A stretch of DNA of 64,000 nucleotides from contig CAYLWZ010000002.1 of NCBI GenBank assembly GCA_964387825.1, forward strand, positions 47,375 to 111,374. The letters run 5' to 3'. Of the stretch, positions 1 to 64,000 are shown in pieces. Below the pieces are notes generated by a model. It had not been told where the DNA came from, ran no database searches, and was given only the letters and a program-made list of their open reading frames with translations. How positions within the stretch are numbered: the first letter of the stretch is position 1; each line of letters begins with the position of its first letter. Source of the DNA: an uncultured Candidatus Saccharibacteria bacterium (lineage in GTDB: Bacteria; Patescibacteriota; Minisyncoccia; Minisyncoccales; GWA2-38-27). The translations under genes and the position numbers were made by a program.

Positions 1-164
1 ATAAAGCATCTTAGAGCATTTTTCGTAATTTTCTATAAAACAACTTAATTTTTCTTTCGCGATGTACTGTTTTTTGTAAGCCATAAATCAGATTTAAGTT
101 GGAAGATTTAAGTTGTAAATTTCTTTAATCTTAAATCTTAAATCTTACAACTTAAATTTTTAAT

Positions 165-1442
165 CTAAAAGGTTTCGTATTCCCTCATCTGGAGTTGAGC
201 TTTAATTTGCCGCATCGTCTCCAAAACCACGCTCACTACAATCAATAAAGAAGTGCCTCCGATTAAAAAACTAAAAACCATCACGCCGGTAATTCCTCCG
301 GCAATAGAAGGCATCACCGCAATCGTTCCCAAAAACAAAGCGCCGATTAACAACACTCTGTTTAAAATATATTGGATAAAATTGGCGGTTGACTCTCCGG
401 GCCTGATTCCCGGAACAAAACCGCCCATCTTTTGCAGATTTTCAGAAATAGACTTGGGATTAAAAGTTACTGCCGTATAAAAATAAGTAAAAAGGGCAAC
501 TAGTATAAAATAAAGAGAGCCATGAACCCAGACATTTTTGAGAAAATCAGCCGTATTTTTAGCGATTGCGCCTATTATTCCGGCCGAACCGGCAAGAAAA
601 TTAGCAATCATTCCAGGAAAAAGAAGGATTGACAATGCAAAAATTATCGGCATAACTCCGGCCGGGTTAACGTTCATGGGCAAATAAGTAGATACCCCGC
701 CGTACATTTTCATTCCTCGAACCCTCTTAGCGTAAGAAATTGGCACATTACGCCTAGCTTCATTAATTAAAACAACTCCGGCGATAATAGCCAGAGACAT
801 AGCAAAAAAGAGCAAATAAGAAGGAATGCGAGTCGGGTCCCAGGTAATAGCCATCTGGCGTATATCGCTTGGAAAACGGGCAATGATTCCGGCAAAAATT
901 AAAAGCGAAACACCGTTGCCAATCCCCTTTTCTGTTATCAACTCTCCCAGCCACATTAAAAGCACGGTGCCAGCGGCGATAGTTGAAAGCGATGTCAAAA
1001 GGGCAATCGGCGAAAGATGAGAAATAACATTTTGACGCTGGAATAAAGCAAGCATTGCATATCCCTGAAGAATAGCCAAAGGAACGGTCAATATCCTTCC
1101 GTATTGATTAAATTTCTGCCGACCGGCTTCCCCTTCTTCTTTATATATTTTTTCCAACTGAGGAAAAATCATAGTCAGAAGTTGTAAAATAATAACAGCC
1201 GTAATATAAGGACCTAAACCAAGCATAACAATAGAAAATCTATCTAATGCCCCTCCGGTAAATACGTTTAAAAGACCAAACATCTGAAATTGCTCAAAAA
1301 ACCTTCTTAAATTATCGGCGTTTACTCCCGGCATCGGAATATTCGCCATCAAACGAAAAATAGCAAAAACGATCAATACAAAAATAATTTTCTTGCGTAA
1401 ATCGCGAATTTTAAAAATTTGAACTATTTTTTGATACCACAT
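165..1442 (-). CDS. secY: preprotein translocase subunit SecY
   Basis: 425-aa multi-TM ORF with SecY-like sequence (…RLMANIPMPGVN…, GIQP-type plug/TM pattern); terminal gene of spc-type operon. Confidence 0.9.
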   Translation of the reverse strand: MWYQKIVQIFKIRDLRKKIIFVLIVFAIFRLMANIPMPGVNADNLRRFFEQFQMFGLLNVFTGGALDRFSIVMLGLGPYITAVIILQLLTMIFPQLEKIYKEEGEAGRQKFNQYGRILTVPLAILQGYAMLALFQRQNVISHLSPIALLTSLSTIAAGTVLLMWLGELITEKGIGNGVSLLIFAGIIARFPSDIRQMAITWDPTRIPSYLLFFAMSLAIIAGVVLINEARRNVPISYAKRVRGMKMYGGVSTYLPMNVNPAGVMPIIFALSILLFPGMIANFLAGSAGIIGAIAKNTADFLKNVWVHGSLYFILVALFTYFYTAVTFNPKSISENLQKMGGFVPGIRPGESTANFIQYILNRVLLIGALFLGTIAVMPSIAGGITGVMVFSFLIGGTSLLIVVSVVLETMRQIKAQLQMREYETF

Positions 1443-1450
1443 ACCAATAA

Positions 1451-1646
1451 AGAATTACGAATTAAGAATTAAGAATTAAGAATACAATAATAAATAAATT
1501 CAATAACTAATGAGAAAATGTAAAACATAAAACGCAAAATAAAAATTAGGGACAAAAAATACTTTAAATTTTAAATTGTCGTTTTACGCTCTTCGCTTTA
1601 AATCTCCAGAATATTCATAATTCTTAATTCTTAATTCTTAATTCTT
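1451..1646. repeat. secY-rplO spacer: inverted arms of (gaattaa)n / (ttaattc)n around an A-rich centre
   Basis: read directly from the sequence. Confidence 0.7.
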
Positions 1647-2107
1647 TTTACTTCGCCTCCTGCTTTCTCAATCTTCTCTTTCGCCGTTCCTGACAATTCA
1701 CAGCCTTCAATAATTAACTTCTTTTTTATTGTCATTTTCCCTAAAATTTTCACTCTCGGCGTCCTTCCTTTTATTTTAGAAATTAATCCCCTTTCAAGCA
1801 AACTTTTAGGATTCACTTTCTCTCCTGATTTGAACTCCTCTTCTAATTTTTCCAATTTTATTATAACTTTTGATTTTTGATTTTTGCTTTCGTTTACGAG
1901 GAACTTATTCTTTTTTGACCTTTGTCTGTAGCCCCTTAATTTAGGATGCTTTTTTATCAATTCTCGAATAACCGGAGCAAATCTATGGCCAGCGCGCGAT
2001 TTTTGTCCCTTTAGTCCCTTTCCCGAATAAGTGCCTCTTTTACCGCCTCGTCCAACACGTTTTTTCTTTCCTAGTTTATGGACTGATTTTAATTGATGTA
2101 ATTGCAT
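1631..2107 (-). CDS. rplO: 50S ribosomal protein L15
   Basis: KKKRVGRGGKRGTYSGKG…GQKSRAG motif typical of uL15; operon position S5-L15-SecY. Confidence 0.85.
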   Translation of the reverse strand: MQLHQLKSVHKLGKKKRVGRGGKRGTYSGKGLKGQKSRAGHRFAPVIRELIKKHPKLRGYRQRSKKNKFLVNESKNQKSKVIIKLEKLEEEFKSGEKVNPKSLLERGLISKIKGRTPRVKILGKMTIKKKLIIEGCELSGTAKEKIEKAGGEVKRIKN

Positions 2108-2603
2108 GTTTAGATTTAAGATTTAAGTTAGATTTTAGCCTTTTTAAGGCTAAAATCGTTGCTTTAGCGTTGTTGATTTTATTACTGGTTTTTCCGATAA
2201 CTTTTGAAGAAATATTTTTAATCCCGGCTAAATCGCAAATAACCCGAACCGTTCCCCCTGATACCAATCCTCTTCCTTCTTTTTGAGGTCTTAGTAAAAT
2301 TTTAGCCGCTCCAAATTTTGCTTCAATTTGATAAGGAATCGTTCCCTGAACAATCATAACTTTAATTAGGTTTTTCTTAGCAACCTTTGTCGCTTTCTCA
2401 ATTGCTTGAGCAACATCTGCTCCTTTAGCTACTCCAAATCCAACTCTTCCTTTTTTATCTCCTATTACAACTCCCGCCCGAAAGCGAAAACGGCGTCCTC
2501 CAGCTGTCATTCGCATAACCCGAGACAAATCTAAAAGCTTTGAGTCAAATTCTTCTTTCTCCTTAAAATCTGTTCTTCTTGTTTGATTTCTTTTAATAAA
2601 CAT
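2076..2603 (-). CDS. rpsE: 30S ribosomal protein S5
   Basis: RVMRMTAGGRRFRF…GFGVAKGADVAQAIEKA…RPQKEGRG… matches uS5; start may be a few codons downstream (32-bp overlap with rplO). Confidence 0.85.
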   Translation of the reverse strand: MFIKRNQTRRTDFKEKEEFDSKLLDLSRVMRMTAGGRRFRFRAGVVIGDKKGRVGFGVAKGADVAQAIEKATKVAKKNLIKVMIVQGTIPYQIEAKFGAAKILLRPQKEGRGLVSGGTVRVICDLAGIKNISSKVIGKTSNKINNAKATILALKRLKSNLNLKSKHAITSIKISP

Positions 2604-2678
2604 AGAATCTTATAACCTGAAACTTGAAACTTATAACTTAGAACTTGGAACTTGGGTTACGGGTTACGGGTTACAAGA

Positions 2679-3128
2679 CTAGAACTCTAGTCCTCCTTCC
2701 CTCGCCCCATTTGCCAAGGATTTTATTCTTCCATGATATTTATACCCCCCTCTGTCAAAAACAACCTTTTTAATTTTATTTTTTAATGCTTTCTCGGCAA
2801 GTAATTTACCGACCCTATAGGCAATGGCAACTTTCCTTGAAACTTGTTTTTTCTCATCTTCTGCTTTTTTATCTTTCGGTTTTGAATTTTGAGTTTTGAT
2901 GGTTCGGCTTTGTTCACCATCAACCCCGAATTTGTCGAACGAGTTGAGCTTTCTAAGTTTAATATCGCTCAAACTTAAAATTATATTTCCTTTCTCGTCA
3001 TCAACAAATTGCGCATATATATGGTTTAATGATTTAAAAACAGAAAGGCGCGGAATCTTGGCTGTACCTTTTATTTTTGCTCTAATGCGCCGATGGCGCC
3101 TATATCTTTTTAATTGTTTTTCCAACAT
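2679..3128 (-). CDS. rplR: 50S ribosomal protein L18
   Basis: N-terminal RRHRRIRAKIKGTAKIPRLSVFKS…HIYAQ and C-terminal VFDRGGYKYHGRIKSLANGAREGGLEF are uL18 signatures; Lys/Glu-rich internal insertion. Confidence 0.8.
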   Translation of the reverse strand: MLEKQLKRYRRHRRIRAKIKGTAKIPRLSVFKSLNHIYAQFVDDEKGNIILSLSDIKLRKLNSFDKFGVDGEQSRTIKTQNSKPKDKKAEDEKKQVSRKVAIAYRVGKLLAEKALKNKIKKVVFDRGGYKYHGRIKSLANGAREGGLEF

Positions 3129-3235
3129 ATTATTAGATATTAGATATTGGATATTGGTCTATTTTTTACTCTATTTTCTATACAACTACTTTCTAATAAT
3201 TATACTTCCATTTTCTACTTTCTACTTTCCAATAA

Positions 3236-3784
3236 TTAAGCCCCTTCTGCCCCCATTACCTTTTTTCCTGTTTTTCTCCTGACATATTCTCCTATGTATC
3301 TTATTCCTTTTCCTTTATAAGGTTCGGGAGGACGTATCTTTCTTATTTTAGCGGCAACCTGACCAACTAACTCCTTATTAATACCTGAAACAGATATAAT
3401 GTTCTTTTCTACTGAAAATTTCACCCCCTCCATTTTTTTTATTAAAACCGGATGGGAAAATCCTACTTTTAAAATTAAGTTTTCTCCTTCTAAGGCAACT
3501 TTATAACCAATTCCCCGCAACTCTAATTTTTTTTCATACCCTTCTATCACTCCTCTTGTCATATTAAAAATAAGAGTCCGCTCCAAGCCCCAAAAAGCGT
3601 TGGTTTTCTTTGTTTCTTTTTGAGGAGAAATAAAAATCTTGCCGTTTTCTTGTTCGGCTTTAATTTCTTGTCGAATCTCTCTCTGGAGTTCTCCCTTCGG
3701 GCCTTTAACGATTACTTTTTGCCCTTCTATTTTTACTTCCACTCCCTCAGGTATTATAATTGGTTTTTTACCTATACGCGACAT
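3236..3784 (-). CDS. rplF: 50S ribosomal protein L6
   Basis: MSRIGKKPIIIPEGVEVKIEG…LKVGFSHPV… uL6 signature. Confidence 0.85.
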   Translation of the reverse strand: MSRIGKKPIIIPEGVEVKIEGQKVIVKGPKGELQREIRQEIKAEQENGKIFISPQKETKKTNAFWGLERTLIFNMTRGVIEGYEKKLELRGIGYKVALEGENLILKVGFSHPVLIKKMEGVKFSVEKNIISVSGINKELVGQVAAKIRKIRPPEPYKGKGIRYIGEYVRRKTGKKVMGAEGA

Positions 3785-3888
3785 AGCTCTTATAACTTAC
3801 GACTTACAACTTATAACTTATAACTTACAACTTATAACTTATAACTTACGACTTGGGTTACAGGTTACACGTTTTAAGTTTCAAGAAA

Positions 3889-4305
3889 TTACCATATTTC
3901 AAACAAAACTTCTCCTCCTAAACCCTGCTTCTCTGCTTTTTTGTCTGTCATTATACCTTTTGATGTTGAAATTATCGCTATTCCGCAACCTTTCTTCAGT
4001 TTTTTTATCTTTTTAGCGCTACTATAAATTCTCTGCCCGGGTTTTGAGATCCTTCTTAATTTAAGCTCAACGTCTTTTTTAATTATTCCAGGCTCCATTT
4101 CTTGCTCTCGCTCGTAATTTAGATTAAGCTCAATTATCTTCTTCTCTTTTCTCCTTTTCTTTTCTGTCTTTCCAATAAAATTCTCTTTTTCTAAAATTTT
4201 AGAAATTTCAAATTTTAATTTGGAAAAAGGAATAACCACTGTCTTCTTGGAAACAGCTCGAGCATTTCTTATTCTATTTAACATATCTGTAATTGGATCA
4301 ACCAT
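3889..4305 (-). CDS. rpsH: 30S ribosomal protein S8
   Basis: MVDPITDMLNRIRNA… and C-terminal …GGEVLFEIW are uS8 signatures; K/E-rich internal insertion. Confidence 0.85.
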   Translation of the reverse strand: MVDPITDMLNRIRNARAVSKKTVVIPFSKLKFEISKILEKENFIGKTEKKRRKEKKIIELNLNYEREQEMEPGIIKKDVELKLRRISKPGQRIYSSAKKIKKLKKGCGIAIISTSKGIMTDKKAEKQGLGGEVLFEIW

Positions 4306-4309
4306 AATA

Positions 4310-4400
4310 TTAGAATTAAGAATTATGAATTATGAATTATGAATTAATATCAACGAATTAAACCCAAGTTCTTAATTCTTAATTCTTAATTCTTAATTCT
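4310..4400. repeat. rpsH-rpsN spacer: (gaattaa/gaattat)n versus (ttaattc)n inverted arms
   Basis: read directly from the sequence. Confidence 0.7.
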
Positions 4401-4403
4401 ATT

Positions 4404-4589
4404 TTACCAGCTACTTTTTTTGACTCCAGGTATTTCTCCTTTATTTACCAACTCGCGAAAGCATATTCTGCATAAACCAAACTTTCTTATATATCCTCTT
4501 CTTCTGCCGCATCTAAAACAGCGCCGGACAATTCTCGTGCTAAATTTAGGTTTTCTCTTAGATTTTACAATTTGTGATTTTTTAGCCAC
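4404..4589 (-). CDS. rpsN: 30S ribosomal protein S14 type Z (zinc-binding)
   Basis: 61 aa, [19 protein letters not shown]…[20 protein letters not shown] four-Cys zinc motif; spc operon position. Confidence 0.85.
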
Positions 4590-4593
4590 AATT

Positions 4594-4727
4594 CCTTATA
4601 ACTTATAACTTATAACTTATAACTTGGAACTTGGAACTTGGATTAGGGTTTTAAGTTATAAGTTATAAGTTATAAGTTTTAGGTTATAAGTTTTAGGTTA
4701 TAAGTTTTAGGTTTCAAGTTTTAGGTT
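4594..4727. repeat. rpsN-rplE spacer: (ttataac)n, (ttggaac)n versus (aagttat / aagtttt)n inverted arms
   Basis: read directly from the sequence. Confidence 0.7.
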
Positions 4728-5282
4728 TCAAGATTTTATTGGTAGTCCTGATAATTTCAACAATTCAATCCCCTCTTGGCAGGTTTTGGCCGTAGTTACA
4801 ATCGTTATCTCAAATCCAAAAATTATTCTTGCATTTTCCGGCATAATCTCAGGGAAAGAGATGTGCTCTCTGACGGATAAAGTAAGATTTCCTTTTTTAT
4901 CAAATGATTTTGGGTCAATCCCCTGAAAATCACGAGACCTAGGAAGAGCAATATTAACCACCCTGTCTAAAAAATCATACATCTTCATTCCCCGTAAAGT
5001 AACAACCGCGCCAACAGGCATCCCTTTTCTTAATTTGAAAGATGATATTGACTTTTTTGCTTTAGTTAAAATCGGTTTCTGTCCGCAGATTAAAGCTAAA
5101 TCGTTTAGGATAGCGCTGGTTATCTTTTTTTGCTCATCAGAGGTCTTACCAGAAATTATTCTACCAAAACCAGTATTTATTACAACCTTCTCAAACTTAG
5201 GAACGGTCATAATGTTTTTATAACCGAATTTTTCTATCATTGCCGGCACAATCTTTTTTATATATTTTTCTTTTAGACGCAT
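4728..5282 (-). CDS. rplE: 50S ribosomal protein L5
   Basis: MRLKEKYIKKIVPAMIEKFGYKNIM…PKFEKVVINTG… uL5 signature. Confidence 0.85.
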   Translation of the reverse strand: MRLKEKYIKKIVPAMIEKFGYKNIMTVPKFEKVVINTGFGRIISGKTSDEQKKITSAILNDLALICGQKPILTKAKKSISSFKLRKGMPVGAVVTLRGMKMYDFLDRVVNIALPRSRDFQGIDPKSFDKKGNLTLSVREHISFPEIMPENARIIFGFEITIVTTAKTCQEGIELLKLSGLPIKS

Positions 5283-5359
5283 ACTTCAGATTTAAGATTA
5301 AAGAATTAAGATTAAAGAAAATTCACTTAAATCTGAAATCTTACAACTTAAATCTTATT

Positions 5360-5665
5360 TTATATCTCTTGTCCGCATTTTTTGCAAATACGATATTTTT
5401 TCTTTCCTTCCTTTTTATAACCTATGCGGGTTGGCTTCTCGCACTTCGGACAAATAAGTTTCACGTCAGAAACATCAAAAGACCCGGGTACTTCTACAAT
5501 CTGACCCTTTTCGCCAGATTTCTTCGGTTTAACATGTTTCTTCCTCAAATTAATTCCTTCAACCATAATCCTGTTTCTCTTAGGAAAAACTGTTATAACT
5601 TTGGCTTTTCTGCCTTTGTCTTTCCCGGAAATCACAAGAACCTGGTCGTCTTTTCTAATTTTCAT
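5360..5665 (-). CDS. rplX: 50S ribosomal protein L24 with C-terminal zinc-ribbon extension
   Basis: MKIRKDDQVLVISGKDKGRKAKVI KOW motif of uL24 plus C-terminal CPKC…CKKC. Confidence 0.8.
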   Translation of the reverse strand: MKIRKDDQVLVISGKDKGRKAKVITVFPKRNRIMVEGINLRKKHVKPKKSGEKGQIVEVPGSFDVSDVKLICPKCEKPTRIGYKKEGKKKYRICKKCGQEI

Positions 5666-5747
5666 TATATCGATGCTAATATACGAATTATACCAATAAA
5701 ACTAATAAATTATTCGTAAATTCGTAATGAATTCGCATATTAGTTGA

Positions 5748-6116
5748 TTACACTATGTCTTTGGCCAAATTAATTATTTTACTAAACCCTTTTTCCCTCA
5801 ACTCTCGCGCTATTGGTCCGAAAATTCTTCCCCCCTTCGGGTTTTTTCCTGACTCTAAAATTACTACCGCATTTTCGTCAAAACGAATATATGAACCGTC
5901 TTTCCTCCTGAAGGCCTTTTTTTGCCTAACTATCACTGCTTTAACCACATCATGTTTTTTTACCGGCCTCCGGGGTTCAGCAATTTTAACCGCTCCCACA
6001 ATAATATCGCCTAGAGCGGCGTATCTCCGGCGAGTGCCGCCTAAAACCCGGATACACTTGACTGTCCTTGCTCCGCTATTATCAGCGACTTTTAATAATG
6101 TTTCTGTTTGAATCAT
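5748..6116 (-). CDS. rplN: 50S ribosomal protein L14
   Basis: [17 protein letters not shown]…GDIIVGAVK… uL14 signature. Confidence 0.9.
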
Positions 6117-6121
6117 ATTAA

Positions 6122-6210
6122 AATAGAATTAAGAATTACGAATCAAGAATTAAGAATAAAATAAAAACTCAAAACTCATAATTCTTAATTCTTAATTCTT
6201 AATTCTTAAT
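6122..6210. repeat. rplN-rpsQ spacer: (gaattaa)n versus (ttaattc)n inverted arms
   Basis: read directly from the sequence. Confidence 0.7.
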
Positions 6211-6465
6211 TCAAAGTTTCTTTATCACTTTCCACTTCTTATCTTTACTCATCGGCCGGCTTTCTTCAATAACAACCCTGTCCCCAATTTTATACTCTCC
6301 TTCCTCGTCGTGGGCCTTATATTTCTTATGAACCTGATATCTTTTTTTATATTTAGGGTCTTCTTTTATTCGTTCCACCTCAACCACTACTGTTTTTTCC
6401 ATTTTATTAGATACTACAGTTCCTTTTAATTTTTTCTTTGGCATATGCCGCACAACATAGAACAT
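6211..6465 (-). CDS. rpsQ: 30S ribosomal protein S17
   Basis: [24 protein letters not shown]…[24 protein letters not shown] uS17 pattern. Confidence 0.85.
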
Positions 6466-6499
6466 AGAACATAGAAGATATTGTTCGATGTTTTATGTT

Positions 6500-6691
6500 T
6501 TATGTTTTATGATTTATGATTGTTAGTATTCTTGCTATATCTTTTTTAACCATACGAATCTCACGCACATTTTTTATTTTGCCCGAAGCTAAGTCAAAAC
6601 GAAACCGCCTCAACTTTTCTCTATTTCTCTCCAAGGTTTCTTTTAATTCTGTTCTCGGTTTTTGTCTTAATTCTGACGCTTTCATAGACAC
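6500..6691 (-). CDS. rpmC: 50S ribosomal protein L29
   Basis: 63 aa, MKASELRQK…EL…LERNREKLRRFRFD uL29 pattern; between S17 and L16. Confidence 0.8.
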   Translation of the reverse strand: MSMKASELRQKPRTELKETLERNREKLRRFRFDLASGKIKNVREIRMVKKDIARILTIINHKT

Positions 6692-6760
6692 AGATTAATA
6701 CGGATTTCAGCGGATTAATACTGATAAATTATCTGCATAAATCGGTTAAATCCGTATAAA

Positions 6761-7171
6761 TCAACGTTTTATAAATTTTGTTTTTATTGGTAATTTATCT
6801 GTCGCCATCTTAAATGCCTCTTTAGCTTTCTTTTCCGATATCCCTTCCAGCTCAAAAATAATTCGGCCCGGAGTAATTGGAAAAACATAATGGTCCACCG
6901 CCCCTTTTCCACCGCCCATTGGAACTTCCGTTCCTTTTTTAGTTACCGGTTTGTCTGGAAAAATTCTAATCCAAAGCTTACCTCCTTTTCTCAAATATCT
7001 AATTATAGTCCGCCTAGACGCCTCAATTTGACGCGATGTTATCCATTTTGTTCCAAAGGACTTAAGACCATAACTTCCAAAACAAAGTTCGCTTCCTCGA
7101 ACTCCAATGGTCTTTGAAGCTCTTTTTCTCCATTTCCGATGTTTAACTTTCTTTGGTATTAACATTGCCAT
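6761..7171 (-). CDS. rplP: 50S ribosomal protein L16
   Basis: MLIPKKVKHRKWRKR…GTKWITSRQIEA…RRT uL16 signature. Confidence 0.9.
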   Translation of the reverse strand: MAMLIPKKVKHRKWRKRASKTIGVRGSELCFGSYGLKSFGTKWITSRQIEASRRTIIRYLRKGGKLWIRIFPDKPVTKKGTEVPMGGGKGAVDHYVFPITPGRIIFELEGISEKKAKEAFKMATDKLPIKTKFIKR

Positions 7172-7310
7172 TTTTAAAAATTCCTAAATCCTAATTTCTA
7201 ATGTCAAACAAAATGTCAAATTATTAAATGTCCAATATCAAATTTTTCTTTTTTAGTCATTTGGCATTTAGCATTTAAATTTTTGTTAGAAATTAGACAT
7301 TAGGAATTAG

Positions 7311-8039
7311 TCATTCAAACTTCTCTCCCTTGTACATCCAAACTTTTATTCCAATTACTCCGTAACTGCAATGGGCTTCAGCTTTGGCATAATCTATATC
7401 AGCCCTGATAGTTTGAAGAGGAAGCCGGCCTTTCCTAAGCCATTCTCTTCTGGCGATTTCAACACCATTTAGCCGTCCGGCTACTTCTATTTTTACCCCT
7501 TTAATCTCTTTATTTGCCAAAACCTTGCTCATCGCTTGTTTTAACACTCTTCGGTGGTTAACTCTCTTCTCTATTTGTTGAGCAACCCACTGAGCGCAAA
7601 GACTAGCAGAAATCCAGGGCTTTCTAACTTCTCTTATTTCAATTTTTATTCCTTTCTTCTCAGAAATCATCTGGGCCAAAGACTGTTCTTTCTCTTTTTT
7701 ATTAGTTAAATCATTAGCGACAACAAGTTTTTCCTTTCCTCCCGTTATTTTAAATTTAAAAACTTTTTTTAACAATTCTCTCCTTAACTGTTCAACTCCT
7801 TCTCCTCCCCTCCCGATAATAATGCCTGGCCGATTGCTAAAAACAATAATATTTAACTTATTGGGAAATCTCTCAATTTCAACTTTTTCCACCCCGCTTT
7901 TTTTAAGCTTTCTATTTAAAAATTCTCTAATTCTAAAATCTTCCTCTAATTTTTCAGCAGCTTTTTTATAAAATCCTCTCGAACTCCAATCAGATATTTC
8001 TCTTGTCCTATATATTTTTGGATGAACTTTGTGAGACAT
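7311..8039 (-). CDS. rpsC: 30S ribosomal protein S3
   Basis: MSHKVHPKIYR…KH domain-like region…IGIKVW uS3 pattern. Confidence 0.85.
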   Translation of the reverse strand: MSHKVHPKIYRTREISDWSSRGFYKKAAEKLEEDFRIREFLNRKLKKSGVEKVEIERFPNKLNIIVFSNRPGIIIGRGGEGVEQLRRELLKKVFKFKITGGKEKLVVANDLTNKKEKEQSLAQMISEKKGIKIEIREVRKPWISASLCAQWVAQQIEKRVNHRRVLKQAMSKVLANKEIKGVKIEVAGRLNGVEIARREWLRKGRLPLQTIRADIDYAKAEAHCSYGVIGIKVWMYKGEKFE

Positions 8040-8155
8040 AACTTCTTGAAACTTGAAACTTGAAACTTGAAACTTGAGTTATAAGTTGTAAGTTATAAGT
8101 TTCTTTAATCTTTCAACTTTAATCTCTCAACTTTAATCTCTCAACTTTAATCTTT

Positions 8156-8755
8156 CTAGAACGCTTTTCGTCTAAATATCCTTTTTAATCCTCCTATATT
8201 TTTCGGTTTTGGTCCTTTTGGTTCTATCTCAGGGCGCGATTTCGGCTGTCTAATTTTTGTCCCGCCTTCAGCAAGGCCTTCTACAAGAAATTCCTTATTG
8301 CTTTTAATAACTTTTTTCTCTTTCTTGTCTTTTAATTTCTTGACAGGAGAAATTTCTTTTCTTGCCTTTTTTATGCGGGATACCCTCTCTTTTCCTCCAA
8401 TTGCCTTAGCTTCTTTTCCCGGTTTAGTTTCTTCCAAAACCAAAGTTATATGAGAAGTTCTCTTTTTAATTTGATTAACCATCCCTCTTGACCTAGGTCT
8501 CCATCTTTTATATTTCGGACCTTCATCTACGGTAATTCTGGAGATATATAAGTTGTCTGGATTAAGGTGAAAATTATTACGAGCATCGGCAACAGCTGTT
8601 TTTAAAAGTTTGGCTATTGGTCCAGCTGCTTTTTTAACAGTGAAATTCAAAATCCGTTCGGCATGCTCAACTTTATTCTTACGGATAAGGTCAGCCACAA
8701 GCCGGACTTTTCGAGGGGATATCCGTAAATATCTTAACTTAGAAACTACCGCCAT
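8156..8755 (-). CDS. rplV: 50S ribosomal protein L22 with ~90-aa Lys/Glu-rich C-terminal extension
   Basis: N-terminal 110 aa match uL22 (LRYLRISPRKVRLVADLIRKNKVEHAE…); remainder low-complexity basic tail. Confidence 0.8.
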   Translation of the reverse strand: MAVVSKLRYLRISPRKVRLVADLIRKNKVEHAERILNFTVKKAAGPIAKLLKTAVADARNNFHLNPDNLYISRITVDEGPKYKRWRPRSRGMVNQIKKRTSHITLVLEETKPGKEAKAIGGKERVSRIKKARKEISPVKKLKDKKEKKVIKSNKEFLVEGLAEGGTKIRQPKSRPEIEPKGPKPKNIGGLKRIFRRKAF

Positions 8756-8796
8756 GTTTTTGAGAATTGAAAATTAAGAATAAAAATTCGTAATTC

Positions 8797-9099
8797 TTAA
8801 TCCTGTTTTATTTCTTTTGATTTTACTTCTTGCTCCCGCTGCATTTTTCCCCCGTGTTTTCCAAATTTTGTAGTAGGGGCAAACTCTCCTAATTTATGGC
8901 CAACCATATCCTCTTTTATATTTACGGAAATATGTTCTTTACCATTATGGACGTTAAAGATAAAACCAACCATTTCCGGAACAATAGTGCAGGCGCGAGA
9001 CCAGGTCTTAATTATTTTTCTATCCTCCGGTTTCAAATCCCTGATCTTTTTTAATAATTTTTCATCTATATATGGACCTTTTTTGATGCTTCTAGACAT
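8797..9099 (-). CDS. rpsS: 30S ribosomal protein S19
   Basis: [19 protein letters not shown]…[14 protein letters not shown]…HNGK uS19 signature. Confidence 0.9.
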
Positions 9100-9299
9100 A
9101 AATTAAATTAATTTTGAATTTCTAATTTTTAATTTTGATTGAATTTTTAATTATTTAATGACTTAATTTTGAAGTAAGATTCTTTTTTTTTGTTTTTTTG
9201 TTTGTTTGTTTATTATTCAAAATTCTATTATTCATAATTGATTCAAAATTCAAAATAGAACAAGTTCCTCGCAAGCGAGAGCAAAATTCAAAATTTTTA

Positions 9300-10106
9300 T
9301 TATTTCTTTTTCTTAGATTTCCTCCTCTTGATAATATATTTATCGCTTCTCTTTTTTCTCCTTGTTTTCACTCCTAACGCAGGTTTCCCCCAGGGAGTTT
9401 TCGGATATTTTAAGCCAATTGACGACCTTCCTTCTCCTCCTCCATGAGGATGGTCAACAGGATTCATAGCCACGCCTCTAACGGACGGCCTGTGTCCCAT
9501 TAAACGATTCCTACCCGCTTTTCCAATAATTCTGTAACGCCATTCAGAATGTGAAACAGCCCCGACGGTCGCATAACAATCCCCAAAAACCATTCTTATT
9601 TCGCTGGACGGCATTTCTAAATTAACATATTTTCCTTCCTGTGCCAAAATTTTGGCGCTACTTCCCGCAGACCTGACTATTATCCCTCCTTCCCCTGATA
9701 TAAGCTCAATATTATAAACCATAGTTCCTACCGGAATATTTTTAATTTTCATTCTGTTTCCGGTTTTAATCTCAGCTTTCTCTGCCGAAATTATCTCGTC
9801 TCCTATTTTTAAGTCCTGACCGGCTAATCTATAACGTCTATCTCCGTCGCTATATTCTAAAAGAGCGATAAAGGCGGTGCGATAAGGATCGTATTCCAGA
9901 GCAATAACTTTAGCCGGGATGTCAATTTTTTTCTGATCAAAATCAACAATCCTGTATAATTTCTTACTCCCTCCTCCCCGATGACGGACAGTTATCCGGC
10001 CAGAATTATTCCTTCCCGCCCTTCTTTTAAAAGACAAAAGCAATCGTTTCTCGGGTTTTTTCTTAGTCAATATTTTTGTCGCTGATATTTTTTTTTTCTT
10101 CTTCAT
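9300..10106 (-). CDS. rplB: 50S ribosomal protein L2
   Basis: uL2 signature (…[16 protein letters not shown]…[29 protein letters not shown]); the track ORF extends to 10247, but the conserved protein starts at [11 protein letters not shown] (ATG at 10106). Confidence 0.85.
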
Positions 10107-10224
10107 AAAAACAATGATTTTTCCGCATCTATTTAGAACCGTACGGGCGGGCGACCCACGGGTCTCCCCTACGATTTTTTCAAATAAATATTGCCTATTT
10201 TCAGCGCGATTCGTATTTTGAAAA

Positions 10225-10275
10225 TTGGCTATATCAATCCCGCACATAAATTATGGGCGGGATTGATATAGCCAA
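10225..10275. promoter_or_regulatory. perfect 19-bp inverted repeat (ttggctatatcaatcccgc / gcgggattgatatagccaa) with 13-nt loop, between rplW and rplB
   Basis: read directly from the sequence; loop contains ccgcacataaattatg, which recurs at 58926-58941. Confidence 0.6.
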
Positions 10276-10283
10276 AATTGTTA

Positions 10284-10844
10284 TCATCTCGACAATAACT
10301 CTATCTTCTGCCCCTTTTTTACTTTTACTATCGCTTTTTTATACCCTTTCCTCCAGCCGATTTGCTTCCCTAATCTTCTTTTCTTTCTATGGACATTAAT
10401 AATTTTAACATCAACCGCATCAACTTCGTATATGTCTTTAATTGCTTTCTTAACTTCAATTTTATTGGCTCCGGGCCTGATTTTGAATACATACTTGTTT
10501 TTCTCGTTCAGGTCGGTTGCTTTTTCGCTAATATGAGGAGAACCTAAAACTCGGTAAGCCCTGTCAGAGATTTGTCTTTTTTGCGCTTTTCTTTTGCCTT
10601 CAGAATCTCTAACGGGGTAAACTATTTTTGAAACCTCTTTCTTCTTTTTGGTTCCCGCAACCCCGGTCTTTTTAATCTTCTCTGTCTCTTTTTCTATCTT
10701 TGGTTTAATTCCTTCAATCGGAGCAAAATATGGCTCTTTCGCAACTTCTCTTTCCTTTTTTTTCTCTATTATTTTCTTTCCCGGTTTTTTCTCTACTTTC
10801 TTTTCAACTTGTTTCCTTTTTTTAAAAATATTTAATAGACCCAT
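10284..10844 (-). CDS. rplW: 50S ribosomal protein L23 with ~90-aa Lys-rich N-terminal extension
   Basis: C-terminal ~95 aa match uL23 (…AYRVLGSPHISEKAT…IRPGANKIEVKKAI…); no internal Met, so the extension appears to be translated. Confidence 0.75.
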   Translation of the reverse strand: MGLLNIFKKRKQVEKKVEKKPGKKIIEKKKEREVAKEPYFAPIEGIKPKIEKETEKIKKTGVAGTKKKKEVSKIVYPVRDSEGKRKAQKRQISDRAYRVLGSPHISEKATDLNEKNKYVFKIRPGANKIEVKKAIKDIYEVDAVDVKIINVHRKKRRLGKQIGWRKGYKKAIVKVKKGQKIELLSR

Positions 10845-10849
10845 ATTCC

Positions 10850-10939
10850 TATAACCTGTAACTTGTAACTTGTAACTTGTAACTTGTAACTTGAGATTTA
10901 AGTTTTGAGTTTTGAGTTATGAGTTCTAAGTTGTAAGTT
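10850..10939. repeat. rplW-rplD spacer: (acttgta)4 versus (aagtt…)n inverted arms
   Basis: read directly from the sequence. Confidence 0.65.
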
Positions 10940-11569
10940 CTAAGATTTAAATGTTTCTTTAATCACCCCTATCGCCTCTTTCGGTATGATTAAATATTTA
11001 TAAGAAAGCGCGTCTAAAACGTTTAGGTCTTTCGCCTGGATTGTGGCAATTCTCGGAATGTTTCTAAGGGCTAAAATTGCATTTTTGTCTATTTCCGGCA
11101 AAGCAATTAACCCAGAACCTTTTTCTAAAAACAATTTATTCAATATTTTTTTTGCTAATTTCGTCTTTGCCTTTTCAAAACTCAAACTATCTATGACCAA
11201 AAGCAGATTATCTTTTGCCTTGGCTGATAAAACCATAAACAAGGCCTTTCTTTTCATTTTCTTGGCAATCTTTTTTTTAAAAACTCTTTCTGCTGTCGGA
11301 CCAAAAGTTACTCCCCCTCCTCTCCAAATAGGAGAACGGTTTGAACCTACCCTCGCTCTTCCGGTGCCTTTTTGCCTCCAGGGCTTTCTTCCTCCTCCTC
11401 TAACTTCGCTTCTGTCTTTCGTTTTAGCGATATTTCTCCTCTGATTCGCCCTTTGCGCCAAAACTACCTGATGAACTAAATCAAGATTCATTTTCACTTC
11501 AAATATCTCTTTCGGCAAATCTATCTTTCCGACCTCTTCTCTATTTTGATTATAAAGTATTGTTTTCAT
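10940..11569 (-). CDS. rplD: 50S ribosomal protein L4
   Basis: uL4 pattern (…VHQVVLAQRANQRRNIAKTKDRSEVRGGGRKPWRQKGTGRAR…); likely start is MKTILYNQ (11569); upstream codons come from a catgaaa tandem repeat. Confidence 0.8.
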   Translation of the reverse strand: MKTILYNQNREEVGKIDLPKEIFEVKMNLDLVHQVVLAQRANQRRNIAKTKDRSEVRGGGRKPWRQKGTGRARVGSNRSPIWRGGGVTFGPTAERVFKKKIAKKMKRKALFMVLSAKAKDNLLLVIDSLSFEKAKTKLAKKILNKLFLEKGSGLIALPEIDKNAILALRNIPRIATIQAKDLNVLDALSYKYLIIPKEAIGVIKETFKS

Positions 11570-11640
11570 GAAACATGAAACATGAAACATGAAACATTTT
11601 TTTAATTTAGGTTTCAAGTTTTACGTTCCAAGTTTTAAAA

Positions 11641-12255
11641 TCATCCTCTAATCTCTAATAGCGTTCCCCTTCTTCCGGGAATAGCCCCTTTTACTGCTAA
11701 TAAATTATTTTCCAGGTCAATTTTTACTATTTTTAAATTTTTCACCGTTACTCTTTCCGTTCCCATTCTGCCGGGCATCCTTCTGCCCTTAATCACTTTC
11801 TGGGGAAACATTGAGCCGATTGAGCCGATTGTTCTTTCCGTATGTTTCGTTCCATGGGTGGCTGTCTGGCCGTGAAATCCCCATCTTTTTACTCCTCCGG
11901 CAAATCCTTTTCCCTTAGAAATACCAGAAATTTTTACTTTCTCCCCTTTATCAAAAATTGAAACATCAATTTTATCTCCCATCTTCATTTTTTGTTCGCT
12001 GTTCGCTGTTCGCTGTTCGTTGACTCTAAACTCTCTTAAATGTTTGTAGGGCTTGTCCCTAAGCGGTTTTTTAATTTTATTTTTCTTATTTATCTCTTCA
12101 AAACCAACCTGAATCGCCTTATAACCGTCTTTTTCCTTCGTCTTAATTTGAACAACATAACAAGGGCCGGCTTCAACCAAAGTCACTGGAATAACATTCC
12201 CTTCTCCGTCAAATATCTGGCTCATTTCTATTTTTTTTCCAAGAATGAATTTCAC
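11641..12255 (-). CDS. rplC: 50S ribosomal protein L3
   Basis: MKFILGKKIEMSQIFDGEGNVIPVTLVEAGPC…GKGFAGGVKRWGFHGQ…THG uL3 signature. Confidence 0.9.
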   Translation of the reverse strand: MKFILGKKIEMSQIFDGEGNVIPVTLVEAGPCYVVQIKTKEKDGYKAIQVGFEEINKKNKIKKPLRDKPYKHLREFRVNEQRTANSEQKMKMGDKIDVSIFDKGEKVKISGISKGKGFAGGVKRWGFHGQTATHGTKHTERTIGSIGSMFPQKVIKGRRMPGRMGTERVTVKNLKIVKIDLENNLLAVKGAIPGRRGTLLEIRG

Positions 12256-12440
12256 CCCATTAGAAGTCTGTCCTTATATAGTCAGTAACTAATTTCAAAC
12301 AGACTTTTATTTTCCAACTATACTCCGTTATTGCTGAGCAGAAAAAATTTTAAAAATTTTTTTCTGCCAAAGACTTCTAACGGGGTTCATACAATACAAT
12401 CCGAATATTCCAAATTCTTATCTGAATACTCCAAACAATG

Positions 12441-12465
12441 AAAAACTGGGCATTGCCCAGTTTTT
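12441..12465. terminator. terminator/attenuator-like hairpin (aaaaactgggc att gcccagttttt) inside the rpsJ-rplC spacer
   Basis: perfect GC-containing stem flanked by A5/T5 on both sides; symmetric, so reads as a U-tailed hairpin on either strand. Confidence 0.5.
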
Positions 12466-12600
12466 CGAGGCAATTTAAATTATTGTATAATTTTTTAAAT
12501 TTTAATAAAATACATAGTTGATCTTATTCGTAGATCCGGATGTTATTCGTCCTAGACCCGTTCGTCCCGAACGGGACGGACTAGGGTTATTCGTCAATTT

Positions 12601-12942
12601 CTATATCTTTACTTCAATATCAACGCCCGCGGGCAAAGTTAAATTTATTAAGGCGTCAATTACATTCTGATTAGGATTTAAAATATCAATCAATCTTTTA
12701 TGAATTCTCATTTCAAACTGCTCCCGGCTGTCTTTATGGACAAAAGATGCTCGATTAACTGTATATTTGTGAATTTCGGTCGGTAAAGGAACTGGTCCCA
12801 CAATTTTAACGCCGTATCTTAAGGCCGTCTCAACAATCTGCCGAGCGCTATTATCAATCACTTTATTGTCATAAGCCTTCAGCTTTATCCTGAGCCTTTG
12901 CTTAAATTCAGTTTCTTCCTTAATTACTTTCTTGGTAGGCAT
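12601..12942 (-). CDS. rpsJ: 30S ribosomal protein S10
   Basis: …[25 protein letters not shown]…GPVPLPT… uS10 signature. Confidence 0.9.
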
Positions 12943-13041
12943 TATTATATTGCTAAGCTGTCCCGCTAAAAGCGGGGCTCGTTTATTATTGCATCGTTGT
13001 TTAATTCAATAATTTAACAATGCAATAATTCAGCAATTACT

Positions 13042-14232
13042 TTATATCTTGACTACTACTCCGGCGCCAACTGTTTTTCCGCCTTCCCTTATTGCAAATC
13101 TCTGTTTCTCTTCAAGAGCGACTGGAGACATTAACTTAACGTTTAAATTGACCGTATCGCCTGGCATAACCATTTCCGTCCCTTCTGGCAAAACTACATC
13201 TCCAGTTACATCAGTAGTCCTAATGTAAAATTGCGGTTTATATCCTTTAAAGAAAGGGGTATGGCGGCCGCCTTCTTCTTTGGTCAAAATATAAATCTCG
13301 CCCTCAAATTCGGTATGAGGCGTAACTGTTCCCGGTTTGGCCAAAACCTGGCCCCTTTCAACTTCTTCTTTTTTTAATCCTCTGAGAAGAATTCCAACAT
13401 TGTCTCCTGCTTTCCCTTCATCAAGTATTTTATTGAACATTTCTATACTCACTGCTACTGTTTTTTTTGTATCTTTTAAACCAATCAACTCTACCTCTTC
13501 ATTAGATTTAATTATTCCTCTTTCAATTCTTCCGGTAGCAACTGTCCCTCGTCCTTCAATAGAAAAAACATCTTCAATTGCCATTAAAAACGGCTTAGCT
13601 GTATCTCTAACAGGTTCTGGTATATACTCGTCTAACGCCTTAACCAGGTCTAAAATCGGCTTAGCTGCTTCGTCATCGCTTGATTTACATCCCAGCGCTT
13701 TTAGGGCAGAACCGCGAATTACCGGAATTTCATCCCCGGGATATTCATACTTTTTTAAAAGTTCTCGAATCTCTGATTCAACCAAATCAATAATTTCCGG
13801 GTCGTCAACCATATCGGTTTTATTAAGAAAAACAACAATTGAGGGAATACCAACCTGGCGGGCAAGCAAAACATGCTCTCTTGTCTGGGGCATAGGGCCG
13901 TCAGGAGCAGAAACCACCAAAATGGCGCCGTCCATCTGAGCGGCTCCGGTAATCATATTTTTAATATAATCGGCATGCCCGGGACAATCTATATGGGCGT
14001 AATGCTTTTTTTCCGATTCATACTCTAAATGAGAAACAGATATCGTAAGACCCCTGTCTCTTTCTTCTGGAGCAGCGTCAATCTGGTCAACGCTTTTTTC
14101 TTTACTGTTAAAACCCTTCAAACTTAAAACATGAAGGATAGCGGCTGTTAAGGTAGTTTTACCATGGTCAACATGGCCAATAGTACCAACATTTATATGA
14201 GGTTTTGTCCTTTCAAATTTTTCTTTAGCCAT
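13042..14232 (-). CDS. tuf: elongation factor Tu
   Basis: [32 protein letters not shown]…DCPGHADY… canonical EF-Tu. Confidence 0.95.
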
Positions 14233-14375
14233 AATTATTAAAAGAATTACGAATAATGAATTACGAATTAAGAATATTATATAATTCCTAATTCTTAATT
14301 CTAAATTCTAAATTCTAATTTATTTATTATTATCTTATTACTTTTTAAAAAAATGTCAATGTTTAGAGCGCGAAA

Positions 14376-16499
14376 TTATCGTCTTTTCCCTTCTATGATT
14401 TCCTGGGCTATATTACGAGGGACTTCTTCATAATAATCAAATTCCATTGTAAATGTTCCTCTTCCTTCTGTCAACGACCTTAATCCAGTGGCATAACCGA
14501 ACATTTCCGCCAAGGGAACGATAGCATTGATAATCTTTAAGTTTAATCTATCTTTCGTCTCCTCAATTCTGCCCCGTCTCGCCGATAAATCACCAATAGT
14601 ATCCCCAAAAAACTCTGAAGGCACAATAACTTCTAACTTCATAATCGGCTCCAATAAAACTGGTTTTGCTCTTTTTGCCGCCGCTTGAAAAGCGATAGAG
14701 CCGGCAATTTTAAAAGCGTTCTCGGAAGAATCAACCTCGTGAAAAGAGCCGTCATATAAAATCGCTTCTAAATCCATCATCGGGTAACCGGCTACAATTC
14801 CTTTATCTATCGCCTCTTTTATTCCTTTCCCCACTGCCGGAATAAATTCTTTGGGAATAACTCCTCCCTTAATTTTATCTATAAAATCAAATCCTTCCCC
14901 TCTGTCTTTTGGCTTAATCCTCAGCCAAACATGACCATACTGCCCGCGGCCTCCTGATTGTCTGATATACTTTCCTTCCGCTTCCGCTTCTTGTTTAATT
15001 GTTTCTTTGTAAGCGACCTGGGGTCTGCCAACCTTGGCGTTAACATTAAACTCACGCTTCATCCTATCCACAATAATCTCAAGATGCAACTCTCCCATAC
15101 CTGAAATAATCGTTTCGCTGGTTTCCAGATCTTCTTTTACTTTAAAGGTCGGGTCTTCTTCTGATAATTTCTTAAGAGCTAAACCCATTTTTTCTTGGTC
15201 GGCTTTTGACTCGGGTTCAATACGAATAGAAATAACCGGTTCTGGAAATATTATATTCTCCAAAACAATGTCCTGACCTTCTTCACAAAGGGTATCTCCG
15301 GTTTTAGTATTCTTTAAACCGACCGTGGCCGTAATATCTCCAGTAAAAACCTCTTTTACTTCTTCTCTTTCGGATGAATGCATTCTCAAAATTCGGCCGA
15401 CTCTTTCTTTTTTATTTGTTGTTGAATTCAAAACATAAGAACCTACTGCCAAAGAGCCTGAGTATACGCGGAAATAAGTTAAAGTCCCCACATATGGATC
15501 GGTCGCCACTTTGAAAGCAAGAGCGGAAAATTTCTCTGAATCGTCGGCTTTTCTTTCAATTTCCTCGCCTGTTTTAGGATACACCCCTTTTACTGGAGGC
15601 AAATCTTGAGGGCTAGGAAGATAATCACAAACGGCGTCAAGCAAAGGTTGAATTCCTTTATTTTTTAAGGCAGAACCGCAAAATACCGGAATTAATTTAT
15701 AACTCAACACAGATTTACGCAAAATACTTTTTAATTCTTCGTTGGAAATTTCCCTATTAGCCAAATATAGGCCTAAAATTTTCTCATCTTCCGCAACAAT
15801 TTTCTCAATCATTTTCTCCCGCCATTCTTTGGCTTCGGCTAATAAATTTTCAGGAATTTCCTCCTCTTTTACTACTTGGCCAAAATCGCCTTCAAATTTC
15901 AGCGCCTTCATCGTAAAAAGGTCAATTACTCCCTGATGGTTATCTTCTTCTCCTATCGGTATTTGAAGAGCAACGGCATTAGGAGAAAGTTTTTCTAAGA
16001 TAGAATCAAAACTCTTTTTAAAAGAAGCGCCTGTTCTGTCCAGTTTGTTTATAAAACAAATTCTGGGCACCTGATATTTGTCCGCCTGACGCCAGACGGT
16101 CTCTGATTGCGGCTCCACTCCGGCTACTCCGTCAAAAATAACCACTGCTCCGTCTAAAACCCTCAGAGACCTTTGAACTTCTGCAGTGAAATCAATATGT
16201 CCCGGGGTGTCAATAATATTTATTCTGTACTCGTTTTCTTTTCCCTGTTTTTCCGCGCCGCTATCTGCGTTTTTCCGCGTCTTCCAAAAACAGGTAGTAG
16301 CGGCTGAAGTAATAGTAATCCCTCTTTCCCTTTCCTGCTCCATCCAATCCATAATTGCCTGGCCATTATGGACTTCACCGATTTTATGGGAAATTCCGGT
16401 GTAAAACAAAACTCGCTCGGTTACAGTTGTTTTACCGGCGTCAATATGGGCAATAATTCCGATATCGCGAATTTTCTCAATTGGATAAATACGAGGCAT
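14376..16499 (-). CDS. fusA: elongation factor G
   Basis: [35 protein letters not shown]…DTPGHIDF… canonical EF-G, 707 aa. Confidence 0.95.
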
Positions 16500-16722
16500 A
16501 AATTTTCAATTAAAAATCCTAAGCGAGGCAATAATTCTTGAAAGTAAACCCAGTTAGAGATTCCGAGGACAAAGAAAAAATAAAGAAACAAGATATCTCT
16601 AACCGGGTAAACTTCGGAGGCAGTTTAGCATGGTTCCCGCTTTTAGCGGGATAAACTGCCGAGAAATTAGGCCCCAAAATCTCGCTGGGATCTTGAGGAT
16701 CGGTAATCCCTAACCGAGCGGC

Positions 16723-17193
16723 TCACCAGGCGAAATGGGCAAAAGCGCGATTTGCTTCGGCCATTCGGTGGGTATCGCTTTTCTTTTTAATCGCCCAACC
16801 TGTATTATTAACGGCGTTCATCAATTCTTCCGCTAATTTTTCTTTCATCGGTTTTCCTTTTTTTTGTTTGGCTCCTTGAATTATCCAGCGCATAGCTAAA
16901 GTTAATTTCCTGCTTCCTTTTACTTCTACCGGAACCTGATAAGTCGCTCCGCCGATTCTTTTTGATTTTACTTCAAGCAAAGGTGAAGTGTTTCTTAAAG
17001 CCGTTTCAAAAACCTCTAACGGCTCTTTCTTCGTCTTTTCTTTAATAATATCAAAAGCGCCATAAACAATCTTTCTGGCTATTGTTTTCTTGCCCCGTCT
17101 CATAATTTGGTTAATAAATTTAGCGACAGTAATGTCGTTATAGACAGAATCGGGGTTAACGGGATATTTTTTTATTTTTTTTCTCCGAGCCAT
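16723..17193 (-). CDS. rpsG: 30S ribosomal protein S7
   Basis: [20 protein letters not shown]…KRAFAHFAW uS7 signature. Confidence 0.9.
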
Positions 17194-17255
17194 TTTTTCT
17201 TGAAACTTAAAACTTGGAACTTAAAACATAATCATTTAAAAAGTTTCAGGTTTTA

Positions 17256-17669
17256 TTACTTCTTTTCTTTCTTTGTTCCGTATTTGCTTCTTCCCTGTTT
17301 TCTATTCTCTACTCCCCCGGCGTCCAAAACGCCTCTTACCACATGGTACCTCACTCCAGGTAAATCTTTAACTCTTCCTCCGCGAATAATCACAACCGAA
17401 TGCTCCTGCAAATTATGCCCTTCTCCGGGAATATAAGCGGTAACCTCCATCCCGTTAGTTAAACGAACCCGAGCCACTTTTCGAAGAGCAGAGTTTGGTT
17501 TCTTGGGAGTAGCGGTAAAAACTTTAAGGCAAACGCCTTTCTTAAAAGACGAAGGATACTTTCTCGGCCTGTTTTTAAGCGAGTTAAAGCCAAAACTTAA
17601 AGCAGGCATATTAGAACGCTTCTTTTTTTTCTTTCTATTCTTTTTTACAAGTTGATGAATTGTAGGCAT
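17256..17669 (-). CDS. rpsL: 30S ribosomal protein S12
   Basis: [10 protein letters not shown]…[59 protein letters not shown] uS12 signature. Confidence 0.9.
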
Positions 17670-17776
17670 AACAAAAGATTTAGGATTTAAGATTTAAGTT
17701 AAAAATTAAAAATAATAATAAAAAGATAGCGATAACCGCTATTTCATAATTTAGCAAAAAGTTTTCAAATTGTCAA

Positions 17777-18406
17777 TTAAACAGGTAAAGAAAAACCGGT
17801 GATTAATGAAAAAATCACATTAATAATAAATATTATCCAAGGAAACAAGAAAAAAATAATAAAAAGTAAAATAATAAAACCAAATTGCTGTAAAAATATT
17901 TTTGTCTTGAGCATAGAAGGAGGCAAAAAAGTAAAAAGAATATGAGAACCGTCTAAAGGAGGGATGGGAAGCAAATTGAAGATTGCTAAAAGAAGATTGA
18001 TATAAACAATATAAGAGAACATCAAAACAAGACCGGAAAAAGAGAACGATAAAGGAAGAAATCTCAGTAACAAACCAAAAAAGACCGCTATGGTTAAATT
18101 CGCCCCGGGACCGGCTAAAGATACTTTTAATTCTCCGTATTTCTGATCTCGGAAATTATAAGGATTAATAGGCACTGGTTTGGCCCAGCCGAAAATAATT
18201 CCTCCACCGGTTAATCTCGCCATAGCAATTAAAAAAATCGGGAGAATAACCGAGCCGACAGGGTCTAAATGTTTAAGGGGGTTCAAAGTAAGACGGCCGG
18301 CGTATTTAGCTGTCGGGTCCCCCAAATAATACGCCATCGCTCCATGAGAAACTTCATGAATAACAACAGAAAAAATCAAAATAATAATCAAAAAAATATA
18401 TTCCAT
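17777..18406 (-). CDS. M50 family (site-2 protease-like) membrane metallopeptidase
   Basis: HEVSHG (HExxH) and NLLPIPPLDG motifs in a multi-TM protein; likely start is MEYIFLII (18406), not the track start 18475. Confidence 0.7.
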   Translation of the reverse strand: MEYIFLIIILIFSVVIHEVSHGAMAYYLGDPTAKYAGRLTLNPLKHLDPVGSVILPIFLIAMARLTGGGIIFGWAKPVPINPYNFRDQKYGELKVSLAGPGANLTIAVFFGLLLRFLPLSFSFSGLVLMFSYIVYINLLLAIFNLLPIPPLDGSHILFTFLPPSMLKTKIFLQQFGFIILLFIIFFLFPWIIFIINVIFSLITGFSLPV

Positions 18407-18617
18407 ATTATTAGTGTAACAAAAAATTTTACAAAAGTAAAAATTTCTGATAAGATAACTTAAACGAATTTTCAATTATCAATTTTCAAATTTTCAATCA
18501 AATCCCAATTTTCAAATTTTCAAACTTTTTAAAAATCGTACTTTTCTATTGTTATTTAATAATTGAATCATTGAAAATTTATTGAAAATTGGTTATTGAA
18601 AATTGAAAATTAATTTT

Positions 18618-18842
18618 ATGTCTAAACAATGCGCGATCTGCGGAAAAGGGTCAATAATGGTCCAACATCTAAAAAAACTTCGGGGAAAATATAATCCAAC
18701 AGGGAAAAAAAGAAAATACCCTAATCTACAATGGGTAGTTATCCCAAAAAATGTAAGACATCCAAAAAAAGCAATCCCCTTGCGGGGAAAGCGAGTTTTG
18801 GCTTGCACCAAGTGCATCAAGGCATTCGGAAAAAGTAAATAA
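18618..18842 (+). CDS. rpmB: 50S ribosomal protein L28
   Basis: MSKQCAICGKG…NVRHPKK…RVLACTKCIK bL28 pattern with Cys ribbon; start could instead be 18603. Confidence 0.8.
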   Translation: MSKQCAICGKGSIMVQHLKKLRGKYNPTGKKRKYPNLQWVVIPKNVRHPKKAIPLRGKRVLACTKCIKAFGKSK

Positions 18843-18847
18843 AAAAA

Positions 18848-18918
18848 CGGGGTGTAGTATAATGGTAGTATTTGCCCTCGGGGAGGGTAAGACCCGAGTT
18901 CAATTCTCGGCACCCCGA
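18848..18918 (+). tRNA. tRNA-Pro (anticodon GGG at 18880-18882)
   Basis: manual cloverleaf: acceptor CGGGGTG/CACCCCG (C1:G72, A73 typical of bacterial tRNA-Pro), D-stem with two G-U pairs, anticodon stem TGCCC/GGGTA, loop UCGGGGA, T-arm CCGAG-TTCAATT-CTCGG; CCA not encoded. Confidence 0.7.
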
Positions 18919-18924
18919 CTATCC

Positions 18925-18957
18925 AAAAACCACCGCGCTGGGCACGGTGGTTTTTGT
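18925..18957 (+). terminator. rho-independent terminator after rpmB-tRNA
   Basis: aaaaaccaccg-cgctgggca-cggtggttttt hairpin followed by T-run. Confidence 0.7.
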
Positions 18958-19223
18958 TGGTAAATTAAAGCCCTGCAATTTTTAGAAAGAATTCTTGGAT
19001 AATCATTCAAGTCGGTATCCGCACATATTCGCCAAAGCGAATATAAATAATAGGATTCCTTAAAAAATAATTATAGTCCAGAATCTAGCTAAAAATTAAC
19101 AGGGCTATCTTTAATATAGCGTTGACTGACGCTAATGTCAATAAGCAAAATATCGAAATTGTCCAATTTATCTTTTCGCCCCATTTTTAGTAAAAATTGT
19201 GGGATTCGCTAATTTATCAGACC

Positions 19224-20306
19224 TTAAAGCCCTAAGGCCGTTACTATTTGCTTAATCAAAGAAACCACTACCGGAGGAGGCATTAAACTGTAAGAAGAAA
19301 CTCCTTCGTCGTCTAAAACCTGCCAGGGTTTTTTGATAATCTTTACTTTATTGGTTTCTTTATCTAATTGATAATTATACTCCGGGGTAATTTCATAATC
19401 CTCAACAAATTCTTTTGCTTTTTCTATTGGCACAGAGTTCCTTAAAAGAACTTTTGGAATACCATAAAGAGAAAAAGCCTGCTCTATCAATTCTTCGTCT
19501 GTTTTTAATCTGTTTTTTATCGGCTCTATCCCAAACTCATCTCCTTCTTTTTGGACCATCCTCGCTCCTCGGCCTGTCTGCGCAGACGGGCAATCAGGGT
19601 TGTCGCATAATAAATAAAATTTATCTTCTTTTTTATCATATCCGGTTTTTTTTGTCGGAAAAAGCTTCAAACTCCTTGATGTCTGACAAAGAGGGCAAAC
19701 CACTCTGTATTTTATCCTCTCGTCAATAACTGACTCAGGGACGTCAATTAAAACAAAAATATCAGGATCGTTCCGATAATTAATCAAATCCCGAAAGAAA
19801 AGGGAATAAGAAATTTGGTCTAAATCCCGAGGGAAACCATCAATAAAAAGGGCTTTTCTGCCCTTTTTCGCTATCTCTCTTTTCGCCAAAACCAAAATTA
19901 ATTCAGAAGGCAAAAGAATTTTTGTGCTTCTTTTTTCCAAAAAGCTGATTATTTTATCCAGGGATAAAAATCCCCGATAATTTTTCCTTAAAAAGTCAAT
20001 CAGCTCTTTTCTCTTATTCTTATCTACTATTGTCTTGTCAAATTCGCGAACCATATCCCCTATTGAAAAATGTTCTATCCTGTCCTTATCAACCACTTCT
20101 TTAAATATTTTAGCGTAAGTTCCTTTGCCAGAATTTTTTTTGCCTAAAAAATAAGCGATAAAAGTATTTTTCTGCAAATACTCTCTTAATTTTTTTATCT
20201 CTTTTCCCGTTTTTAACTCAAAATATGCCTGTCTGTCTTTAGGGTCTGTTAAATCAAAATCCCTTGAGCTACCATCTAATTTTGTTTTAAAAAGAGGAAA
20301 AGCCAT
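19224..20306 (-). CDS. adenylate kinase-like nucleoside-monophosphate kinase with N- and C-terminal extensions
   Basis: P-loop FLGKKNSGKGTYAKIF (cf. GxPGxGKGT), NMP-binding HFSIGDMVRE (cf. ISTGDMLRA), LID IDGFPRD…CPLC…CDNPDC zinc motif; 360 aa versus ~215 for canonical Adk. Confidence 0.6.
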   Translation of the reverse strand: MAFPLFKTKLDGSSRDFDLTDPKDRQAYFELKTGKEIKKLREYLQKNTFIAYFLGKKNSGKGTYAKIFKEVVDKDRIEHFSIGDMVREFDKTIVDKNKRKELIDFLRKNYRGFLSLDKIISFLEKRSTKILLPSELILVLAKREIAKKGRKALFIDGFPRDLDQISYSLFFRDLINYRNDPDIFVLIDVPESVIDERIKYRVVCPLCQTSRSLKLFPTKKTGYDKKEDKFYLLCDNPDCPSAQTGRGARMVQKEGDEFGIEPIKNRLKTDEELIEQAFSLYGIPKVLLRNSVPIEKAKEFVEDYEITPEYNYQLDKETNKVKIIKKPWQVLDDEGVSSYSLMPPPVVVSLIKQIVTALGL

Positions 20307-20336
20307 AAAATACGAATGATATGCAAATGCTCTAAA

Positions 20337-21209
20337 TTACCTTTTTGACAAAATATCAAGATTTTCTCCATCGGAGAAAATCTTGATATTTCCATTTTCG
20401 TCTGTTCTTAAAACCTGTATAGCAAATTTTTCAAGATTTGCCAAGGTTGTATCGTGGGGATGGCCGTAATTATTGTCTTTGCCGGCTGAAATAACGGCGA
20501 CTTTTGGCAAAACTTTCTCTAAAAACCTTAAAGAACTGGATGTCTTGCTGCCGTGATGGCAAACCTTTAAAACGTCTGACTCTAAGTTAACATTTTTCTC
20601 GATTAATTCCCTTTCTACCTTTTTCCCAATATCGCCGGTAAACAAGAAAGAAACGTCCTTAAAGAATAAATGAGCCACGATAGAAGTATTGTTAGTATTC
20701 TTAGTTTGCTGACCCTCTAAATTTTCAGATGGATGCAAAATCTCCATGAAAATCAAAGGGTCTTTCTGAAGTACTACCTTTTGTCCAGACTGGGCTATTT
20801 TTATCACTGCTTCTTCTTCCTTAATCAATTTATCCCATTCTTTCCATTCAGAATTTTGCCTGACAATTCCTGTCCACAAAATGTTTTTAACTTCGTATCT
20901 TTTTAAAACTTCAAATAATCCGAAATAATGGTCGTGCTCCGGGTGGGTGAGGATTATCAAATCAATAGTTCTGTCATAAAAGGGCATCTCTGCCGCCAAT
21001 TTTTCCAAGATTGCGGAGGATGGACCTCCATCAATCAAAATTTGCTGTTTTTGAGGCGTTTCAATAAAAATACTGTCTCCCTGCCCTATGTCAAAAAAAA
21101 CCACCTCAAGCGGTTGAGAATTATTTATGTCATAAATAACAAACCAAGCAAGAATATTCGCGGAAACAAGTCCGAATAATATAAAAAAAACTAATTTCTT
21201 GTTTCTCAT
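20337..21209 (-). CDS. ComEC/Rec2-related metallo-beta-lactamase-fold protein (MBL domain only)
   Basis: N-terminal TM segment, HPEHDHYFG (HxHxDH) and …VCHHGSK… motifs typical of the ComEC C-terminal domain. Confidence 0.65.
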   Translation of the reverse strand: MRNKKLVFFILFGLVSANILAWFVIYDINNSQPLEVVFFDIGQGDSIFIETPQKQQILIDGGPSSAILEKLAAEMPFYDRTIDLIILTHPEHDHYFGLFEVLKRYEVKNILWTGIVRQNSEWKEWDKLIKEEEAVIKIAQSGQKVVLQKDPLIFMEILHPSENLEGQQTKNTNNTSIVAHLFFKDVSFLFTGDIGKKVERELIEKNVNLESDVLKVCHHGSKTSSSLRFLEKVLPKVAVISAGKDNNYGHPHDTTLANLEKFAIQVLRTDENGNIKIFSDGENLDILSKR

Positions 21210-21257
21210 TTTCTATTTTTCATACAAGCATTATGATAAAAATATTGCTATCCAAAA

Positions 21258-21361
21258 ATGAACTACCTCGCCCCAAAAGGGCGAGGTGTCCCTCCGGGCG
21301 AGTTCTTTCGGTAGATGTATCCTCGCCGCGGAGCGGCGAGGTATTTATGTTCCGAAATAAA
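21258..21361. repeat. 104-bp double-hairpin 'CCTCGCC' repeat element, copy 1 (intergenic)
   Basis: ~90% identical to 63210-63314; hairpins cctcgcccc-aaaa-gggcgagg and cctcgccgc-gga-gcggcgagg. Confidence 0.8.
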
Positions 21362-21395
21362 TTCTTTTATTAACCGTTCGGTTTATTAAAAATAA

Positions 21396-21430
21396 CCCCC
21401 ACTTTTTTAAACTTTTTAAAAAAGTGGGGG
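21396..21430. terminator. 16-bp perfect inverted repeat cccccacttttttaaa / tttaaaaaagtggggg (3-nt loop)
   Basis: immediately 3' of the 61-aa ORF; symmetric A/T-rich stem, so could terminate in either direction. Confidence 0.6.
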
Positions 21431-21450
21431 TGGTTAAAACCGAAAGAGAA

Positions 21451-21636
21451 TTATTTTAATTGTTCTGCCTGGTCTTTTGAAAGCACTCTCCAGCATTCAT
21501 GCTCGCCAACCTGCGATTTGGCAACCGCAAAATACCTATCTCTTCCTTTTGCTTGTTTTTTAACAACTCTGTAATCGTCTGTAATAAATTTCTTCTTTGA
21601 TTTTACATCATAAAAGCTTAATTTTTCTTTTGTCAT
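21451..21636 (-). CDS. hypothetical small protein (61 aa)
   Basis: ORF bracketed by the CCTCGCC element and terminator (3') and a MITE (5'); no family recognised. Confidence 0.4.
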   Translation of the reverse strand: MTKEKLSFYDVKSKKKFITDDYRVVKKQAKGRDRYFAVAKSQVGEHECWRVLSKDQAEQLK

Positions 21637-21667
21637 AATAATATGAATAATAATACAAACTAGTTTT

Positions 21668-21875
21668 AGAGCGCGGGATTCAAACCAGAATCAATTTAGC
21701 TCCGTCCGTAGGGAAACGAAATAATGGGTCAATTTCTTCGTCACTCCTCCTCAAGGTATTAATTCTTAATACCTCTTCGTCGTTCTATACCCGTCCGGGA
21801 CGGACTAGGATCGTTCCTCGAACTTAACCCATTCTTTCGTTTCTAAACTTGGTTCTGGTTTGAATCCCACGCTCT
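21668..21875. mobile_element. MITE-like element copy 1 (208 bp) with terminal inverted repeats agagcgcgggattcaaaccagaa … ttctggtttgaatcccacgctct
   Basis: terminal inverted repeats plus internal nested inverted repeats; internal 100 bp is the exact reverse complement of part of 27983-28283. Confidence 0.8.
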
Positions 21876-21994
21876 TTACCGACCTTTTAAAGAATCTAAA
21901 AAGTTTTCCACACCCTGATTATATTATTTATACCTTAATTCAAATGAAAATGGTAGTCAAGGGATAAAAAGCCGCCTATTTGTTTAAGACTTAG

Positions 21995-22993
21995 CTATTT
22001 GATTTGAATCTTGAAATTCACGTCCTTTTTATGGCGGGCTTTCGCAGAGTAATATTTCGTTAGAGATTTTGCTTTTTCTAAAACTTTTTTTGGAATTCTT
22101 GCCTTTCCGCAACTGCGAACCAAAACAATAGGTCCGGGATAATTTTCCATCTCTATTAAAATATCGCCTTTCTTGGCTAACTTTTCAATTTCTATATCTT
22201 CTTTCTCGTTTCTCCCTGCAATAATCTTTACCCTGATCTTGTCGAAGGGCCAAAAATGCCGACCGAGTTTTAAAAGCGTAATATCGTTTTCGCCGCACCG
22301 GGGATGTTTTTCAAACAACTCTTTTAGTTTCTTCCCAAATTCCAAGTCCGTGAGCAAACAGCCGCCGGCAGGGGCAGGATACCAATTAATGCGCCATTTT
22401 TTTGCCAGCTCTATCTGCTTTTTCCTTGAACGGCCAGACATGCTTAAAAGTTTCTTTCTGTCTATTAGTCCTTCTTTCTCTGGAATAGTCAAAGGCAACA
22501 ATCTTGCCGAAAGAGGCCTTAAAAGATAGCCGGAAAGCAGAGACTCTCTTTCTGTTATTTCTAAAGATTTTTTGTTTTGAGTCATCGGCCTTTCTCCTAA
22601 TACTTCCCCTGTCGCCACAAAATCAAAATGGCGATTTATAAAATATTGTCTGGCTTTTTTAAGCATCAAAATGCGGCAATCAAGGCAGGGGTTCATCGCC
22701 GAGCCATATCCGTATTTTGGGGATTTCACTATTTTCAGATGCTCCCTTGAAATATCAACAACCTTTAAGTTTATCCCTAGGCCGTCTGCTGTCGCAGACA
22801 GCGGGTTAGGCCTCAAACTTTTAGCAGAAGATTCGGCTTGTCTTGCGTCAAAAAAATAACTAAAAAAAGCAATGCCGAAAACATTGATTTCCTGCTCCAT
22901 TAAAATCTTAGCCGCTAAAATTGAATCTAATCCTCCAGAGAATAATACCAATGCTTTCGGTTTCTTTGTTATTTTCTCTGATGTCAAAGCCAT
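21995..22993 (-). CDS. PP-loop ATPase, divergent MnmA/TrmU-like tRNA thiolase paralog
   Basis: SGGLDS PP-loop, NPCLDC and DFVATGEV motifs paralleling the NPCVVCN / DFVATGHYAR of the adjacent mnmA. Confidence 0.6.
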   Translation of the reverse strand: MALTSEKITKKPKALVLFSGGLDSILAAKILMEQEINVFGIAFFSYFFDARQAESSAKSLRPNPLSATADGLGINLKVVDISREHLKIVKSPKYGYGSAMNPCLDCRILMLKKARQYFINRHFDFVATGEVLGERPMTQNKKSLEITERESLLSGYLLRPLSARLLPLTIPEKEGLIDRKKLLSMSGRSRKKQIELAKKWRINWYPAPAGGCLLTDLEFGKKLKELFEKHPRCGENDITLLKLGRHFWPFDKIRVKIIAGRNEKEDIEIEKLAKKGDILIEMENYPGPIVLVRSCGKARIPKKVLEKAKSLTKYYSAKARHKKDVNFKIQIK

Positions 22994-24174
22994 ATTATTC
23001 CTCCGCCCAAAACCTCCTCGCCCTTACTTGCCTTGCCAGCAGGCAGGTAAAAGACAACCGACTGACCAGCAGTAATTGCTCTCTGAGGTTTTGCGAACAC
23101 TACTTTAATCCTACCTTCTTTTTGCTTATTAATCACGACCAAAGCCGGCTTATGCCTATATCTTATTTTTGCCATTGCTTTTAAGGGAAATTTTGGCGTT
23201 TTTCCTGAAATCCAATTAACATTTTCAGCAATCAGCTCTTTTTTATACAGAGATTTCTCATTTTTTGTAATAATCAAAAAATTTCTTTTTAGGTCCTTCC
23301 TCAAAACATAAAATGGTCCGCCTGGAAGTTTTATTCCTTTTCTTTGGCCAATAGTATAAAAAGCCAATCCTTTATGTTTCCCCAAAACCCGGTATCCCTT
23401 AGGCATTCTGATGTTCTTGAGAACATCAGAACGTTTATCAGTGCCTGTTATTGTTGTCGGTAAAACTTTTTGCCCTTTATTGCTAAAAATTTTTTCTACT
23501 ATTAAACCAGGATTCGGCCTTAAATATTTTTCTAAAAAATCATTGACAGTAGTTTCAATAAAACAAATCTCCTGTGATTCCAGAACATTAAGAACCGGCA
23601 ATTTAAATTCTTTTGCTAATTCCTTAACTTCGCTTTTTTTGTATCCGCCCACGGGGAATAAAACATTATTCAGGATTCTTTGATTTAACTGCCATAAAAA
23701 ATAGGATTGGTCTTTTTCTTTGTCTCTCCCTCTTAGTAATTTACCCTCTCTTGTTCTTGCGTAATGGCCAGTGGCGACAAAATCCGCTTTTAACTTTTTA
23801 AGTTCTTTTAATAAAAAATTAAACTTAACTTCTTTATTGCAAACAACACAAGGGTTTGGAGTTTTTCCTTTTTTATGCTCCCTGACAAATGGTTTTATCA
23901 CTTTTTCTCTAAACACCTTTCTAAGATTTAAAACTCGAAAAGAAACGCCGAGTTTCTTGGCGACTATCTTAGCCCTTCTCTCGTTTTTTATAGAAGACTT
24001 CAAGTCGTCTAATTTCATAAAAACTCCGATAACATTATAGCCGGCCTCTTTTAAAAAGGCGGCTGCTACCGAACTGTCCATTCCGCCGGACATTGCTGTT
24101 ATTACTTTAATTTTATCTGGCTTTCTCTTAATTCCTGTTTTTTTAGATTCTATTTTTTTAATTTTTTTATTCAT
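22984..24174 (-). CDS. mnmA: tRNA-specific 2-thiouridylase MnmA
   Basis: MSGGMDSSVAA…GKTPNPCVVCNKEVKF…ADFVATGHYAR canonical MnmA motifs. Confidence 0.85.
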   Translation of the reverse strand: MNKKIKKIESKKTGIKRKPDKIKVITAMSGGMDSSVAAAFLKEAGYNVIGVFMKLDDLKSSIKNERRAKIVAKKLGVSFRVLNLRKVFREKVIKPFVREHKKGKTPNPCVVCNKEVKFNFLLKELKKLKADFVATGHYARTREGKLLRGRDKEKDQSYFLWQLNQRILNNVLFPVGGYKKSEVKELAKEFKLPVLNVLESQEICFIETTVNDFLEKYLRPNPGLIVEKIFSNKGQKVLPTTITGTDKRSDVLKNIRMPKGYRVLGKHKGLAFYTIGQRKGIKLPGGPFYVLRKDLKRNFLIITKNEKSLYKKELIAENVNWISGKTPKFPLKAMAKIRYRHKPALVVINKQKEGRIKVVFAKPQRAITAGQSVVFYLPAGKASKGEEVLGGGIIWL

Positions 24175-24228
24175 AAATCAGCTTGACAGAAATCTCACGA
24201 TCGTGAGATTTTTGTCAGGACCATAATT

Positions 24229-24852
24229 TCATTTTGGAAGATATTTTCTGTACTCCTTAATGATAAACCGCCATTTACGGCGAGACCAATAAGGGCCGGC
24301 GTAATCAATGCCAATTCTTCCGGTTGTTAAAACTTGAGAATCTTTTGTCTCTTCGCCCCGATTCTCCAACCAAATTTTCTTACTTTTAGTCAAATCTTCC
24401 CCGTAAAAAGATTTATCTAATTTTAAATAACGGCAGACCTTTCCCGGTCCGTTGGCAAGGGACAGTCCCTTGACTGTCCCTTGACTGTCCCTCAACTCCG
24501 GCTTGATTGCGCGGATAAGGACGCACTCCGGCTCTCCGGCGCCGGCAGTGGTAATATTCAATTGCCAGTACATTCCGTAAACCAAATAAATATAAATATG
24601 GCCGCCAATTAAATATTCAACCTTGTTCCGAGGAGTTATCCTTCCTTTGTAAGAATGAGCTGCCTTGTCTTGAGGCCCGACGTATGCCTCGGTCTCTATG
24701 ATTTTGCCTGCTATTTTCTCGGTAACAATTTTTTTTACCCCGTTAGAAATCAAAGATTTTCTAACGGGGCGAACAATATATTTTCCTAAAAGTTCTTTGG
24801 CTATTTTTAAAGTCGGCTGAGTATAAAAATTTCTAGATAATTTTTTTCTCAT
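24229..24852 (-). CDS. mpg: DNA-3-methyladenine glycosylase (Mpg/AAG family)
   Basis: …IIETEAYVGPQDKAAHSYKGRITPRN…YIYLVYGMYWQLNIT… Mpg family pattern. Confidence 0.75.
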   Translation of the reverse strand: MRKKLSRNFYTQPTLKIAKELLGKYIVRPVRKSLISNGVKKIVTEKIAGKIIETEAYVGPQDKAAHSYKGRITPRNKVEYLIGGHIYIYLVYGMYWQLNITTAGAGEPECVLIRAIKPELRDSQGTVKGLSLANGPGKVCRYLKLDKSFYGEDLTKSKKIWLENRGEETKDSQVLTTGRIGIDYAGPYWSRRKWRFIIKEYRKYLPK

Positions 24853-24947
24853 TTACAGTTTTGTTTTTTACTAAATTAGTAAAAAAGCGCTCGCGCTGAT
24901 TACAACAATACTTAAACGCCTTTCGCCTAACATCGCAACTATTACTT

Positions 24948-25922
24948 TCACAATTTCAAAAAACCGCCAACAATTAAATTAATTGCTTCTTTTTCCGATA
25001 AACCCCTCATTCTTAAATACACCAGTTCCTCTTCTGAAATTCTTCCTATTGAGGCCTCATGAGTAAGCTGAGCATCTTTATTCCGACAAACTAATTCTGG
25101 GATTAAGGAAATATTAGCTGATTTATTTATCAATAGGCCCTGACAATCTAAATGGCCCTTTGACGGAGCTTCCGCCACAATTTTAGAAATTGCCTCAATT
25201 TTACTTTTCTTTCTTCCGACTAATCTTATTCTAAGCACTCCTTGAGAATCCCGGCCCTTAAGAAAAATAATATCTTCCACTTTAATCTTTGAATTCAAGG
25301 AATTAATAATAAAATTTAAATTTGAAGAAGAATTTTTTCCGCTAAATATAACAGTCTTCATCTGAAGATTCTTTGGGGAAAATAAGTTCTTATAAGAATA
25401 AATTAGTTTAGAGTCCTTCCCAAGAATAAACTCATAATCTGTGCCAACAAAGTCTTTTTGTCCCCACTTATGAAGATTTCTATATTCCAGGGTCGCATTG
25501 TCTTTAAGGATAATCTTGCCTTGAGCCAGGTGGGTTCCGCATAAATTGTTTTTAGTTGCGTTGCAAGCCGCGTTAACTTTTGCTTTTACTCCTTTCTCAA
25601 CGATTATCAGGTTCTGTAAATTTTGAGAAGTTTTTGGAGAAGCAATGGTGATACAAGTTGCCAAAGGAAAATCTGTTTGCCTTTTTAACCAAATAAAGTA
25701 GCCTTCCTTTGGCTTTTTCTTGAACCAAACTCTTGACCACTTATACTTCTCCCAAGCTTTCGGACTGGAAAGAATAATAACTTCTTTCAGCTTAAAAATA
25801 TCTTTTACTTTATGGTCTACTTGCCAATAATTTACCCCATTAGAGATGTTCTCTTTCTTTGATTTATCCACGTTCTCAAAATCTCTAACGGGGCTTACAT
25901 TTTTTACATTTCTCATAACCAT
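24948..25922 (-). CDS. SufB/SufD-family Fe-S cluster assembly protein
   Basis: C-terminal …EASIGRISEEELVYLRMRGLSEKEAINLIV… SufBD signature; followed by sufC. Confidence 0.7.
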   Translation of the reverse strand: MVMRNVKNVSPVRDFENVDKSKKENISNGVNYWQVDHKVKDIFKLKEVIILSSPKAWEKYKWSRVWFKKKPKEGYFIWLKRQTDFPLATCITIASPKTSQNLQNLIIVEKGVKAKVNAACNATKNNLCGTHLAQGKIILKDNATLEYRNLHKWGQKDFVGTDYEFILGKDSKLIYSYKNLFSPKNLQMKTVIFSGKNSSSNLNFIINSLNSKIKVEDIIFLKGRDSQGVLRIRLVGRKKSKIEAISKIVAEAPSKGHLDCQGLLINKSANISLIPELVCRNKDAQLTHEASIGRISEEELVYLRMRGLSEKEAINLIVGGFLKL

Positions 25923-26583
25923 ATTTCTTTATGGCTCTTAAAACTTTTTTAAAATCTTTCTCGCGGCAAATAAGTTTTCCGTCAAGTATTACATTGGTAA
26001 AATCTGGTTTCAAAAAATTTAAAATCTGTCCCCAGTGAGTAATTAATAAGATTGAAACGTTTTTATTGACCAATTCTTTTTTTATTATCCCCGAAACTTT
26101 CTTTAATATTTTAATATCTAACCCGGAATCTATTTCGTCAAAAACTACAAACCTTGGCCTTAAGGCTATTATCTGAAGAAGTTCTGAGATTTTTTTCTCG
26201 CCGCCTGAAAGATTCAAATTCACTTCTCTTTCTAATATATGAGGAGTTATTTTCTCTTGAGATTCTGTTTTAGCAATTTTATTTATAAGTTTAGAAAGCG
26301 TCAAACCCTTGATAGCCGGCGGTGATTGCCAAGCCATTGCTATTCCAATTTCTGCTCTTTTTTCTGGAGAAAGTTCGGTGATTTCTTTTCCCTGAAAGAA
26401 AATTTTTCCTTCGCCTACTTTATATTTCGGATTTCCTGAAATTGTCTGCGCAAAACAGCTTTTTCCGCTTCCGTTCGGACCCAAAAGCACTTGCACCTCT
26501 CCCTCTCTTATTCGAAAATCCATCCCTTTTAGAATTTCTTTTGTACCGACTTTAACTTTTAAATTTTTAGTCTCTAAAAGCAT
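25885..26583 (-). CDS. sufC: Fe-S cluster assembly ATPase SufC
   Basis: LLGPNGSGKS Walker A, LSGGEKK ABC signature, SufC-like length (232 aa). Confidence 0.8.
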   Translation of the reverse strand: MLLETKNLKVKVGTKEILKGMDFRIREGEVQVLLGPNGSGKSCFAQTISGNPKYKVGEGKIFFQGKEITELSPEKRAEIGIAMAWQSPPAIKGLTLSKLINKIAKTESQEKITPHILEREVNLNLSGGEKKISELLQIIALRPRFVVFDEIDSGLDIKILKKVSGIIKKELVNKNVSILLITHWGQILNFLKPDFTNVILDGKLICREKDFKKVLRAIKKYGYEKCKKCKPR

Positions 26584-26648
26584 AGTAATTTTTGTGGATG
26601 TTGATGCCTGGCGCTAATAGGCCATCAAAGCGCTAAAACTTCTTAGAA

Positions 26649-27038
26649 TTATTTAATTAAACTTTTTAAAGTAATTGAATTTAAGATGGTATTTAAAGAA
26701 TTCTGGACCTTTTTCCAGACATTTCTTGTCAAGCAATTTCTGGTTCTCTTACATTCCCGGCAAAAAAGAAAAACGCTTGTTTTGTCTAAAGTCCTCACCA
26801 CATCTCCGATAGTAATTTTTTGAGGATTATGAGCTATAAAATACCCTCCCTGAACGCCTTTTTTTGCTTTAACTAAACCTGCTTTTTTCATTTCCAAAAT
26901 TATTTTTTCTAAAAAATTAAAAGGGATATCTTCTTTTTCAGAGATTGTTTTCAAAGAAACAACTTTTTTTTGAGGAAAAAATTTTGCCAAATAAACCATT
27001 GCCCGAAGTCCGTATTGCGCTTTTTTAGAAAATCTCAT
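26649..27038 (-). CDS. Rrf2-family transcriptional regulator (IscR/SufR-like)
   Basis: MRFSKKAQYGLRAMVYLA… Rrf2 winged helix-turn-helix (HTH); Cys cluster CRECKRTRNC; upstream of sufCB. Confidence 0.75.
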   Translation of the reverse strand: MRFSKKAQYGLRAMVYLAKFFPQKKVVSLKTISEKEDIPFNFLEKIILEMKKAGLVKAKKGVQGGYFIAHNPQKITIGDVVRTLDKTSVFLFCRECKRTRNCLTRNVWKKVQNSLNTILNSITLKSLIK

Positions 27039-27063
27039 ATTCTAATAAAATATAAAACCCGAC

Positions 27064-27088
27064 AATTTTAGTCGGGTTTACTTTAACA
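27064..27088 (-). terminator. rho-independent terminator downstream of HNH gene
   Basis: aaacccgac-aatttta-gtcgggttt hairpin followed by a T-rich run on the minus strand. Confidence 0.55.
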
Positions 27089-27181
27089 AAAATAAAAACT
27101 TATATCAATGCACAAACTGTGACTATAAAAATAGCGAAAGATTGTCCTCCGCTAAATTAAGGGTTTTTTGATATTTATTAT

Positions 27182-27658
27182 TCATTTCTTTCTTCTTTTT
27201 TTTAATTGGTGGATACAAACACCGCCTTGTATCCTTTTGCTCATATTACAGTTAAAACACATAACTTGCAATCTTAAATTTTTTGGATAATTATTAACCT
27301 TTAGCCATTTTAAAAATGAAGTTCCGATTCCATGTTTCTTCCGCTGTTTATTTCCATTGTTATCGATATGGTCTAAACATAAAAAATCTATTTCTGTTTC
27401 CCCGCAACAAACACATTTTGGTTTCTTGCTCCCATATGATTGCAATGCTTTAATTTTTAGTCCTTTCCTATACCTTTTACTCTCTTCAATTACCTTTTCT
27501 TTATTCTTTTTCTTCCATAATCTACTTCTTTCTTTAAATTTCTCTGAACTCTCTAAATAATATTGGTGAGCTTTTTTATTAGCACATTCTTTACATATAC
27601 GGAACTTAACAAGAGTACCATCTCTATTTTTAGTTGTTCCGCATAAATAACATTTCAT
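27182..27658 (-). CDS. HNH endonuclease with N-terminal zinc ribbon
   Basis: CYLCG…CKEC ribbon; CVCCGE…LCLDHIDNNGNK…N…CFNCN HNH motif. Confidence 0.7.
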   Translation of the reverse strand: MKCYLCGTTKNRDGTLVKFRICKECANKKAHQYYLESSEKFKERSRLWKKKNKEKVIEESKRYRKGLKIKALQSYGSKKPKCVCCGETEIDFLCLDHIDNNGNKQRKKHGIGTSFLKWLKVNNYPKNLRLQVMCFNCNMSKRIQGGVCIHQLKKRRKK

Positions 27659-27982
27659 ACATGTTTCAATTTTGCTTTTTTATAAACATTAGAAAAAAAT
27701 TAAAATAAAAAACCGATTATTTAACCGGTTTTAGTATATCATGGAACAAAACGGCTTGTCAATGTATTACTTATTTAAAGCACAACAGCAAAAACAACAA
27801 GATAAAAAAAGCGAGACCCATCCTCGTTGCGAGGCTAGGTCTCGCAGAAACCTCCTTACCACCATCTACTATTTCTTTATACTGCAAGCTTCGTTTAAAT
27901 CTTTAAGAATATTTGCAATATCGATGCCGTAGAGTTTGCAAATATCTCCGATTTTTAAGCTCTCCATTTCCATTTTGGCTAA

Positions 27983-28283
27983 AGAGCGTGGGATTCGAAC
28001 CAGAACCAAATTTAGAAACGAAAGAATGGGTTAAGTTCGAGGAACGACCCTAGTCCGTCCCGGACGGGTATAGGACGACGAAGAGGTATTAAGAATTAAT
28101 ACCTTGAGGAGGAGTGACGAAGAAATTAGCCCATTCTTTCGCTTCCCTTTAGGCGGGTGAATTTTATCCACCTTCTTCGTTGCTCGTCGCTAATGTATCC
28201 TGCGGATACATTACGCTCCTCGCGCCTTGAATCTGAATAAAATTCGCTCCGCTAAATTGATTCTGGTTCGAATCCCACGCTCT
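27983..28283. mobile_element. MITE-like element copy 2 (301 bp), inverted relative to copy 1, with extra 115-bp internal segment
   Basis: terminal inverted repeats agagcgtgggattcgaaccagaa … ttctggttcgaatcccacgctct; internal gtattaagaattaatacc and cctagtccgtcccggacggg hairpins shared with copy 1. Confidence 0.85.
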
Positions 28284-28387
28284 AAAGGGCAACCAAGACA
28301 AGGCAATTTATATTTTTCCAATATTTTGTCTGCCCTGGGATATTCCAAAATTTTAGCCAAAGTTGTGTTTTTTGTAATCTGAACCAT
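28211..28387 (-). pseudogene. DUF1858-like small redox protein (CxGCP motif) truncated by MITE insertion
   Basis: first 35 codons MVQITKNTTLAKILEYPRADKILEKYKLPCLGCPL match the DUF1858 N-terminus; codon 36 onward is encoded by the MITE terminal repeat. Confidence 0.55.
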
Positions 28388-28388
28388 A

Positions 28389-29147
28389 TTAGGAAGCCAG
28401 CCAGCCGCCGTCAACAACCATTGTGTGCCCGGTAATATATTCGCTTTCGTCTGAAGCCAAAAAAGCGGCCGCATTGGCGATATCCTCGGGTTTGCCTATT
28501 CTTCCATAGGGCACCTTTGCCAAAAGACCTGCTTTTACGTTCTCATCTGCCAGTAATGGCTCTGTCATCGCTGTTTTTATCACGCCGGGAGCAATGGCAT
28601 TAACATTAATTCTGTGCTTCCCGAGGTCTAAAGCAAGCTCTTTGGTTAAGTTAATAATCCCTCCTTTGGTCGCGCAATAAACACTGGACATATCAAAGCC
28701 GACGAATCCGGCAATGCTTGCGATACTAATAATCTTTCCGTATTTCTGGGATTTCATCTCCGGTATGACATACTTTGAACAAAGAATAACGCCTTTTAAG
28801 TTCACATTGAGTATCTTCTCTATTTCTGAGGTCTCCATCTGGTCTAATTCTTTTTGAATAAAAATCCCGGCGTTGTTCACCAAAATATCTATCCTGCCGA
28901 ATTTATCTTTTGTTGTCTTCACCATTCCTTTGATATCTTCTTCATTAGTCACGTCTAATTTTAAAGCTAATCCTTCACTTCCTTTTTCTTCAACCTTTTC
29001 TACCACCGCCTCGCAATCTTCTTTGTTAATGTCGGTAACAACAACTTTGGCGCCGCTTTCGGCTAACTTTAAAGCAATCGCTTCTCCAATTCCCCCCCCT
29101 GCTCCGGTTACTACGGCAATTTTACCAGTTAAATCGTATTTATTCAT
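28389..29147 (-). CDS. SDR-family oxidoreductase (FabG-like)
   Basis: TGAGGGIGEAIA Rossmann motif, NNAG, S…YxxxK catalytic pattern (YCATKGG). Confidence 0.8.
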   Translation of the reverse strand: MNKYDLTGKIAVVTGAGGGIGEAIALKLAESGAKVVVTDINKEDCEAVVEKVEEKGSEGLALKLDVTNEEDIKGMVKTTKDKFGRIDILVNNAGIFIQKELDQMETSEIEKILNVNLKGVILCSKYVIPEMKSQKYGKIISIASIAGFVGFDMSSVYCATKGGIINLTKELALDLGKHRINVNAIAPGVIKTAMTEPLLADENVKAGLLAKVPYGRIGKPEDIANAAAFLASDESEYITGHTMVVDGGWLAS

Positions 29148-29214
29148 AATTTAATTTGTTTAATTTATTTTTTGCCGATCCTATTTTAAATATTCGAAAT
29201 TCAAAATTTGGCTA

Positions 29215-29350
29215 TTCATATCTCAAAGCATCAACCGGATTCATCTTAGCGGCGCCTCTGGCAGGCAGACCCGCCTGTATCGTTATGCGAAGCATTGCGG
29301 GCAGGTATCCGGAAATACAGCCTATCAAGAACGAGAAAACCAGACCAAAT
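29215..29350 (-). pseudogene. degenerate duplicate of the 3' end of the MacB-type permease gene (cf. 30406-30470), interrupted by one GC-rich 36-bp element
   Basis: translation …CISGYLPA[MLRITIQAGLPA]RGAAKMNPVDALRYE* versus permease C-terminus …VGCVSGYLPARSAAKFNPAEALRYE*. Confidence 0.75.
29271..29305. repeat. GC-rich 36-bp 'PARNA' element, single copy
   Basis: ccgcctgtatcgttatgcgaagcattgcgggcagg; same family as 36187-36258, 36517-36588 and 47586-47624. Confidence 0.8.
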
Positions 29351-29986
29351 TTACAGGCTTAAACTAAATTTTACTAATTCTTTTTTTATAATTTTTTCGT
29401 CAATCTTAAACCTCTTTTTATAAATAATTTTTTCTGAATAATCAATATCTTTAAAATAAACAAGCTGGCTACGGAACATTTTTTCATTGAATTCATCTCC
29501 AAAAATCTCTCTTGCTTTTTTCGCTATTTTCCCCAAAGAATAATAATTCTTCATGATAAAATATAAATCAACATAGTCCTTCCATTTGGGTCTTCTACCC
29601 AGAACGTAAGCCTTCATCGCCGATAATGTCAGTAAATTCGGCAATTTTATAAAATTATCAAATTTTTCGGAAAAATTAATTTTGAACGGAAAATTAAAAA
29701 AAGTAAATCCTACGCTATTTATTAATAAAGTAAATTGTCCTTCTTCGTCGCGAATTACGCGCTCAATTTTTTTTAATCCTGTTATTTTTTCGCGAATATA
29801 ATAATTATTGAATTCTTTGTTTGTAAATAAATCAAAATCAATTGACTCCCGGTGACCGATATAAAGCGCAATCGCGGTCCCACCAACCAAACCAAAATTT
29901 TTCTTAAATAATTCAATTAAAGGCAATAATTCAATCTGTTCTTTAGTTAAAATTTCTTTATGCATACTGTTTGAAATATAGATCAA
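29351..29986 (-). CDS. nucleotidyltransferase, AbiEii/AbiGii-type toxin family
   Basis: GGTAIALYIGHRESIDFDLF motif characteristic of the AbiEii nucleotidyltransferase fold. Confidence 0.65.
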   Translation of the reverse strand: MIYISNSMHKEILTKEQIELLPLIELFKKNFGLVGGTAIALYIGHRESIDFDLFTNKEFNNYYIREKITGLKKIERVIRDEEGQFTLLINSVGFTFFNFPFKINFSEKFDNFIKLPNLLTLSAMKAYVLGRRPKWKDYVDLYFIMKNYYSLGKIAKKAREIFGDEFNEKMFRSQLVYFKDIDYSEKIIYKKRFKIDEKIIKKELVKFSLSL

Positions 29987-30224
29987 AATAATTTTTTATC
30001 TTATTATCATAATTAATTCTTTTACGATTTGTCTGTTTTTCAAAAATCCGCGCCATTTTTTTTATCCCCATAATCGCGATGAGTTTTTGCACATCATCCC
30101 AATCGCCATAATTCAAAGTGTGCTCCATAATTGATTCATCGGAGAGTTGTTTTACGTCTTTTACATACCATATTAAATACGGCCTCTTTTTTATAAAATT
30201 TTTAATTTTTTGCCTGTTTTTCAT
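29958..30224 (-). CDS. small partner protein of AbiEii-like gene (putative antitoxin)
   Basis: 88-aa ORF overlapping the toxin start by 29 bp (translational coupling); lacks a recognisable full AbiEi HTH. Confidence 0.4.
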   Translation of the reverse strand: MKNRQKIKNFIKKRPYLIWYVKDVKQLSDESIMEHTLNYGDWDDVQKLIAIMGIKKMARIFEKQTNRKRINYDNKIKNYFDLYFKQYA

Positions 30225-30319
30225 TTATTACGCATTAGGTTTATTGTATTTTAATTATAGCATATTTTGTATATTTTGTTCCAAAAATAAAATCCGGCCC
30301 TTCGGCGGATTCTAAAATT

Positions 30320-30374
30320 TAAGTGAAAAGTCGGAAACGTCCCTACTTTTCACTTTTCTACTTTTCTACTTTTC
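30320..30374. repeat. hairpin (aagtgaaaagt / acttttcactt) plus 3x tandem acttttc[tc] at island-permease junction
   Basis: read directly from the sequence. Confidence 0.6.
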
Positions 30375-30405
30375 CTTTTAAAAACAAAAGATGCTTGAGA
30401 ATAAC

Positions 30406-31680
30406 TCATTCATATCTCAAGGCCTCGGCCGGATTAAATTTGGCGGCGCTTCTGGCAGGCAGATATCCGGAGACACAACCGACTAAAAATGAGAAAGTCA
30501 GGCCAAAAAGAATAAGCTGGGGAGTAATTGACGCTTCTAAGAAAAAAATGGGATGTATTTGAAAATAAATTTCCACTGCCTTAGCCAATCCCAGTCCTAA
30601 AATTGTTCCTCCTATTCCTCCAAACAAGCCAAAGATGCCTGATTCAACCAAAAAAATCGCGACAATGCTTCTATTTCTCGCGCCAACCGCTTTCATAATT
30701 CCAATTTCCCGAATTCTCTCCCGTACTGAAGTATACATCGTATTCATTATCCCTATCCCCCCAACCACAATGGCTATTGAGGCGAAACCAATCACTATTA
30801 ATTGCACTAAGCCCATTATGCTTCCCACTATGTCGCCCATTTTTTCGCTGCTAAGTACGGCGTAAGACGGAAGGTCTCCTTCCCCTCTTCTCCTTTTTCT
30901 GCTTTCTTCAAGTTTTTCTTTTATATTTTCTGTTACCTCATCCGCTGAATATCCGGATTCAATCTTAGCCATAACAACTTTAGCCCCTGTCCGCTCTCCT
31001 GTAATCTGGCGGAAAATATCTAAATCCAGATAAACCTGGGAATCGTCTTGCTTGCTTCCCAGAGATTTTAATATTCCTGTAACTTCAAAATTCCTGCCTC
31101 TGAGATTAATCTGAGCGCCTATTCTCATTCCTCGAAAAATTTCTTCAGGGACCAAACTTCCAATACAAATTTCCCTCTTCCCGGAAACAGGCCAGCGTCC
31201 CTGTTTCAAGTCCCACCCCATATCAGATTTCAAGACCTTTAATGTTTCTTCCCAAGGAACTCCTGTAACTAAAACTGTTTTCTTTTCGCCTGCATATCTG
31301 ATTGCTTCTCCTCTGTATGTCATGGGAACGACAACGCTTACTCCTTCTGTTTTTTTTATTGCCTCAATATCGTCTTCAGACAACTCCATTCCACCGGCCA
31401 TAGCTGTTGTTATGTCGGTAATATCTCCAGGCATAACAATAATTATATCTTTTCCCATCATTCTCAGCTGCTGCAAAACCGCTTTCTCTATGCCCTGGCT
31501 CAAAGAAAGCAATGACATAATCAAAAAAATACCGATAACAACGCCTATCATAGTCAACCAGCTCCTAATTTGCCTTGTCCTCAAATTTCTTATGGCGATT
31601 TTAATATATTCCTTAAACATTAGATTTAAGTTGTAAGTTGAAAGATTAAAAATATCAACCGATTTCCTTAAATTTAGCAA
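30406..31680 (-). CDS. ABC transporter permease, MacB/FtsX-like
   Basis: N-terminal TM, large periplasmic domain, C-terminal FtsX-type 3-TM bundle; adjacent ABC ATPase and adaptor. Confidence 0.8.
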   Translation of the reverse strand: MLNLRKSVDIFNLSTYNLNLMFKEYIKIAIRNLRTRQIRSWLTMIGVVIGIFLIMSLLSLSQGIEKAVLQQLRMMGKDIIIVMPGDITDITTAMAGGMELSEDDIEAIKKTEGVSVVVPMTYRGEAIRYAGEKKTVLVTGVPWEETLKVLKSDMGWDLKQGRWPVSGKREICIGSLVPEEIFRGMRIGAQINLRGRNFEVTGILKSLGSKQDDSQVYLDLDIFRQITGERTGAKVVMAKIESGYSADEVTENIKEKLEESRKRRRGEGDLPSYAVLSSEKMGDIVGSIMGLVQLIVIGFASIAIVVGGIGIMNTMYTSVRERIREIGIMKAVGARNRSIVAIFLVESGIFGLFGGIGGTILGLGLAKAVEIYFQIHPIFFLEASITPQLILFGLTFSFLVGCVSGYLPARSAAKFNPAEALRYE

Positions 31681-31702
31681 CTCTAATCTTTGGTCTTTAA
31701 TC

Positions 31703-32419
31703 TTATTTCTCCCATAGAATCTTTTCTGCCTGAAAATGGTTATGGATTATTTGTCCATCCTTAATATGAACTACTTGCTTGCTATAACCGGCTATATTCG
31801 GGTCATGAGTAACAACAATAATCGTCTTTTTTTCTTTTTTATGAAGATCGGTCAAAATCTCCATAATTAATTTTCCGGTGGTAGAATCCAAATTACCTGT
31901 CGGCTCGTCAGCAACGATAATTTCCGGGTCATTAGCCAAAGCCCGGGCAATTGCTATTCTTTGTTTTTCTCCTCCGGAAAGTTCGCCCGGCCTATGATGA
32001 ATCCTGTTCTCCAGATTTACAGAGGCAAGAAGTTTTTTTGCTCTTTCTCTTCTTTTTGTATCTTTAGCTCCTTGAAAAATCATAGGAAGCATCACATTTT
32101 CTAAGGCGTTAAGGTTAGGCAGCAAATTAAACTGCTGGAAAACAAAACCTATCTTTCTGCCTCTAATTAAAGCCAGCTGATTTTCGGAAAGGCGAGAAAT
32201 GTCCTTGCCTCCTAAGAAAATTTTTCCTTTAGTCGGTACGTCCAAGCAGCCAACAATATACATAAGAGTTGACTTGCCGGAACCAGACGCCCCCATTATA
32301 GCCACAAAAGATCCGGATAGAATTTCTAAGTTTATCCCTTTCAGAACAGTAAGTTCTAATTTCCCTAATTGATAAGTTTTCCAAATATCCTCAAGTTTTA
32401 TTATAGGAAGATTATCCAT
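31703..32419 (-). CDS. ABC transporter ATP-binding protein (MacB/LolD-type)
   Basis: GASGSGKST Walker A, LSGGEKQR signature, [11 protein letters not shown] Walker B. Confidence 0.85.
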
Positions 32420-32496
32420 TTTTTATTAAAGTTTATTAAATCTAAACCAAGCTCCGGCAAAAGAATAGGAAGTAGGATATAACGGAAAGGATATCC

Positions 32497-34005
32497 TTAT
32501 AATACTTTTTCTCCTTCTTCAAGGCCGGAAGTAATCTCAACAAAGTCTTCGCCTTCCAGCCCTGTTTCTATTTCCCGGGGTTTGACTTCGCCATTTTCAT
32601 AAACTCGGACTATTTTTTGCCCGCTCGTCTTTTCTATCAATTCCTTAGGAACGCGCAAAACATTATCTTTTTCAGCGGTTTTTATAATAATGTCGGCCGT
32701 CATACCGGGCTTGATGCCTTCTTTTATTTTCAGAAAATCAATAATCACCTTATAATAAACTACTCCTTCAATTAATTTTTCTGCGGGGTCAATTGAAATG
32801 ACTTTTCCCTCAAAGGCTTGGCCGGGGAAAGGAGTTAAATCAATATTTACCGGATCTCCAATTTTTATTTTAACAATATCTTCCTCGTAAATATTAACTT
32901 CTACTTGAAAAGGAGCAGCCGGAAGAAAAGAAATCACAGAATCGGCCGGTTGAGCCATTTCTCCTTCCCTTTTATTAATATCTGTTATTTGGCCATTTTC
33001 AGGAGCTTTCAAAACTGCTTGGGTAATCTTATTTTCTAAAAGTTTAATTTTGGCCTCGCCTTGCTTTATCTGCGCCCGATATAATCCTTCTCCTTGCAAT
33101 TTATTCTCAAGAGAAGAAATTTCAGCTTGAGCATTATTGATATTCGTTTTATTGGTAATCTTGACCGTTGAAATGTCTTGTTGGGCGTTAACAATATCGG
33201 CAGTAACGTTATTTATATTCGTTCTCTGGGTATCTAAAGACGTCTTATCAGCGCTTGAAACAAGAGCGCGATAAGCTTCACTTTTTGTATCGTCTCGAAT
33301 TACTTCCAAAGAATTGCTTACTGCCTCTAATTGCTCCTTTACTTTAAGAAGAACTGAATCAATATTTTCTTCTTGGGAATTATTTTTAGCGTCGTTAACA
33401 TAGGTTTTAATTCTTTCCAAATCACTTTTGATATTATATTTTTCATTTACCACTTCCGTTGATTTTTCATCAAAAGAAGTAAAATAATCGCGCTGGATTT
33501 TATAAACCACATTATAAGCGTTATATGTTTTTAAGTAAGAATCATCTAAAACAGTAAGAGCGTCGTCATAAGCGTTATCCATGTCTTCGTCCGCTTTAGA
33601 TTTAGCGTCTTCCAAGCTCTGTTCCGCATTTTGGAGAGAAACATCGGCATCCGTATTCTTTGCTTTTGCAACTTCTGAATCGGCTTTTGCTTCATCTAAC
33701 TCAATGTAAAGCTGAGTTGTGTCAAGTTTGGCCAAGAATTGTCCTGTTTCCACATTATCGCCGATATTAACATACATTTCTTTAATTCTTCCTGAATTCT
33801 TAAAACTGAGGTCTCTTTTTTCCGAAACCTTAACCGAACCTGTTTCGGAAACCTCCTGAGTAATCGCGCCCCTGACTACTTTTTGGAAAACAAAATTTGG
33901 CTCTTTGTTCTTAAATAAAAACCAATAAACGCCAAAACTCAAAAGAGCCGTGATTATAATGATGACTGAAATTATTTTTTTGCTCTTCCCGTTAAAAATT
34001 TTCAT
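32497..34005 (-). CDS. efflux periplasmic adaptor (HlyD/MacA-like membrane fusion protein) with long coiled coil
   Basis: N-terminal TM anchor, extended coiled-coil middle, C-terminal beta-barrel motifs. Confidence 0.7.
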   Translation of the reverse strand: MKIFNGKSKKIISVIIIITALLSFGVYWFLFKNKEPNFVFQKVVRGAITQEVSETGSVKVSEKRDLSFKNSGRIKEMYVNIGDNVETGQFLAKLDTTQLYIELDEAKADSEVAKAKNTDADVSLQNAEQSLEDAKSKADEDMDNAYDDALTVLDDSYLKTYNAYNVVYKIQRDYFTSFDEKSTEVVNEKYNIKSDLERIKTYVNDAKNNSQEENIDSVLLKVKEQLEAVSNSLEVIRDDTKSEAYRALVSSADKTSLDTQRTNINNVTADIVNAQQDISTVKITNKTNINNAQAEISSLENKLQGEGLYRAQIKQGEAKIKLLENKITQAVLKAPENGQITDINKREGEMAQPADSVISFLPAAPFQVEVNIYEEDIVKIKIGDPVNIDLTPFPGQAFEGKVISIDPAEKLIEGVVYYKVIIDFLKIKEGIKPGMTADIIIKTAEKDNVLRVPKELIEKTSGQKIVRVYENGEVKPREIETGLEGEDFVEITSGLEEGEKVL

Positions 34006-34157
34006 AAATTTTTACCCATTAGAATACCATAAAAATTTCTAATAGGGCTTATATTTTTATTAATCTGTTATCTTCCATTTTATATTTTTTTTACTAAAAA
34101 AGCAACGAAAAAAATCCCAATTTAAAAATTAGGTCTATTTTTCGCCAAAACCTAAAA

Positions 34158-34436
34158 TTATTTTTTCCTCAACTTGATTGCTTTTCCTTCAATTAAAGCG
34201 CCTGAAACTTTTTTGCGGGCGGAGGTTAAAATTCGCTGAAGAGTACTTTGGGAAATTCCCATTTTTTTAGCCGCTTTTGCTTGCCTCAACTCCTCAAAGT
34301 CGCAAAGCCGCAAGGCCTCCACTTCGTCTATCTTTAAATTTACCTCTTCTAACTCCGAAAGAGGGACTGCTCTTGGTTTGAAATAGGTTACATTAGGCTC
34401 AAAAGAAATTTTTCTTTGTTTGATAGGTTTAGCCAT
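34158..34436 (-). CDS. DUF134-family putative DNA-binding protein
   Basis: …KPRAVPLSELEEVNLKIDEVEALRLCDFEELRQ…MGISQSTLQRILTSARKK DUF134 pattern. Confidence 0.65.
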   Translation of the reverse strand: MAKPIKQRKISFEPNVTYFKPRAVPLSELEEVNLKIDEVEALRLCDFEELRQAKAAKKMGISQSTLQRILTSARKKVSGALIEGKAIKLRKK

Positions 34437-34444
34437 AAAAAGAT

Positions 34445-35443
34445 TTAAGATTCAATAATTAAGAATTTTATCAGTTTTTTAAAAATATTTTTAATCTCAT
34501 TTTTTGCTTTTAAGTTTGTTTCCATAATCGGAGTTAAATTAGATATTGATTTAAAAACATTTTTATCATAAGAGATTCTTCCTAAAAATCTGCCTTTTAC
34601 CTGCCCTGATTTTTTCTGAAGGGCCCATTTTTCTATTTTATCGCTCAATTCAAAATTAATATCATATTTATTTATAACCACGCCCCAGGGAATCTTAAAG
34701 TATTTAACAACTTCTAAAACTCTTTTTAGGTCGGAAAAACCGGAAAAGGTCGGTTCTGTGACCAATAAAGCAAAGTCTGCTCCCTGAAGAGAAGCGATTA
34801 CAGGACAACTCGTTCCCGGCGCCGAATCAATAAGCATTATGTCTCCGTCAAACTCTTCTCCTCGCCGCTTAATCTCAGTAACTATTTTTCCAGAACCTGT
34901 TTCCCCTGGATAAAGCTGTCCGGAAACGAGAAAAAACCCATATTTTGTCTTTTTTGTTCTTATCTCTCCGTTTTTTACTGGTTCCATTTTTATTGCTCCA
35001 GCCGGACAAAAAACTTCGCAAGCCCCGCATCCTTCGCATAAAAAAGGATTTAATTTTAACTTTTTCCCCTCTTGGCGAAGCTCGCCCTTGACGGCCTTTT
35101 CCACACTTAACGCGCCAAATCTGCATTTTTTGGCGCATTCTTCCGCTCTTCCTTCTAATTTGCTGTTGTCAATCACAGGTTTCTCCGAAACGCTTATTTC
35201 AAGAATATATATTTTATTCCTTAACGAATCAAGGTTCTGCGAGCGAAGCGAGCGGGTTCTTATTTTTTTCACTTCTTCCCATCCCCCAATTTCGTTTAAC
35301 CAAACAGCTAAATTAGGAGCGTCAACGTCGCAGTCAATCGCAACGATTCTCTTTTTCTCTTTTGCGAAAATTATCGCCAAGGAAGAAGCCAACATTGATT
35401 TTCCCACTCCCCCTTTTCCGCTGGCAATTACTATTTTTTTCAT
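34445..35443 (-). CDS. MinD/ParA-superfamily P-loop ATPase with inserted 4Fe-4S ferredoxin domain
   Basis: ASGKGGVGKS deviant Walker A; CEGCGACEVFCPAGAI 4Fe-4S motif; DSAPG Walker B region. Confidence 0.75.
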   Translation of the reverse strand: MKKIVIASGKGGVGKSMLASSLAIIFAKEKKRIVAIDCDVDAPNLAVWLNEIGGWEEVKKIRTRSLRSQNLDSLRNKIYILEISVSEKPVIDNSKLEGRAEECAKKCRFGALSVEKAVKGELRQEGKKLKLNPFLCEGCGACEVFCPAGAIKMEPVKNGEIRTKKTKYGFFLVSGQLYPGETGSGKIVTEIKRRGEEFDGDIMLIDSAPGTSCPVIASLQGADFALLVTEPTFSGFSDLKRVLEVVKYFKIPWGVVINKYDINFELSDKIEKWALQKKSGQVKGRFLGRISYDKNVFKSISNLTPIMETNLKAKNEIKNIFKKLIKFLIIES

Positions 35444-35592
35444 TTCTCACTTTGAATTACTAAAAAATTCTCCTTTCTTAACCCGAAAAGACAAATCATT
35501 AATAATTTTCTCACCGTCTAATTCTACATTTAAGTTTTCAACTTTTAAAATTAAATCTTCTGGTATTGCAAAGATAGCTCTAAATTTAATTT

Positions 35593-36147
35593 TTATAATC
35601 CTAATCCATCAGAAATTTTTTGCATCGCACTTAAAGTAATCTCAATAAATTTTTCTAAAGACAGACCTAATAAATTTTCAGATTTTTTTATTATTTCCCT
35701 ATTAGCCCCTCTGGCAAACGCTTTTTCCTTAAAACGCCTTAAAACATTTTCCGTTTTTAAATCGTTTATTTTTTTAGAAGGCAGAACAAGAGTAGCGGCT
35801 ACTATTAAACCGGTTAAAGGGTCAACGCAATATAGCGCCTTTGCCATTTTTGTTTCCGGTTCAATGTTATGAATTTCATTATGAGACAAAACCGCATTAC
35901 ATATCTCTTCGTCAAATCCTAATTTTTTCAACATTTCGGCCCCTACCCTAGAATGCAGTTTGGGATCGCCTTCTACTTTTTCATAATCAATATCGTGCAA
36001 TAAACCGGCAATCCCCCATTTATTTTTGTCTTCATCAAAATATTCGGCAAAATCCCTCATTGCTGCTTCTACGGCTAAACAATGTTTAATGAGATTTTTA
36101 TTTTTAATATTTTCTTTTAATAAATTTAATGCTTCTTCTCTTTTCAT
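35593..36147 (-). CDS. HD-domain phosphohydrolase
   Basis: HCLAVEAAMRDFA … LLHDIDY HD motif. Confidence 0.65.
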   Translation of the reverse strand: MKREEALNLLKENIKNKNLIKHCLAVEAAMRDFAEYFDEDKNKWGIAGLLHDIDYEKVEGDPKLHSRVGAEMLKKLGFDEEICNAVLSHNEIHNIEPETKMAKALYCVDPLTGLIVAATLVLPSKKINDLKTENVLRRFKEKAFARGANREIIKKSENLLGLSLEKFIEITLSAMQKISDGLGL

Positions 36148-36737
36148 TTTATTTTAAATAAAAGCCATTGTTTTCCCCGGCCTTTCCCGCCTGCAACGCT
36201 TTGCGTAGCATTGCGGGCAGGCCCGCCTGCAACGCTTTGCGTAGCATTGCGGGCAGGCATTTTAACTAAGCAATAATTTCCTTTTAATTTTTTACCTTTT
36301 AATCCAAAAATAATCTTATCCTTTGTTTTCTCAACTAATTCGTATTTTCCTTTGTCATAAATCTTGACAATGCCTGCTCCATAATTTCCTTTGGGTATTT
36401 TTCCTTCAAAATTAATATAGCCGATTGGGTGGTCTTCAGTTTGAATCGCCAGATGTTTCACTCCCTTCTTTCCCGGCACTCCTTTCGGCACCGCCCAAGA
36501 TTTTAAAACTCCATCCCCGCCTGCATCGCTATGCGAAGCATTGCGGGCAGGCCCGCCTGCATCGCTATGCGAAGCATTGCGGGCAGGCATTTCTAACCTG
36601 AAATCAAAATGATGCCCCGCTTTCTCAGCAAAATGTTCTTGAACCACAAACCTATTTTCTGAAGTTCTCAAAACCTTACCTTTTGGCTCGGGAGTTTTAT
36701 CAAACTTTCTTTTCTCCCAATATTTTTTTAAGCTCAT
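36144..36737 (-). CDS. LigD-type 3'-phosphoesterase (PE) domain protein carrying two in-frame 2x12-aa repeat insertions
   Basis: KRKFDKTPEP…FVVQEHFAEKAGHHFDFRLE…DGVLKSWAVPKGVP…EDHP…FEG…G matches the LigD PE domain; inserts PARNASHSDAGG x2 and PARNATQSVAGG x2. Confidence 0.65.
   Translation of the reverse strand: MSLKKYWEKRKFDKTPEPKGKVLRTSENRFVVQEHFAEKAGHHFDFRLEMPARNASHSDAGGPARNASHSDAGGDGVLKSWAVPKGVPGKKGVKHLAIQTEDHPIGYINFEGKIPKGNYGAGIVKIYDKGKYELVEKTKDKIIFGLKGKKLKGNYCLVKMPARNATQSVAGGPARNATQSVAGGKGRGKQWLLFKIK
36187..36258. repeat. 2x tandem GC-rich 36-bp element (ccgcctgcaacgctttgcgtagcattgcgggcaggc), in-frame in LigD-PE gene
   Basis: perfect tandem; ~60% GC in a ~33% GC genome; encodes PARNATQSVAGG x2. 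Confidence 0.9.
36517..36588. repeat. 2x tandem GC-rich 36-bp element variant (ccgcctgcatcgctatgcgaagcattgcgggcaggc), in-frame in LigD-PE gene
   Basis: perfect tandem; encodes PARNASHSDAGG x2. Confidence 0.9.
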
Positions 36738-36851
36738 CTCAATTTCTTATCCAATTATTATTTTATCATCTAAATTCTTCAATGATTTAAAAATCTTCTA
36801 ACTATTTTTTTCAAATTGACGATACTTGTCTGGCCTTTGAAATTGCGGTTT

Positions 36852-37382
36852 TTATTCCGGGAGGATGCAAAAAGTATTATTAAAGCGGTTAATATAATTA
36901 AAGAGGCCAACGATTGATATAATTTCAACGATCTCTGGCTCTGAAAAATCTTTTTTCATTTTTCCAAAAAACTCTGGAGTGCAAACATGGGCTTTTAAAG
37001 TTATCTCTTTAACCAATTTCAGTATCTCTTTTTCTTTTTCTGAGAGGTCTTTCGTTTTTTTGACTTTCTTAATTTCCTCGTCCGTAGCCCCCATTTTTTT
37101 TAACATTTTGGAAGTTACATCAACGCAAAAAGGACATCTCAATGTCTCTGAAACTGTATAAGCTATTTTCCATTTTAATAATCTTTCTATTTTCCCCTCG
37201 CCCATAACCGTTTGAAAGAGCTCAAAAAACTCTTTTAATATTTCCGGCCGATGAGCCATTACCTTAACCCATTCAGGCGTTTCTTTCCCTTCTTTCTCAA
37301 ATCCGTCATAAATTTCTTTTGCTATCTCTGAAACTTGATTTTTTTCTAAAGAAGAAATTATGGCCATAATTTTAATTTTCAA
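36852..37382 (-). CDS. carboxymuconolactone decarboxylase (AhpD-like) family protein
   Basis: …TLRCPFCVD… and overall AhpD/CMD-like helical pattern. Confidence 0.55.
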   Translation of the reverse strand: MKIKIMAIISSLEKNQVSEIAKEIYDGFEKEGKETPEWVKVMAHRPEILKEFFELFQTVMGEGKIERLLKWKIAYTVSETLRCPFCVDVTSKMLKKMGATDEEIKKVKKTKDLSEKEKEILKLVKEITLKAHVCTPEFFGKMKKDFSEPEIVEIISIVGLFNYINRFNNTFCILPE

Positions 37383-37468
37383 TCTTTCTTTAATTTTAAT
37401 TGAATAACTTAATTTTTAATCTCCTAATGGATAAAATTTGTCTAAAGATTAAATCGTTTAAAACTCAT

Positions 37469-38353
37469 TCAAAATTGATTCAAAATTGATTCAAAATTAG
37501 AAATTAGTAATTGCATATTTAATAATTGACCTTTTGAATATGCTTCTGCTATTTTTTTTGAATAAGGAATTTCTCCTTCAATTTTTATTCTGAATTTTTT
37601 AGCAATTTTTTGAATCATTTCTTTATTTCCTAAATTTGCCTGGTTTAAAACTATTTTAGCGGGAACTTTAAGTTTTCCGCATAAATCTAAAATTAAATTC
37701 AAATCATAAGCTCCCATTGGAGTTGGTTCGGTAATACAATAAGCAAAATCGCAATCAAGCAAAGCAGAAATTACCGGGCAGTGAGTCCCGGCTGCCGTGT
37801 CAAAAAGGATATAATCTGCTTTCTTTTTCTCGGCAAAGCTCAAAGCAAACTTTTTTGCTTTGGCAACCACCGGACCTGTTTCTTCAATGCCCGAATTGGC
37901 CAAACCGGTAATCAGCCAGAAATTTTCTTTAATTCTACTAGTATAAATTCCCCCGTTTTTTTCTTTTTTTGTTTTAATGGCTCCGAAAGGACAAACAGTC
38001 CAGCAAGCGCCGCAACTTGAACACAGGTTTTTAATAAAAACCGGGTAATCTAAATCCCCGTTTTTATCCCTCGGTTGAAAAATGGCGTTTTGCCGGCAGG
38101 TCTTAACGCAAATTCCGCATTTCTTGCATTTTTTTCTAATTAAAACCGGATATTCGGTAAAAATATTTTTGACAGGTTTTTTAAGTTTTTGATTTAACAA
38201 CAAATAATCATCGGGACATTCAACATCGCAATCGCAAAGAACAACTTTTTTCCCTTCCTTAATTAATTTGAGAGCTGATAAAACCGCGAAAGTGCTTTTT
38301 CCCGTGCCTCCTTTACCGCCTGTAATTCCTATTTTCTTAATTTTCTTCAACAT
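37469..38353 (-). CDS. MinD/ParA-superfamily P-loop ATPase with inserted 2x4Fe-4S ferredoxin domain (paralog of 34445-35443)
   Basis: TGGKGGTGKST; CKKCGICVKTC and CSSCGACWTVCP motifs. Confidence 0.75.
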   Translation of the reverse strand: MLKKIKKIGITGGKGGTGKSTFAVLSALKLIKEGKKVVLCDCDVECPDDYLLLNQKLKKPVKNIFTEYPVLIRKKCKKCGICVKTCRQNAIFQPRDKNGDLDYPVFIKNLCSSCGACWTVCPFGAIKTKKEKNGGIYTSRIKENFWLITGLANSGIEETGPVVAKAKKFALSFAEKKKADYILFDTAAGTHCPVISALLDCDFAYCITEPTPMGAYDLNLILDLCGKLKVPAKIVLNQANLGNKEMIQKIAKKFRIKIEGEIPYSKKIAEAYSKGQLLNMQLLISNFESILNQF

Positions 38354-39602
38354 CTTTTTTCTGTATTTCCTCTAAAACATTATTTATATTTTTTTCTGGA
38401 GCAACAATTTTTATTTCAATGCCGAAATTTTCTAAACTCTTTTTGGCGTTTTCTCCGATTTGCTTGACAAAAATCTCGTCTGCTCTTATTGCTTTGGCAA
38501 ATCTTGAACCATGCGGCAAATTATGCTTGAAATACGGATTCTTAAAAATCTTTTTCAAAAGAATCTCCTCGCCTTTAGTATCAATTACTAAATATTTATC
38601 TGCGCCGAAATCCTGGCTAATTTCATTTTCCTTAAAAGGAATAATTATCCTTTTGCCTTTCTTTTCCGGACCAATCTGCTCAAATCCCTCAAGTTCGCCT
38701 ATTTTTTTACCAAGCTTAGGCAAAATAACACTCCTTGCCATCTGATAGGATTTAATGGAAATAACTATTTGTTTCAATCCAGGAATATTTTTCAGCAATC
38801 TATCTTCTAAAGTATCGGTTATTTTCTGAACATCTCCAACTTTTAATTTGGGCGGAAGTTTAATTTTAATTTCGGCGAAATTAGCCGAGCCAATCTTTCT
38901 GGTTTTTAGCTCAGATATCCCAATTTCATGGCTCCGGCAGATTCTTTTTATTCTCTCTTCAATGTCTTTGTTGGCAACATCTAAAATAGAATCTGTGATT
39001 TCCCTGCCTAATTTAAAAGATTCAAAAAGAATATAACCCCCGATTAAAAAAGCAATTATCCCGTCAATAGGAGCAAAATATCTAATTAAAAAAAGAGAGA
39101 GCAAAACTCCGGCCGAAGACAATACGTCGGCTCTTGAATGCTCAGCATCGGCTATTAAAGACAAGCTTTCATGTTTTTTTCCGTAATAAAATTTTAATCG
39201 AGCCATTAATTCGTTAATGACAATAGTGATAACAACTAAAATTATCGCTCCCAAGCTAAAAAAAGTTTCCTGTGTTTTCCCAAGAAACTTTTCTACAGCT
39301 TCGTATATAATCCAAACACCGGAACCGGCTAAAAAGATTGTTACAAAAAGCCCGGCTAAACTCTCTGCCCGATAATGACCATAAGGATGGTTCTCGTCTA
39401 CCGGCTTTTTAGCGACTTTAATTCCTAAATAAGTCCCGAAAGAAGAAATGATATCTACTCCTGAGTGGACGCCGTCGGCGACTAAAGCCGCGCTTCCAAT
39501 CGTCAATCCAAAAAACAACTTAGAGGCAGATAAACCGAAATTAACAAAAGTGCTTAGAATTGAAACTTTTTCTTGGTTCATATAAATGAGAGTGTTGAAC
39601 AA
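38337..39602 (-). CDS. cation diffusion facilitator (CDF) transporter fused to C-terminal NifX/NifB-like (dinitrogenase FeMo-cofactor family) domain
   Basis: N-terminal CDF TM core (…HPYGHYRAESLAG…); C-terminal …KRIIIPFKENEI…DFGADKYLVIDTKGEEI… NifX-like fold pattern. Confidence 0.6.
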   Translation of the reverse strand: MFNTLIYMNQEKVSILSTFVNFGLSASKLFFGLTIGSAALVADGVHSGVDIISSFGTYLGIKVAKKPVDENHPYGHYRAESLAGLFVTIFLAGSGVWIIYEAVEKFLGKTQETFFSLGAIILVVITIVINELMARLKFYYGKKHESLSLIADAEHSRADVLSSAGVLLSLFLIRYFAPIDGIIAFLIGGYILFESFKLGREITDSILDVANKDIEERIKRICRSHEIGISELKTRKIGSANFAEIKIKLPPKLKVGDVQKITDTLEDRLLKNIPGLKQIVISIKSYQMARSVILPKLGKKIGELEGFEQIGPEKKGKRIIIPFKENEISQDFGADKYLVIDTKGEEILLKKIFKNPYFKHNLPHGSRFAKAIRADEIFVKQIGENAKKSLENFGIEIKIVAPEKNINNVLEEIQKKDVEEN

Positions 39603-39651
39603 TATCCTCTATACTAAGACGCATATTATTCAACGCTCTCATAAATCTAAT

Positions 39652-40074
39652 TTATCTTCTTCTGCCTTGACCTAAACCTCTGCCACGGCCTAAACCTCTG
39701 CCTTGGCCGGAAACTCCAAAACCTGCCCCGACAGATTGGGTTATTTCTGGCAGTTGACTTTGTTTAAAAGCGGATAAGGCGTCTTTTATTTTCATCCCCG
39801 ACATTGCCTTAAAAATCCTTATTCCTGAACTATTTAAAACCTCAAAAGAATTAGGGCCGACATTGCCAGTAATCACTACCTCTGCTTTCTGGTCAACAAC
39901 GGCCTGAGCAGATTGAACTCCTGCTCCCCTCGCCGCGTCTATCCCTTTATTAGGAAAAGCATTTATTTCTTCCAAATTTCCATCATCAACAAAAATAAAA
40001 TAAAGGCACCTGCCAAAACGCGGGTCTATTAAAGAATCTAAATTAGGACCTGAACTGGTAACACAAATACGCAT
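39652..40074 (-). CDS. NifX/NifB-like (dinitrogenase iron-molybdenum cofactor family) protein with Gly/Arg-rich tail
   Basis: MRICVTSSGPNLDSLIDPRFGRCLYFIFVD…VVITGNVGPNSFEVLNSSGIRIF… pattern; C-terminal GRGLGRGRGLGQGRRR. Confidence 0.65.
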   Translation of the reverse strand: MRICVTSSGPNLDSLIDPRFGRCLYFIFVDDGNLEEINAFPNKGIDAARGAGVQSAQAVVDQKAEVVITGNVGPNSFEVLNSSGIRIFKAMSGMKIKDALSAFKQSQLPEITQSVGAGFGVSGQGRGLGRGRGLGQGRRR

Positions 40075-40101
40075 AACTTAAAAAGTCGAGATTTGTCGAG
40101 A

Positions 40102-40326
40102 TTATTTTTCTCTTATCATCTGACTACCGCATTTCGGGCATTTTTCTTCATAACAAGGAACTCCTGTTTTATGGGGAGTTGTTGTTCCGCATTTAGGGCA
40201 AACACATTCGCCTCCTCCTCCCAAACCAAAACCGCCGGGTTGGCGACTTCGGCCGATTCCTCTGCCTAATCCTCGACCCGCGTCCCTGCCTCCGCCGACA
40301 GGTCCTGTTCCGTTTCCAAATGGCAT
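40102..40326 (-). CDS. DUF5320-family protein with C-terminal Cys4 ribbon
   Basis: [13 protein letters not shown]… (cf. DUF5320 MPRGDGTGPMG) plus CPKCG…CPKCG. Confidence 0.55.
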
Positions 40327-40364
40327 AATTTTATTGTTTTATGATTTTCTTTACAACGACCTTT

Positions 40365-40706
40365 TTACTTTTTCTTTTTTGTTTCCAATTCCTGAATTCT
40401 TTTCTCAATGGTTTTCATGCTGTCCTTTAAGTAATTTAATTCCTCATTTAGTATCTCTTTCTCCTCTTTTTCTGTCATCTGCGGCTCTGTTTGAGGATAA
40501 TACCCATAACCGGCGCGTCCCCAATCATACCGACCCATTCCTCTGCCATAACCTCTGTCATATCCAAAACCTCTCCCCCAGCCAAAATTTCTTCTGCCAA
40601 AACCTTGTTTTACGTAACCGGGAGAAGAATAACCGGCGCAACGGCCCAATCCTCTTCCGGTCATCGGGCCTGTTCCCATAGGCCCTGTTCCGTTTCCAAA
40701 TGGCAT
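40365..40706 (-). CDS. DUF5320-family protein with Gly/Arg/Tyr-rich middle and coiled-coil C-terminus
   Basis: [23 protein letters not shown]…; paralog of 40102-40326. Confidence 0.55.
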   Translation of the reverse strand: MPFGNGTGPMGTGPMTGRGLGRCAGYSSPGYVKQGFGRRNFGWGRGFGYDRGYGRGMGRYDWGRAGYGYYPQTEPQMTEKEEKEILNEELNYLKDSMKTIEKRIQELETKKKK

Positions 40707-40959
40707 GATAATTTGTTTATTAATTATTACTTTATTAATTTTAACATTAAATCGACCTTTAGAATAGCTTTAGAGCACAGGATTCGAATCCCGCAGTCTT
40801 TAACCTTGATTGCAAACACTAACTGTTATGAGTATATACCCATAACCATCGCTTGTCAACTCTCGTTTTCAATAAGGGAAGGGGCGGGAATTATAATCAA
40901 AAAAACCGAGGAATAAATCCCAGCTTTAATTTTTTTTAATCAATTGTTTTAGTTTTCGC

Positions 40960-41673
40960 CTATCCTCTCATTTGGCAATCATCAAAAAAAGGCGAGATTT
41001 TCTTGACAATAGTTAAGATATATTCGTCGGGATAGGGTTTCAGTTTTTCAAATTCAGGGGCAAGGGTTTTCCCGGAACCAAATTGCTGTAAATAATATTT
41101 TTCTCCCTTTTCTTTCCCGCCGGAAGAAATCCAAGCGGCAATTTTCAAAATATCTTTTTCGGTTAACAAGGTAGGCACAACTGTCGTCCGAAATTCATAA
41201 CCTACTTTATTCTTTTTTAAAAAAGCGACGCTTTTTTCAATTTTCCCGATATCTATCTTTCTTCCAATCATTTTTTGGTATTTCTCTTTCGGCGCTTTAA
41301 TATCCATCGCTACATAATCAATTAATTTTTTGTCAATTAAATTCTTCAGCGCGTCTGGATTTGAACCGTTAGTGTCTAATTTTACCGCATAGCCAAGGTT
41401 TTTAATCCTTCTGGCAAATTTTTCTAAATCTTTGTTAACAGTCGGTTCGCCGCCACACAAAACACATCCTTCCAGCAAATTTTTTCTTTCACTTAAAAAT
41501 TTAAAAAATTCCTTCTCTGATATTTTTGGCTGAATTTTAATCCTCTCGGGCAGAACAAGCTCTGGAGAATGGCACCAAGGACAACAAAAATTACATCCTG
41601 TTAAAAAAACTGTGCAAGCAAGTTTGTCCGGAAAATCAATCAAAGTCAATTTTTCTAATCCGCCGATAACCAT
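40960..41673 (-). CDS. nrdG: anaerobic ribonucleoside-triphosphate reductase activating protein NrdG (radical SAM)
   Basis: CNFCCPWCHSP radical-SAM cluster motif and NrdG-like length; start likely MVIGG (41673); track ORF extends upstream. Confidence 0.75.
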   Translation of the reverse strand: MVIGGLEKLTLIDFPDKLACTVFLTGCNFCCPWCHSPELVLPERIKIQPKISEKEFFKFLSERKNLLEGCVLCGGEPTVNKDLEKFARRIKNLGYAVKLDTNGSNPDALKNLIDKKLIDYVAMDIKAPKEKYQKMIGRKIDIGKIEKSVAFLKKNKVGYEFRTTVVPTLLTEKDILKIAAWISSGGKEKGEKYYLQQFGSGKTLAPEFEKLKPYPDEYILTIVKKISPFFDDCQMRG

Positions 41674-41680
41674 ACAAAAA

Positions 41681-43831
41681 TCACTTTTTCTCCAGTACTT
41701 TAAATTCTTTCCGTTCTTTGTATTCTTCCTGTTTTCCGACATTCCATTGGGTCACCGGACGAAGATACCCGACAACTCTTGAGTAAACTTCGCAGGGTTG
41801 CTTAATAGTGCATTTTGGGCAGTAAAAATGCTCTCCCGACAAATAGCCATGAACAGGACAAATGGAAAAAGTGGGAGTTAAAGTAATATAAGGAAGACGA
41901 AATTTCTCAAAAATCTTTTTAATCAGGATTTTAGAAGTCTGGATATCAGAAATTTTTTCTCCTAAGAAGAGATGTAAAACACTACCCCCTGTGTACTTGC
42001 ATTGAATTTCATCTTGGAGTTTTAAAGCCTCAAAGGCGTCATTGGTAAATCCGACCGGAAGCTGGGAGGAATTAGTATAATAGGGATTTTCTTTTGTCCC
42101 GGCAGTGACAATGTCTGGATATCTTTCTTTGTCTTGCAGAGCCAAACGGTAACTTGTGCTCTCGGCCGGTGTTTGTTCTAAATTGTAGATATTTCCAGTG
42201 TCTTCTTGGTATTTAACTAATTTCTCTCTCATAAAATCCATTATTTCTAAGGTAAATTTTCGTCCCCGAAGCGAGGCGATGTTTTCTCCTAAAAAATTCA
42301 AAAGGCTTTCATTTATTCCTAACGGTCCGATAGTGGAAAAATGATTAGCGAAATACTTCCCCCGCATTTTCTTTACTCCGGATAAATAAAATTTAGAATA
42401 AGGATAAAGTCCTTTCTCAATGAAATTTTCCAACACTTTTCTTTTTATTTCTAAACTTTCTTCCGCTAAATCCATTAATTTGCCTAATCTCTCAAAAAAT
42501 TCCTTTTTTGTCTTTGATAGATAGCCAATACGAGGAAGGTCAATCGTTACCACACCGATACTTCCAGTTAGAGCCCCGGAGCCGAAAAGTCCTCCGCCGC
42601 CTCTATTCTCAAGTTTTGTCAAATCGATCCGAAGTCTGCAACACATTGACCTTACATCTTCTGGTTTCATTTCAGAATTAATATAATTGGCGAAATAGTT
42701 TATTCCGTATTTTGCCGAGGCTCGAAAAATTCCATCAAAAACTGGGTCATCCCAAGGGAAATCTTTTGTAATATTGATTGTTGGAATGGGAAAGGTAAAC
42801 GGCCTCCCGGATTTATCGCCTTCTAAATAAACTTCGTATAAAGCCTTGTTAAAAATTTTCATTTCTTCCTCAAATTCTCCATAAGATTCTTTTTGGGGCT
42901 TCCCGCCGATTATTATCGGCATTTTAGCGAAAACAGGAGAAGGTTTTAAGTCAAGAGTAATATTAGAAAATGGCGTTTGGAAGCCTACTCGAGTAGGCAC
43001 CGCCATATTAAATAAAAATTCCTGTAATGATTGTTTTACCTGCTGATAATTTAAGTTGTCATAGCGAATAAAAGGCGCTAAAAGAGTGTCAAAGTTCGAA
43101 AAAGCAACCGCCCCGGCCGCTTCCCCTTGAAGAGTATAAAGGAAATTTACCATTTGGCCCAAAGCGGCCCGAAAGTGTTTTGCCGGCTTTGATTCAACTT
43201 TTCCAGACACGCCGCCGAATCCTTTTAATAAAAGATCGTATAAATCCCAGCCACAGCAATAAGTGGCTAAAGCATCCAAATTATGAATATGAAAATCGCC
43301 ATTCTCATTGGCTTCTCTAATCTCTTTAGGGTATATTTTGTTCAACCAATATTTTTTAATAGCATAGGTAGTCGTATAATGATTTAATCCCTGCAAAGAA
43401 AAAGCCATATTGGCGTTTTCTTTAACTTCCCAATCCAGTTTTTCTAAATATTGGTCAACTCTGTCAACTGCTTCTTCGGAGGTCTTCACCGCTTCCCTAA
43501 TCCTCCTTCTTTGCTCCCGATACAAAATAAAGGCCTTAGCAGTTTCTACCAGACCTTCTAAAATTAAAACTTCTTCAACAATGTCCTGAATTTGTTCAAC
43601 GGTAGGAATTTCTTCTTTCTTAAATCTCCTATTTAAAATTTGGACTACTCTGTTAGAAAGTTTTTTTGACTTTTTTCCATCGCCCTGTTCAACCGAAGTT
43701 ACGGCTTTAAAAATCGCTTCGCTAATTTTACCTTCTTCAAAATCTACAACTTGACCATTTCTTTTTTTTACTTTGCTTAACTTTTTCTTAGAAGATGCCT
43801 GAGAATAAGTTTTCGTAATGTTATTTTTCAT
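41681..43831 (-). CDS. nrdD: anaerobic ribonucleoside-triphosphate reductase NrdD (class III)
   Basis: N-terminal ATP-cone, C-terminal Cys4 site (CPVHGYLSGEHFYCPKC) and glycyl-radical loop RVVGYL. Confidence 0.85.
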   Translation of the reverse strand: MKNNITKTYSQASSKKKLSKVKKRNGQVVDFEEGKISEAIFKAVTSVEQGDGKKSKKLSNRVVQILNRRFKKEEIPTVEQIQDIVEEVLILEGLVETAKAFILYREQRRRIREAVKTSEEAVDRVDQYLEKLDWEVKENANMAFSLQGLNHYTTTYAIKKYWLNKIYPKEIREANENGDFHIHNLDALATYCCGWDLYDLLLKGFGGVSGKVESKPAKHFRAALGQMVNFLYTLQGEAAGAVAFSNFDTLLAPFIRYDNLNYQQVKQSLQEFLFNMAVPTRVGFQTPFSNITLDLKPSPVFAKMPIIIGGKPQKESYGEFEEEMKIFNKALYEVYLEGDKSGRPFTFPIPTINITKDFPWDDPVFDGIFRASAKYGINYFANYINSEMKPEDVRSMCCRLRIDLTKLENRGGGGLFGSGALTGSIGVVTIDLPRIGYLSKTKKEFFERLGKLMDLAEESLEIKRKVLENFIEKGLYPYSKFYLSGVKKMRGKYFANHFSTIGPLGINESLLNFLGENIASLRGRKFTLEIMDFMREKLVKYQEDTGNIYNLEQTPAESTSYRLALQDKERYPDIVTAGTKENPYYTNSSQLPVGFTNDAFEALKLQDEIQCKYTGGSVLHLFLGEKISDIQTSKILIKKIFEKFRLPYITLTPTFSICPVHGYLSGEHFYCPKCTIKQPCEVYSRVVGYLRPVTQWNVGKQEEYKERKEFKVLEKK

Positions 43832-43889
43832 TTTCTAATAAAATTAAATTATTTCATTTTAATGCTTCAAGAAAATTAGTCAAATTTGC

Positions 43890-44477
43890 TTAACCTGTGG
43901 ATAACTCTTTCAAAATCTTAAAATCTTCTTTTAGGGTTTTCTTCATATTTATATTATAAGCGGCGACTGCCGGGTGATAAAAAGGAATGATTTTGATTTT
44001 TTGGCTAAATTTTTCGGTTTCAAAAATTTTTCCGTGGATTTTGCTAATTGGCTGAATCTGCTCTTTCAATCCAAATTTTTCCATTAAAAAATTCATTGCG
44101 TATCTTCCTAATGGACAAATTATTTTTGGTTGAATAGCTTCAATTTGTCTTTCCAAATAAGGAGAGCAAGCGGCAATTTCTTCTTCTTTAGGATCGCGAT
44201 TTTCCGACGGACGGCATTTTAAGATATTCGCGATATAAACATCTCTTTTCTCTATTCCGGTCAAATTTAATAATTCGTCCAAAATCTTCCCTGCTGCTCC
44301 GCAAAAAGGACGGCCGGTCATATTTTCCTGCGCTCCCGGCGCTTCCCCGACAAATATAATTTTTGCCTGATGATTTCCTTCCCCGACTACAGGATACTTC
44401 CTCATTTTATACAAAGAACATTTTTGGCAAGCTATAACTTCTTCTTTAATTTTTTTAAGCTCTTTTTCTACGTCCAT
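43890..44477 (-). CDS. uracil-DNA glycosylase, family 4 (Fe-S)
   Basis: CQKCSLYK…VVGEGN…IIFVGEAPG…GRPFCGAAG… family-4 UDG motifs. Confidence 0.8.
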   Translation of the reverse strand: MDVEKELKKIKEEVIACQKCSLYKMRKYPVVGEGNHQAKIIFVGEAPGAQENMTGRPFCGAAGKILDELLNLTGIEKRDVYIANILKCRPSENRDPKEEEIAACSPYLERQIEAIQPKIICPLGRYAMNFLMEKFGLKEQIQPISKIHGKIFETEKFSQKIKIIPFYHPAVAAYNINMKKTLKEDFKILKELSTG

Positions 44478-44631
44478 TTTTAATTTTTTATCTTATTTCC
44501 ATTTATCGCTTATTTTTTTTCTTCTTCCAATTTTCTTATTTTTTTGCAACAGTCCTTATTATTTGAAGTTTAATTATATTCAAATTATAAATCGCGATAA
44601 GAATGACAAAAAAGAAATTTCAAACCTAAAA

Positions 44632-45858
44632 TTAGATCATAAGCGCGGAAAGATAATAAAAACCAAGGAGGAAAAGAATAATTGATTCGCTTAAAGCAAT
44701 CCAAATCATTGCTTTATTTGAAGCCAACCAAAGTTTCATTGTAAAAAGGGCTATCAAAAAAACAATAATTTCGTCTAACATATAAAAGGCAAGGTAAACA
44801 GAAATATACAATAAATAATAAAATGTTGGCATCTGGGACTGAGCCAAAAGGCCGGCAAATATTACTGGTACGGCAGCCGAGCAGGGAAATTCTACAATAG
44901 TGATTATGCCGGCAAATAAAATAATGCCTCCAATTAATAAAAAAATACTGCCTGACTCTTTAAAAATTTTTTGAAATTTTAAGGAAAATCTTGAAAATAA
45001 TTTCTCCCCTGCTCCTGATTCGCAAACAAGGCCTCTCCTCTTGAATTTAATAAATTCTTTTAGAAAATAAATTCCCCCTCCAAGCCCCAAAAGACCTATC
45101 AAAAGATTCATTATCTTCAGATAAGGGACAAAGAAAGAGAAAATTTGGTACCAGAGGATTATTAAAAATCCGTAAATAAGAGAGACAATCAAGATATACA
45201 CTCCGCCGAAAATCAGAATTCTCTTTTTGGAACGCAAAGCCAAAACTAATCCTAAAATTAAAACCAAAGCTCCTAAAGAACAGACATTAAAGCCATCCAG
45301 AATTCCTAAAATAACAGTTAAAAAAGGCAGAGAATATCTGCTGGTGTCTATCTTGCCAATAAAAGGGATATTAATTTTTCCTTCCAGATTTACCGCTGTA
45401 ACACCTCCTTTTTGAGATTCTTGTTCTGACACGCAGGGCTTATTCAAAACGTTCCCTCTGATTTCTTTAACACATTCCTCAATATTCTTGCCAATTTTCT
45501 CGTTAAAACCAATAAAGTACCTATCTTTAATAAAAGTAGCCGGAACCAAACCATAAAACTTTGAAGGCACCTTATAATCCTCGTAAAGGCTTTTTAATAA
45601 ATCAATATTTTTTCTCTCAGAAATTTCAAATTTATTAATTTTAATTCCTGGATACTCTTTTTCCAATCCTCTCAGAAAATTTTCCTCTCTGGAGCAGTGA
45701 GGACAAGTGTTGCCATATAAAAAATTAATTTCCCCTTTTCCTTCCTGAGCAAAAACAAAACTAAAATTAATAAAAATTGGAAATAAAATAAAAATGGCAA
45801 AAATCCATTTCTTCATACACCTAAAGAAGGCTGTTCTGTTGATTCCTACTTGCCTCAA
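44632..45858 (-). CDS. thioredoxin-fold (CPHC) domain fused to CcdA/DsbD-like transmembrane disulfide-transfer domain
   Basis: signal/TM, YGNTCPHCSRE thioredoxin-like motif, then multi-TM region with paired Cys (…FNVCSLG…EFPCSAAVP…); start probably MKKWIF (45816). Confidence 0.6.
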   Translation of the reverse strand: MRQVGINRTAFFRCMKKWIFAIFILFPIFINFSFVFAQEGKGEINFLYGNTCPHCSREENFLRGLEKEYPGIKINKFEISERKNIDLLKSLYEDYKVPSKFYGLVPATFIKDRYFIGFNEKIGKNIEECVKEIRGNVLNKPCVSEQESQKGGVTAVNLEGKINIPFIGKIDTSRYSLPFLTVILGILDGFNVCSLGALVLILGLVLALRSKKRILIFGGVYILIVSLIYGFLIILWYQIFSFFVPYLKIMNLLIGLLGLGGGIYFLKEFIKFKRRGLVCESGAGEKLFSRFSLKFQKIFKESGSIFLLIGGIILFAGIITIVEFPCSAAVPVIFAGLLAQSQMPTFYYLLYISVYLAFYMLDEIIVFLIALFTMKLWLASNKAMIWIALSESIILFLLGFYYLSALMI

Positions 45859-46043
45859 GCAGGTTTCTCCTCAGAAACTTTTTCTATTGCCCCGAAAGGA
45901 CAAACGCTTTCTCCCCCGCATTCCTTTAATTTCTCTTGGTCAATAATCCTCGCCTTTCCGTCATCCCCTATTTCCGTCGCCCCAGGACAGGACTGAACGC
46001 AAACCCCGCAGTTAATACATTTTTCTTTATTTATCTTTAACAT
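45855..46043 (-). CDS. 4Fe-4S ferredoxin (POR delta-like)
   Basis: CINCGVCVQSCP … CGGESVCPFGAI. Confidence 0.7.
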   Translation of the reverse strand: MLKINKEKCINCGVCVQSCPGATEIGDDGKARIIDQEKLKECGGESVCPFGAIEKVSEEKPA

Positions 46044-46060
46044 TTTAAAATTAGACCCAC

Positions 46061-46897
46061 TTAAATTTCTATTTTTTTGAAATCGACCTTGTTTTTTATC
46101 TTTGACCCCGCCCGGCGGGACAAATTTTTAAGCAATTCCTCCTCGTAAACCGGCTTTTGGATTTTATAAAAAATACCGATGGGGATCTGATTGTCGTTTT
46201 TGTCATAATCCCATTCCTCAATTTTTTTCAAGGTTTCTCTTTCTGAATTTTTCGCCTTATAAACCTTGGCGTTATAAAATTGGAAAGTGTTGAAAAAAGA
46301 AACACAAGGCTGAAGAATCTCAATAAAAGAAAATCCTCTGTGTTGAACCCCTTTAATAATCAAATCTTTAAGATGTTCTGTTTCAGCCGAATACCCCCGG
46401 GCAATGAATGTTGCCCCGGAAGCCAACATTAATTTCAAGGGATTGAAAGGCGTTTCAATACTGCCTTGAGGAGAGGACTTTCCTTTAAAGCCTCTTGGCG
46501 AAGTGGCCGTAAACTGGCCGGCAGTCAAAGCGAAATTTCTGTTATCGTGAACCAAAACAGTGATGTCGCTATTTCTTTTAGCAGCATAAATTAAATGAGA
46601 AATTCCTTCATTGTAAGTTCCTCCGTCTCCGACAGAAACTATAACCTTTAGGTCAGGATTACCTAATTTTATCCCTTCAGCCGAAATAACCGGCCGTCCG
46701 TGCAAAGAGGAAAAACTATTTATATCAAGATAGTCAATAATCTTTGAGGCGCAGCCGATTCCGCTAACCGCCACTAAATTTTCCTTAGCCAACCCTCCCG
46801 CCACCAAAGAAGAAATTGCCTTTTTTAAGGCGGCTAAAATACCGAAATTACCGCAACCAGGACACCAGGTATTTTTAGCATAAGTAGATAGATTCAT
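46061..46897 (-). CDS. porB: 2-oxoacid:ferredoxin oxidoreductase beta subunit (TPP-binding)
   Basis: …WCPGCGNFGI…GIGC… TPP-binding signature. Confidence 0.8.
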   Translation of the reverse strand: MNLSTYAKNTWCPGCGNFGILAALKKAISSLVAGGLAKENLVAVSGIGCASKIIDYLDINSFSSLHGRPVISAEGIKLGNPDLKVIVSVGDGGTYNEGISHLIYAAKRNSDITVLVHDNRNFALTAGQFTATSPRGFKGKSSPQGSIETPFNPLKLMLASGATFIARGYSAETEHLKDLIIKGVQHRGFSFIEILQPCVSFFNTFQFYNAKVYKAKNSERETLKKIEEWDYDKNDNQIPIGIFYKIQKPVYEEELLKNLSRRAGSKIKNKVDFKKIEI

Positions 46898-47068
46898 AAT
46901 AAATTTCTAATTGATCTAATTATTCTAATTAACCTAAACAAATCCCAAATCCCAATTTTCCAAAAGAATTGCTCAGGCATTGCTTAACCTGGTTAAGCAA
47001 TAGCCTGATTGAGAGAAATTTTGGGATTTGGAGTTTAGGGCTTGGTCATTATTTAGAAATTAGGTCAA

Positions 47069-48787
47069 TTAGGTCAATTTCTCTTCAATCTCTTCCGGTA
47101 AGAAAGGTCTAGCGTTGTATTTTAATATTTTCTTATCAACTTTAATACCGTAACAATTTAAGACCTTTTCCATTTGTCCCAAGCCGTTTGTTTCTATTAA
47201 GACAAGTTTTTTAACTCCTTTTAACGCGTTTTTCATCTGTTTTTCCGGAAATGGTTCAATAATAATCGGCTGGACCATTCTCATCCCTAACTTCTCCGCC
47301 ACCTCTTTTGCTGGTCCTTTCGTTGAACCCCAAACAATAAGCGCTTTTTTAGCTGTTTTCTTCCCGTAAACCTTAACCGCTTCTAATCTATCAACCTCTT
47401 TTCTCATTTCCTCAAATTTTCTTAGCCGCTTATTTTGCATTTCTTCTACCTTTTTTCCTTCTTCCACTGTAATTCCGAACTCGTCATGTTCATAACTGTT
47501 TGCTTTGACAATTGCATTTTTCTCCCCCGGAAAAGCAAGAGGAGAAATTCCATTTCTTGTTTTTTTGTATCTCAAATATTCACCCCCGCCTGCATTGGCT
47601 ATACCAAAGGCATTGCGGGCAGGCTTTTTGTTCCAAAGCAAAGGTTCTTCACGTTTAATTTTCTCTAAAATATTTTTATTAAAACTAAAGGTACTTTCGG
47701 AAACTTCCTTATCAAGTAATAAAATTGACGGTGTTTGGTACTTCCAAGAAAGATTTAAAATTTCTCCGGCCCAATAACAAGCCTCGTCAGCATCGCCGGG
47801 AGCGATAACAAACCTTACAATATCGCCATGCCCGGCTCCTAAAACAAAAAGTAAATCTCCCTGGCCAGTATAAGTAGGTACTCCGCTAGCAGGAGACATT
47901 CTTTGGCTTTCTACTATTACCAAAGGAGTTTCATTCTGGGCAGCCAAACTAAACCCTTCTACCATTAAAGCAAATCCTCCTCCCGAAGTTCCAACTATTG
48001 TCCTTGCTCCGGCATATGACGCCCCGATAGCCGCGTTCACCACCCCTGTCTCGTTTTCCAGTTGGGCAACGGCTATATTAAAATCTTTTTTGCGCTTGGC
48101 TAAATAATGCAAAATCCCGCTGGCCGGGGTCATCGGATAAGCAATGTAAAGATCTAAACCAGCTTTAACAGCGCCCAAAGCAACCGCTTCGTTCCCGGTT
48201 AAAAGAAGAAACTGCTTTTTCCCGCTTTTGTTCCCGCTAAAACGGACATTTAGCGGGACAATTTTAAATAAATTAGGGCTATCTTCAAAAGCGGCTTTCG
48301 CTACTTTTATATTTATTTCTTGAAATTTTTTAAATTCTTTTTTTAAAACCTCTTCTAATGTTTTCCAGTCAAAACCGATAATTTTTGCAAAAGCGGAAAC
48401 AAGAGCGATGTTCTCCATTATCGGCTTGCCGCCCACCTTTTCAACGATTGTTTTTATCGCCACCCCAATTCCTTTTCTTTTTCTAAAAGAAATCTCATCG
48501 CTATTGTAAATAATTATTCCTTTTTTGTCTAAATCGCTTTCGTGTTTTTTGATGGTGATTGCGTCCAGGGCTAAAAGAAAATCTATTTTTTCCCGATGAG
48601 ATAAAACTTCTTTTTCCGACGCCCTAATTTGAGAAAAATCATGGCCCCCTCTAATCAAGGATTGATAATCATCGTAAATAAAAATTCTATAACCAATCTG
48701 GGAAAATAATTTGGCAATTATAAGACCGGCTTTCTTGGAACCGCGGCCGGCGGCGCCTCCTATTAAAATTGAATAATCCTTAGCCAT
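47069..48787 (-). CDS. porGA: 2-oxoacid:ferredoxin oxidoreductase fused gamma-alpha subunit
   Basis: N-terminal gamma-like MAKDYSILIGGAAGRGSKKAG… then alpha-subunit domains; carries one PARNA element (47586-47624). Confidence 0.75.
   Translation of the reverse strand: MAKDYSILIGGAAGRGSKKAGLIIAKLFSQIGYRIFIYDDYQSLIRGGHDFSQIRASEKEVLSHREKIDFLLALDAITIKKHESDLDKKGIIIYNSDEISFRKRKGIGVAIKTIVEKVGGKPIMENIALVSAFAKIIGFDWKTLEEVLKKEFKKFQEINIKVAKAAFEDSPNLFKIVPLNVRFSGNKSGKKQFLLLTGNEAVALGAVKAGLDLYIAYPMTPASGILHYLAKRKKDFNIAVAQLENETGVVNAAIGASYAGARTIVGTSGGGFALMVEGFSLAAQNETPLVIVESQRMSPASGVPTYTGQGDLLFVLGAGHGDIVRFVIAPGDADEACYWAGEILNLSWKYQTPSILLLDKEVSESTFSFNKNILEKIKREEPLLWNKKPARNAFGIANAGGGEYLRYKKTRNGISPLAFPGEKNAIVKANSYEHDEFGITVEEGKKVEEMQNKRLRKFEEMRKEVDRLEAVKVYGKKTAKKALIVWGSTKGPAKEVAEKLGMRMVQPIIIEPFPEKQMKNALKGVKKLVLIETNGLGQMEKVLNCYGIKVDKKILKYNARPFLPEEIEEKLT
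47586..47624. repeat. GC-rich PARNA element, in-frame in POR alpha (encodes PARNAFGIANAGGG)
   Basis: ccgcctgcattggctataccaaaggcattgcgggcaggc shares both end motifs with the 36-bp family. Confidence 0.7.
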
Positions 48788-48870
48788 TTATATATAATCG
48801 TTAATTAATGCAAAAAAGTTATATATGTTATCATAACAAAAATTTTTTCTTTAGGACAGGTTATCAACCG

Positions 48871-49563
48871 TTAAATTTCAATTATTCTTCCTGCTCCGCC
48901 TTCAATGTATTTTTGAGGATAGAGTTTTTTAAGTTCTATTTTATGCTGAGTACAATGAGTGGGACAGATTAATTCTAAATCTCTGAATAACTCAAATTCA
49001 GAAAATCCATGCAATCCCCCAACGATCCCATAAATTTTGCCGAATTGTTTTGCCGCGTCTAAAATATGCTTCATCTCTGGATGGGAACATCCAACAATTA
49101 AAACTATTCCTTTATCGGTCTCAACCCCCATACTCTGTTCAATGCCTTCCAATTCTCCGGTAGAAAATACATTTTCATGAATTTTTGTCGGTCCTTTTAT
49201 AATAACAACTTCTCTGTTTCTAAATCCATGAAATGAAGGAGGAATGTAAATTTTAACCCTTTTATTCACGTTTAGAAATTCAGAAAGCCCGCCGGTATGG
49301 TCAAAATGAGAATGGGAAATGAAAATTTCATCAATTGAAACCGGGTCAATTTTCAGTTTTTCCATATTACTAAGCAAAATTTTTCCGTTTCCCCCGGTAT
49401 CAAACAGAATCTTCGGAGTATTTTTTATTTCAACCAAGGCAGAAAAACCCCAATCGGACTTAAGGTCTTTTCTATAGGCGGTGTTGTCGTAAACAATAGT
49501 AATTTTTACTCCTCTCGCCCTGTTAGAAATTACATTTCCGTTAGGGCTTGGTGATTGCTCCAT
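48871..49563 (-). CDS. metallo-beta-lactamase-fold hydrolase
   Basis: HSHFDHTGG (HxHxDH) and downstream His motifs. Confidence 0.7.
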   Translation of the reverse strand: MEQSPSPNGNVISNRARGVKITIVYDNTAYRKDLKSDWGFSALVEIKNTPKILFDTGGNGKILLSNMEKLKIDPVSIDEIFISHSHFDHTGGLSEFLNVNKRVKIYIPPSFHGFRNREVVIIKGPTKIHENVFSTGELEGIEQSMGVETDKGIVLIVGCSHPEMKHILDAAKQFGKIYGIVGGLHGFSEFELFRDLELICPTHCTQHKIELKKLYPQKYIEGGAGRIIEI

Positions 49564-49569
49564 AATTCT

Positions 49570-49869
49570 TTAGCTCTTCCAATTTTCCTGCTCTTTAGCC
49601 AAAAAATCTTCCAATTCTTTTTTATCCATTATCGTTGTCTCTATTTTTATATCCATCTTTAATTTAGTCAATGGCTCTTTTATTAACTCTATTAACTGGT
49701 CTTTGATGGGAATATTTAGAAAAGGAAAAGCCAGAACAATAATTGCCTTATTGCCTTCAACTTTTATATCCTTAATCATCCCAAGATTCAGAAGGGTCTC
49801 ATCAATAGCAGGATGTTTTATTCCTTTTAATAATTCTTTAACGTCCTCTGATGAAGTATTGTTGATCAT
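49570..49869 (-). CDS. DUF59/MIP18-family Fe-S assembly protein
   Basis: …IKHPAIDETLLNLGMIKDIKVEGN… DUF59 pattern. Confidence 0.55.
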   Translation of the reverse strand: MINNTSSEDVKELLKGIKHPAIDETLLNLGMIKDIKVEGNKAIIVLAFPFLNIPIKDQLIELIKEPLTKLKMDIKIETTIMDKKELEDFLAKEQENWKS

Positions 49870-50189
49870 TTGGCTAAAGGAATTTTTTTAGTTAGTTTAA
49901 TTGCTCCCGTGGGACAAACAGATTGGCACAATCCGCAAAAACAGCATTTATTAATATCAATTCGGGGTTGCTTTTTTATAGTTCCGTCTTTTTGTCTAAC
50001 TTCAACCATTGTAATCGCTTTATTGGGACAAGCCTCGGCGCATAAGCCGCATCCCAAACATTTATCCGGAGAAAAGCCAGGAATCCCTCTATAACCGTCG
50101 GGAATAGAAAGAGATTCTTTAGGAAACCTAACCGTAAGCGGCTTTTTAAACAGGTTCAATACCAATTTTGGAATAATCCTTAATTTCAT
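49866..50189 (-). CDS. 2x[4Fe-4S] ferredoxin (NuoI/MbhN-like)
   Basis: CLGCGLCAEACP … CCFCGLCQSVCP. Confidence 0.7.
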   Translation of the reverse strand: MKLRIIPKLVLNLFKKPLTVRFPKESLSIPDGYRGIPGFSPDKCLGCGLCAEACPNKAITMVEVRQKDGTIKKQPRIDINKCCFCGLCQSVCPTGAIKLTKKIPLAK

Positions 50190-50253
50190 ATTGCAAAAAT
50201 ACAGATATCTTTAGAGTTAGCTACTTTTATTTTTTTCACAAGTATTTTCTAAT

Positions 50254-51075
50254 TTATTTTTTCTCTAATCTTTCAATAATTTTTTTTACATCGTTAAAAG
50301 CTCTACTTTTATCTGGGAAATTCCTTTCTAATCCTGATTCTATTATTTTGGAATCGCATTGAACTGTGCCAATAATTTTACTTTTCAATTTCCCCAATTT
50401 ATTTATCATCTGGGATTCTATTTCTTTTGACTTAATTTTGTTTAAGGCCAACCAAAAATTTTTCATTTTCATATCACTACAAAAATCATTTACTCTTTTA
50501 GCAATTGAAATAGACTCAAGGGTAGGGTCGAGAATAAGCAAAACGATATCCACGTTTTCTGATATTCTCCTTCCAAAATGTTCAACTCCGGCCTTGGCGT
50601 CAATAAGATTTACGTAATCTCCTTTTACTATAAAATCCCTAACTACTTTTTCTACTGGTCCATCGCAACCTTGACCATATTTTTTAATCTTCCCTGCCTG
50701 AAATAAAATTATTCGTTTCCTTTTAACAAAATATTTATCTGGAATCTCTTTAAAAATATCTATCTTTTTTTCAGGCACGGGGATAGAATCGTTCAATCTA
50801 GTAAGCGGAGAGGGATCGTCTACGGGACAGGTAACCACCTTAGTTCCACCAAAAAAATCTATCAAGGCTTTTGGAAAGTCCTTTTCTTTTTTTAATCCGA
50901 GCATCAATCCGGAGAGTCCCCGAGGATTAGAGGCATCACCGTCTAAGGCAAGAACCTTGTATCCTTTTTCCTTTAATACATTTGAGATTAAAGTAACCAG
51001 AGTACTTTTTCCGCTTCCTCCTTTTCCAGAAATTAATATTCTCATTCCTTTTAGTTTTTTGTTTGTTTTTGGCAT
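50254..51075 (-). CDS. MinD/CooC-family P-loop ATPase (metallocentre maturation-like)
   Basis: ISGKGGSGKST deviant Walker A; CooC/Mrp-like length. Confidence 0.65.
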   Translation of the reverse strand: MPKTNKKLKGMRILISGKGGSGKSTLVTLISNVLKEKGYKVLALDGDASNPRGLSGLMLGLKKEKDFPKALIDFFGGTKVVTCPVDDPSPLTRLNDSIPVPEKKIDIFKEIPDKYFVKRKRIILFQAGKIKKYGQGCDGPVEKVVRDFIVKGDYVNLIDAKAGVEHFGRRISENVDIVLLILDPTLESISIAKRVNDFCSDMKMKNFWLALNKIKSKEIESQMINKLGKLKSKIIGTVQCDSKIIESGLERNFPDKSRAFNDVKKIIERLEKK

Positions 51076-51094
51076 TTTAACGTTTTGACAATTT

Positions 51095-51655
51095 TTATTT
51101 TAATATTATTCCTTTTCTTTCTTCCTTATTGTATTCCTCTACTATCTCGTTTACATTTTCCTTGATTATTCCAATTGCATCTTTGATTAAAGGTTCCCTT
51201 ATAATTACGGGAACAAATTTAGTTTTCATCCGAACAATATTTGGACCAATCATTTTTCCTATAATTACATTAACATTTTTCAGGACAGATGAAACTGCTT
51301 TTGCTTTTTCAGGATCTCCATGGATCCTAGATTCGTCTTCTTTATACTTAGTGTTTTCTCTTTTCTCTTGAAAAACTAAGTTTCCATTTGAGTATTCCCA
51401 TATTGAATAATATTTAGACATTCCGACATGGTCGTCTGGCTTTATTCTTTTACCATCGTCGGTTCCGATAGCAAATATTAATTTTTGCCCGATATCTTTT
51501 ATCGCGTCCTGGGGACAACCTTTTATAGCATTTCTTAAGCAGTCAGCTTTTTTGTCTTTTATTCTCGCCATCCCGTTTACTAGTTCTATCCCCTCCGGAC
51601 ATATTCTTGCGCAGATCCCGCATCCTATACATTTATTTTTACTTATATTTATCAT
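51095..51655 (-). CDS. 4Fe-4S ferredoxin domain fused to NifX/NifB-like domain
   Basis: CIGCGICARICPEG…C…CPQDAI then FAIGTDDGKRI…VIIGKMIGPN… NifX-like pattern. Confidence 0.6.
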   Translation of the reverse strand: MINISKNKCIGCGICARICPEGIELVNGMARIKDKKADCLRNAIKGCPQDAIKDIGQKLIFAIGTDDGKRIKPDDHVGMSKYYSIWEYSNGNLVFQEKRENTKYKEDESRIHGDPEKAKAVSSVLKNVNVIIGKMIGPNIVRMKTKFVPVIIREPLIKDAIGIIKENVNEIVEEYNKEERKGIILK

Positions 51656-51679
51656 TTTTTTTATTTAGTTGAATAATGG

Positions 51680-52798
51680 TTATCTATCCATATCCGCAGG
51701 ACAACCGTTTAAGCTCCAATAAATTACGGGTATATCCGCTACTTCCGCTCCCTTCAACAAAAATTCCAAGACCGGAATTAAATGCAGAAAAGAAGGGCCT
51801 TTAATTTTAACCCGTTCAGGATTGATCCCTCCATTGCCCCTTACATATATAGCTCCCTCTCCCCGGGCTATTTCATTTCTAACATATGCTTCTTTTTCCG
51901 GCAGGGCAAAAGGCGTTCCGACTCTCATTTTTTCATTAAGATAGAAGCCCAAAGGAATTTTATCTAATAGTTGCTTGATAATTTTAACACTTTCTTTTAT
52001 TTCTAACAATCCAATTTTAAATCTTGAATAAGAATCGCCTTCTTTTAAGACAGGCGCGTCAAAATCTACTTCTTTGTATATTTCATAAGGTTCGTTCTTT
52101 CTTATGTCCTGTAAAAATCCGCTGGCCCTTAAAACAGGACCGCTGGCCCCCAGCCTGACAGCCTCTTCCGATTTTAGAACCCCTATTCCTTTGGTTCTTG
52201 AAGCAAAAACAGGATCTTCTTTTTTAAAATAAGAAGTTGCCTCTATTATTTTGCCTAAAACTTTTAAAATTTTGTTTTCAATGCCTTCAGGCAGGTCCTT
52301 TCTCAAACCGCCGGGACAAATATAACCGGCTGGATATACTCTCCCCCCGGTAACAGCGGAAAAAATATCTAAAATATAATCTCTATAGCCAAAAGCTGTT
52401 TTAAAACCGGTGTCAAATCCGGTAGCAGAAGAAAGAGCTCCGAACCAAATAAGATGGGACTGAATCCGAGACAATTCGGCTAAAATTACTCTAACATATT
52501 TTGCTCTTTCCGGAACTTCAATATCGGCTAATTTTTCCACTGCTTCCGCAAAAAGCAAATTCCAAGCCAATGGCTCAAAAACGCAAATCCTGTCTGATAA
52601 AACCGCGTTCTGCCAAACATTTCTGTATTCCATTAATTTTTCAAATCCCCTGTGCAAGTATCCCGGGTCCGCTTTCGCTTCAACGACTTTTTCCCCGTCT
52701 AATTTTATCCTCACTGAAAAATTACCCGATCCAGGATGAGCCGGCCCGAATAAAAATTCCTGATATTGTCCTTTATTTTCTTCTTTCATTTTTGTCAA
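51680..52798 (-). CDS. [NiFe]-hydrogenase large subunit / NuoD-like subunit lacking NiFe-ligating cysteines (Ehr/Mbh-type)
   Basis: GPAHPGSGNFSV…, …EKLADIEVPERAKYVRVILAELSRIQSHL… NuoD/group-4 pattern; N-terminal site reads DRICVFEP (one Cys); C-terminus reads NGCPADMDR (one Cys, not the DPCxxC pair). Confidence 0.75.
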   Translation of the reverse strand: MTKMKEENKGQYQEFLFGPAHPGSGNFSVRIKLDGEKVVEAKADPGYLHRGFEKLMEYRNVWQNAVLSDRICVFEPLAWNLLFAEAVEKLADIEVPERAKYVRVILAELSRIQSHLIWFGALSSATGFDTGFKTAFGYRDYILDIFSAVTGGRVYPAGYICPGGLRKDLPEGIENKILKVLGKIIEATSYFKKEDPVFASRTKGIGVLKSEEAVRLGASGPVLRASGFLQDIRKNEPYEIYKEVDFDAPVLKEGDSYSRFKIGLLEIKESVKIIKQLLDKIPLGFYLNEKMRVGTPFALPEKEAYVRNEIARGEGAIYVRGNGGINPERVKIKGPSFLHLIPVLEFLLKGAEVADIPVIYWSLNGCPADMDR

Positions 52799-52833
52799 TT
52801 TAATCCCGCTGAAAGCAGGAGAAAATTGAAAAT

Positions 52834-53322
52834 TTAGATAAAGTATCCTTCTTCATTTTCTTTTTCTCTGTTATAAAATTTTTCTCTTACATGCGCTCGC
52901 CAGTCAAAATCCTTTAAAAACGGAGCCGGTCCCGGCCAATCTTCTAAAAATAATTCTGATAAATCCGAATTTCCTAAAAAATTCACCCCAAAAAGTTCGT
53001 GTATTTCTCTCTCATGAATTTGAGAAGAATCATATGTCTTTGAAACCGAGCCGATTTCCGGATTAATTCTGGCAATTTCTATTTTGATATTTAAACCCAT
53101 TTTCTTTTCTTCGCTCCAAATATGATAGATAAGTTCAATGACATTTTTTTCCAAAATATCAACCGCCGTTAAAAAGGAAAAGAAATTAAAACCCTCGCCT
53201 TTTAAAAAATCGCAGACATTTGGCAAATTATTCCGGCTGACCCTAAGCCAAATTTGGTTTTTCTCTTTTTTCAAAACTTCTGTCTCAAATTTTGATTTTA
53301 GAATTGAAATTAAATCACTCAT
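52834..53322 (-). CDS. NuoC-like (30-kDa) subunit
   Basis: position and size in Mbh-like gene order; NuoC-type fold pattern. Confidence 0.6.
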   Translation of the reverse strand: MSDLISILKSKFETEVLKKEKNQIWLRVSRNNLPNVCDFLKGEGFNFFSFLTAVDILEKNVIELIYHIWSEEKKMGLNIKIEIARINPEIGSVSKTYDSSQIHEREIHELFGVNFLGNSDLSELFLEDWPGPAPFLKDFDWRAHVREKFYNREKENEEGYFI

Positions 53323-53761
53323 ATCTCTTTATTAACTTACTAATTCCGTCAAAAATTGCTTCCGGCCTCGGAGGACAACCGGGAATATATAAATCTACAG
53401 GTAAATAATCTCCCAATCTTTTTATAGTGTTATATGAATCCCAATACATCCCTCCGCTTACCGGGCAGGACCCCAAGGCAATGACAATTTTTGGAGAAGG
53501 CATCTGTTCGTAAATCATTTTCGCTCTTTTAATTGACTTCATTGTCTGATAACCGGCAATAATCAGGCAATCGGCCTGCCTGGGGCTGGAAACCGGAATC
53601 AAGCCAAACCTTTCCATATCCCACCTGCTTCCCACTACCGGCAAAATCTCCATAAAGCCGCAGGAATTAAACCAATTAAAAACCCAGATAGATTTTGCTA
53701 CTTTTTTTAATTTTCTTTTTGATTCAGGCATAATTAAAAATTTAAAACCGTGTCTATCCAC
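53315..53761 (-). CDS. NuoB-like / hydrogenase small subunit
   Basis: …GSCPVSGG… and …PGCPPRPE… motifs; first site reads NSCGFME (single Cys instead of CC). Confidence 0.75.
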   Translation of the reverse strand: MDRHGFKFLIMPESKRKLKKVAKSIWVFNWFNSCGFMEILPVVGSRWDMERFGLIPVSSPRQADCLIIAGYQTMKSIKRAKMIYEQMPSPKIVIALGSCPVSGGMYWDSYNTIKRLGDYLPVDLYIPGCPPRPEAIFDGISKLIKRYE

Positions 53762-54702
53762 ACTGTTAAAAATCCGATGATAGACAATAAAGTAAGTCCC
53801 CCCCAGTAAGCTCTGGTTAAACGGCTGATTTTGAACCTTGAAGTAACTGTTCTAATTAAAGTTAAGCCGATAAATATTATTAAAAACAGCTTTAGAAGAT
53901 AAATAGAAAGCATTGCGGCAAAATTTGCTTGGATATTCCAAGGAAAGAAAAGAACAATAAACAAAGAAGCGATTGCAACCGCTTTTACCGCTTCGGCCAC
54001 ATAAAACATTGCCAAATTTCTCCCGGAATATTCCGCTAATGCTCCGCCGGCAATTTCCGAACCAGCCGCCTCAACATCAAAAGGAGTTTGGGATAATTCG
54101 CCGGCGATGATAATAAAAATAACTATTGTTTCTATTGAAAGCCCGATAATCCCGATTGGTCCAACCAAATTCCAGATATTATGGCTATAGATTGTATTCA
54201 AAGAGAAAATATTTGGAAACCCATTTTTGTAAATCAGCCAGACAGGAGCAAGACTGACGACGGCCAAAGGAAATTCGTAGCCCAGCATATTGATAATCAT
54301 TCTTTGACCGCCAAGGTTGGCATAGGGAGAATTAGAAGAAAATGCTCCTAAAACTAAACTCAAACCCGGAAATATAAACAGATAAATTACTAAAATGAGG
54401 TCTCCGGAATTTCCTAAAACAGATTTCCCGGCAATAGGAATATAAAACAAAATCAAAATAGAAACTGTCAAAGAAATCAAAGGCGACAGTTCAAAAATCC
54501 ATTTCAAGGAATGTTTCGGGATTATACTCTCTTTAACTATCAGTTTCTTTAAATCATAAAACGGCTGCAAAATAGGAGGTCCAACCCTTTTCTGCATTTT
54601 AGCGCTTAAAATTCTGTCAATTCCTTTAAAGAGCAAACCTAAAATCACGCTTCCAAAAATTATCGCAAGAGTCATTAAAAATTTTAAAATCAGGTTGGGC
54701 AT
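53734..54702 (-). CDS. NuoH/MbhM/CooK-like membrane subunit
   Basis: …MQKRVGPPILQPFYDLKK… (GxxxxxQxRxGP) signature; 8 TM. Confidence 0.75.
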   Translation of the reverse strand: MPNLILKFLMTLAIIFGSVILGLLFKGIDRILSAKMQKRVGPPILQPFYDLKKLIVKESIIPKHSLKWIFELSPLISLTVSILILFYIPIAGKSVLGNSGDLILVIYLFIFPGLSLVLGAFSSNSPYANLGGQRMIINMLGYEFPLAVVSLAPVWLIYKNGFPNIFSLNTIYSHNIWNLVGPIGIIGLSIETIVIFIIIAGELSQTPFDVEAAGSEIAGGALAEYSGRNLAMFYVAEAVKAVAIASLFIVLFFPWNIQANFAAMLSIYLLKLFLIIFIGLTLIRTVTSRFKISRLTRAYWGGLTLLSIIGFLTVWIDTVLNF

Positions 54703-54995
54703 ATCACTAAAAGAAAGATAATTAAACCGAAAATAAACAGAAAAATATAGTCGTTAGCGTTTTCTTTTTTGGTCTTTTGCAAGAAATTATACAGTTTCTC
54801 AAAATCTTTAAAAAATCCCCAATAGATATTTTCCAGTTTAACGTCTTTAGGAGGCTCTTCTCCGGAAAAATAAGAAACTGTTTGGGACGTTCCTTTATGG
54901 TATCTCTTTTCTCCAAGCAAATAAAAAAGGTAAACTACAAAAAGGATAAAAAAGAAAAAAATTAGAGCGATTTTTGGCTGCCAAATTATATGCAT
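54690..54995 (-). CDS. small membrane subunit (MbhI-like)
   Basis: 101 aa, 2 TM, translationally coupled inside the operon. Confidence 0.4.
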   Translation of the reverse strand: MHIIWQPKIALIFFFFILFVVYLFYLLGEKRYHKGTSQTVSYFSGEEPPKDVKLENIYWGFFKDFEKLYNFLQKTKKENANDYIFLFIFGLIIFLLVICPT

Positions 54996-55002
54996 TGTAA
55001 GT

Positions 55003-56511
55003 TTAATGGATTACGTTATTGATATAAACTTGTTGATTGATTAGCGCTTTTGCCGCCGGATTGACAAAAGAATCTACAAATTGTTTTGGGAAAAGGCCTA
55101 TCAAAATCATCAAGACCGCAAATATTGAAACGATAGCAACCGCCAATTTAGGAACCGGCTGGCAGTTTTCGGACTGTTTTCCAAGAAATATTGAGGCGAA
55201 AACTTTAACCAAAACCGCCAAAATCAAAATGCTTCCCAGGATTCCGACAACTGCCAAAGCAGGATTTAAACGGAAAACTGATTCGTAAATCATTATTTTT
55301 GAAGCAAAACCATTCAACGGCGGCATCCCGGACACGGCTAAAATTCCTAAAAGAAAAAACCCTGATAATAATGGCTCCTTATGGGCAAGTCCCCGAATTT
55401 TAAAAACATCTCTGGTTTTGCTAAGATAAACAATAACGCCGGCGATTAAAAACAGCAGGCCTATGTCCAAAACATCATTTATCATATGGAATAATCCTCC
55501 TTGGATTGCTTTAAATCCAAAATCAGTATTTGAGCTCGCCATACCGGAAGAAATCCCTAAAACTACATAACCTAATTCGGAAATAGCTAAATAGGCCAAA
55601 ATTCTTTTAAGATTATTTTCTTTTAGTGCCAGGAAAACTCCGACAAAAATTGAAAGGACTGAAAACAAAATTAGAATCCACCCTAAACTAATATTTGCGC
55701 CGAAAACATCAAAGGCGATTCTGAACAGAACATAGACAGCAGACAAGGAAGAAATTATAGACAAAATAATCACCGATATAGGAGATGCCTTATATGCTTC
55801 CGGCTTCCAAAAATAAAAAGGAAAAACTCCTACTTTTAACAACAAGCTGGAAGCGATGAAAGATAAGGCAACTTTGTCTATAAAAGAGAACTGAAGATTG
55901 TTGGCGATAATAGCCATATTCAAAAATCCGTATTCGCTATAAAGAAGCCCTACCCCAAACAGCAAGAACAGAGAACCGACGGCGAAAACAGCTAAATAAT
56001 GAAAGGCTGCTTTAAAACACTCTCTATCTCTGAAAAAAGCAATCAAACCGGCAGTAGCAATGGAACTTATTTCATAAAACACAAAAAGGGTGAAAAAATC
56101 TCCGGTAAATAAAAAGCCTAAAATTCCCGCCATAAGCAAGAAATAAAGAGCGTAAAATTTGTCCAAAGAGAAAGAGGGACTTAAAATTTTCCGGGAGTAA
56201 AGAAGAACTAAAGAGGCGATAAAAATGAAAACCAGAGCTAAAAATCCCGACAAAGCGTCTGCTGTCAAAATAATTCTTACGGGAAATCCCTGAGGCGAAG
56301 TCATTGAAGGAAATTCAGCTCCTACGCTATAAACAAATGTTCCTCCTCTGAAAATTGAACTATAAAGAAGAAAAGAAAAAACATTGACTGACGCCAAAAC
56401 CAAAAAAACCCAAAAATCTCTTATCTTTTTACTTAACTTGCTCAACAGAGGCAATAAAAATGCGCCTAACAAGGGAATAGCTATTATCAAAATAATAAAA
56501 TGAGAAGACAT
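55003..56511 (-). CDS. MrpD/NuoM-like antiporter subunit (MbhH-like)
   Basis: 502 aa, ~14 TM, NuoL/M/N family pattern. Confidence 0.75.
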   Translation of the reverse strand: MSSHFIILIIAIPLLGAFLLPLLSKLSKKIRDFWVFLVLASVNVFSFLLYSSIFRGGTFVYSVGAEFPSMTSPQGFPVRIILTADALSGFLALVFIFIASLVLLYSRKILSPSFSLDKFYALYFLLMAGILGFLFTGDFFTLFVFYEISSIATAGLIAFFRDRECFKAAFHYLAVFAVGSLFLLFGVGLLYSEYGFLNMAIIANNLQFSFIDKVALSFIASSLLLKVGVFPFYFWKPEAYKASPISVIILSIISSLSAVYVLFRIAFDVFGANISLGWILILFSVLSIFVGVFLALKENNLKRILAYLAISELGYVVLGISSGMASSNTDFGFKAIQGGLFHMINDVLDIGLLFLIAGVIVYLSKTRDVFKIRGLAHKEPLLSGFFLLGILAVSGMPPLNGFASKIMIYESVFRLNPALAVVGILGSILILAVLVKVFASIFLGKQSENCQPVPKLAVAIVSIFAVLMILIGLFPKQFVDSFVNPAAKALINQQVYINNVIH

Positions 56512-56512
56512 A

Positions 56513-56827
56513 TTATTTAGAATTTTCGGATGATTTATAAATCAAAATTGCCAGAGAAAGCAAAAAGGCGGTTATGGCTAAATTAATAACAATACTGGTA
56601 AGTATCAACGCTTGCGGAGTTGGAGAAACCATATTTAAATTTGGGGCATTGGTAAAAATCGGAGCTATCCCTCCTTGCCTGTATCCCAAACCTATTAAAA
56701 ACAAATTTACTCCGTTGCCGATAATGTTAACAGCCATGGCTATTTTAATTAAATTCTTTCTGAATATCGCCCCGAAGATTCCTATTATTACTAAAAAAAT
56801 TGTAGTTAGAAAAACAAAACTAATCAT
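56513..56827 (-). CDS. MrpC/NuoK-like subunit
   Basis: 104 aa, 3 TM, NuoK-like. Confidence 0.6.
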   Translation of the reverse strand: MISFVFLTTIFLVIIGIFGAIFRKNLIKIAMAVNIIGNGVNLFLIGLGYRQGGIAPIFTNAPNLNMVSPTPQALILTSIVINLAITAFLLSLAILIYKSSENSK

Positions 56828-57257
56828 TTTTTTTCGTCATTAATAAAATAACAAGAGACAAGGCCGAAGCTACTTCTATTCCTACAGCTAAATTCATTAA
56901 AAGAATAACTCCGCCGCTGTTGAGATAACCCGAGTTTATTCCAAAATGGATTGTTTTACCTAAAATTCCGGTTGTATTTGCCAAGAAATTATAAAAAAAT
57001 GTGTTTTTGAAAATGGCCAAAAAAGCTAAAATAATAAAAAATATAAGACCCAAAGATTCAAATAAAGAAAATAGGCCCTTTGACAACCTAATATCATCTT
57101 CAAAAACAACCAACATTAATACGGTTGCTCCGGCGATTATCACCCCTCCCTGAAATCCGCCACCAGGAGTCAAGTGGCCATGAGAAATGACATATAAACC
57201 AAATATAATTATTGGATTTAAAATTATTAAACTAACGATTTTAACTATTTTGGTCAT
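56820..57257 (-). CDS. MrpB-like subunit (MbhF-like)
   Basis: ISHGHLTPGGGFQGGVI MnhB-domain motif. Confidence 0.65.
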   Translation of the reverse strand: MTKIVKIVSLIILNPIIIFGLYVISHGHLTPGGGFQGGVIIAGATVLMLVVFEDDIRLSKGLFSLFESLGLIFFIILAFLAIFKNTFFYNFLANTTGILGKTIHFGINSGYLNSGGVILLMNLAVGIEVASALSLVILLMTKKND

Positions 57258-57555
57258 AAGTTTTCTTCTTGGTATCTTTGGTTAGAAATTTCGCTTCTGA
57301 GGGAGAAAAGATTAAAAAGATTCCCATAACGGCGGCGAAAAGAACCGTTGCTTCTCCCAATGTGTCCAGCCCGCGATAATCAAAAACTATACTGGAAACA
57401 ATATTATTGCTTCCAGTCTGTGTTTGAGCATTCTTGATAAAATAGTCGTCCATTTTTACTGTTTCAGGTTTTCCAAAAGGATGGATAAATAAGAAAACCA
57501 AAACAAGAAAAACAGATAAAATTAGAATGGTTGTTTTTTTAATCATTGTTCCCAA
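57241..57555 (-). CDS. MrpB-fragment-like subunit (MbhE-like)
   Basis: FDYRGLDTLGE motif of MnhB C-terminal domain. Confidence 0.55.
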   Translation of the reverse strand: MGTMIKKTTILILSVFLVLVFLFIHPFGKPETVKMDDYFIKNAQTQTGSNNIVSSIVFDYRGLDTLGEATVLFAAVMGIFLIFSPSEAKFLTKDTKKKTYDQNS

Positions 57556-57797
57556 CGCCCGGTTTTTTTAATGGCAATTATATAAATAGCCGAAGACAAA
57601 CCCGCTCCGACGGCCGCTTCGGCAATAGCTACATCAGGAGCTTGGAGAATATAAAATTCCCCTGCCAGCATTAAACTCATTGCCGCAAAATAAATAACTG
57701 AAACAAATAAATCTTTGCTTTTTATTAATAAAAAAGCCGAGAGAATCATACCGGTTAAAATTAAGCCCTGAATAATTTGGATTAGAGAAAAATTCAT
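57543..57797 (-). CDS. MrpB-fragment-like subunit (MbhD-like)
   Basis: APDVAIAEAAVGAGLS motif. Confidence 0.55.
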   Translation of the reverse strand: MNFSLIQIIQGLILTGMILSAFLLIKSKDLFVSVIYFAAMSLMLAGEFYILQAPDVAIAEAAVGAGLSSAIYIIAIKKTGRWEQ

Positions 57798-58132
57798 ACT
57801 GTTTTAGTCCTATTGTTTAATTTATCTATTATTGCTTCTTTTGGCTTTACTCCATTTCTATAAGCCGCTCTTGAAATCGCATGGCCTATGCAAGGTTGGA
57901 TTATTAAAAGAATTAAGGCAATTATAATCATACGTGCAGGCAAAGAGAAATTAAAATTTTCAACAATTAAAAAATATATCAAAGAAGTTAAAGTAAAAAA
58001 GAGAAAGCCAAAAGTGGTGGACAAGCCCGCGGAATGCAACCGGGTATAAACATCGGGAAACCTGAAAAGGCCTAAAACGCTCAAACTAAAAAAAATTAAA
58101 CTAACTGAAATAAATAAATAAACCAAAAACAT
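57794..58132 (-). CDS. MrpG/MnhG-like subunit
   Basis: LGLFRFPDVYTRLHSAGLSTTFG MnhG signature. Confidence 0.7.
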   Translation of the reverse strand: MFLVYLFISVSLIFFSLSVLGLFRFPDVYTRLHSAGLSTTFGFLFFTLTSLIYFLIVENFNFSLPARMIIIALILLIIQPCIGHAISRAAYRNGVKPKEAIIDKLNNRTKTV

Positions 58133-58134
58133 AA

Positions 58135-58410
58135 TTATTCAACATATTTAGTAAAATAAAGGATGCCTATAAGAGAAAGCAAGGCGTAAACAATGGCTAT
58201 ATCCGCTAAAATAACCTCTTTCCAAATAATAGAAAGCGTTATCAAGAGGGCGATAACTAGCGTATTTGCAACATCCAAAACAACCAATTTGTCAAAAATA
58301 GTCTTTACCAAAAAGACCCTTGCTAAAGCAATAAAAATAAGTATTGAAAAAATTAGAGCGGTTATTTGCCACATAGCTAATTCAATTATTCGGTAATTAT
58401 TTTGATCCAC
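58135..58410 (-). CDS. MrpF/MnhF-like subunit
   Basis: 91 aa, 3 TM, position between E and G. Confidence 0.55.
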   Translation of the reverse strand: MDQNNYRIIELAMWQITALIFSILIFIALARVFLVKTIFDKLVVLDVANTLVIALLITLSIIWKEVILADIAIVYALLSLIGILYFTKYVE

Positions 58411-58895
58411 TTGGCGAAATTTCCCGCTACCTGCTTGATATCCGGTTCCTTATTCTCGGTCCAAAGCCAATGAACATAAAGGTTATTTTCCTGGTCTACA
58501 TCTACTGAGAGTGTTCCTGGAGTTAAGGTGATAGAATTTGCCAACAAGGTTGTCCCGAAATCAGTTTTTAATTTCGGTGATATTTTTACAATTCCCGGCC
58601 TGATTCTTTTGGTAAGAATCCTATAAGCGACTGTCAAATTCGCCTTAATTAAACTGAAAAAAAAGGGACCAAAAATATAAATCAAAAATAAACCCCACCT
58701 TAAGGGACTTAAAAATTTTCGGCTGATTTTAATTTCAAGCAACCGGAAAATTCTCTGAATTATCAATCCGGTCACAACAGATAAGACGCTCCCTAAAATA
58801 ATTTCTTCTTTGCTCCAATAGAGAACATCTCCTGAGCCAATAGTTAAAACAAGGTAGATGACTAAGGAAAAAATAAAAGAAACGATAAAGTTCAT
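58386..58895 (-). CDS. MrpE/MnhE-like subunit
   Basis: …ANSITLTPGTLSVDVD… MnhE signature. Confidence 0.65.
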   Translation of the reverse strand: MNFIVSFIFSLVIYLVLTIGSGDVLYWSKEEIILGSVLSVVTGLIIQRIFRLLEIKISRKFLSPLRWGLFLIYIFGPFFFSLIKANLTVAYRILTKRIRPGIVKISPKLKTDFGTTLLANSITLTPGTLSVDVDQENNLYVHWLWTENKEPDIKQVAGNFAKWIKIITE

Positions 58896-58961
58896 TAAAT
58901 TTATTTCGGAATATAAATTATCTTACCCCCGCACATAAATTATGTACGGGAACAGGATAGT

Positions 58962-59681
58962 TTATTTTGCGAAAAGTCCGCAATAACAACGGCCGTCTTT
59001 TTGAATTTCCTGCTTATGCCAAACGCAGGGACAAATCTTCGGCCTATCATCCTCTATATCTCCGGTTACTCTTCTGCAGGGACAATATCGAGCCCCATAT
59101 TTTTTCTCGTTTGCCAAAAGTCCTTTTATTAATCCTTCAACCGCCGCTTTATCGGGATTTAATCTAAATCCGTTCTTTTTAGCGTAAACCTCATACTGTT
59201 TAATTATCTCTTCAATTTCTCCTCTTTTTTCTTTTTCCTCACTTTCTCCTTCTCTTTTATTTCCTTCTTCTTCCTTACTCCCTTCTTCTCTACCTCCTTC
59301 TTCCTTATTTCCTTCTTCCGTTCCATCGCTTTCTTTTCTTACCCCCTTAAGACCTTCCTTCTCTAACACTCCGTCCAACCACTCTTTTACAATTGGTTCT
59401 GGTCTCGCTCCGATAAATCCGCTAACCGGCTTTCCGTCTTTAAACAAAACTACCGTAGGAATCTGATTAATCCCAAATTTTTGAGCAGTCTGGGGAGTCT
59501 CGTCTACGTTAACTTTAGCCAAACTAATTTTATCTTCATAATCTTGGGCTAATTTTTCCAAAATCGGCGACAATACAAGACAGGGACTGCACCATGTAGC
59601 CCAAAAATCAACTAAAATCAGCTTATTGGCTTTTTTAATTTCTTCCTCAAAATTTTCATCGGTTAAAATTATTTCTGACAT
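58962..59681 (-). CDS. thioredoxin fused via acidic low-complexity linker to ferredoxin:thioredoxin reductase catalytic-subunit-like domain
   Basis: FWATWCSPC thioredoxin active site; linker EGNKEEGGREEGSKEEEGNKREGESEEKEKRGE; C-terminal YCPCRRV…ICPCVWH…GRCYCGLF FTR-catalytic-domain Cys pattern. Confidence 0.65.
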   Translation of the reverse strand: MSEIILTDENFEEEIKKANKLILVDFWATWCSPCLVLSPILEKLAQDYEDKISLAKVNVDETPQTAQKFGINQIPTVVLFKDGKPVSGFIGARPEPIVKEWLDGVLEKEGLKGVRKESDGTEEGNKEEGGREEGSKEEEGNKREGESEEKEKRGEIEEIIKQYEVYAKKNGFRLNPDKAAVEGLIKGLLANEKKYGARYCPCRRVTGDIEDDRPKICPCVWHKQEIQKDGRCYCGLFAK

Positions 59682-59906
59682 AAGTAAATACCTCGAATTG
59701 CGAAATGCAGTTTTTGCCTAAAAAGCATTTCATAATTCAAGGTAAATAGCAAAATTATTTTATTTTATAAAGTATATACCCCAAAGAATATTTTGTCAAA
59801 ACCGCGCATATCTCTCAAATATATTACTTGCTTCGTTATCAATAAAAACAATGAGAACTATTCTCATTGTTTTGGTGTTTTAGTCAACCAGCGAGAGAGA
59901 ATATAT

Positions 59907-60152
59907 TTATAGCATCGACTGGAATTTTTGGGCCATACTTGATTTAATCTTCTCTACCCCCTCGTTAAAACATTCGGCTAAAACTCTTTCCTGTTCTTCT
60001 TTTCCTAACGCCGGATTTAAGCTAATACTTATAATTTTAAAATTTCCATTCAAAACAACCCGGGTTCCATTTTTTTCTATCTCAACATTTTCTTCTTCCA
60101 AGGACTTTTGAACCTCTCTTAATTTTCCAATTTGTTTTAATTTCTCAAACAT
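59907..60152 (-). CDS. YbaB/EbfC-family nucleoid-associated protein
   Basis: MFEKLKQIGKLREVQKSLEE…GTRVVLNGNFKIISISLNPAL… matches YbaB pattern. Confidence 0.65.
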   Translation of the reverse strand: MFEKLKQIGKLREVQKSLEEENVEIEKNGTRVVLNGNFKIISISLNPALGKEEQERVLAECFNEGVEKIKSSMAQKFQSML

Positions 60153-60224
60153 TTTAAAATAATCTAATTTTATAAACTACAGAAAACTGTTCTCTGCCAT
60201 TTTTCTATTTCCATCTAATTAGAT

Positions 60225-60431
60225 TAATATATTTTTACTTCAAGTCGAGAGTTAAGGGCTTTAGAAACTTTTCGCAAAAAAACAAAACTGGGATTATAGC
60301 TTCCTGATTCAAGCCGAGAAATAGCCGATTGTTTTGTCCCTATTTTTCTAGCCAAATCCGCTTGGCTTAAGAAAATTTGAATTTCCGTAAAATTGTAAAA
60401 TAAATTATAATATTCATCTATTTTTTTATAT
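60225..60431 (-). pseudogene. XRE-family HTH remnant without in-frame ATG
   Basis: translation …FLSQADLARKIGTKQSAISRLESGSYNPSFVFLRKVSKALNSRLEV; open frame begins directly after a stop and contains no Met. Confidence 0.35.
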
Positions 60432-60499
60432 CAAATTTTCGGCGAAATTACCGGCTTTTGCTAACTGCAATTATTAAAAAATTCCCGGAAGTATTTTTG

Positions 60500-61213
60500 C
60501 TAAAGTAATCTGAATTTATTTATTATTAAGCCGAAATCGTATCCCAGGGATTCGGCCGCTTTGCGGCAAAAAACCATTCTGGCGGTGAAAATTTCAAAGT
60601 ATTCCATTATAGGAACAAAATTAGTGTCAATTCTCAGGGTCAGAGTAATCCTTTTTTTCTTTTTGTCTGCCTCCAATCTGCTCATTTTAGTGGCGTAATT
60701 AACCCTATCATGAATATCTGTTTTTATTTCTTCAATATCTTTGACAAGCACTCTTGAGCGATGGACGTCTGATTTGTCCGCTAAAACAACTATAGCGGAA
60801 ACCGCGCTAGCAAAACTCATATCCTCTATTTTCTTATCATGATTAGATATCGCCTGCATAATTGTAACTAATTTTTGAGGGTCAAAATCATTTTGGAAAA
60901 CCTGATGGAAAAGCAAAGCGCCAAAATAATTATGGAAGCTCCTGCTTAAAAAATTTCCCATATCATGGCAAAAACCGGCGATAGCGGCCATTTCTTCTTC
61001 CTCTTTCTTCAAACCAATCTCTCTGGCAATTTTCCTTGCCCGGTCAGCCACTAAATTACTATGCCTAAACCCATGATCGGTGAAAGAAAGAGCGGCTAAA
61101 ACTTTTTCCGTCTGGCTAATGAATTCCAAAATTTGAAGATTTTTTTTGATTTCTGCTAAAGTAAGCATATTATTATATCTTATCATATTTATCCACAAGA
61201 GAAAATTTGACAA
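60500..61213 (-). CDS. HD-domain phosphohydrolase
   Basis: HGFRHSNLVADRA … GFCHDMGN HD motif. Confidence 0.6.
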   Translation of the reverse strand: MSNFLLWINMIRYNNMLTLAEIKKNLQILEFISQTEKVLAALSFTDHGFRHSNLVADRARKIAREIGLKKEEEEMAAIAGFCHDMGNFLSRSFHNYFGALLFHQVFQNDFDPQKLVTIMQAISNHDKKIEDMSFASAVSAIVVLADKSDVHRSRVLVKDIEEIKTDIHDRVNYATKMSRLEADKKKKRITLTLRIDTNFVPIMEYFEIFTARMVFCRKAAESLGYDFGLIINKFRLL

Positions 61214-61276
61214 GATTCTGTGTTCTGTTATACTTTAAGTATTCACTACGAGAAAGACCCTTATAGAGTTCCGTCT

Positions 61277-61789
61277 CTATCGGGGGCTTTTTCTTTTCGA
61301 GTCAACTAAATGAGAACGTTGGTCGTTAATATAGGCTATTCTCGCTCCTGTTCGTTTAAGAAGAATAGAGCACTTCTTCTCATTACTAGGAGATAATATT
61401 GTTATTAATTTCTTCTCTTCTTGCAGAAACTTGACCAATCCCGCGTAGTCGCCATCACTTGAGACGACAACAGAATTATCAAATTTATTTTCATATGCAT
61501 CACGAGTTGCTTGTAATACTAAATCGGCGTCACAATTTCCTTTAGGCTTGCCGTTTCCATCATAAATTACTTCTTTGAATATCAACGTAAAACCGGATTC
61601 TTGCAGATATTTATAAAGCTCCTTGTATTTTGGTATTAAACCTAAAAATAAGTAGGCTGATTTTACTTTATATTTTTCAGAAAGCCATATCCTAAATCTT
61701 TGATAATCCATATTCCAGCCCAAGCTTTTTATACCTTTGTGTAAATTCGCTCCATCGATATACGCAAAATTGTTTGATTTATTATTCAT
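61277..61789 (-). CDS. NYN-domain (LabA-like) ribonuclease
   Basis: FAYIDGANL…CDADLVLQ…VVVSSDGDYAGLV NYN/PIN-like acidic residues. Confidence 0.65.
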   Translation of the reverse strand: MNNKSNNFAYIDGANLHKGIKSLGWNMDYQRFRIWLSEKYKVKSAYLFLGLIPKYKELYKYLQESGFTLIFKEVIYDGNGKPKGNCDADLVLQATRDAYENKFDNSVVVSSDGDYAGLVKFLQEEKKLITILSPSNEKKCSILLKRTGARIAYINDQRSHLVDSKRKSPR

Positions 61790-61846
61790 GGATACGAATG
61801 ACAGAGAACTGTTATCCTTAGAGGTGTGACCTCCGAAAATTGGATA

Positions 61847-62683
61847 TTACTTATTAAATAAAATTTCTGCTTCTCTTTTTAAAACTTGGAATTTGTTTTT
61901 TGATATTTTTGTTCTTTTACTAAATTTTTCAACATCAATTGTCAGTAGGTCCTTGGCCAGCATTATTTTTCTTGAAGCAAAAATTTCAGCTAAATACCTA
62001 TTTAAAGACGGAAGAATAGTAATCGGGTATAACTTTTGGCTTTCAATCAAATATTCTAATCCTTTTCCTTTGGGACAATTCCAACCTAAAAGTTTAACGC
62101 CAGAACAATTAGAATATTTAGTTGCCTTACTCGTAAATTTTCTGTTAGTAATAAGCAAGCTTCTAAGTTTAAACTTTTTTCCGGACAAGCTTCCTTTTTT
62201 AATGTCTAAAAAACGGGCGTAATTTGCCAAGGCAACATCTGAATGAACTTTTCCTTTAAACAGGTTTCGGTATTTGCATTCCCCGATATATAAAACATCG
62301 TTTCTTTTTGCTAAAAAATCTATTTCATAGTCACGGGAACAATAGCCGGGAACATGTTGATTTAATTTTACCTCAAAATTGTTTCTTGAAAAAATTTCTC
62401 CAATATATTTTTCAAAGTGAAAACCGGTAGGTCCTAATTTTTTAATTCCTTGCTTAAGGTTAAATTTTAAAGCAACTGTCGGCGTTTCTTGATTAAGCAA
62501 GTCCTTTACCTCTTTAAAAATCTCCGATGTCTTAATGCCGGGATAAGCTTTTCTTTCAATTTTTCGGCTGATTTTTTCAGCAAGTTGCTTAGAGGCCTTA
62601 ACCTTTCTGGCCGATTGATATACTTTTTTTGCCGAAAAGGGCTCTTTTTCTCCGTTAAATTTTACGACAAATAAAGAAGACAT
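61847..62683 (-). CDS. ATP-cone domain fused to Mrr-like restriction-endonuclease (PD-D/ExK) domain
   Basis: N-terminal VVKFNGEKEPFSAKKVYQSARKV (ATP-cone-like); central …GFHFEKYIGEIF…DYEIDFLAKRNDVLYIGECKYR Mrr catalytic-core pattern. Confidence 0.55.
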   Translation of the reverse strand: MSSLFVVKFNGEKEPFSAKKVYQSARKVKASKQLAEKISRKIERKAYPGIKTSEIFKEVKDLLNQETPTVALKFNLKQGIKKLGPTGFHFEKYIGEIFSRNNFEVKLNQHVPGYCSRDYEIDFLAKRNDVLYIGECKYRNLFKGKVHSDVALANYARFLDIKKGSLSGKKFKLRSLLITNRKFTSKATKYSNCSGVKLLGWNCPKGKGLEYLIESQKLYPITILPSLNRYLAEIFASRKIMLAKDLLTIDVEKFSKRTKISKNKFQVLKREAEILFNK

Positions 62684-62749
62684 ATAACTTACAACTTATA
62701 ACTTACAACTTATAAATAGATGTTTACCGTCCGATGTTAAACAAGATTT

Positions 62750-62965
62750 TTACTTTTCAGTCAAAATAGAATCTTTTTTCTTTTTACTAAAATAGAACAT
62801 ATAAACAATAGGCAGAATAGCCAAAGTATTAAACACAAGCAGGGAAATAAACCACCATTTTTGACTGTTTTTAGCTGATTTCCACAAAGCGACTCCTTTC
62901 CAGGGGAGAACCCAACAAATTATAAGCAAAAGAAGCCAAGGATTGTTAATTAGATACTGTTCCAT
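62750..62965 (-). CDS. small membrane protein (71 aa, 2 TM)
   Basis: ORF with two hydrophobic helices and KKKK tail. Confidence 0.35.
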   Translation of the reverse strand: MEQYLINNPWLLLLIICWVLPWKGVALWKSAKNSQKWWFISLLVFNTLAILPIVYMFYFSKKKKDSILTEK

Positions 62966-63022
62966 AGTTTTATTAATTATTTTTACTTTTTTATTATAGC
63001 AAAAAATGGCCCAAAAAGCGAT

Positions 63023-63841
63023 TTATCTCTGGCCAATAATCGCTATCATCGTCTGAAGCTCCTTATCTCTCCTAAAAGAAAAATATTTATTGGAAAGACA
63101 AAAAGTGCATTCCGGGCTAACTTCAATATTTTTTTCTTTTATTCCCAAATTAATTAACTGAATTTTAGCAATTTTCTTCAAATCCAAGAAATTCTTTCCT
63201 TTTTTCCTTAATGAACTACCTCGCCCCAAAGGGGCGAGGTATTCCTGCGGGCGAGTTCTTTCGGCAGATGTATCCTCTCCGCAGAGCGGCGAGGTATTTA
63301 TATTCCGAAATAAAACATCCGGTAAATAATCTTTAAATATCTTTAATAGGCCATCTTTGACTTCAAAATGGCATTGAGAGATTCCCGGCCCGACTCCGAC
63401 TAAAATATCTTCAGGCAAACTTCTAAAATTCTCGGTTATTTTTTTAATAACCGCCAGGAGGATATTTTTAGACAAGCCGCGCCAACCGGCATGGATTAAG
63501 CCGACAATTTCTTTTTCCGGGTCATAAATAAAAATCGGCAGGCAGTCGGCAACAGTGATAGTTAAAAACAAACTTTTGTGAGCGGTTATCAGCCCATCGG
63601 TCTTTTTCATTACGCTTCCTGCGTCACTTTTAGAAACTATTCTTACGTTATTGCCGTGAATTAATTCCGCGCTTAACGCCAAACTACCCTTAATGCCAAA
63701 TTTCTCTAAAAACCTGTTTCTATTTTCTTTTATCTTTTTATCACGCAATAAATTCCCGGTTAATTTCATTGTCCCGTCATTTTTCGTTGAAACGGCGGCG
63801 ACTATCTTCGGATATTTTTTGAAAAGGGCAAACATATTCAA
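63023..63841 (-). CDS. pgeF: PgeF/YfiH (DUF152) family protein carrying an in-frame 35-codon repeat-element insertion
   Basis: …HAGWRG…GPGISQCHFEV… and C-terminal …CTFCLSNKYFSFRRD… PgeF signatures flank the insert …NINTSPLCGEDTSAERTRPQEYLAPLGRGSSL…. Confidence 0.7.
   Translation of the reverse strand: MNMFALFKKYPKIVAAVSTKNDGTMKLTGNLLRDKKIKENRNRFLEKFGIKGSLALSAELIHGNNVRIVSKSDAGSVMKKTDGLITAHKSLFLTITVADCLPIFIYDPEKEIVGLIHAGWRGLSKNILLAVIKKITENFRSLPEDILVGVGPGISQCHFEVKDGLLKIFKDYLPDVLFRNINTSPLCGEDTSAERTRPQEYLAPLGRGSSLRKKGKNFLDLKKIAKIQLINLGIKEKNIEVSPECTFCLSNKYFSFRRDKELQTMIAIIGQR
63210..63314. repeat. 104/105-bp 'CCTCGCC' double-hairpin element, copy 2 (inside pgeF, in frame)
   Basis: ~90% identity to 21258-21361, same orientation on the plus strand. 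Confidence 0.85.
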
Positions 63842-63845
63842 TCCT

Positions 63846-64000
63846 TAAGCACTGCTTTTAATTTCAATTACCTCTCCGTCTTTTACTAAATAATCTTTTC
63901 CCTCGGTCCGAATTAAACCTTTCTCTCTTGCTTTGGCAAAACCGCCGATAGAAACTAATTCTTGCCAGTCAACAACCTCGGCTTTAATAAAATATTTTTC
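63846..64000 (-). CDS. ychF: ribosome-binding ATPase YchF/Ola1, C-terminal (TGS domain) fragment; gene continues beyond the window
   Basis: translation …GLIRTEGKDYLVKDGEVIEIKSSA* resembles the YchF C-terminus. Confidence 0.5.

Follow-up and report, generated by a model that had tools for sequence, protein, structure and literature searches.

We examined if a gene on the minus strand of a 64,000-nucleotide stretch of Patescibacteria-type DNA (the window) encodes a thioredoxin that carries its own ferredoxin-dependent reductase on the same chain, and what its place immediately ahead of a membrane-complex operon could mean for both.

The trx-ftrC gene and its two domains

The gene, trx-ftrC, is an ATG-to-stop open reading frame at 58962..59681 (minus strand, stop codon included) encoding 239 amino acids; a preliminary description of this DNA had given the same ends exactly, leaving the strand unstated. 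A thioredoxin domain (residues 1–108; 59358..59681, minus) is delimited by profile, structure and invariant-residue evidence; it is followed by a disordered Glu/Gly/Lys-rich linker (about residues 109–153; 59223..59357, minus), placed from AlphaFold pLDDT and composition, and by a domain like the catalytic subunit of ferredoxin:thioredoxin reductase (FTRc) and like ferredoxin:disulfide reductase (FDR), of the [4Fe-4S]-disulfide type (residues 154–239; 58965..59222, minus), placed by profile and alignment. The translation contains WCSPC at 30–34, YCPCRRV at 199–205, ICPCVWH at 216–222 and CYCGLF at 232–237. Roughly 90 nt 5' of the start codon is a predicted sigma-70-like promoter (TTGACA-17 nt-TATACT; 59771..59799, minus) matching 11 of 12 consensus positions, and this promoter-like site likely marks the start of the transcription unit. 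With its own promoter-like site, trx-ftrC is the first gene of, or stands immediately before, the MBS-type operon described below. A perfect 13-bp hairpin was also seen at 59845-59873, 3' of the ybaB-like gene that precedes trx-ftrC.

The reading of the N-terminal part as a thioredoxin with a WCSPC active site was borne out by two profiles above their curated cut-offs: Pfam Thioredoxin PF00085 (residues 4–100, E 4e-31, 107.5 bits against a cut-off of 23.5) and NCBIfam TIGR01068 (118.4 bits against 96.8). The domain matched an ancestral bacterial thioredoxin (4ba7) at E 3e-36; its fold was modelled by AlphaFold with pLDDT >90 and superimposed on thioredoxin crystal structures in Foldseek with a target-normalised TM of ~0.9 (about 0.92) and rmsd of 1.0–2.0 Å. 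When the full model was searched against the PDB, thioredoxins alone were ranked. Within the active site (W30-C31-S32-P33-C34, with the cis-proline P75), C31, P33, C34 and P75 did not vary among 108 relatives; the middle residue, which makes this site WCSPC and not WCGPC, is variable across the fusion family (M, S, G, T and others).

The C-terminal part was matched by Pfam FeThRed_B PF02943 (residues 156–238, E 5e-23, 81.5 bits against a gathering cut-off of 22), and its AlphaFold pLDDT was >88. When it was aligned with FTRc and FDR sequences, as the preliminary description had proposed, all six catalytic cysteines fell in register: C200, C202, C217, C219, C232 and C234, within the motifs C200-P-C202, C217-P-C219-x-W-H222 and C232-Y-C234, align with cysteines of 7bzk, 7pwe and 4tpu, and all six were invariant in the 108 relatives. 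From the Synechocystis FTR numbering and the 7bzk alignment, the cluster would be bound by C200, C217, C219 and C232, and the redox-active disulfide would be formed between C202 and C234. The histidine of the CHC motif, His86, is important in plant-type FTR. Here the earlier reading needs amendment, since the "H" of its FTR pattern is His222 of CPCVWH and not the catalytic His86, whose position is occupied by Tyr233 in the 7bzk alignment (motif CYC); across the 108 family members this position is F in 59, L in 21, Y in 17 and H in 8. H222 is nearly invariant in the fusion family and may or may not serve in place of the missing CHC histidine.

Against solved structures the C-terminal domain scored 9e-19 with 7pwe, 3e-17 with 4tpu, 5e-7 with 7bzk and 1.4e-3 with 1dj7; on these alignments it belongs with the archaeal FDRs, having CYC where classical FTR has CHC, and is nearer to FDR than to plant or cyanobacterial FTRc. 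Pfam found no rubredoxin domain in the protein, and the chain ends 5 residues after CYC. No tblastn match to an FTR variable subunit (FTRv) was obtained in the 64-kb window with an unverified query sequence, which makes this a weak negative.

A linker of 33 residues had been described, which is about right for the core with pLDDT <50 (residues 116–145) and too short for the whole Glu/Gly/Lys-rich stretch, which covers about residues 104–155 (18 E, 11 G and 8 K of 52). Its DNA includes imperfect 15-nt and 48-nt tandem repeats, and at about 48 aa, against a family median of about 10 aa (range 3–67), it is a lineage-specific expansion. Each domain by itself is modelled confidently by AlphaFold; their relative placement in the full model is not confident (pTM 0.51). 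For a short-linker relative (pTM 0.61), AlphaFold draws one continuous helix between the domains, and such a helix could block docking within one chain.

A low-complexity linker coded by imperfect repeats is what might be expected if the fusion were an artefact, either a frameshift or assembly error joining adjacent genes or a low-complexity read-through. The chance of this appears negligible, and the artefact was rejected: the same two-domain architecture was present in 120 of 120 listed matches from independent assemblies, the linkers of these proteins differ in length over the family range given above, and an identical protein was found in separate NCBI, JGI and Logan records.

Relatives of the fusion and the probable source of its electrons

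The matches belong to a family of at least 689 protein clusters at E <= 1e-5; the 120 of these 689 that were listed are 194–259 aa long. Members with a named source are from Patescibacteria, an assignment that rests on homologue names, and nearly all are annotated just "thioredoxin". The Trx-FTRc fusion is common in ultra-small Patescibacteria-type bacteria and is not unique to the window. No description or biochemistry of it was found in the accessible literature, and an earlier mention in subscription papers is possible. FTRc-like domains are also joined to other partners: among the top 150 family representatives there were fusions to Grx (9), rubredoxin-like (7), Trx (6) and ferredoxin (3) domains, and Rieske and other modules also occur.

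A solved example of the Grx-FTRc type is 7pwe (196 aa, named "Ferredoxin-thioredoxin reductase subunit B"; no paper describing it was found in our literature search). Among solved structures it best matches the C-terminal domain, and it shares the order of an N-terminal Trx-fold and a C-terminal FTRc-like domain, but its N-terminal domain is Grx or methanoredoxin-like (CGFC), and it has CPCLYR where the fusion family has CPCxWH. The FDR of Methanosarcina acetivorans (4tpu), also among the closest solved relatives, has an FTRc-like domain with the CPC...CPC...CYC pattern; it differs in having a C-terminal rubredoxin domain and a separate thioredoxin, whereas the window protein is rubredoxin-free with its thioredoxin fused N-terminally. 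FDR is not known to have a variable subunit. Plant and cyanobacterial FTR (FTRc plus FTRv with free Trx f/m; 1dj7, 2pu9, 7bzk) shares the Pfam family, the six cysteines and the logic of ferredoxin to 4Fe-4S/disulfide to thioredoxin; it differs in that the similarity is distant (5e-7 to 1e-3), His86 is replaced by Tyr here, and the thioredoxin is covalently attached here. In the NADPH thioredoxin reductase C (NTRC) of chloroplasts and cyanobacteria, too, a thioredoxin reductase and its own thioredoxin are in one polypeptide (PMC9025218), but NTRC is an NADPH-dependent flavoenzyme with the thioredoxin C-terminal, and between its reductase part and FTRc there is no homology. The FFTR/DTR-type flavin thioredoxin reductases provide a ferredoxin-dependent route to reduced thioredoxin in anaerobes (PMC9025218), but are flavoproteins, not Fe-S proteins, and separate polypeptides.

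We consider it probable that the product of trx-ftrC is by itself a complete, ferredoxin-dependent thioredoxin system in a single chain. By homology, the C-terminal domain would bind a [4Fe-4S] cluster via C200, C217, C219 and C232 beside the C202-C234 disulfide. From the gene context, ferredoxin would be reduced by the POR whose genes are found 10 kb further downstream, and two successive electrons would open C202-C234; thiol-disulfide exchange would then pass to C31/C34, and the thioredoxin would reduce client disulfides or persulfides. The transfer could take place within one chain or between the chains of a dimer, and the flexible linker here would allow both. The likely source of reducing power is a minus-strand block at 45867..48787, made up of a POR/OFOR gamma-alpha fusion (47069-48787), the POR beta subunit (46061-46897) and a 58-aa single-cluster ferredoxin (45867-46043). 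This ferredoxin, which follows POR beta, is 57% identical to the ferredoxin encoded beside the fusion gene in relatives; in three of them (L088, with a 3-nt gap, L090 and L087) a small ferredoxin gene is directly upstream of the fusion gene. In a further relative, L210, the fusion gene's slot ahead of the operon is taken by separate genes for Trx, a TrxR-like flavoprotein and a ferredoxin; the TrxR-type protein lacks the HRR NADPH motif and its gene adjoins that of the ferredoxin, an arrangement resembling FFTR/DTR. Ferredoxin dependence is drawn from the FDR homology, the upstream ferredoxin genes, the window ferredoxin at POR and the L210 slot. Neither TrxB (CATCD motif) nor any other WCxPC protein was found in the 64-kb window.

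The donor could instead be the neighbouring membrane complex or a redox protein other than free ferredoxin, or the protein might operate in reverse or act as a thiol redox sensor. Such readings could appeal to the absence of the catalytic His86 and to the fusion of FTRc-like domains with rubredoxin-like, Rieske and other modules, as the varied partners imply donor diversity in the family. We regard them as very improbable, given the three relatives with a ferredoxin gene adjacent to the fusion gene, the one kept in the L210 slot, and the closest characterised relative, FDR, which is ferredoxin-dependent by name and by description (PMC6262447). FDRs are Fe-S enzymes related to FTRc, and one of them reduces a thioredoxin (PMC6262447). 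The earlier suggestion that electrons pass from ferredoxin to the attached thioredoxin thus appears supported by the domain scores above threshold, the six aligned cysteines, the conserved architecture and the ferredoxin gene context.

The gap before mnhE and its palindrome

Between trx-ftrC and mnhE is a gap of 66 nt (58896-58961). Most of it, together with the trx-ftrC stop codon, is taken up by a hairpin at 58913..58965 (minus; dG -27.4 kcal/mol, z -4.7) with an apical palindrome at 58928-58950 and no U-tract after it. A second palindromic hairpin is located in the unusually long rplW-rplB spacer (10225..10279, minus; dG -36.3, z -8.2; core 10239-10261); the GC-rich part of that spacer folded no better than shuffles (z -0.9). 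The preliminary description held that a palindrome was common to the hairpin upstream of rplB and the gap before mnhE (its mrpE), and the two cores indeed have the exact 17-mer CCCGCACATAAATTATG in common. With up to 3 mismatches allowed there were 4 matches, against a shuffle mean of 0.22.

The shared palindrome belongs to a widespread, undescribed family of 23-nt hairpins. Rfam searches of both hairpins at gathering and permissive thresholds returned only sub-threshold hairpin-like noise, and the palindrome was absent from other Trx-FTRc loci and from 838 kb of unrelated genomes. A high-copy REP element was rejected on account of these absences and because a locus usually has a single copy. 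A transcription-factor operator was judged unlikely because the copies are mostly just 3' of stop codons, are found between convergent more than divergent gene pairs, and make up the P3 helix within the RNase P RNA of some organisms.

The adjoining membrane complex

The fusion gene had been placed immediately upstream of an "Ehr" operon, and mnhE (58386-58895) is in fact the next gene. The operon (49866..58895, minus) encodes an Mrp/Mbx-type membrane complex in the order mnhE, mrpF, mnhG, mbhD, mbhE, mnhB, nuoK-like, nuoL/Mrp-antiporter-like, a 101-aa ORF, nuoH-like, nuoB-like (53315-53761), nuoC-like, nuoD-like (51680-52798), two inserted genes (Fer4+Nitro_FeMo-Co and ParA/NUBPL-like) and nuoI-like (49866-50189). 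Its best solved relatives are subunits of the Pyrococcus furiosus membrane-bound sulfane reductase, MBS (formerly MBX), 6u8y: chain L at 2.6e-81 (compared with 5e-46 for MBH) and chain J at 1e-44. In the alignment to 6u8y_L the NuoD-like large subunit keeps two of the four NiFe cysteines, as do those of L002, L087 and L210; in the alignment to 6u8y_J the NuoB-like subunit offers only three cysteines as ligands of its proximal cluster and has Phe at the position of MbsJ C25, and the three-Cys pattern recurs in the same three relatives. Cysteine features of this kind define MBS, which uses such a cluster to reduce polysulfide through a mechanism resembling that of FTR (PMC7684303). The window operon shares with MBS the RICVxEP and CPxDxDR motifs and the three-Cys proximal cluster, and differs in its bacterial (Patescibacteria-type) host, in the two extra Fe-S-related genes before nuoI, and in having one antiporter-like large subunit where MBS reportedly has two proton pumps. 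Patescibacteria Ehr complexes were mentioned in the accessible literature solely as unable to bind NiFe (PMC7304191).

The inserted genes bear on another possible role, that the fusion protein mainly serves Fe-S cluster assembly or a sulfur relay, passing ferredoxin electrons to cysteine desulfurase, SUF or MnmA-type persulfides or disulfides. Fer4-Nitro_FeMo-Co, ParA-like and FeS_assembly_P genes are in the window operon, and in five contexts counted (L004, L005, L087, L088 and L090) the genes recurring beside the fusion gene include SufC/SufBD, IscS/NifU, MnmA, NifB-like (Nitro_FeMo-Co) and ParA/NUBPL-like Fe-S ATPases and the Fe-S enzyme UDG. However, no gene pairing is fixed among these contexts, the genomes are small and compact, so that Fe-S neighbours may be coincidence, and the canonical thioredoxin domain suggests a wide client range; we consider this role unlikely.

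In five lineages (the window, L002/L003, L087, L089 and L090) the fusion gene is directly before the operon, with mnhE following at a spacing of -4 to 66 nt, and in the relatives the junction is -4 to 18 nt. This conserved place suggests that the cells use the thioredoxin system along with the complex. Upstream in five relatives are CstR-type dithiol regulators with a C-N/D-C fingerprint: those of L002, L086 and L089 read EDC...ENLTSC/ENLFSC, and in those of L087 and L090 the Asn is replaced by Asp. The best structure match of these CsoR-fold regulators was the Streptococcus pneumoniae persulfide sensor CstR (7MQ1, 2e-9), in which a Cys...Asn...Cys arrangement, with a role for N55, replaces the Cys...His...Cys of the CsoR fold (PMC8643695). 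In another genome, L211, a related NuoBCDI-like module is linked to HdrABC-like genes.

From these observations the Trx-FTRc protein could work specifically with the MBS-type complex, as its soluble thiol partner, in responding to sulfane sulfur or polysulfide: the complex would cleave S-S bonds at its three-Cys [4Fe-4S] cluster, and the thioredoxin system would clear protein persulfides or polysulfides or reset a CstR-type sensor. The junctions with mnhE, one of them a 4-nt overlap, the best match of both large and small subunits to MBS with its cysteine pattern, the FTR-like chemistry of MBS, the regulators in five relatives, the thioredoxin system kept in the L210 slot and the Hdr linkage of L211 are consistent with it. 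Against it, 5 of the 10 fusion genes whose contexts were examined are apart from any membrane-complex operon, no CstR homologue was found in the 64-kb window, in the window the two genes have a strong hairpin between them, and adjacency speaks for co-regulation, not for a shared pathway. We hold this partnership only tentatively. A wider form is equally tentative: that in this Patescibacteria clade the MBS-type complex cannot do without a thioredoxin system as its partner, be it the fusion or, interchangeably, Trx plus TrxR-like protein plus ferredoxin, with a CstR-like sensor completing a module for sulfane-sulfur or disulfide respiration or detoxification. The complex in that module, for which the same guarded estimate holds jointly, would oxidise ferredoxin, pump ions and cleave S-S bonds at its three-Cys proximal [4Fe-4S] cluster.

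If the proposed mechanism is true, trx-ftrC and its relatives would constitute a naturally occurring ferredoxin:thioredoxin system within one chain, an equivalent of NTRC built on Fe-S chemistry, and the small size of the fusion (about 200 aa) would make it tractable for studying disulfide reduction by an Fe-S cluster. Many ultra-small anaerobes could then keep their thiols reduced from ferredoxin without NADPH. The position of the fusion gene at the head of the operon, together with its replacement in L210, offers a testable hypothesis for the function of Patescibacteria "Ehr" complexes. Were the partnership obligatory, these enigmatic complexes would gain a substrate class, and thiol/disulfide chemistry would be tied to energy conservation in organisms supposed to be purely fermentative.

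The Trx-FTRc fusion protein and its family

The trx-ftrC ORF (58962-59681, minus strand) runs from ATG to stop and encodes 239 aa. Its translation contains the motifs WCSPC, YCPCRRV, ICPCVWH and CYCGLF; Pfam placed a thioredoxin domain at residues 4-100 (PF00085, E 4e-31) and a ferredoxin:thioredoxin reductase (FTR) catalytic chain at residues 156-238 (PF02943, E 5e-23; score 81.5 bits, cut-off 22), and the NCBIfam thioredoxin equivalog threshold was exceeded (118.4 versus 96.8 bits). A Glu/Gly/Lys-rich stretch joins the thioredoxin and FTR catalytic-subunit (FTRc)-like domains; in the AlphaFold model linker residues 116-145 were disordered (pLDDT below 50) and both domains scored above 90. 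The preliminary description of such a fusion was thus confirmed in position, domains, motifs and linker by translation, Pfam, NCBIfam and AlphaFold, the strand being the sole detail that it had lacked. The linker DNA contains imperfect tandem repeats of 15 nt and 48 nt, so that the linker probably grew by slippage.

The closest solved structures to the FTRc-like domain were 7pwe (E 9e-19), itself a glutaredoxin-FTRc fusion, and the M. acetivorans ferredoxin:disulfide reductase (FDR) 4tpu (E 3e-17), with the chloroplast and cyanobacterial FTR catalytic chains far more distant (5e-7 to 1e-3). Alignment to 7bzk put six of six cysteines in register, in agreement with the proposal that the C-terminal Cys pattern is that of the FTR catalytic residues. 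By Synechocystis FTR numbering we take C200, C217, C219 and C232 to be the four cluster ligands, and C202 with C234 to form the redox-active disulfide. The histidine of the CPC...CPC...H...CYC spacing, which had been matched to the FTR pattern, is His222 of CPCxWH and not the catalytic residue; the position of the classical FTR His86, between the last two cysteines, is Tyr in the window protein, as it is in FDR. Among 108 relatives this position was Phe in 59, Leu in 21, Tyr in 17 and His in 8; His222 is nearly invariant among Trx-FTRc fusions and common in the wider FTRc-like consensus. As judged from these alignments, the domain is a member of the FTRc/FDR superfamily, of the FDR type, and differs from classical plant-type FTR in that the CHC histidine is missing. 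With one FTRv query sequence, no FTR variable subunit was detected within the 64-kb window.

Among 5.8 billion proteins searched, at least 689 were relatives of the fusion at E <= 1e-5. Both domains were present in all of the best 120 of these 689, with lengths of 194-259 aa; named sources were few (Patescibacteria, Nealsonbacteria and one "Humimicrobiaceae" bin), and nearly all relatives were annotated merely as "thioredoxin". The window protein belongs to a large, uncharacterised Trx-FTRc family. Since linker length in the family ranges from 3 to 67 aa, with a median near 10 aa, the acidic linker of the window protein (about 48 aa, near the upper end) is a lineage-specific elaboration and not a defining feature. 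After clustering of the library at 50% identity, the whole FTRc-like superfamily comprises only 724 representatives, and fusion partners among the top 150 of the 724 included glutaredoxin (9), rubredoxin-like (7), thioredoxin (6) and ferredoxin (3) domains, among others; joining of the FTRc module to a likely donor or acceptor is a recurring theme. Our literature search found no published description of a thioredoxin-FTRc fusion, and an earlier mention is possible. The fusion is best described as a new variant among known thioredoxin-reducing systems; its nearest precedents are FDR and the solved Grx-FTRc fusion, with NTRC a precedent by analogy only.

Candidate electron donor and acceptor

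It had been proposed that electrons pass from ferredoxin to the FTRc-like centre and on to the attached thioredoxin within one polypeptide. Homology and gene context support these putative donor and acceptor roles in silico. FDRs are Fe-S enzymes related to FTRc, and one of them reduces a Methanosarcina thioredoxin (PMC6262447). In three of the metagenome loci compared with the window, the fusion gene is directly preceded by a gene for a small ferredoxin with a single cluster (L088, with a gap of 3 nt; L090; and L087, where the ferredoxin bears a Gly/Arg tail). In the window, a 58-aa ferredoxin (45867-46043, minus strand; CxxCxxC...CP with extra cysteines C19 and C41) is encoded directly after POR beta, with POR gamma-alpha at 47069-48787, and is 57% identical to the ferredoxin directly preceding trx-ftrC in L090.

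The strongest single item of context came from L210, a locus whose membrane-complex large subunit shares 79% identity with the window's. There the slot of the fusion gene (2119-3646) holds three genes, for a free thioredoxin (WCQPC; 39% identity with the window Trx domain), a TrxR-type flavoprotein of low molecular weight (redox motif CATCD; YHG where HRR is expected), and a 50-aa ferredoxin. The HRR motif of low-Mr TrxRs binds the NADPH 2'-phosphate. These genes are a non-orthologous replacement of the Trx-FTRc fusion, and a two-protein Trx system at this position is what would be expected if the fusion were itself a thioredoxin system.

Whether transfer would take place within one chain or between two was considered from the AlphaFold models. 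The relative placement of the domains in the window protein was not confident (pTM 0.51). In P0044, a relative with an 8-aa linker, the last Trx helix is predicted to continue into the first FTRc helix as one helix (residues 93-127, pTM 0.61); if this is right, members with short linkers may have difficulty docking the domains of the same chain, and inter-subunit transfer in a dimer becomes a live alternative. The long flexible linker of the window protein would permit either intra-chain or inter-chain transfer.

The mnhE junction and its palindromic hairpin

The next gene after the fusion is mnhE (58386-58895), the first gene of the "Ehr" operon (49866-58895, minus strand), as had been described, and the ORF coordinates confirmed the 66-nt gap. 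This order, with mnhE directly 3' on the same strand, is found in five independent lineages: besides the window, the junction is a 4-nt overlap in L002/L003 and a gap of 17 nt in L087, 9 nt in L089 and 18 nt in L090. No mnhE lies directly downstream in L004, L005, L086, L088 and L091. The fusion gene probably starts the transcription unit, since it is preceded at about 90 nt by a promoter-like TTGACA-17-TATACT, and the ybaB-like gene before it ends in a terminator-like hairpin.

The gap contains a hairpin (58913-58965; dG -27.4 kcal/mol, z -4.7) that overlaps the fusion stop codon; because the junction in relatives spans no more than -4 to 18 nt, the window lineage has gained this hairpin. A stronger one (10225-10279; dG -36.3, z -8.2) lies in the rplW-rplB spacer. 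The preliminary description had noted a palindrome common to both sites, and the apical parts do share an exact 17-mer; the lower stems are different in sequence and paired in both. The spacer itself (10108-10283, about 176 nt) is unusually long for an S10 operon, and its GC-rich stretch 10139-10175 had a predicted fold no better than shuffles.

Scanning metagenomes with the 17-mer gave at least 118 stretches (L092-L209), from contigs of 28-53% GC, with the consensus RYCCCGCACATAAATTATGTGCGGGRY of 23-27 nt (window 58928-58950 and 10239-10261), usually one copy per locus. Among the matches listed, the perfect palindrome extended beyond the 17-mer in 61 of 95 unique instances; it was intergenic in 98 of 120, within 65 nt past a stop codon for 32 of the 47 distances measured, between convergent genes 10 times and divergent genes 4 times, and without strand bias relative to transcription (12 versus 11). 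No copy was present in 838 kb of unrelated bacterial loci or in the other Trx-FTRc loci, no Rfam family matched the palindrome, and no printed instance was found in the literature searched. At L134 (5300-5324) and L112 (about 14083-14105, reverse strand) the palindrome forms the P3 helix of RNase P RNA (Rfam RF00010, model positions 20-44), which points to a role at the RNA level or to a binding partner in common. We regard the palindrome as real: a hairpin of low copy number that is widely conserved and could act in 3'-end formation or processing, or as a binding site for a conserved protein. Since the operon hairpin has no U-tract, it more likely modulates transcription than ends it.

An MBS-type complex and its putatively thiol-linked companions

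The "Ehr" complex of the window is not a hydrogenase. The NuoD-like subunit (51680-52798, minus strand) best matched chain L of the P. furiosus membrane-bound sulfane reductase (MBS; 6u8y, 2.6e-81), with MBH far weaker (5e-46); it carries the MBS-specific RICVxEP and CPxDxDR motifs and keeps two of the four NiFe cysteines. The NuoB-like subunit (53315-53761, minus strand) best matched MbsJ (1e-44, gapless over the aligned stretch), and it retains just the three proximal-cluster cysteine ligands of MBS, with Phe at the position of the non-ligating MbsJ Cys25; the same MBS-type Cys pattern is found in L002, L087 and L210. MBS splits polysulfide S-S bonds at such a three-Cys cluster (Yu et al., PMC7684303), by a proposed mechanism partly modelled on FTR (PMC7684303). 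Together the two subunits show the S-S-cleaving architecture of the MBS type. Jaffe et al. described candidate phyla radiation Ehr proteins without the NiFe cysteines and did not mention thioredoxin (PMC7304191).

Between the nuoD-like and nuoI-like genes of the window (50254-51655, minus strand) are inserted two genes. One encodes a ferredoxin joined to a Nitro_FeMo-Co (NifB/NifX-like) domain, the other a ParA/NUBPL-like P-loop ATPase. The nuoI-like gene directly follows nuoD-like in L002 and L210, and in L004 and L088 the fusion gene is flanked by genes of both inserted types. The large subunit shares 61-68% identity with proteins of Thermococci, Thermoplasmata and Caldatribacteriota bins, a level high enough across domains to suggest lateral transfer of the complex.

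In five relatives (L002 7712-7996, L086 5745-5993, L087 5146-5394, L089 4471-4725 and L090 1332-1580) the fusion gene is closely preceded by a CsoR-family gene, with only 4-7 nt between the two in L002 and L086. In these CsoR-family proteins Cys...Asn/Asp...Cys replaces the Cu-binding Cys...His...Cys, and among solved structures they come closest to the S. pneumoniae persulfide sensor CstR (7MQ1, 2e-9), in which Asn takes the place of the Cu-binding His (PMC8643695). No CstR-like gene was found in the 64-kb window. In the more distant L211, whose large subunit shares 63% identity with the window's, a soluble NuoB-C-D-I-like module precedes HdrA-, HdrC- and HdrB(CCG)-like genes (9060-15296), and Mrp-type membrane genes are absent upstream of the module.

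The complex family is thus repeatedly accompanied by disulfide-reducing systems, which supports, short of proof, a link between thioredoxin system and complex; we hold a real functional link to be a tentative proposal, and somewhat doubtful. The conservative reading, mere co-regulation of two ferredoxin-consuming systems, is possible. The gene neighbourhood also allows the fusion to serve Fe-S or sulfur-relay metabolism, as in genomes without the complex it lies amid genes for SUF, IscS/NifU, MnmA, NifB-like proteins, a ParA-like Fe-S ATPase and UDG. The conserved linkage to the MBS-type complex, with the split-Trx replacement and the upstream CstR-type regulators, lifts the interest of the fusion above the ordinary, and it offers a hypothesis, open to testing, of what the Patescibacteria "Ehr" complexes do.

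Follow-up and report, generated by a model that had tools for sequence, protein, structure and literature searches.

A double-hairpin repeat inserted in frame in pgeF is probably a small non-autonomous mobile element of Patescibacteria

Two copies of a strongly structured repeat lie within the 64,000-nucleotide stretch of DNA analysed here (the window), one of them between genes and the other inside pgeF, and this arrangement raises the question of whether the repeat is a functional RNA, a genuine addition to the PgeF protein or a piece of mobile DNA that happens to be tolerated within a gene. The evidence set out below leads us to regard it, with considerable confidence, as a small non-autonomous mobile palindromic repeat of Patescibacteria (CPR), which would be moved in trans and whose in-frame insertions are tolerated.

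A repeat search of the window returned copies A and B (Table 1) as 105-nt sequences in the same orientation with 92% identity (97 of 105 positions in the pairwise comparison), each containing two CCTCGCC...GGCGAGG hairpins; the pattern CCTCGCC-N7-GGCGAGG occurs four times in the window, always within these two copies, against an expectation of 0.02. The original prediction of two similar repeats with double hairpins in the same orientation is thereby borne out, except that the length of 104 bp given there becomes 105 nt and that the two hairpin sequences quoted for each copy, while right in number, mix copies A and B. The element is built from two tandem stem-loop domains, in each of which an AT-rich outer stem encloses a near-identical GC-rich palindrome, TA(C/T)CCTCGCC..GGCGAGGTA. 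The palindromes agree at 22 of 27 positions and are repeated directly, not inverted, at a distance of 55 nt; within a 99-nt unit the left one lies 6 nt from the left end and the right one 17 nt from the right end. This unit is what is inserted, and the copies have about 105 nt in common once the preferred A-rich target is included. Both strands fold more strongly than shuffled sequences (z from -4.3 to -6.3), and the two window copies, with a GC content of 0.54 and 0.51, stand out from the 0.358 of the window. A possible diverged half-copy contains a 19-nt exact match to the right end of the element (TTTATTTCGGAATATAAAT on the plus strand), which is followed by a different hairpin and then by a GGATAGTTTATT tail.

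Table 1. Coordinates of the repeat and its host gene in the window, and placement of the copies at all sites.
Feature	Position	Strand	Remarks
Copy A, double-hairpin repeat (site winA)	21257..21361	+	intergenic; surroundings: terminator-like hairpin (intrinsic type) of ORF 21451..21636(-) and start of metallo-beta-lactamase-fold ORF 20337..21209(-)
Copy A, core behaving as inserted unit	21260-21358		GAAC...CCGAAAT, 99 nt
Copy A, hairpin 1	21266..21286	+	CCTCGCCCCAAAAGGGCGAGG; nested in outer stem GAACT/AGTTC (domain 1)
Copy A, hairpin 2	21321..21341	+	CCTCGCCGCGGAGCGGCGAGG; nested in outer stem TTTCGG/CCGAAA (domain 2)
Copy B, double-hairpin repeat (site winB)	63210..63314	+	within pgeF, antisense to gene
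Copy B, hairpin 1	63219..63239	+	CCTCGCCCCAAAGGGGCGAGG
Copy B, hairpin 2	63274..63294	+	CCTCTCCGCAGAGCGGCGAGG; single T-C stem mismatch
pgeF host gene (YfiH/PgeF family, Cu-oxidase_4 fold)	63023..63841	-	272 aa, intact apart from insert
Possible diverged half-copy, domain 2-like	58900..58974	-	between Trx-FTR ORF and mnhE; weak, nhmmer E = 5
Sequences that would bound a longer element			left GAACTACCTCGCC..., right ...GGCGAGGTATTTAT-TTCCGAAAT
Site L124			ThiI-like gene, in frame
Site L130			about 135 nt downstream of 23S rRNA 3' end; 135-nt variant with extra CUCGC-GAAA-GCGAG hairpin
Site L150			intergenic, adjoining rpmF
Site L146			41 nt downstream of murI
Peptides expected if insert-carrying proteins are translated			DYLPDVLFR, NINTSPLCGEDTSAER, GSSLR

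The ORF that houses copy B matches PF02578 (Cu-oxidase_4/DUF152) with E = 7.5e-54, and C100 and H117 never vary among 78 sequences and H62 hardly does, so that the catalytic-type residues are kept and the claim that pgeF is intact holds; the same is true of the claims that the ORF reads through the element in an unbroken frame and that conserved PgeF segments (GPGISQCHFEV and CTFCLSNKYFSFRRD) flank the insert. The insert-carrying copy is identical in three independent JGI metagenome assemblies and is therefore not an assembly artefact. The additional segment, residues 178-210 of the ORF (FRNINTSPLCGEDTSAERTRPQEYLAPLGRGSS), is missing from 77 of 77 aligned PgeF orthologues (15 in the first set; 230-260 aa; syntenic ones included; the nearest 57-60% identical by BLASTP) and hence is not ancestral. 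One of the syntenic orthologues, P0002, has YchF upstream and DUF5652, AF1548-like, HD and YbaB downstream. In the syntenic orthologues the site is GTT TTA TTA, whereas in the window 99 nt separate GTT TTA from the second TTA, which leaves identical TTA codons on both sides. The net insertion (63213-63311, GAAC...CCGAAAT, or 63212-63310 when aligned to codons) amounts to 99 nt or 33 aa; the 35-codon insertion originally proposed corresponds to the span of the shared DNA, but not to the net gain over the orthologues.

In the AlphaFold2 model of PgeF (mean pLDDT 89.4) the insert is modelled as coil linking strand 176-178 to strand 216-218, and the block means along it are 57, 41 and 39, while outside the insert the model resembles YfiH/YlmD/PgeF crystal structures with TM values of 0.76-0.78. 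PDB sequence matches include 6dzd, 6t0y and 7fbg, and in the sequence alignment 39 PgeF residues lie between aligned positions 174 and 214, versus 11 in YlmD. The surface loop that had been anticipated is thus seen as a low-pLDDT coil between strands, its exposure at the surface being our reading of the model, and we infer that translation of the insert yields a disordered loop on the surface, which is neutral or slightly harmful.

The same DNA recurs as an in-frame 33-aa insertion (MNYLAPKGRGIPSGKFFRQMYPRRRAARYLCSE) in the ThiI/MnmA-like gene of another Patescibacterium (P0121), where it lies in the opposite orientation to the pgeF copy; translation uses the minus-strand frame of the element in pgeF and its plus-strand frame in the ThiI-like gene. 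This second insertion is present on seven contigs from JGI, ENA and Logan samples and is missing from all 62 other aligned sequences (61 database homologues, up to 83% identical, and the ThiI-like ORF of the window itself), the closest homologues having an empty site that reads CAG AAA ATT AAG or CAA GAA ATT AAA. In the AlphaFold2 model, residues 32-59, which follow helix 15-30 and precede strand 62-70, have pLDDT values below 50, the remainder of the protein being modelled confidently. When the two loci are compared, the element is 93-94% identical whereas the ThiI-like host genes are only 65% identical in DNA, and gene order differs; this disparity points to the horizontal movement of tiny elements among uncultured episymbionts, and the element would appear to cross between lineages or to have invaded them recently. 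Part of the similarity between genomes could nonetheless reflect constraint on the hairpins, given that variable columns avoid paired positions.

These two coding cases bear directly on the idea that selection favoured the 33 residues as a true addition to PgeF, perhaps a new functional loop or an interaction peptide, with the intergenic copies as fragments or by-products. An intact ORF with conserved catalytic-type residues is what this idea would lead one to expect, and the pgeF frame of the element is open in intergenic copy A as well; yet the segment is absent from every aligned orthologue and lacks a confident structure, the same DNA encodes an unrelated peptide in another gene through the opposite orientation and frame, and four further sites are non-coding. 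A profile of the minus-frame peptide, run against 1.84 billion representative proteins, found only a spurious ORF (P0122) over the L130 copy together with unrelated repetitive proteins. As an account of where the 33 residues came from, selected addition is effectively refuted.

Nor does it seem that the insert escapes translation, whether through excision from the mRNA or because the ribosome skips it, a thought that is raised by the identical TTA codons flanking the pgeF insert and by the presence of strong GC hairpins within an AT-rich mRNA, and for which T4 gene 60 hopping and the mitochondrial 'byp' GC-hairpin elements are precedents. In both coding cases the insert is exactly 33 codons long and stop-free, so bypass is not needed; moreover, no stop follows the putative take-off codon, the geometry of the ThiI-like junction differs, and neither a known intron or bypass signature nor an Rfam hit is found. 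We judge ribosomal bypass or RNA excision to be unnecessary and unsupported, and extremely improbable.

Altogether six distinct sites were located in public data, occupied by copies of 105-135 nt that are 90-99% identical. A pattern scan of metagenome contigs yielded 19 loci, of which seven were true copies representing four sites, two of them new, and the remaining 12 were chance matches in GC-rich coding DNA. The nearest relatives of the host proteins are labelled Patescibacteria, Parcubacteria, Nealsonbacteria or Minisyncoccales. A loose two-hairpin pattern matched at least 120 loci in genome contigs, which belong to GC-rich genomes, and none among the matches listed was element-like by blastn or nhmmer; viral contigs, a phage collection and a plasmid collection contained no match to the element, and a six-frame peptide search of 5.8 billion protein clusters recovered only the PgeF of the window (P0001), P0121 and the spurious ORF P0122. 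Within the data searched the copy number of the element is low, and the peptide and profile searches over billions of proteins recovered no further in-frame copies.

Since both strands fold so strongly, one may ask whether the element is primarily a functional structured RNA (for example a pair of cis-regulatory hairpins, a small RNA, or a terminator or stabiliser working in both directions) whose copy in pgeF is incidental. Several observations are in keeping with such a role: variable columns fall at paired positions in only 5 of 15 cases versus 70% expected (approximate P 0.003); one compensatory C:G to G:C change is seen, and two other changes yield G-U wobbles when the plus strand is read; in copy A, a simple terminator consensus is matched by plus-strand hairpin 2 and by minus-strand hairpin 1; the L130 variant has gained a GNRA-capped hairpin; and the murI copy lies at a distance past the gene at which a terminator is expected. 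Against this, orientation relative to transcription is evenly divided, the transcript carrying the plus version at three sites and the minus version at three, with the two coding copies opposite to each other. In the pgeF mRNA both apparent wobbles become A-C mismatches and hairpin 2 has a real mismatch. The compensatory pair, the only one among six copies too similar to give a covariation test any power, makes hairpin 1 identical to hairpin 2 and can for this reason be explained by conversion between the hairpins, and conservation of the hairpins would be equally expected if a transposase recognised them in DNA. At the Rfam gathering threshold nothing but tRNA and LSU rRNA was detected in the window and four loci, and a permissive scan of copy A gave sub-threshold matches at chance level. 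We consider an RNA function to be a very improbable explanation of the element.

A mobile repeat remains by far the more satisfactory interpretation, and the junctions suggest how its copies may move. The left flank is (A/T)AAT in six of six copies, the element lying immediately 3' of it in A-rich sequence, and AAAT is found at both junctions in five of six; in pgeF the junctions are TAAT on the left and AAAT on the right, and the orthologous empty site holds a single TAAT. The element is thus inserted 3' of (A/T)AAT in A-rich sequence at many unrelated sites, and insertions in genes can survive when it falls in an open frame within a tolerant loop, as it has done at least twice, in pgeF and in the ThiI/MnmA-like gene, with 33 aa gained in each. 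Such survival is possible because the length of the element is divisible by three and half of the six frames are stop-free. Adaptation to coding was considered and dismissed, as three open frames out of six occur in 16% of shuffles and provide no evidence for it.

The copies would be moved in trans by an enzyme encoded elsewhere, one that most likely recognises the two subterminal hairpins on single-stranded DNA, in the manner of IS200/IS605-PATE or REP/RAYT systems, and that would place the element 3' of the tetranucleotide without target duplication. The insertion mode is read from six sites and two empty-site comparisons, the case against duplication from the one pgeF junction. In the 64-kb window, 78 of the 80 ORFs, as assigned with NCBIfam or Pfam, include no transposase or recombinase family, Y1 transposases among them. 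No family was assigned in these scans to a few short ORFs or to ORFs 44635-45858 (408 aa) and 27185-27658 (158 aa). An ISNCY transposase beside the L130 copy was considered as a parent and rejected: the element is located outside the ISNCY, at a distance of about 100 nt, and the terminal repeats of the latter (GGGAAATAGAAATGTCATA) are unrelated.

With regard to mechanism alone, a rival is a classical MITE mobilised by a DDE transposase through terminal inverted repeats with a 3-4 bp duplication of (A)AAT. The left end, GAAC..TACCTCGCC, can indeed be matched with GGAAC-ATAAA-TACCTCGCC, the reverse complement of the right end, but the inverted match is subterminal, its tips are offset by 2-3 nt and it requires a 5-nt indel, so that what it amounts to is simply the two palindromes, and the hairpins are direct and not inverted copies of each other. 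A duplication would accommodate the AAAT found on both sides in five copies, as well as a net gain of 99 nt composed of a 95-96 nt core plus 3-4 nt; at pgeF, however, the unlike TAAT and AAAT junctions and the single TAAT of the empty site are better explained if the 3' AAAT belongs to the element itself. It is well established that bacterial MITEs of 100-200 bp can contain in-frame ORFs (PMC2229807, PMC10969869), yet no IS with matching ends was seen, those of the ISNCY being different. We regard the DDE mechanism as unlikely, though well worth keeping in mind, and favour hairpin-guided insertion of the mobile repeat.

The repeat has company among other structured sequences that have entered genes. 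A LigD phosphoesterase ORF contains 36-nt palindromes termed 'PARNA' in frame at two positions, the ThiI-like protein P0142 contains a 99-nt element with perfect inverted ends of 15 nt, and P0131 and the window's own ThiI-like gene have other palindromic or hairpin inserts in frame. The suggestion that this genome tolerates or exploits repeats in coding sequence can accordingly be retained for tolerance, as illustrated by the two genes with in-frame copies, PARNA and the ThiI-like inserts, whereas nothing shows exploitation. A more tentative generalisation, somewhat against the odds as matters stand, is that in-frame palindromic repeats are a recurrent source of lineage-specific insertions across Patescibacteria at large, belonging to several unrelated families of which some spread horizontally; if this were true, unexplained insertions in CPR proteins and rRNA loci would largely be scars of such elements.

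Protein-coding palindromic repeats have reportedly been described as a peculiarity of Rickettsia. To encounter the same behaviour in a second, unrelated group with small genomes, where two enzymes are affected, one per orientation, and close relatives have the empty sites, suggests that it is a general consequence of small AT-rich genomes under relaxed selection. It also accounts for insertions rich in R, P, G and A in Patescibacteria proteins, which affect annotation, alignment and structure prediction, and the element family can be used to search for the mobilising enzyme.

Among known small repeats, Caulobacter CIR (PMC2229807) resembles the element in that its two halves, 5' and 3', each form a stem-loop independently, and pneumococcal SPRITE (PMC10969869) in being a mobile repeat similar to a rho-independent terminator, a likeness shared by the hairpins of copy A on both strands; unlike our element, both are intergenic, with no report of in-frame copies within genes, and they bear no sequence relationship to it. 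The 107-bp Correia/NEMIS, ERIC/IRU and RU-3 elements (PMC2229807) are likewise small, non-autonomous and structured, with stop-free frames fused to host ORFs. They differ in having clear terminal inverted repeats, usually with TA termini and TA duplications, and in being AT-rich, whereas the present element forms an island of high GC content, has (A/T)AAT as its target and gives no demonstrable duplication.

IS200/IS605 PATEs and REP/BIME elements are mobilised by the Y1 HUH transposases TnpA or RAYT. Like them, the element has a pair of similar imperfect palindromes that are subterminal and point the same way, apparently lacks true terminal inverted repeats, and, as far as six sites show, seems to insert 3' of a fixed tetranucleotide, with pgeF junctions that are consistent with no duplication. 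It departs from them in that no Y1 transposase is found within the 64-kb window, from REPs in particular in that these are extragenic and very numerous, and from IS608 in that the guide and cleavage-site logic is not recognisable in it.

The closest parallel in behaviour is with the Rickettsia palindromic elements (RPE; Ogata et al. 2000/2002), summarised in PMC2229807 and PMC10969869. In both cases a repeated palindromic element of about 100-150 bp with long stem-loops, for which no transposase is known, occupies small, AT-rich, reduced genomes, where it is found both between genes and in frame within conserved housekeeping genes that stay unbroken, the insert being compatible with the protein fold (here a low-pLDDT coil in both AlphaFold2 models); one copy even lies near a structural RNA locus, in the 23S rRNA trailer here and at tmRNA and RNase P RNA for RPEs. 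For a guanylate kinase that contains an RPE, activity has reportedly been compared between the protein with the insert and the protein lacking it. The differences are that our element consists of two tandem domains with a duplicated GC-rich palindrome instead of one long stem of terminal inverted repeats, that a handful of copies were found rather than tens to hundreds, that it uses both orientations in genes, and that its hosts are Patescibacteria and not Rickettsia, the likeness being one of behaviour, with no relationship in sequence to be expected. Because the nearest relatives of the host proteins are of Patescibacteria type, the element resembles RPEs in how it works without belonging to them: it forms a new family, in a phylum new to such repeats, and behaves as RPEs and other in-frame bacterial MITEs do.

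The two stretches singled out by the original prediction are a genuine repeat of 105 nt, recovered by a repeat search of the window as a two-copy family with 92% identity (97 of 105 positions in a pairwise count) and the same orientation. The window contains its signature, CCTCGCC-N7-GGCGAGG, four times, two per copy and none outside the copies, against 0.02 occurrences expected from shuffles; the copies are GC islands (0.54 and 0.51, versus 0.358 for the window) whose folding z-scores relative to dinucleotide shuffles are -6.3 and -4.3 on the plus strand and -5.8 and -4.5 on the minus strand. The consensus fold consists of two tandem domains, hairpin 1 being enclosed by an outer stem GAACT/AGTTC and hairpin 2 by TTTCGG/CCGAAA, and the two GC-rich palindromes are direct copies that share 22 of 27 positions and lie 55 nt apart. 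Between mnhE and a Trx-FTR fusion gene, 19 nt match the right end of the element exactly; beyond them come another, different hairpin, CCCCGCACAT..ATGTACGGG, and a tail resembling the element's other end. This stretch may be a diverged single-domain relative.

Coordinates of the element, its host genes and other repeats (window positions unless a contig, L, is named)
Feature	Position	Strand	Context
Element, copy A	21257-21361		intergenic
Element, copy B	63210-63314		within pgeF
Element, L124	8050-8154		within ThiI-like gene
Element, L130	1925-2059		~135 nt downstream of 23S rRNA 3' end; 135-nt variant
Element, L150	2136-2240		between rpmF and beta-solenoid protein gene
Element, L146	1071-1175		41 nt after murI
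Possible single-domain relative	58900-58974		intergenic
pgeF	63023..63841	minus	272-aa ORF enclosing copy B
PARNA repeats	36181-36262, 36511-36592		within LigD ORF
PARNA, partial	29229-29310		intergenic
LigD ORF	36144-36737	minus	PARNA host
ThiI/MnmA-like ORF	21995-22993	minus	13-aa insert at 22775-22805
P0142 gene	L159 572-1636
P0131 gene	L160 2848-3900
Third repeat family	21776-21876	plus	~105 nt, 89-91% identical
Third repeat family	27979-28082	minus
Third repeat family, partial	12557-12586
Third repeat family	L150 196-298
GC-rich (>=70%) hairpin islands	19553-19599, 24509-24555, 10133-10176		coding; first in ORF 19224-20306 (minus)
GC-rich direct repeat	40226-40329, 40644-40709		66 nt, 74% identical
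Small ORF	40102-40326	minus	bears direct repeat
Small ORF	40491-40916	plus	bears direct repeat
Heptamer-array spacers	87-176, 1440-1653, 2597-2677, 3780-3891, 4305-4745, 6114-6228, 8031-8156, 10836-10957, 11555-11639, 14232-14324, 17187-17227, 62679-62715		intergenic
Mobile DNA	L130 421-1817, 2207-3080		3' flank of 23S rRNA gene

The ORF that encloses copy B matches Pfam PF02578 (E = 7.5e-54) and, by sequence, the YfiH/YlmD/PgeF crystal structures. Its nearest database relatives, an identical sequence aside, share 57-60% identity with it and are shorter, at 230-258 aa, and the segment FRNINTSPLCGEDTSAERTRPQEYLAPLGRGSS is missing from every PgeF orthologue in an alignment of 16 sequences and in a later one of 78, which speaks against its being ancestral; the same alignments show the family residues retained (C100 and H117 invariant, H62 nearly so). 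A true positional orthologue, P0002, has YchF upstream and DUF5652, AF1548-like, HD and YbaB genes downstream, as in the window. At the DNA level the window reads GAT GTT TTA (99 nt) TTA AGG versus GTT TTA TTA in orthologues, so that the net insertion is 99 nt, or 33 codons (residues 178-210); the in-frame insertion claimed originally therefore stands, the gene reading through the element, except for its size, since 35 codons is the span of DNA common to the copies and not the net gain over orthologues. In the AlphaFold2 model (78 sequences, mean pLDDT 89.4) the insert is predicted as a low-confidence coil between strands 176-178 and 216-218 (block means 57, 41 and 39), in keeping with the loop position anticipated for it, while the remainder superposes on the YfiH, YlmD and PgeF structures at TM 0.76-0.78. 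The gene with its insert recurs at 99.9-100% identity across three independent JGI assemblies, which rules out an assembly artefact, and we infer that the insert is translated. Among PgeF homologues, P0008 carries an insert of 19 aa that lies upstream of this site by a few residues, and P0120 is extended at its C terminus by sequence in which the motif RNRT(F/Y)ISSS is repeated; the same loop of the protein seems to take up insertions again and again.

A search of the element's six-frame translation against 5.8 billion protein clusters returned P0121, which is a ThiI/MnmA-like PP-loop protein of 353 aa belonging to another organism, and a spurious 128-aa ORF (P0122). In the P0121 gene, carried by contig L124 of another Patescibacterium, the element faces the other way with respect to the gene, and a different reading frame runs through it, which yields MNYLAPKGRGIPSGKFFRQMYPRRRAARYLCSE, likewise 33 aa; this segment is present in none of 62 other aligned sequences, namely the ThiI-like ORF of the window and 61 homologues from databases whose aligned identity reaches 83%. 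The closest homologues have CAG AAA ATT AAG or CAA GAA ATT AAA at the site. AlphaFold2 predicts a low-confidence loop here as well (residues 32-59, pLDDT < 50), between helix 15-30 and strand 62-70, and seven contigs, drawn from JGI, ENA and Logan samples, encode P0121. Scanning JGI metagenomes for a pattern with exact ends yielded four sites, two of them new, for a total of six distinct sites whose copies are 90-99% identical pairwise; in the L130 variant, hairpin 2 contains an additional hairpin, CUCGC-GAAA-GCGAG.

Between the window and L124, the ThiI-like genes share 65% DNA and 62% protein identity and lie in different neighbourhoods, whereas the element is 93-94% identical between the two genomes. 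Because this identity exceeds that of the host genes, the six sites are unrelated to each other and the orthologous positions are empty in close relatives, the sequence comparisons point to a mobile element, by recent invasion or crossing between lineages, and not to inherited sequence. Each of the six copies has (A/T)AAT at the end of its left flank, and the element itself ends in AAAT followed by A-rich sequence; the gain is exactly 99 nt in both coding cases and can be written as GAAC...CCGAAAT placed 3' of (A/T)AAT. Elements of the IS200/IS605 type and their derivatives, the PATEs, insert without target duplication. The pgeF junction, a single one, has TAAT on the left and AAAT on the right and fits an element that carries its own 3' AAAT and inserts in this manner; a 4-bp target duplication fits less well, since the two flanks differ and TAAT stands only once at this place in orthologues, though a 3-bp duplication of AAT is possible.

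As to the mobilizing enzyme, no transposase or recombinase came up when 78 of the window's 80 ORFs were scanned against NCBIfam or Pfam; the families found were ribosomal protein operons, EF-Tu, EF-G, Suf proteins, an ABC exporter, NrdD, a 2-oxoacid oxidoreductase and an Mbh/Mrp-type complex. An ISNCY transposase (NF033594, E = 6.6e-118) adjoins the L130 copy and was rejected as a parent, having its own, unrelated inverted repeats, outside whose bounds the element lies. Since the pgeF junctions fit insertion without duplication, and the apparent terminal inverted repeat is only the two palindromes, subterminal and offset, we lean tentatively toward a hairpin-recognizing single-strand transposition that would move the element in trans; a DDE-type MITE mechanism is only somewhat less likely, with a share left for other mechanisms. 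The 3' flank of the Patescibacteria 23S rRNA gene on L130 gathers mobile DNA: the ISNCY-family IS, whose transposase has 420 aa and whose inverted repeats are 19 nt long, the element's 135-nt variant, and a further perfect hairpin of 15 bp with TAGTTCC after it. A LAGLIDADG endonuclease gene lies inside the rRNA region.

The hairpins might alternatively be kept as RNA instead of DNA. Substitutions do avoid pairing positions (5 of 15 variable columns are paired, although 70% of columns are), the paired changes being one compensatory change that gives hairpin 1 the sequence of hairpin 2, two wobbles on the plus strand and one real mismatch, in the pgeF copy. Against the RNA reading, three copies lie in the plus and three in the minus orientation relative to the local transcript, with the two coding copies opposite. 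No Rfam family matches the element, and the covariation test proposed at the outset has no power with six near-identical copies. The hairpins are conserved, and their sequences are compatible with either a DNA or an RNA basis. On either strand the copy A hairpins fit a simple terminator consensus, and copies between genes might incidentally affect transcription.

The further suggestion that the genome tolerates or exploits structured repeats in coding sequence is upheld in its first half by other in-frame palindromes, and nothing shows exploitation. The PARNA repeats, palindromic repeats of the window, lie in an ORF with a LigD 3'-phosphoesterase domain (PF13298, E = 5e-32). Two separate parts of this ORF, read as MPARNASHSDAGGPARNASHSDAGG and MPARNATQSVAGGPARNATQSVAGG, each consist of a tandem pair of GC-rich 36-nt palindromes that keep the frame (MFE -45 and -48 kcal/mol). 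The window's ThiI/MnmA-like gene has a 13-aa insert, SLRPNPLSATADG, missing from 14 homologues and coded by the GC-rich palindrome GCTGTCTGC-gaca-GCAGACGGC. Unrelated palindromic inserts also stand in frame in ThiI-like genes of other Patescibacteria: 33 aa (99 nt) with 15-nt perfect inverted ends GCCCCGTTAGAGGAT/ATCCTCTAACGGGGC in P0142, and ~35 aa with the hairpin CCCGTTAGAAATC-aaa-GATTTCTAACGGG in P0131; a short SPKGEGG insert is common to several homologues. A third repeat family combines a hairpin, CCCGTCCGGGACGG, with a tRNA T-arm-like GGTTCGAATCC, in which neither Rfam nor a tRNA model calls a tRNA; contig L150 carries both this family and the double-hairpin element.

Further repeats mark the window. 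GC-rich hairpin islands occur in an adenylate-kinase-like ORF, a 3-methyladenine glycosylase gene and the gene for ribosomal protein L2, and a GC-rich direct repeat is borne by two small ORFs on opposite strands, neither with a family match. Tandem heptamer arrays (CTTATAA, CTTACAA, CTTGAAA, AATTCTT and similar) make up many intergenic spacers, especially in ribosomal-protein operons, and are often followed by their inverted counterpart, giving a long AT-rich palindrome per spacer. Gene-strand bias is extreme: across the 64 kb, the minus strand carries 78 of the 80 ORFs that reach 70 aa.

Our literature search found no description of such elements in Patescibacteria. The stop-free frames of Rickettsia palindromic elements (RPEs) and other bacterial MITEs become fused to host ORFs (PMC2229807, PMC10969869), and the present element behaves in the same way. 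Since its host is a Patescibacterium and not Rickettsia, and since its architecture differs, with two tandem stem-loops and palindromes in direct repeat, the element works like an RPE but is not one.
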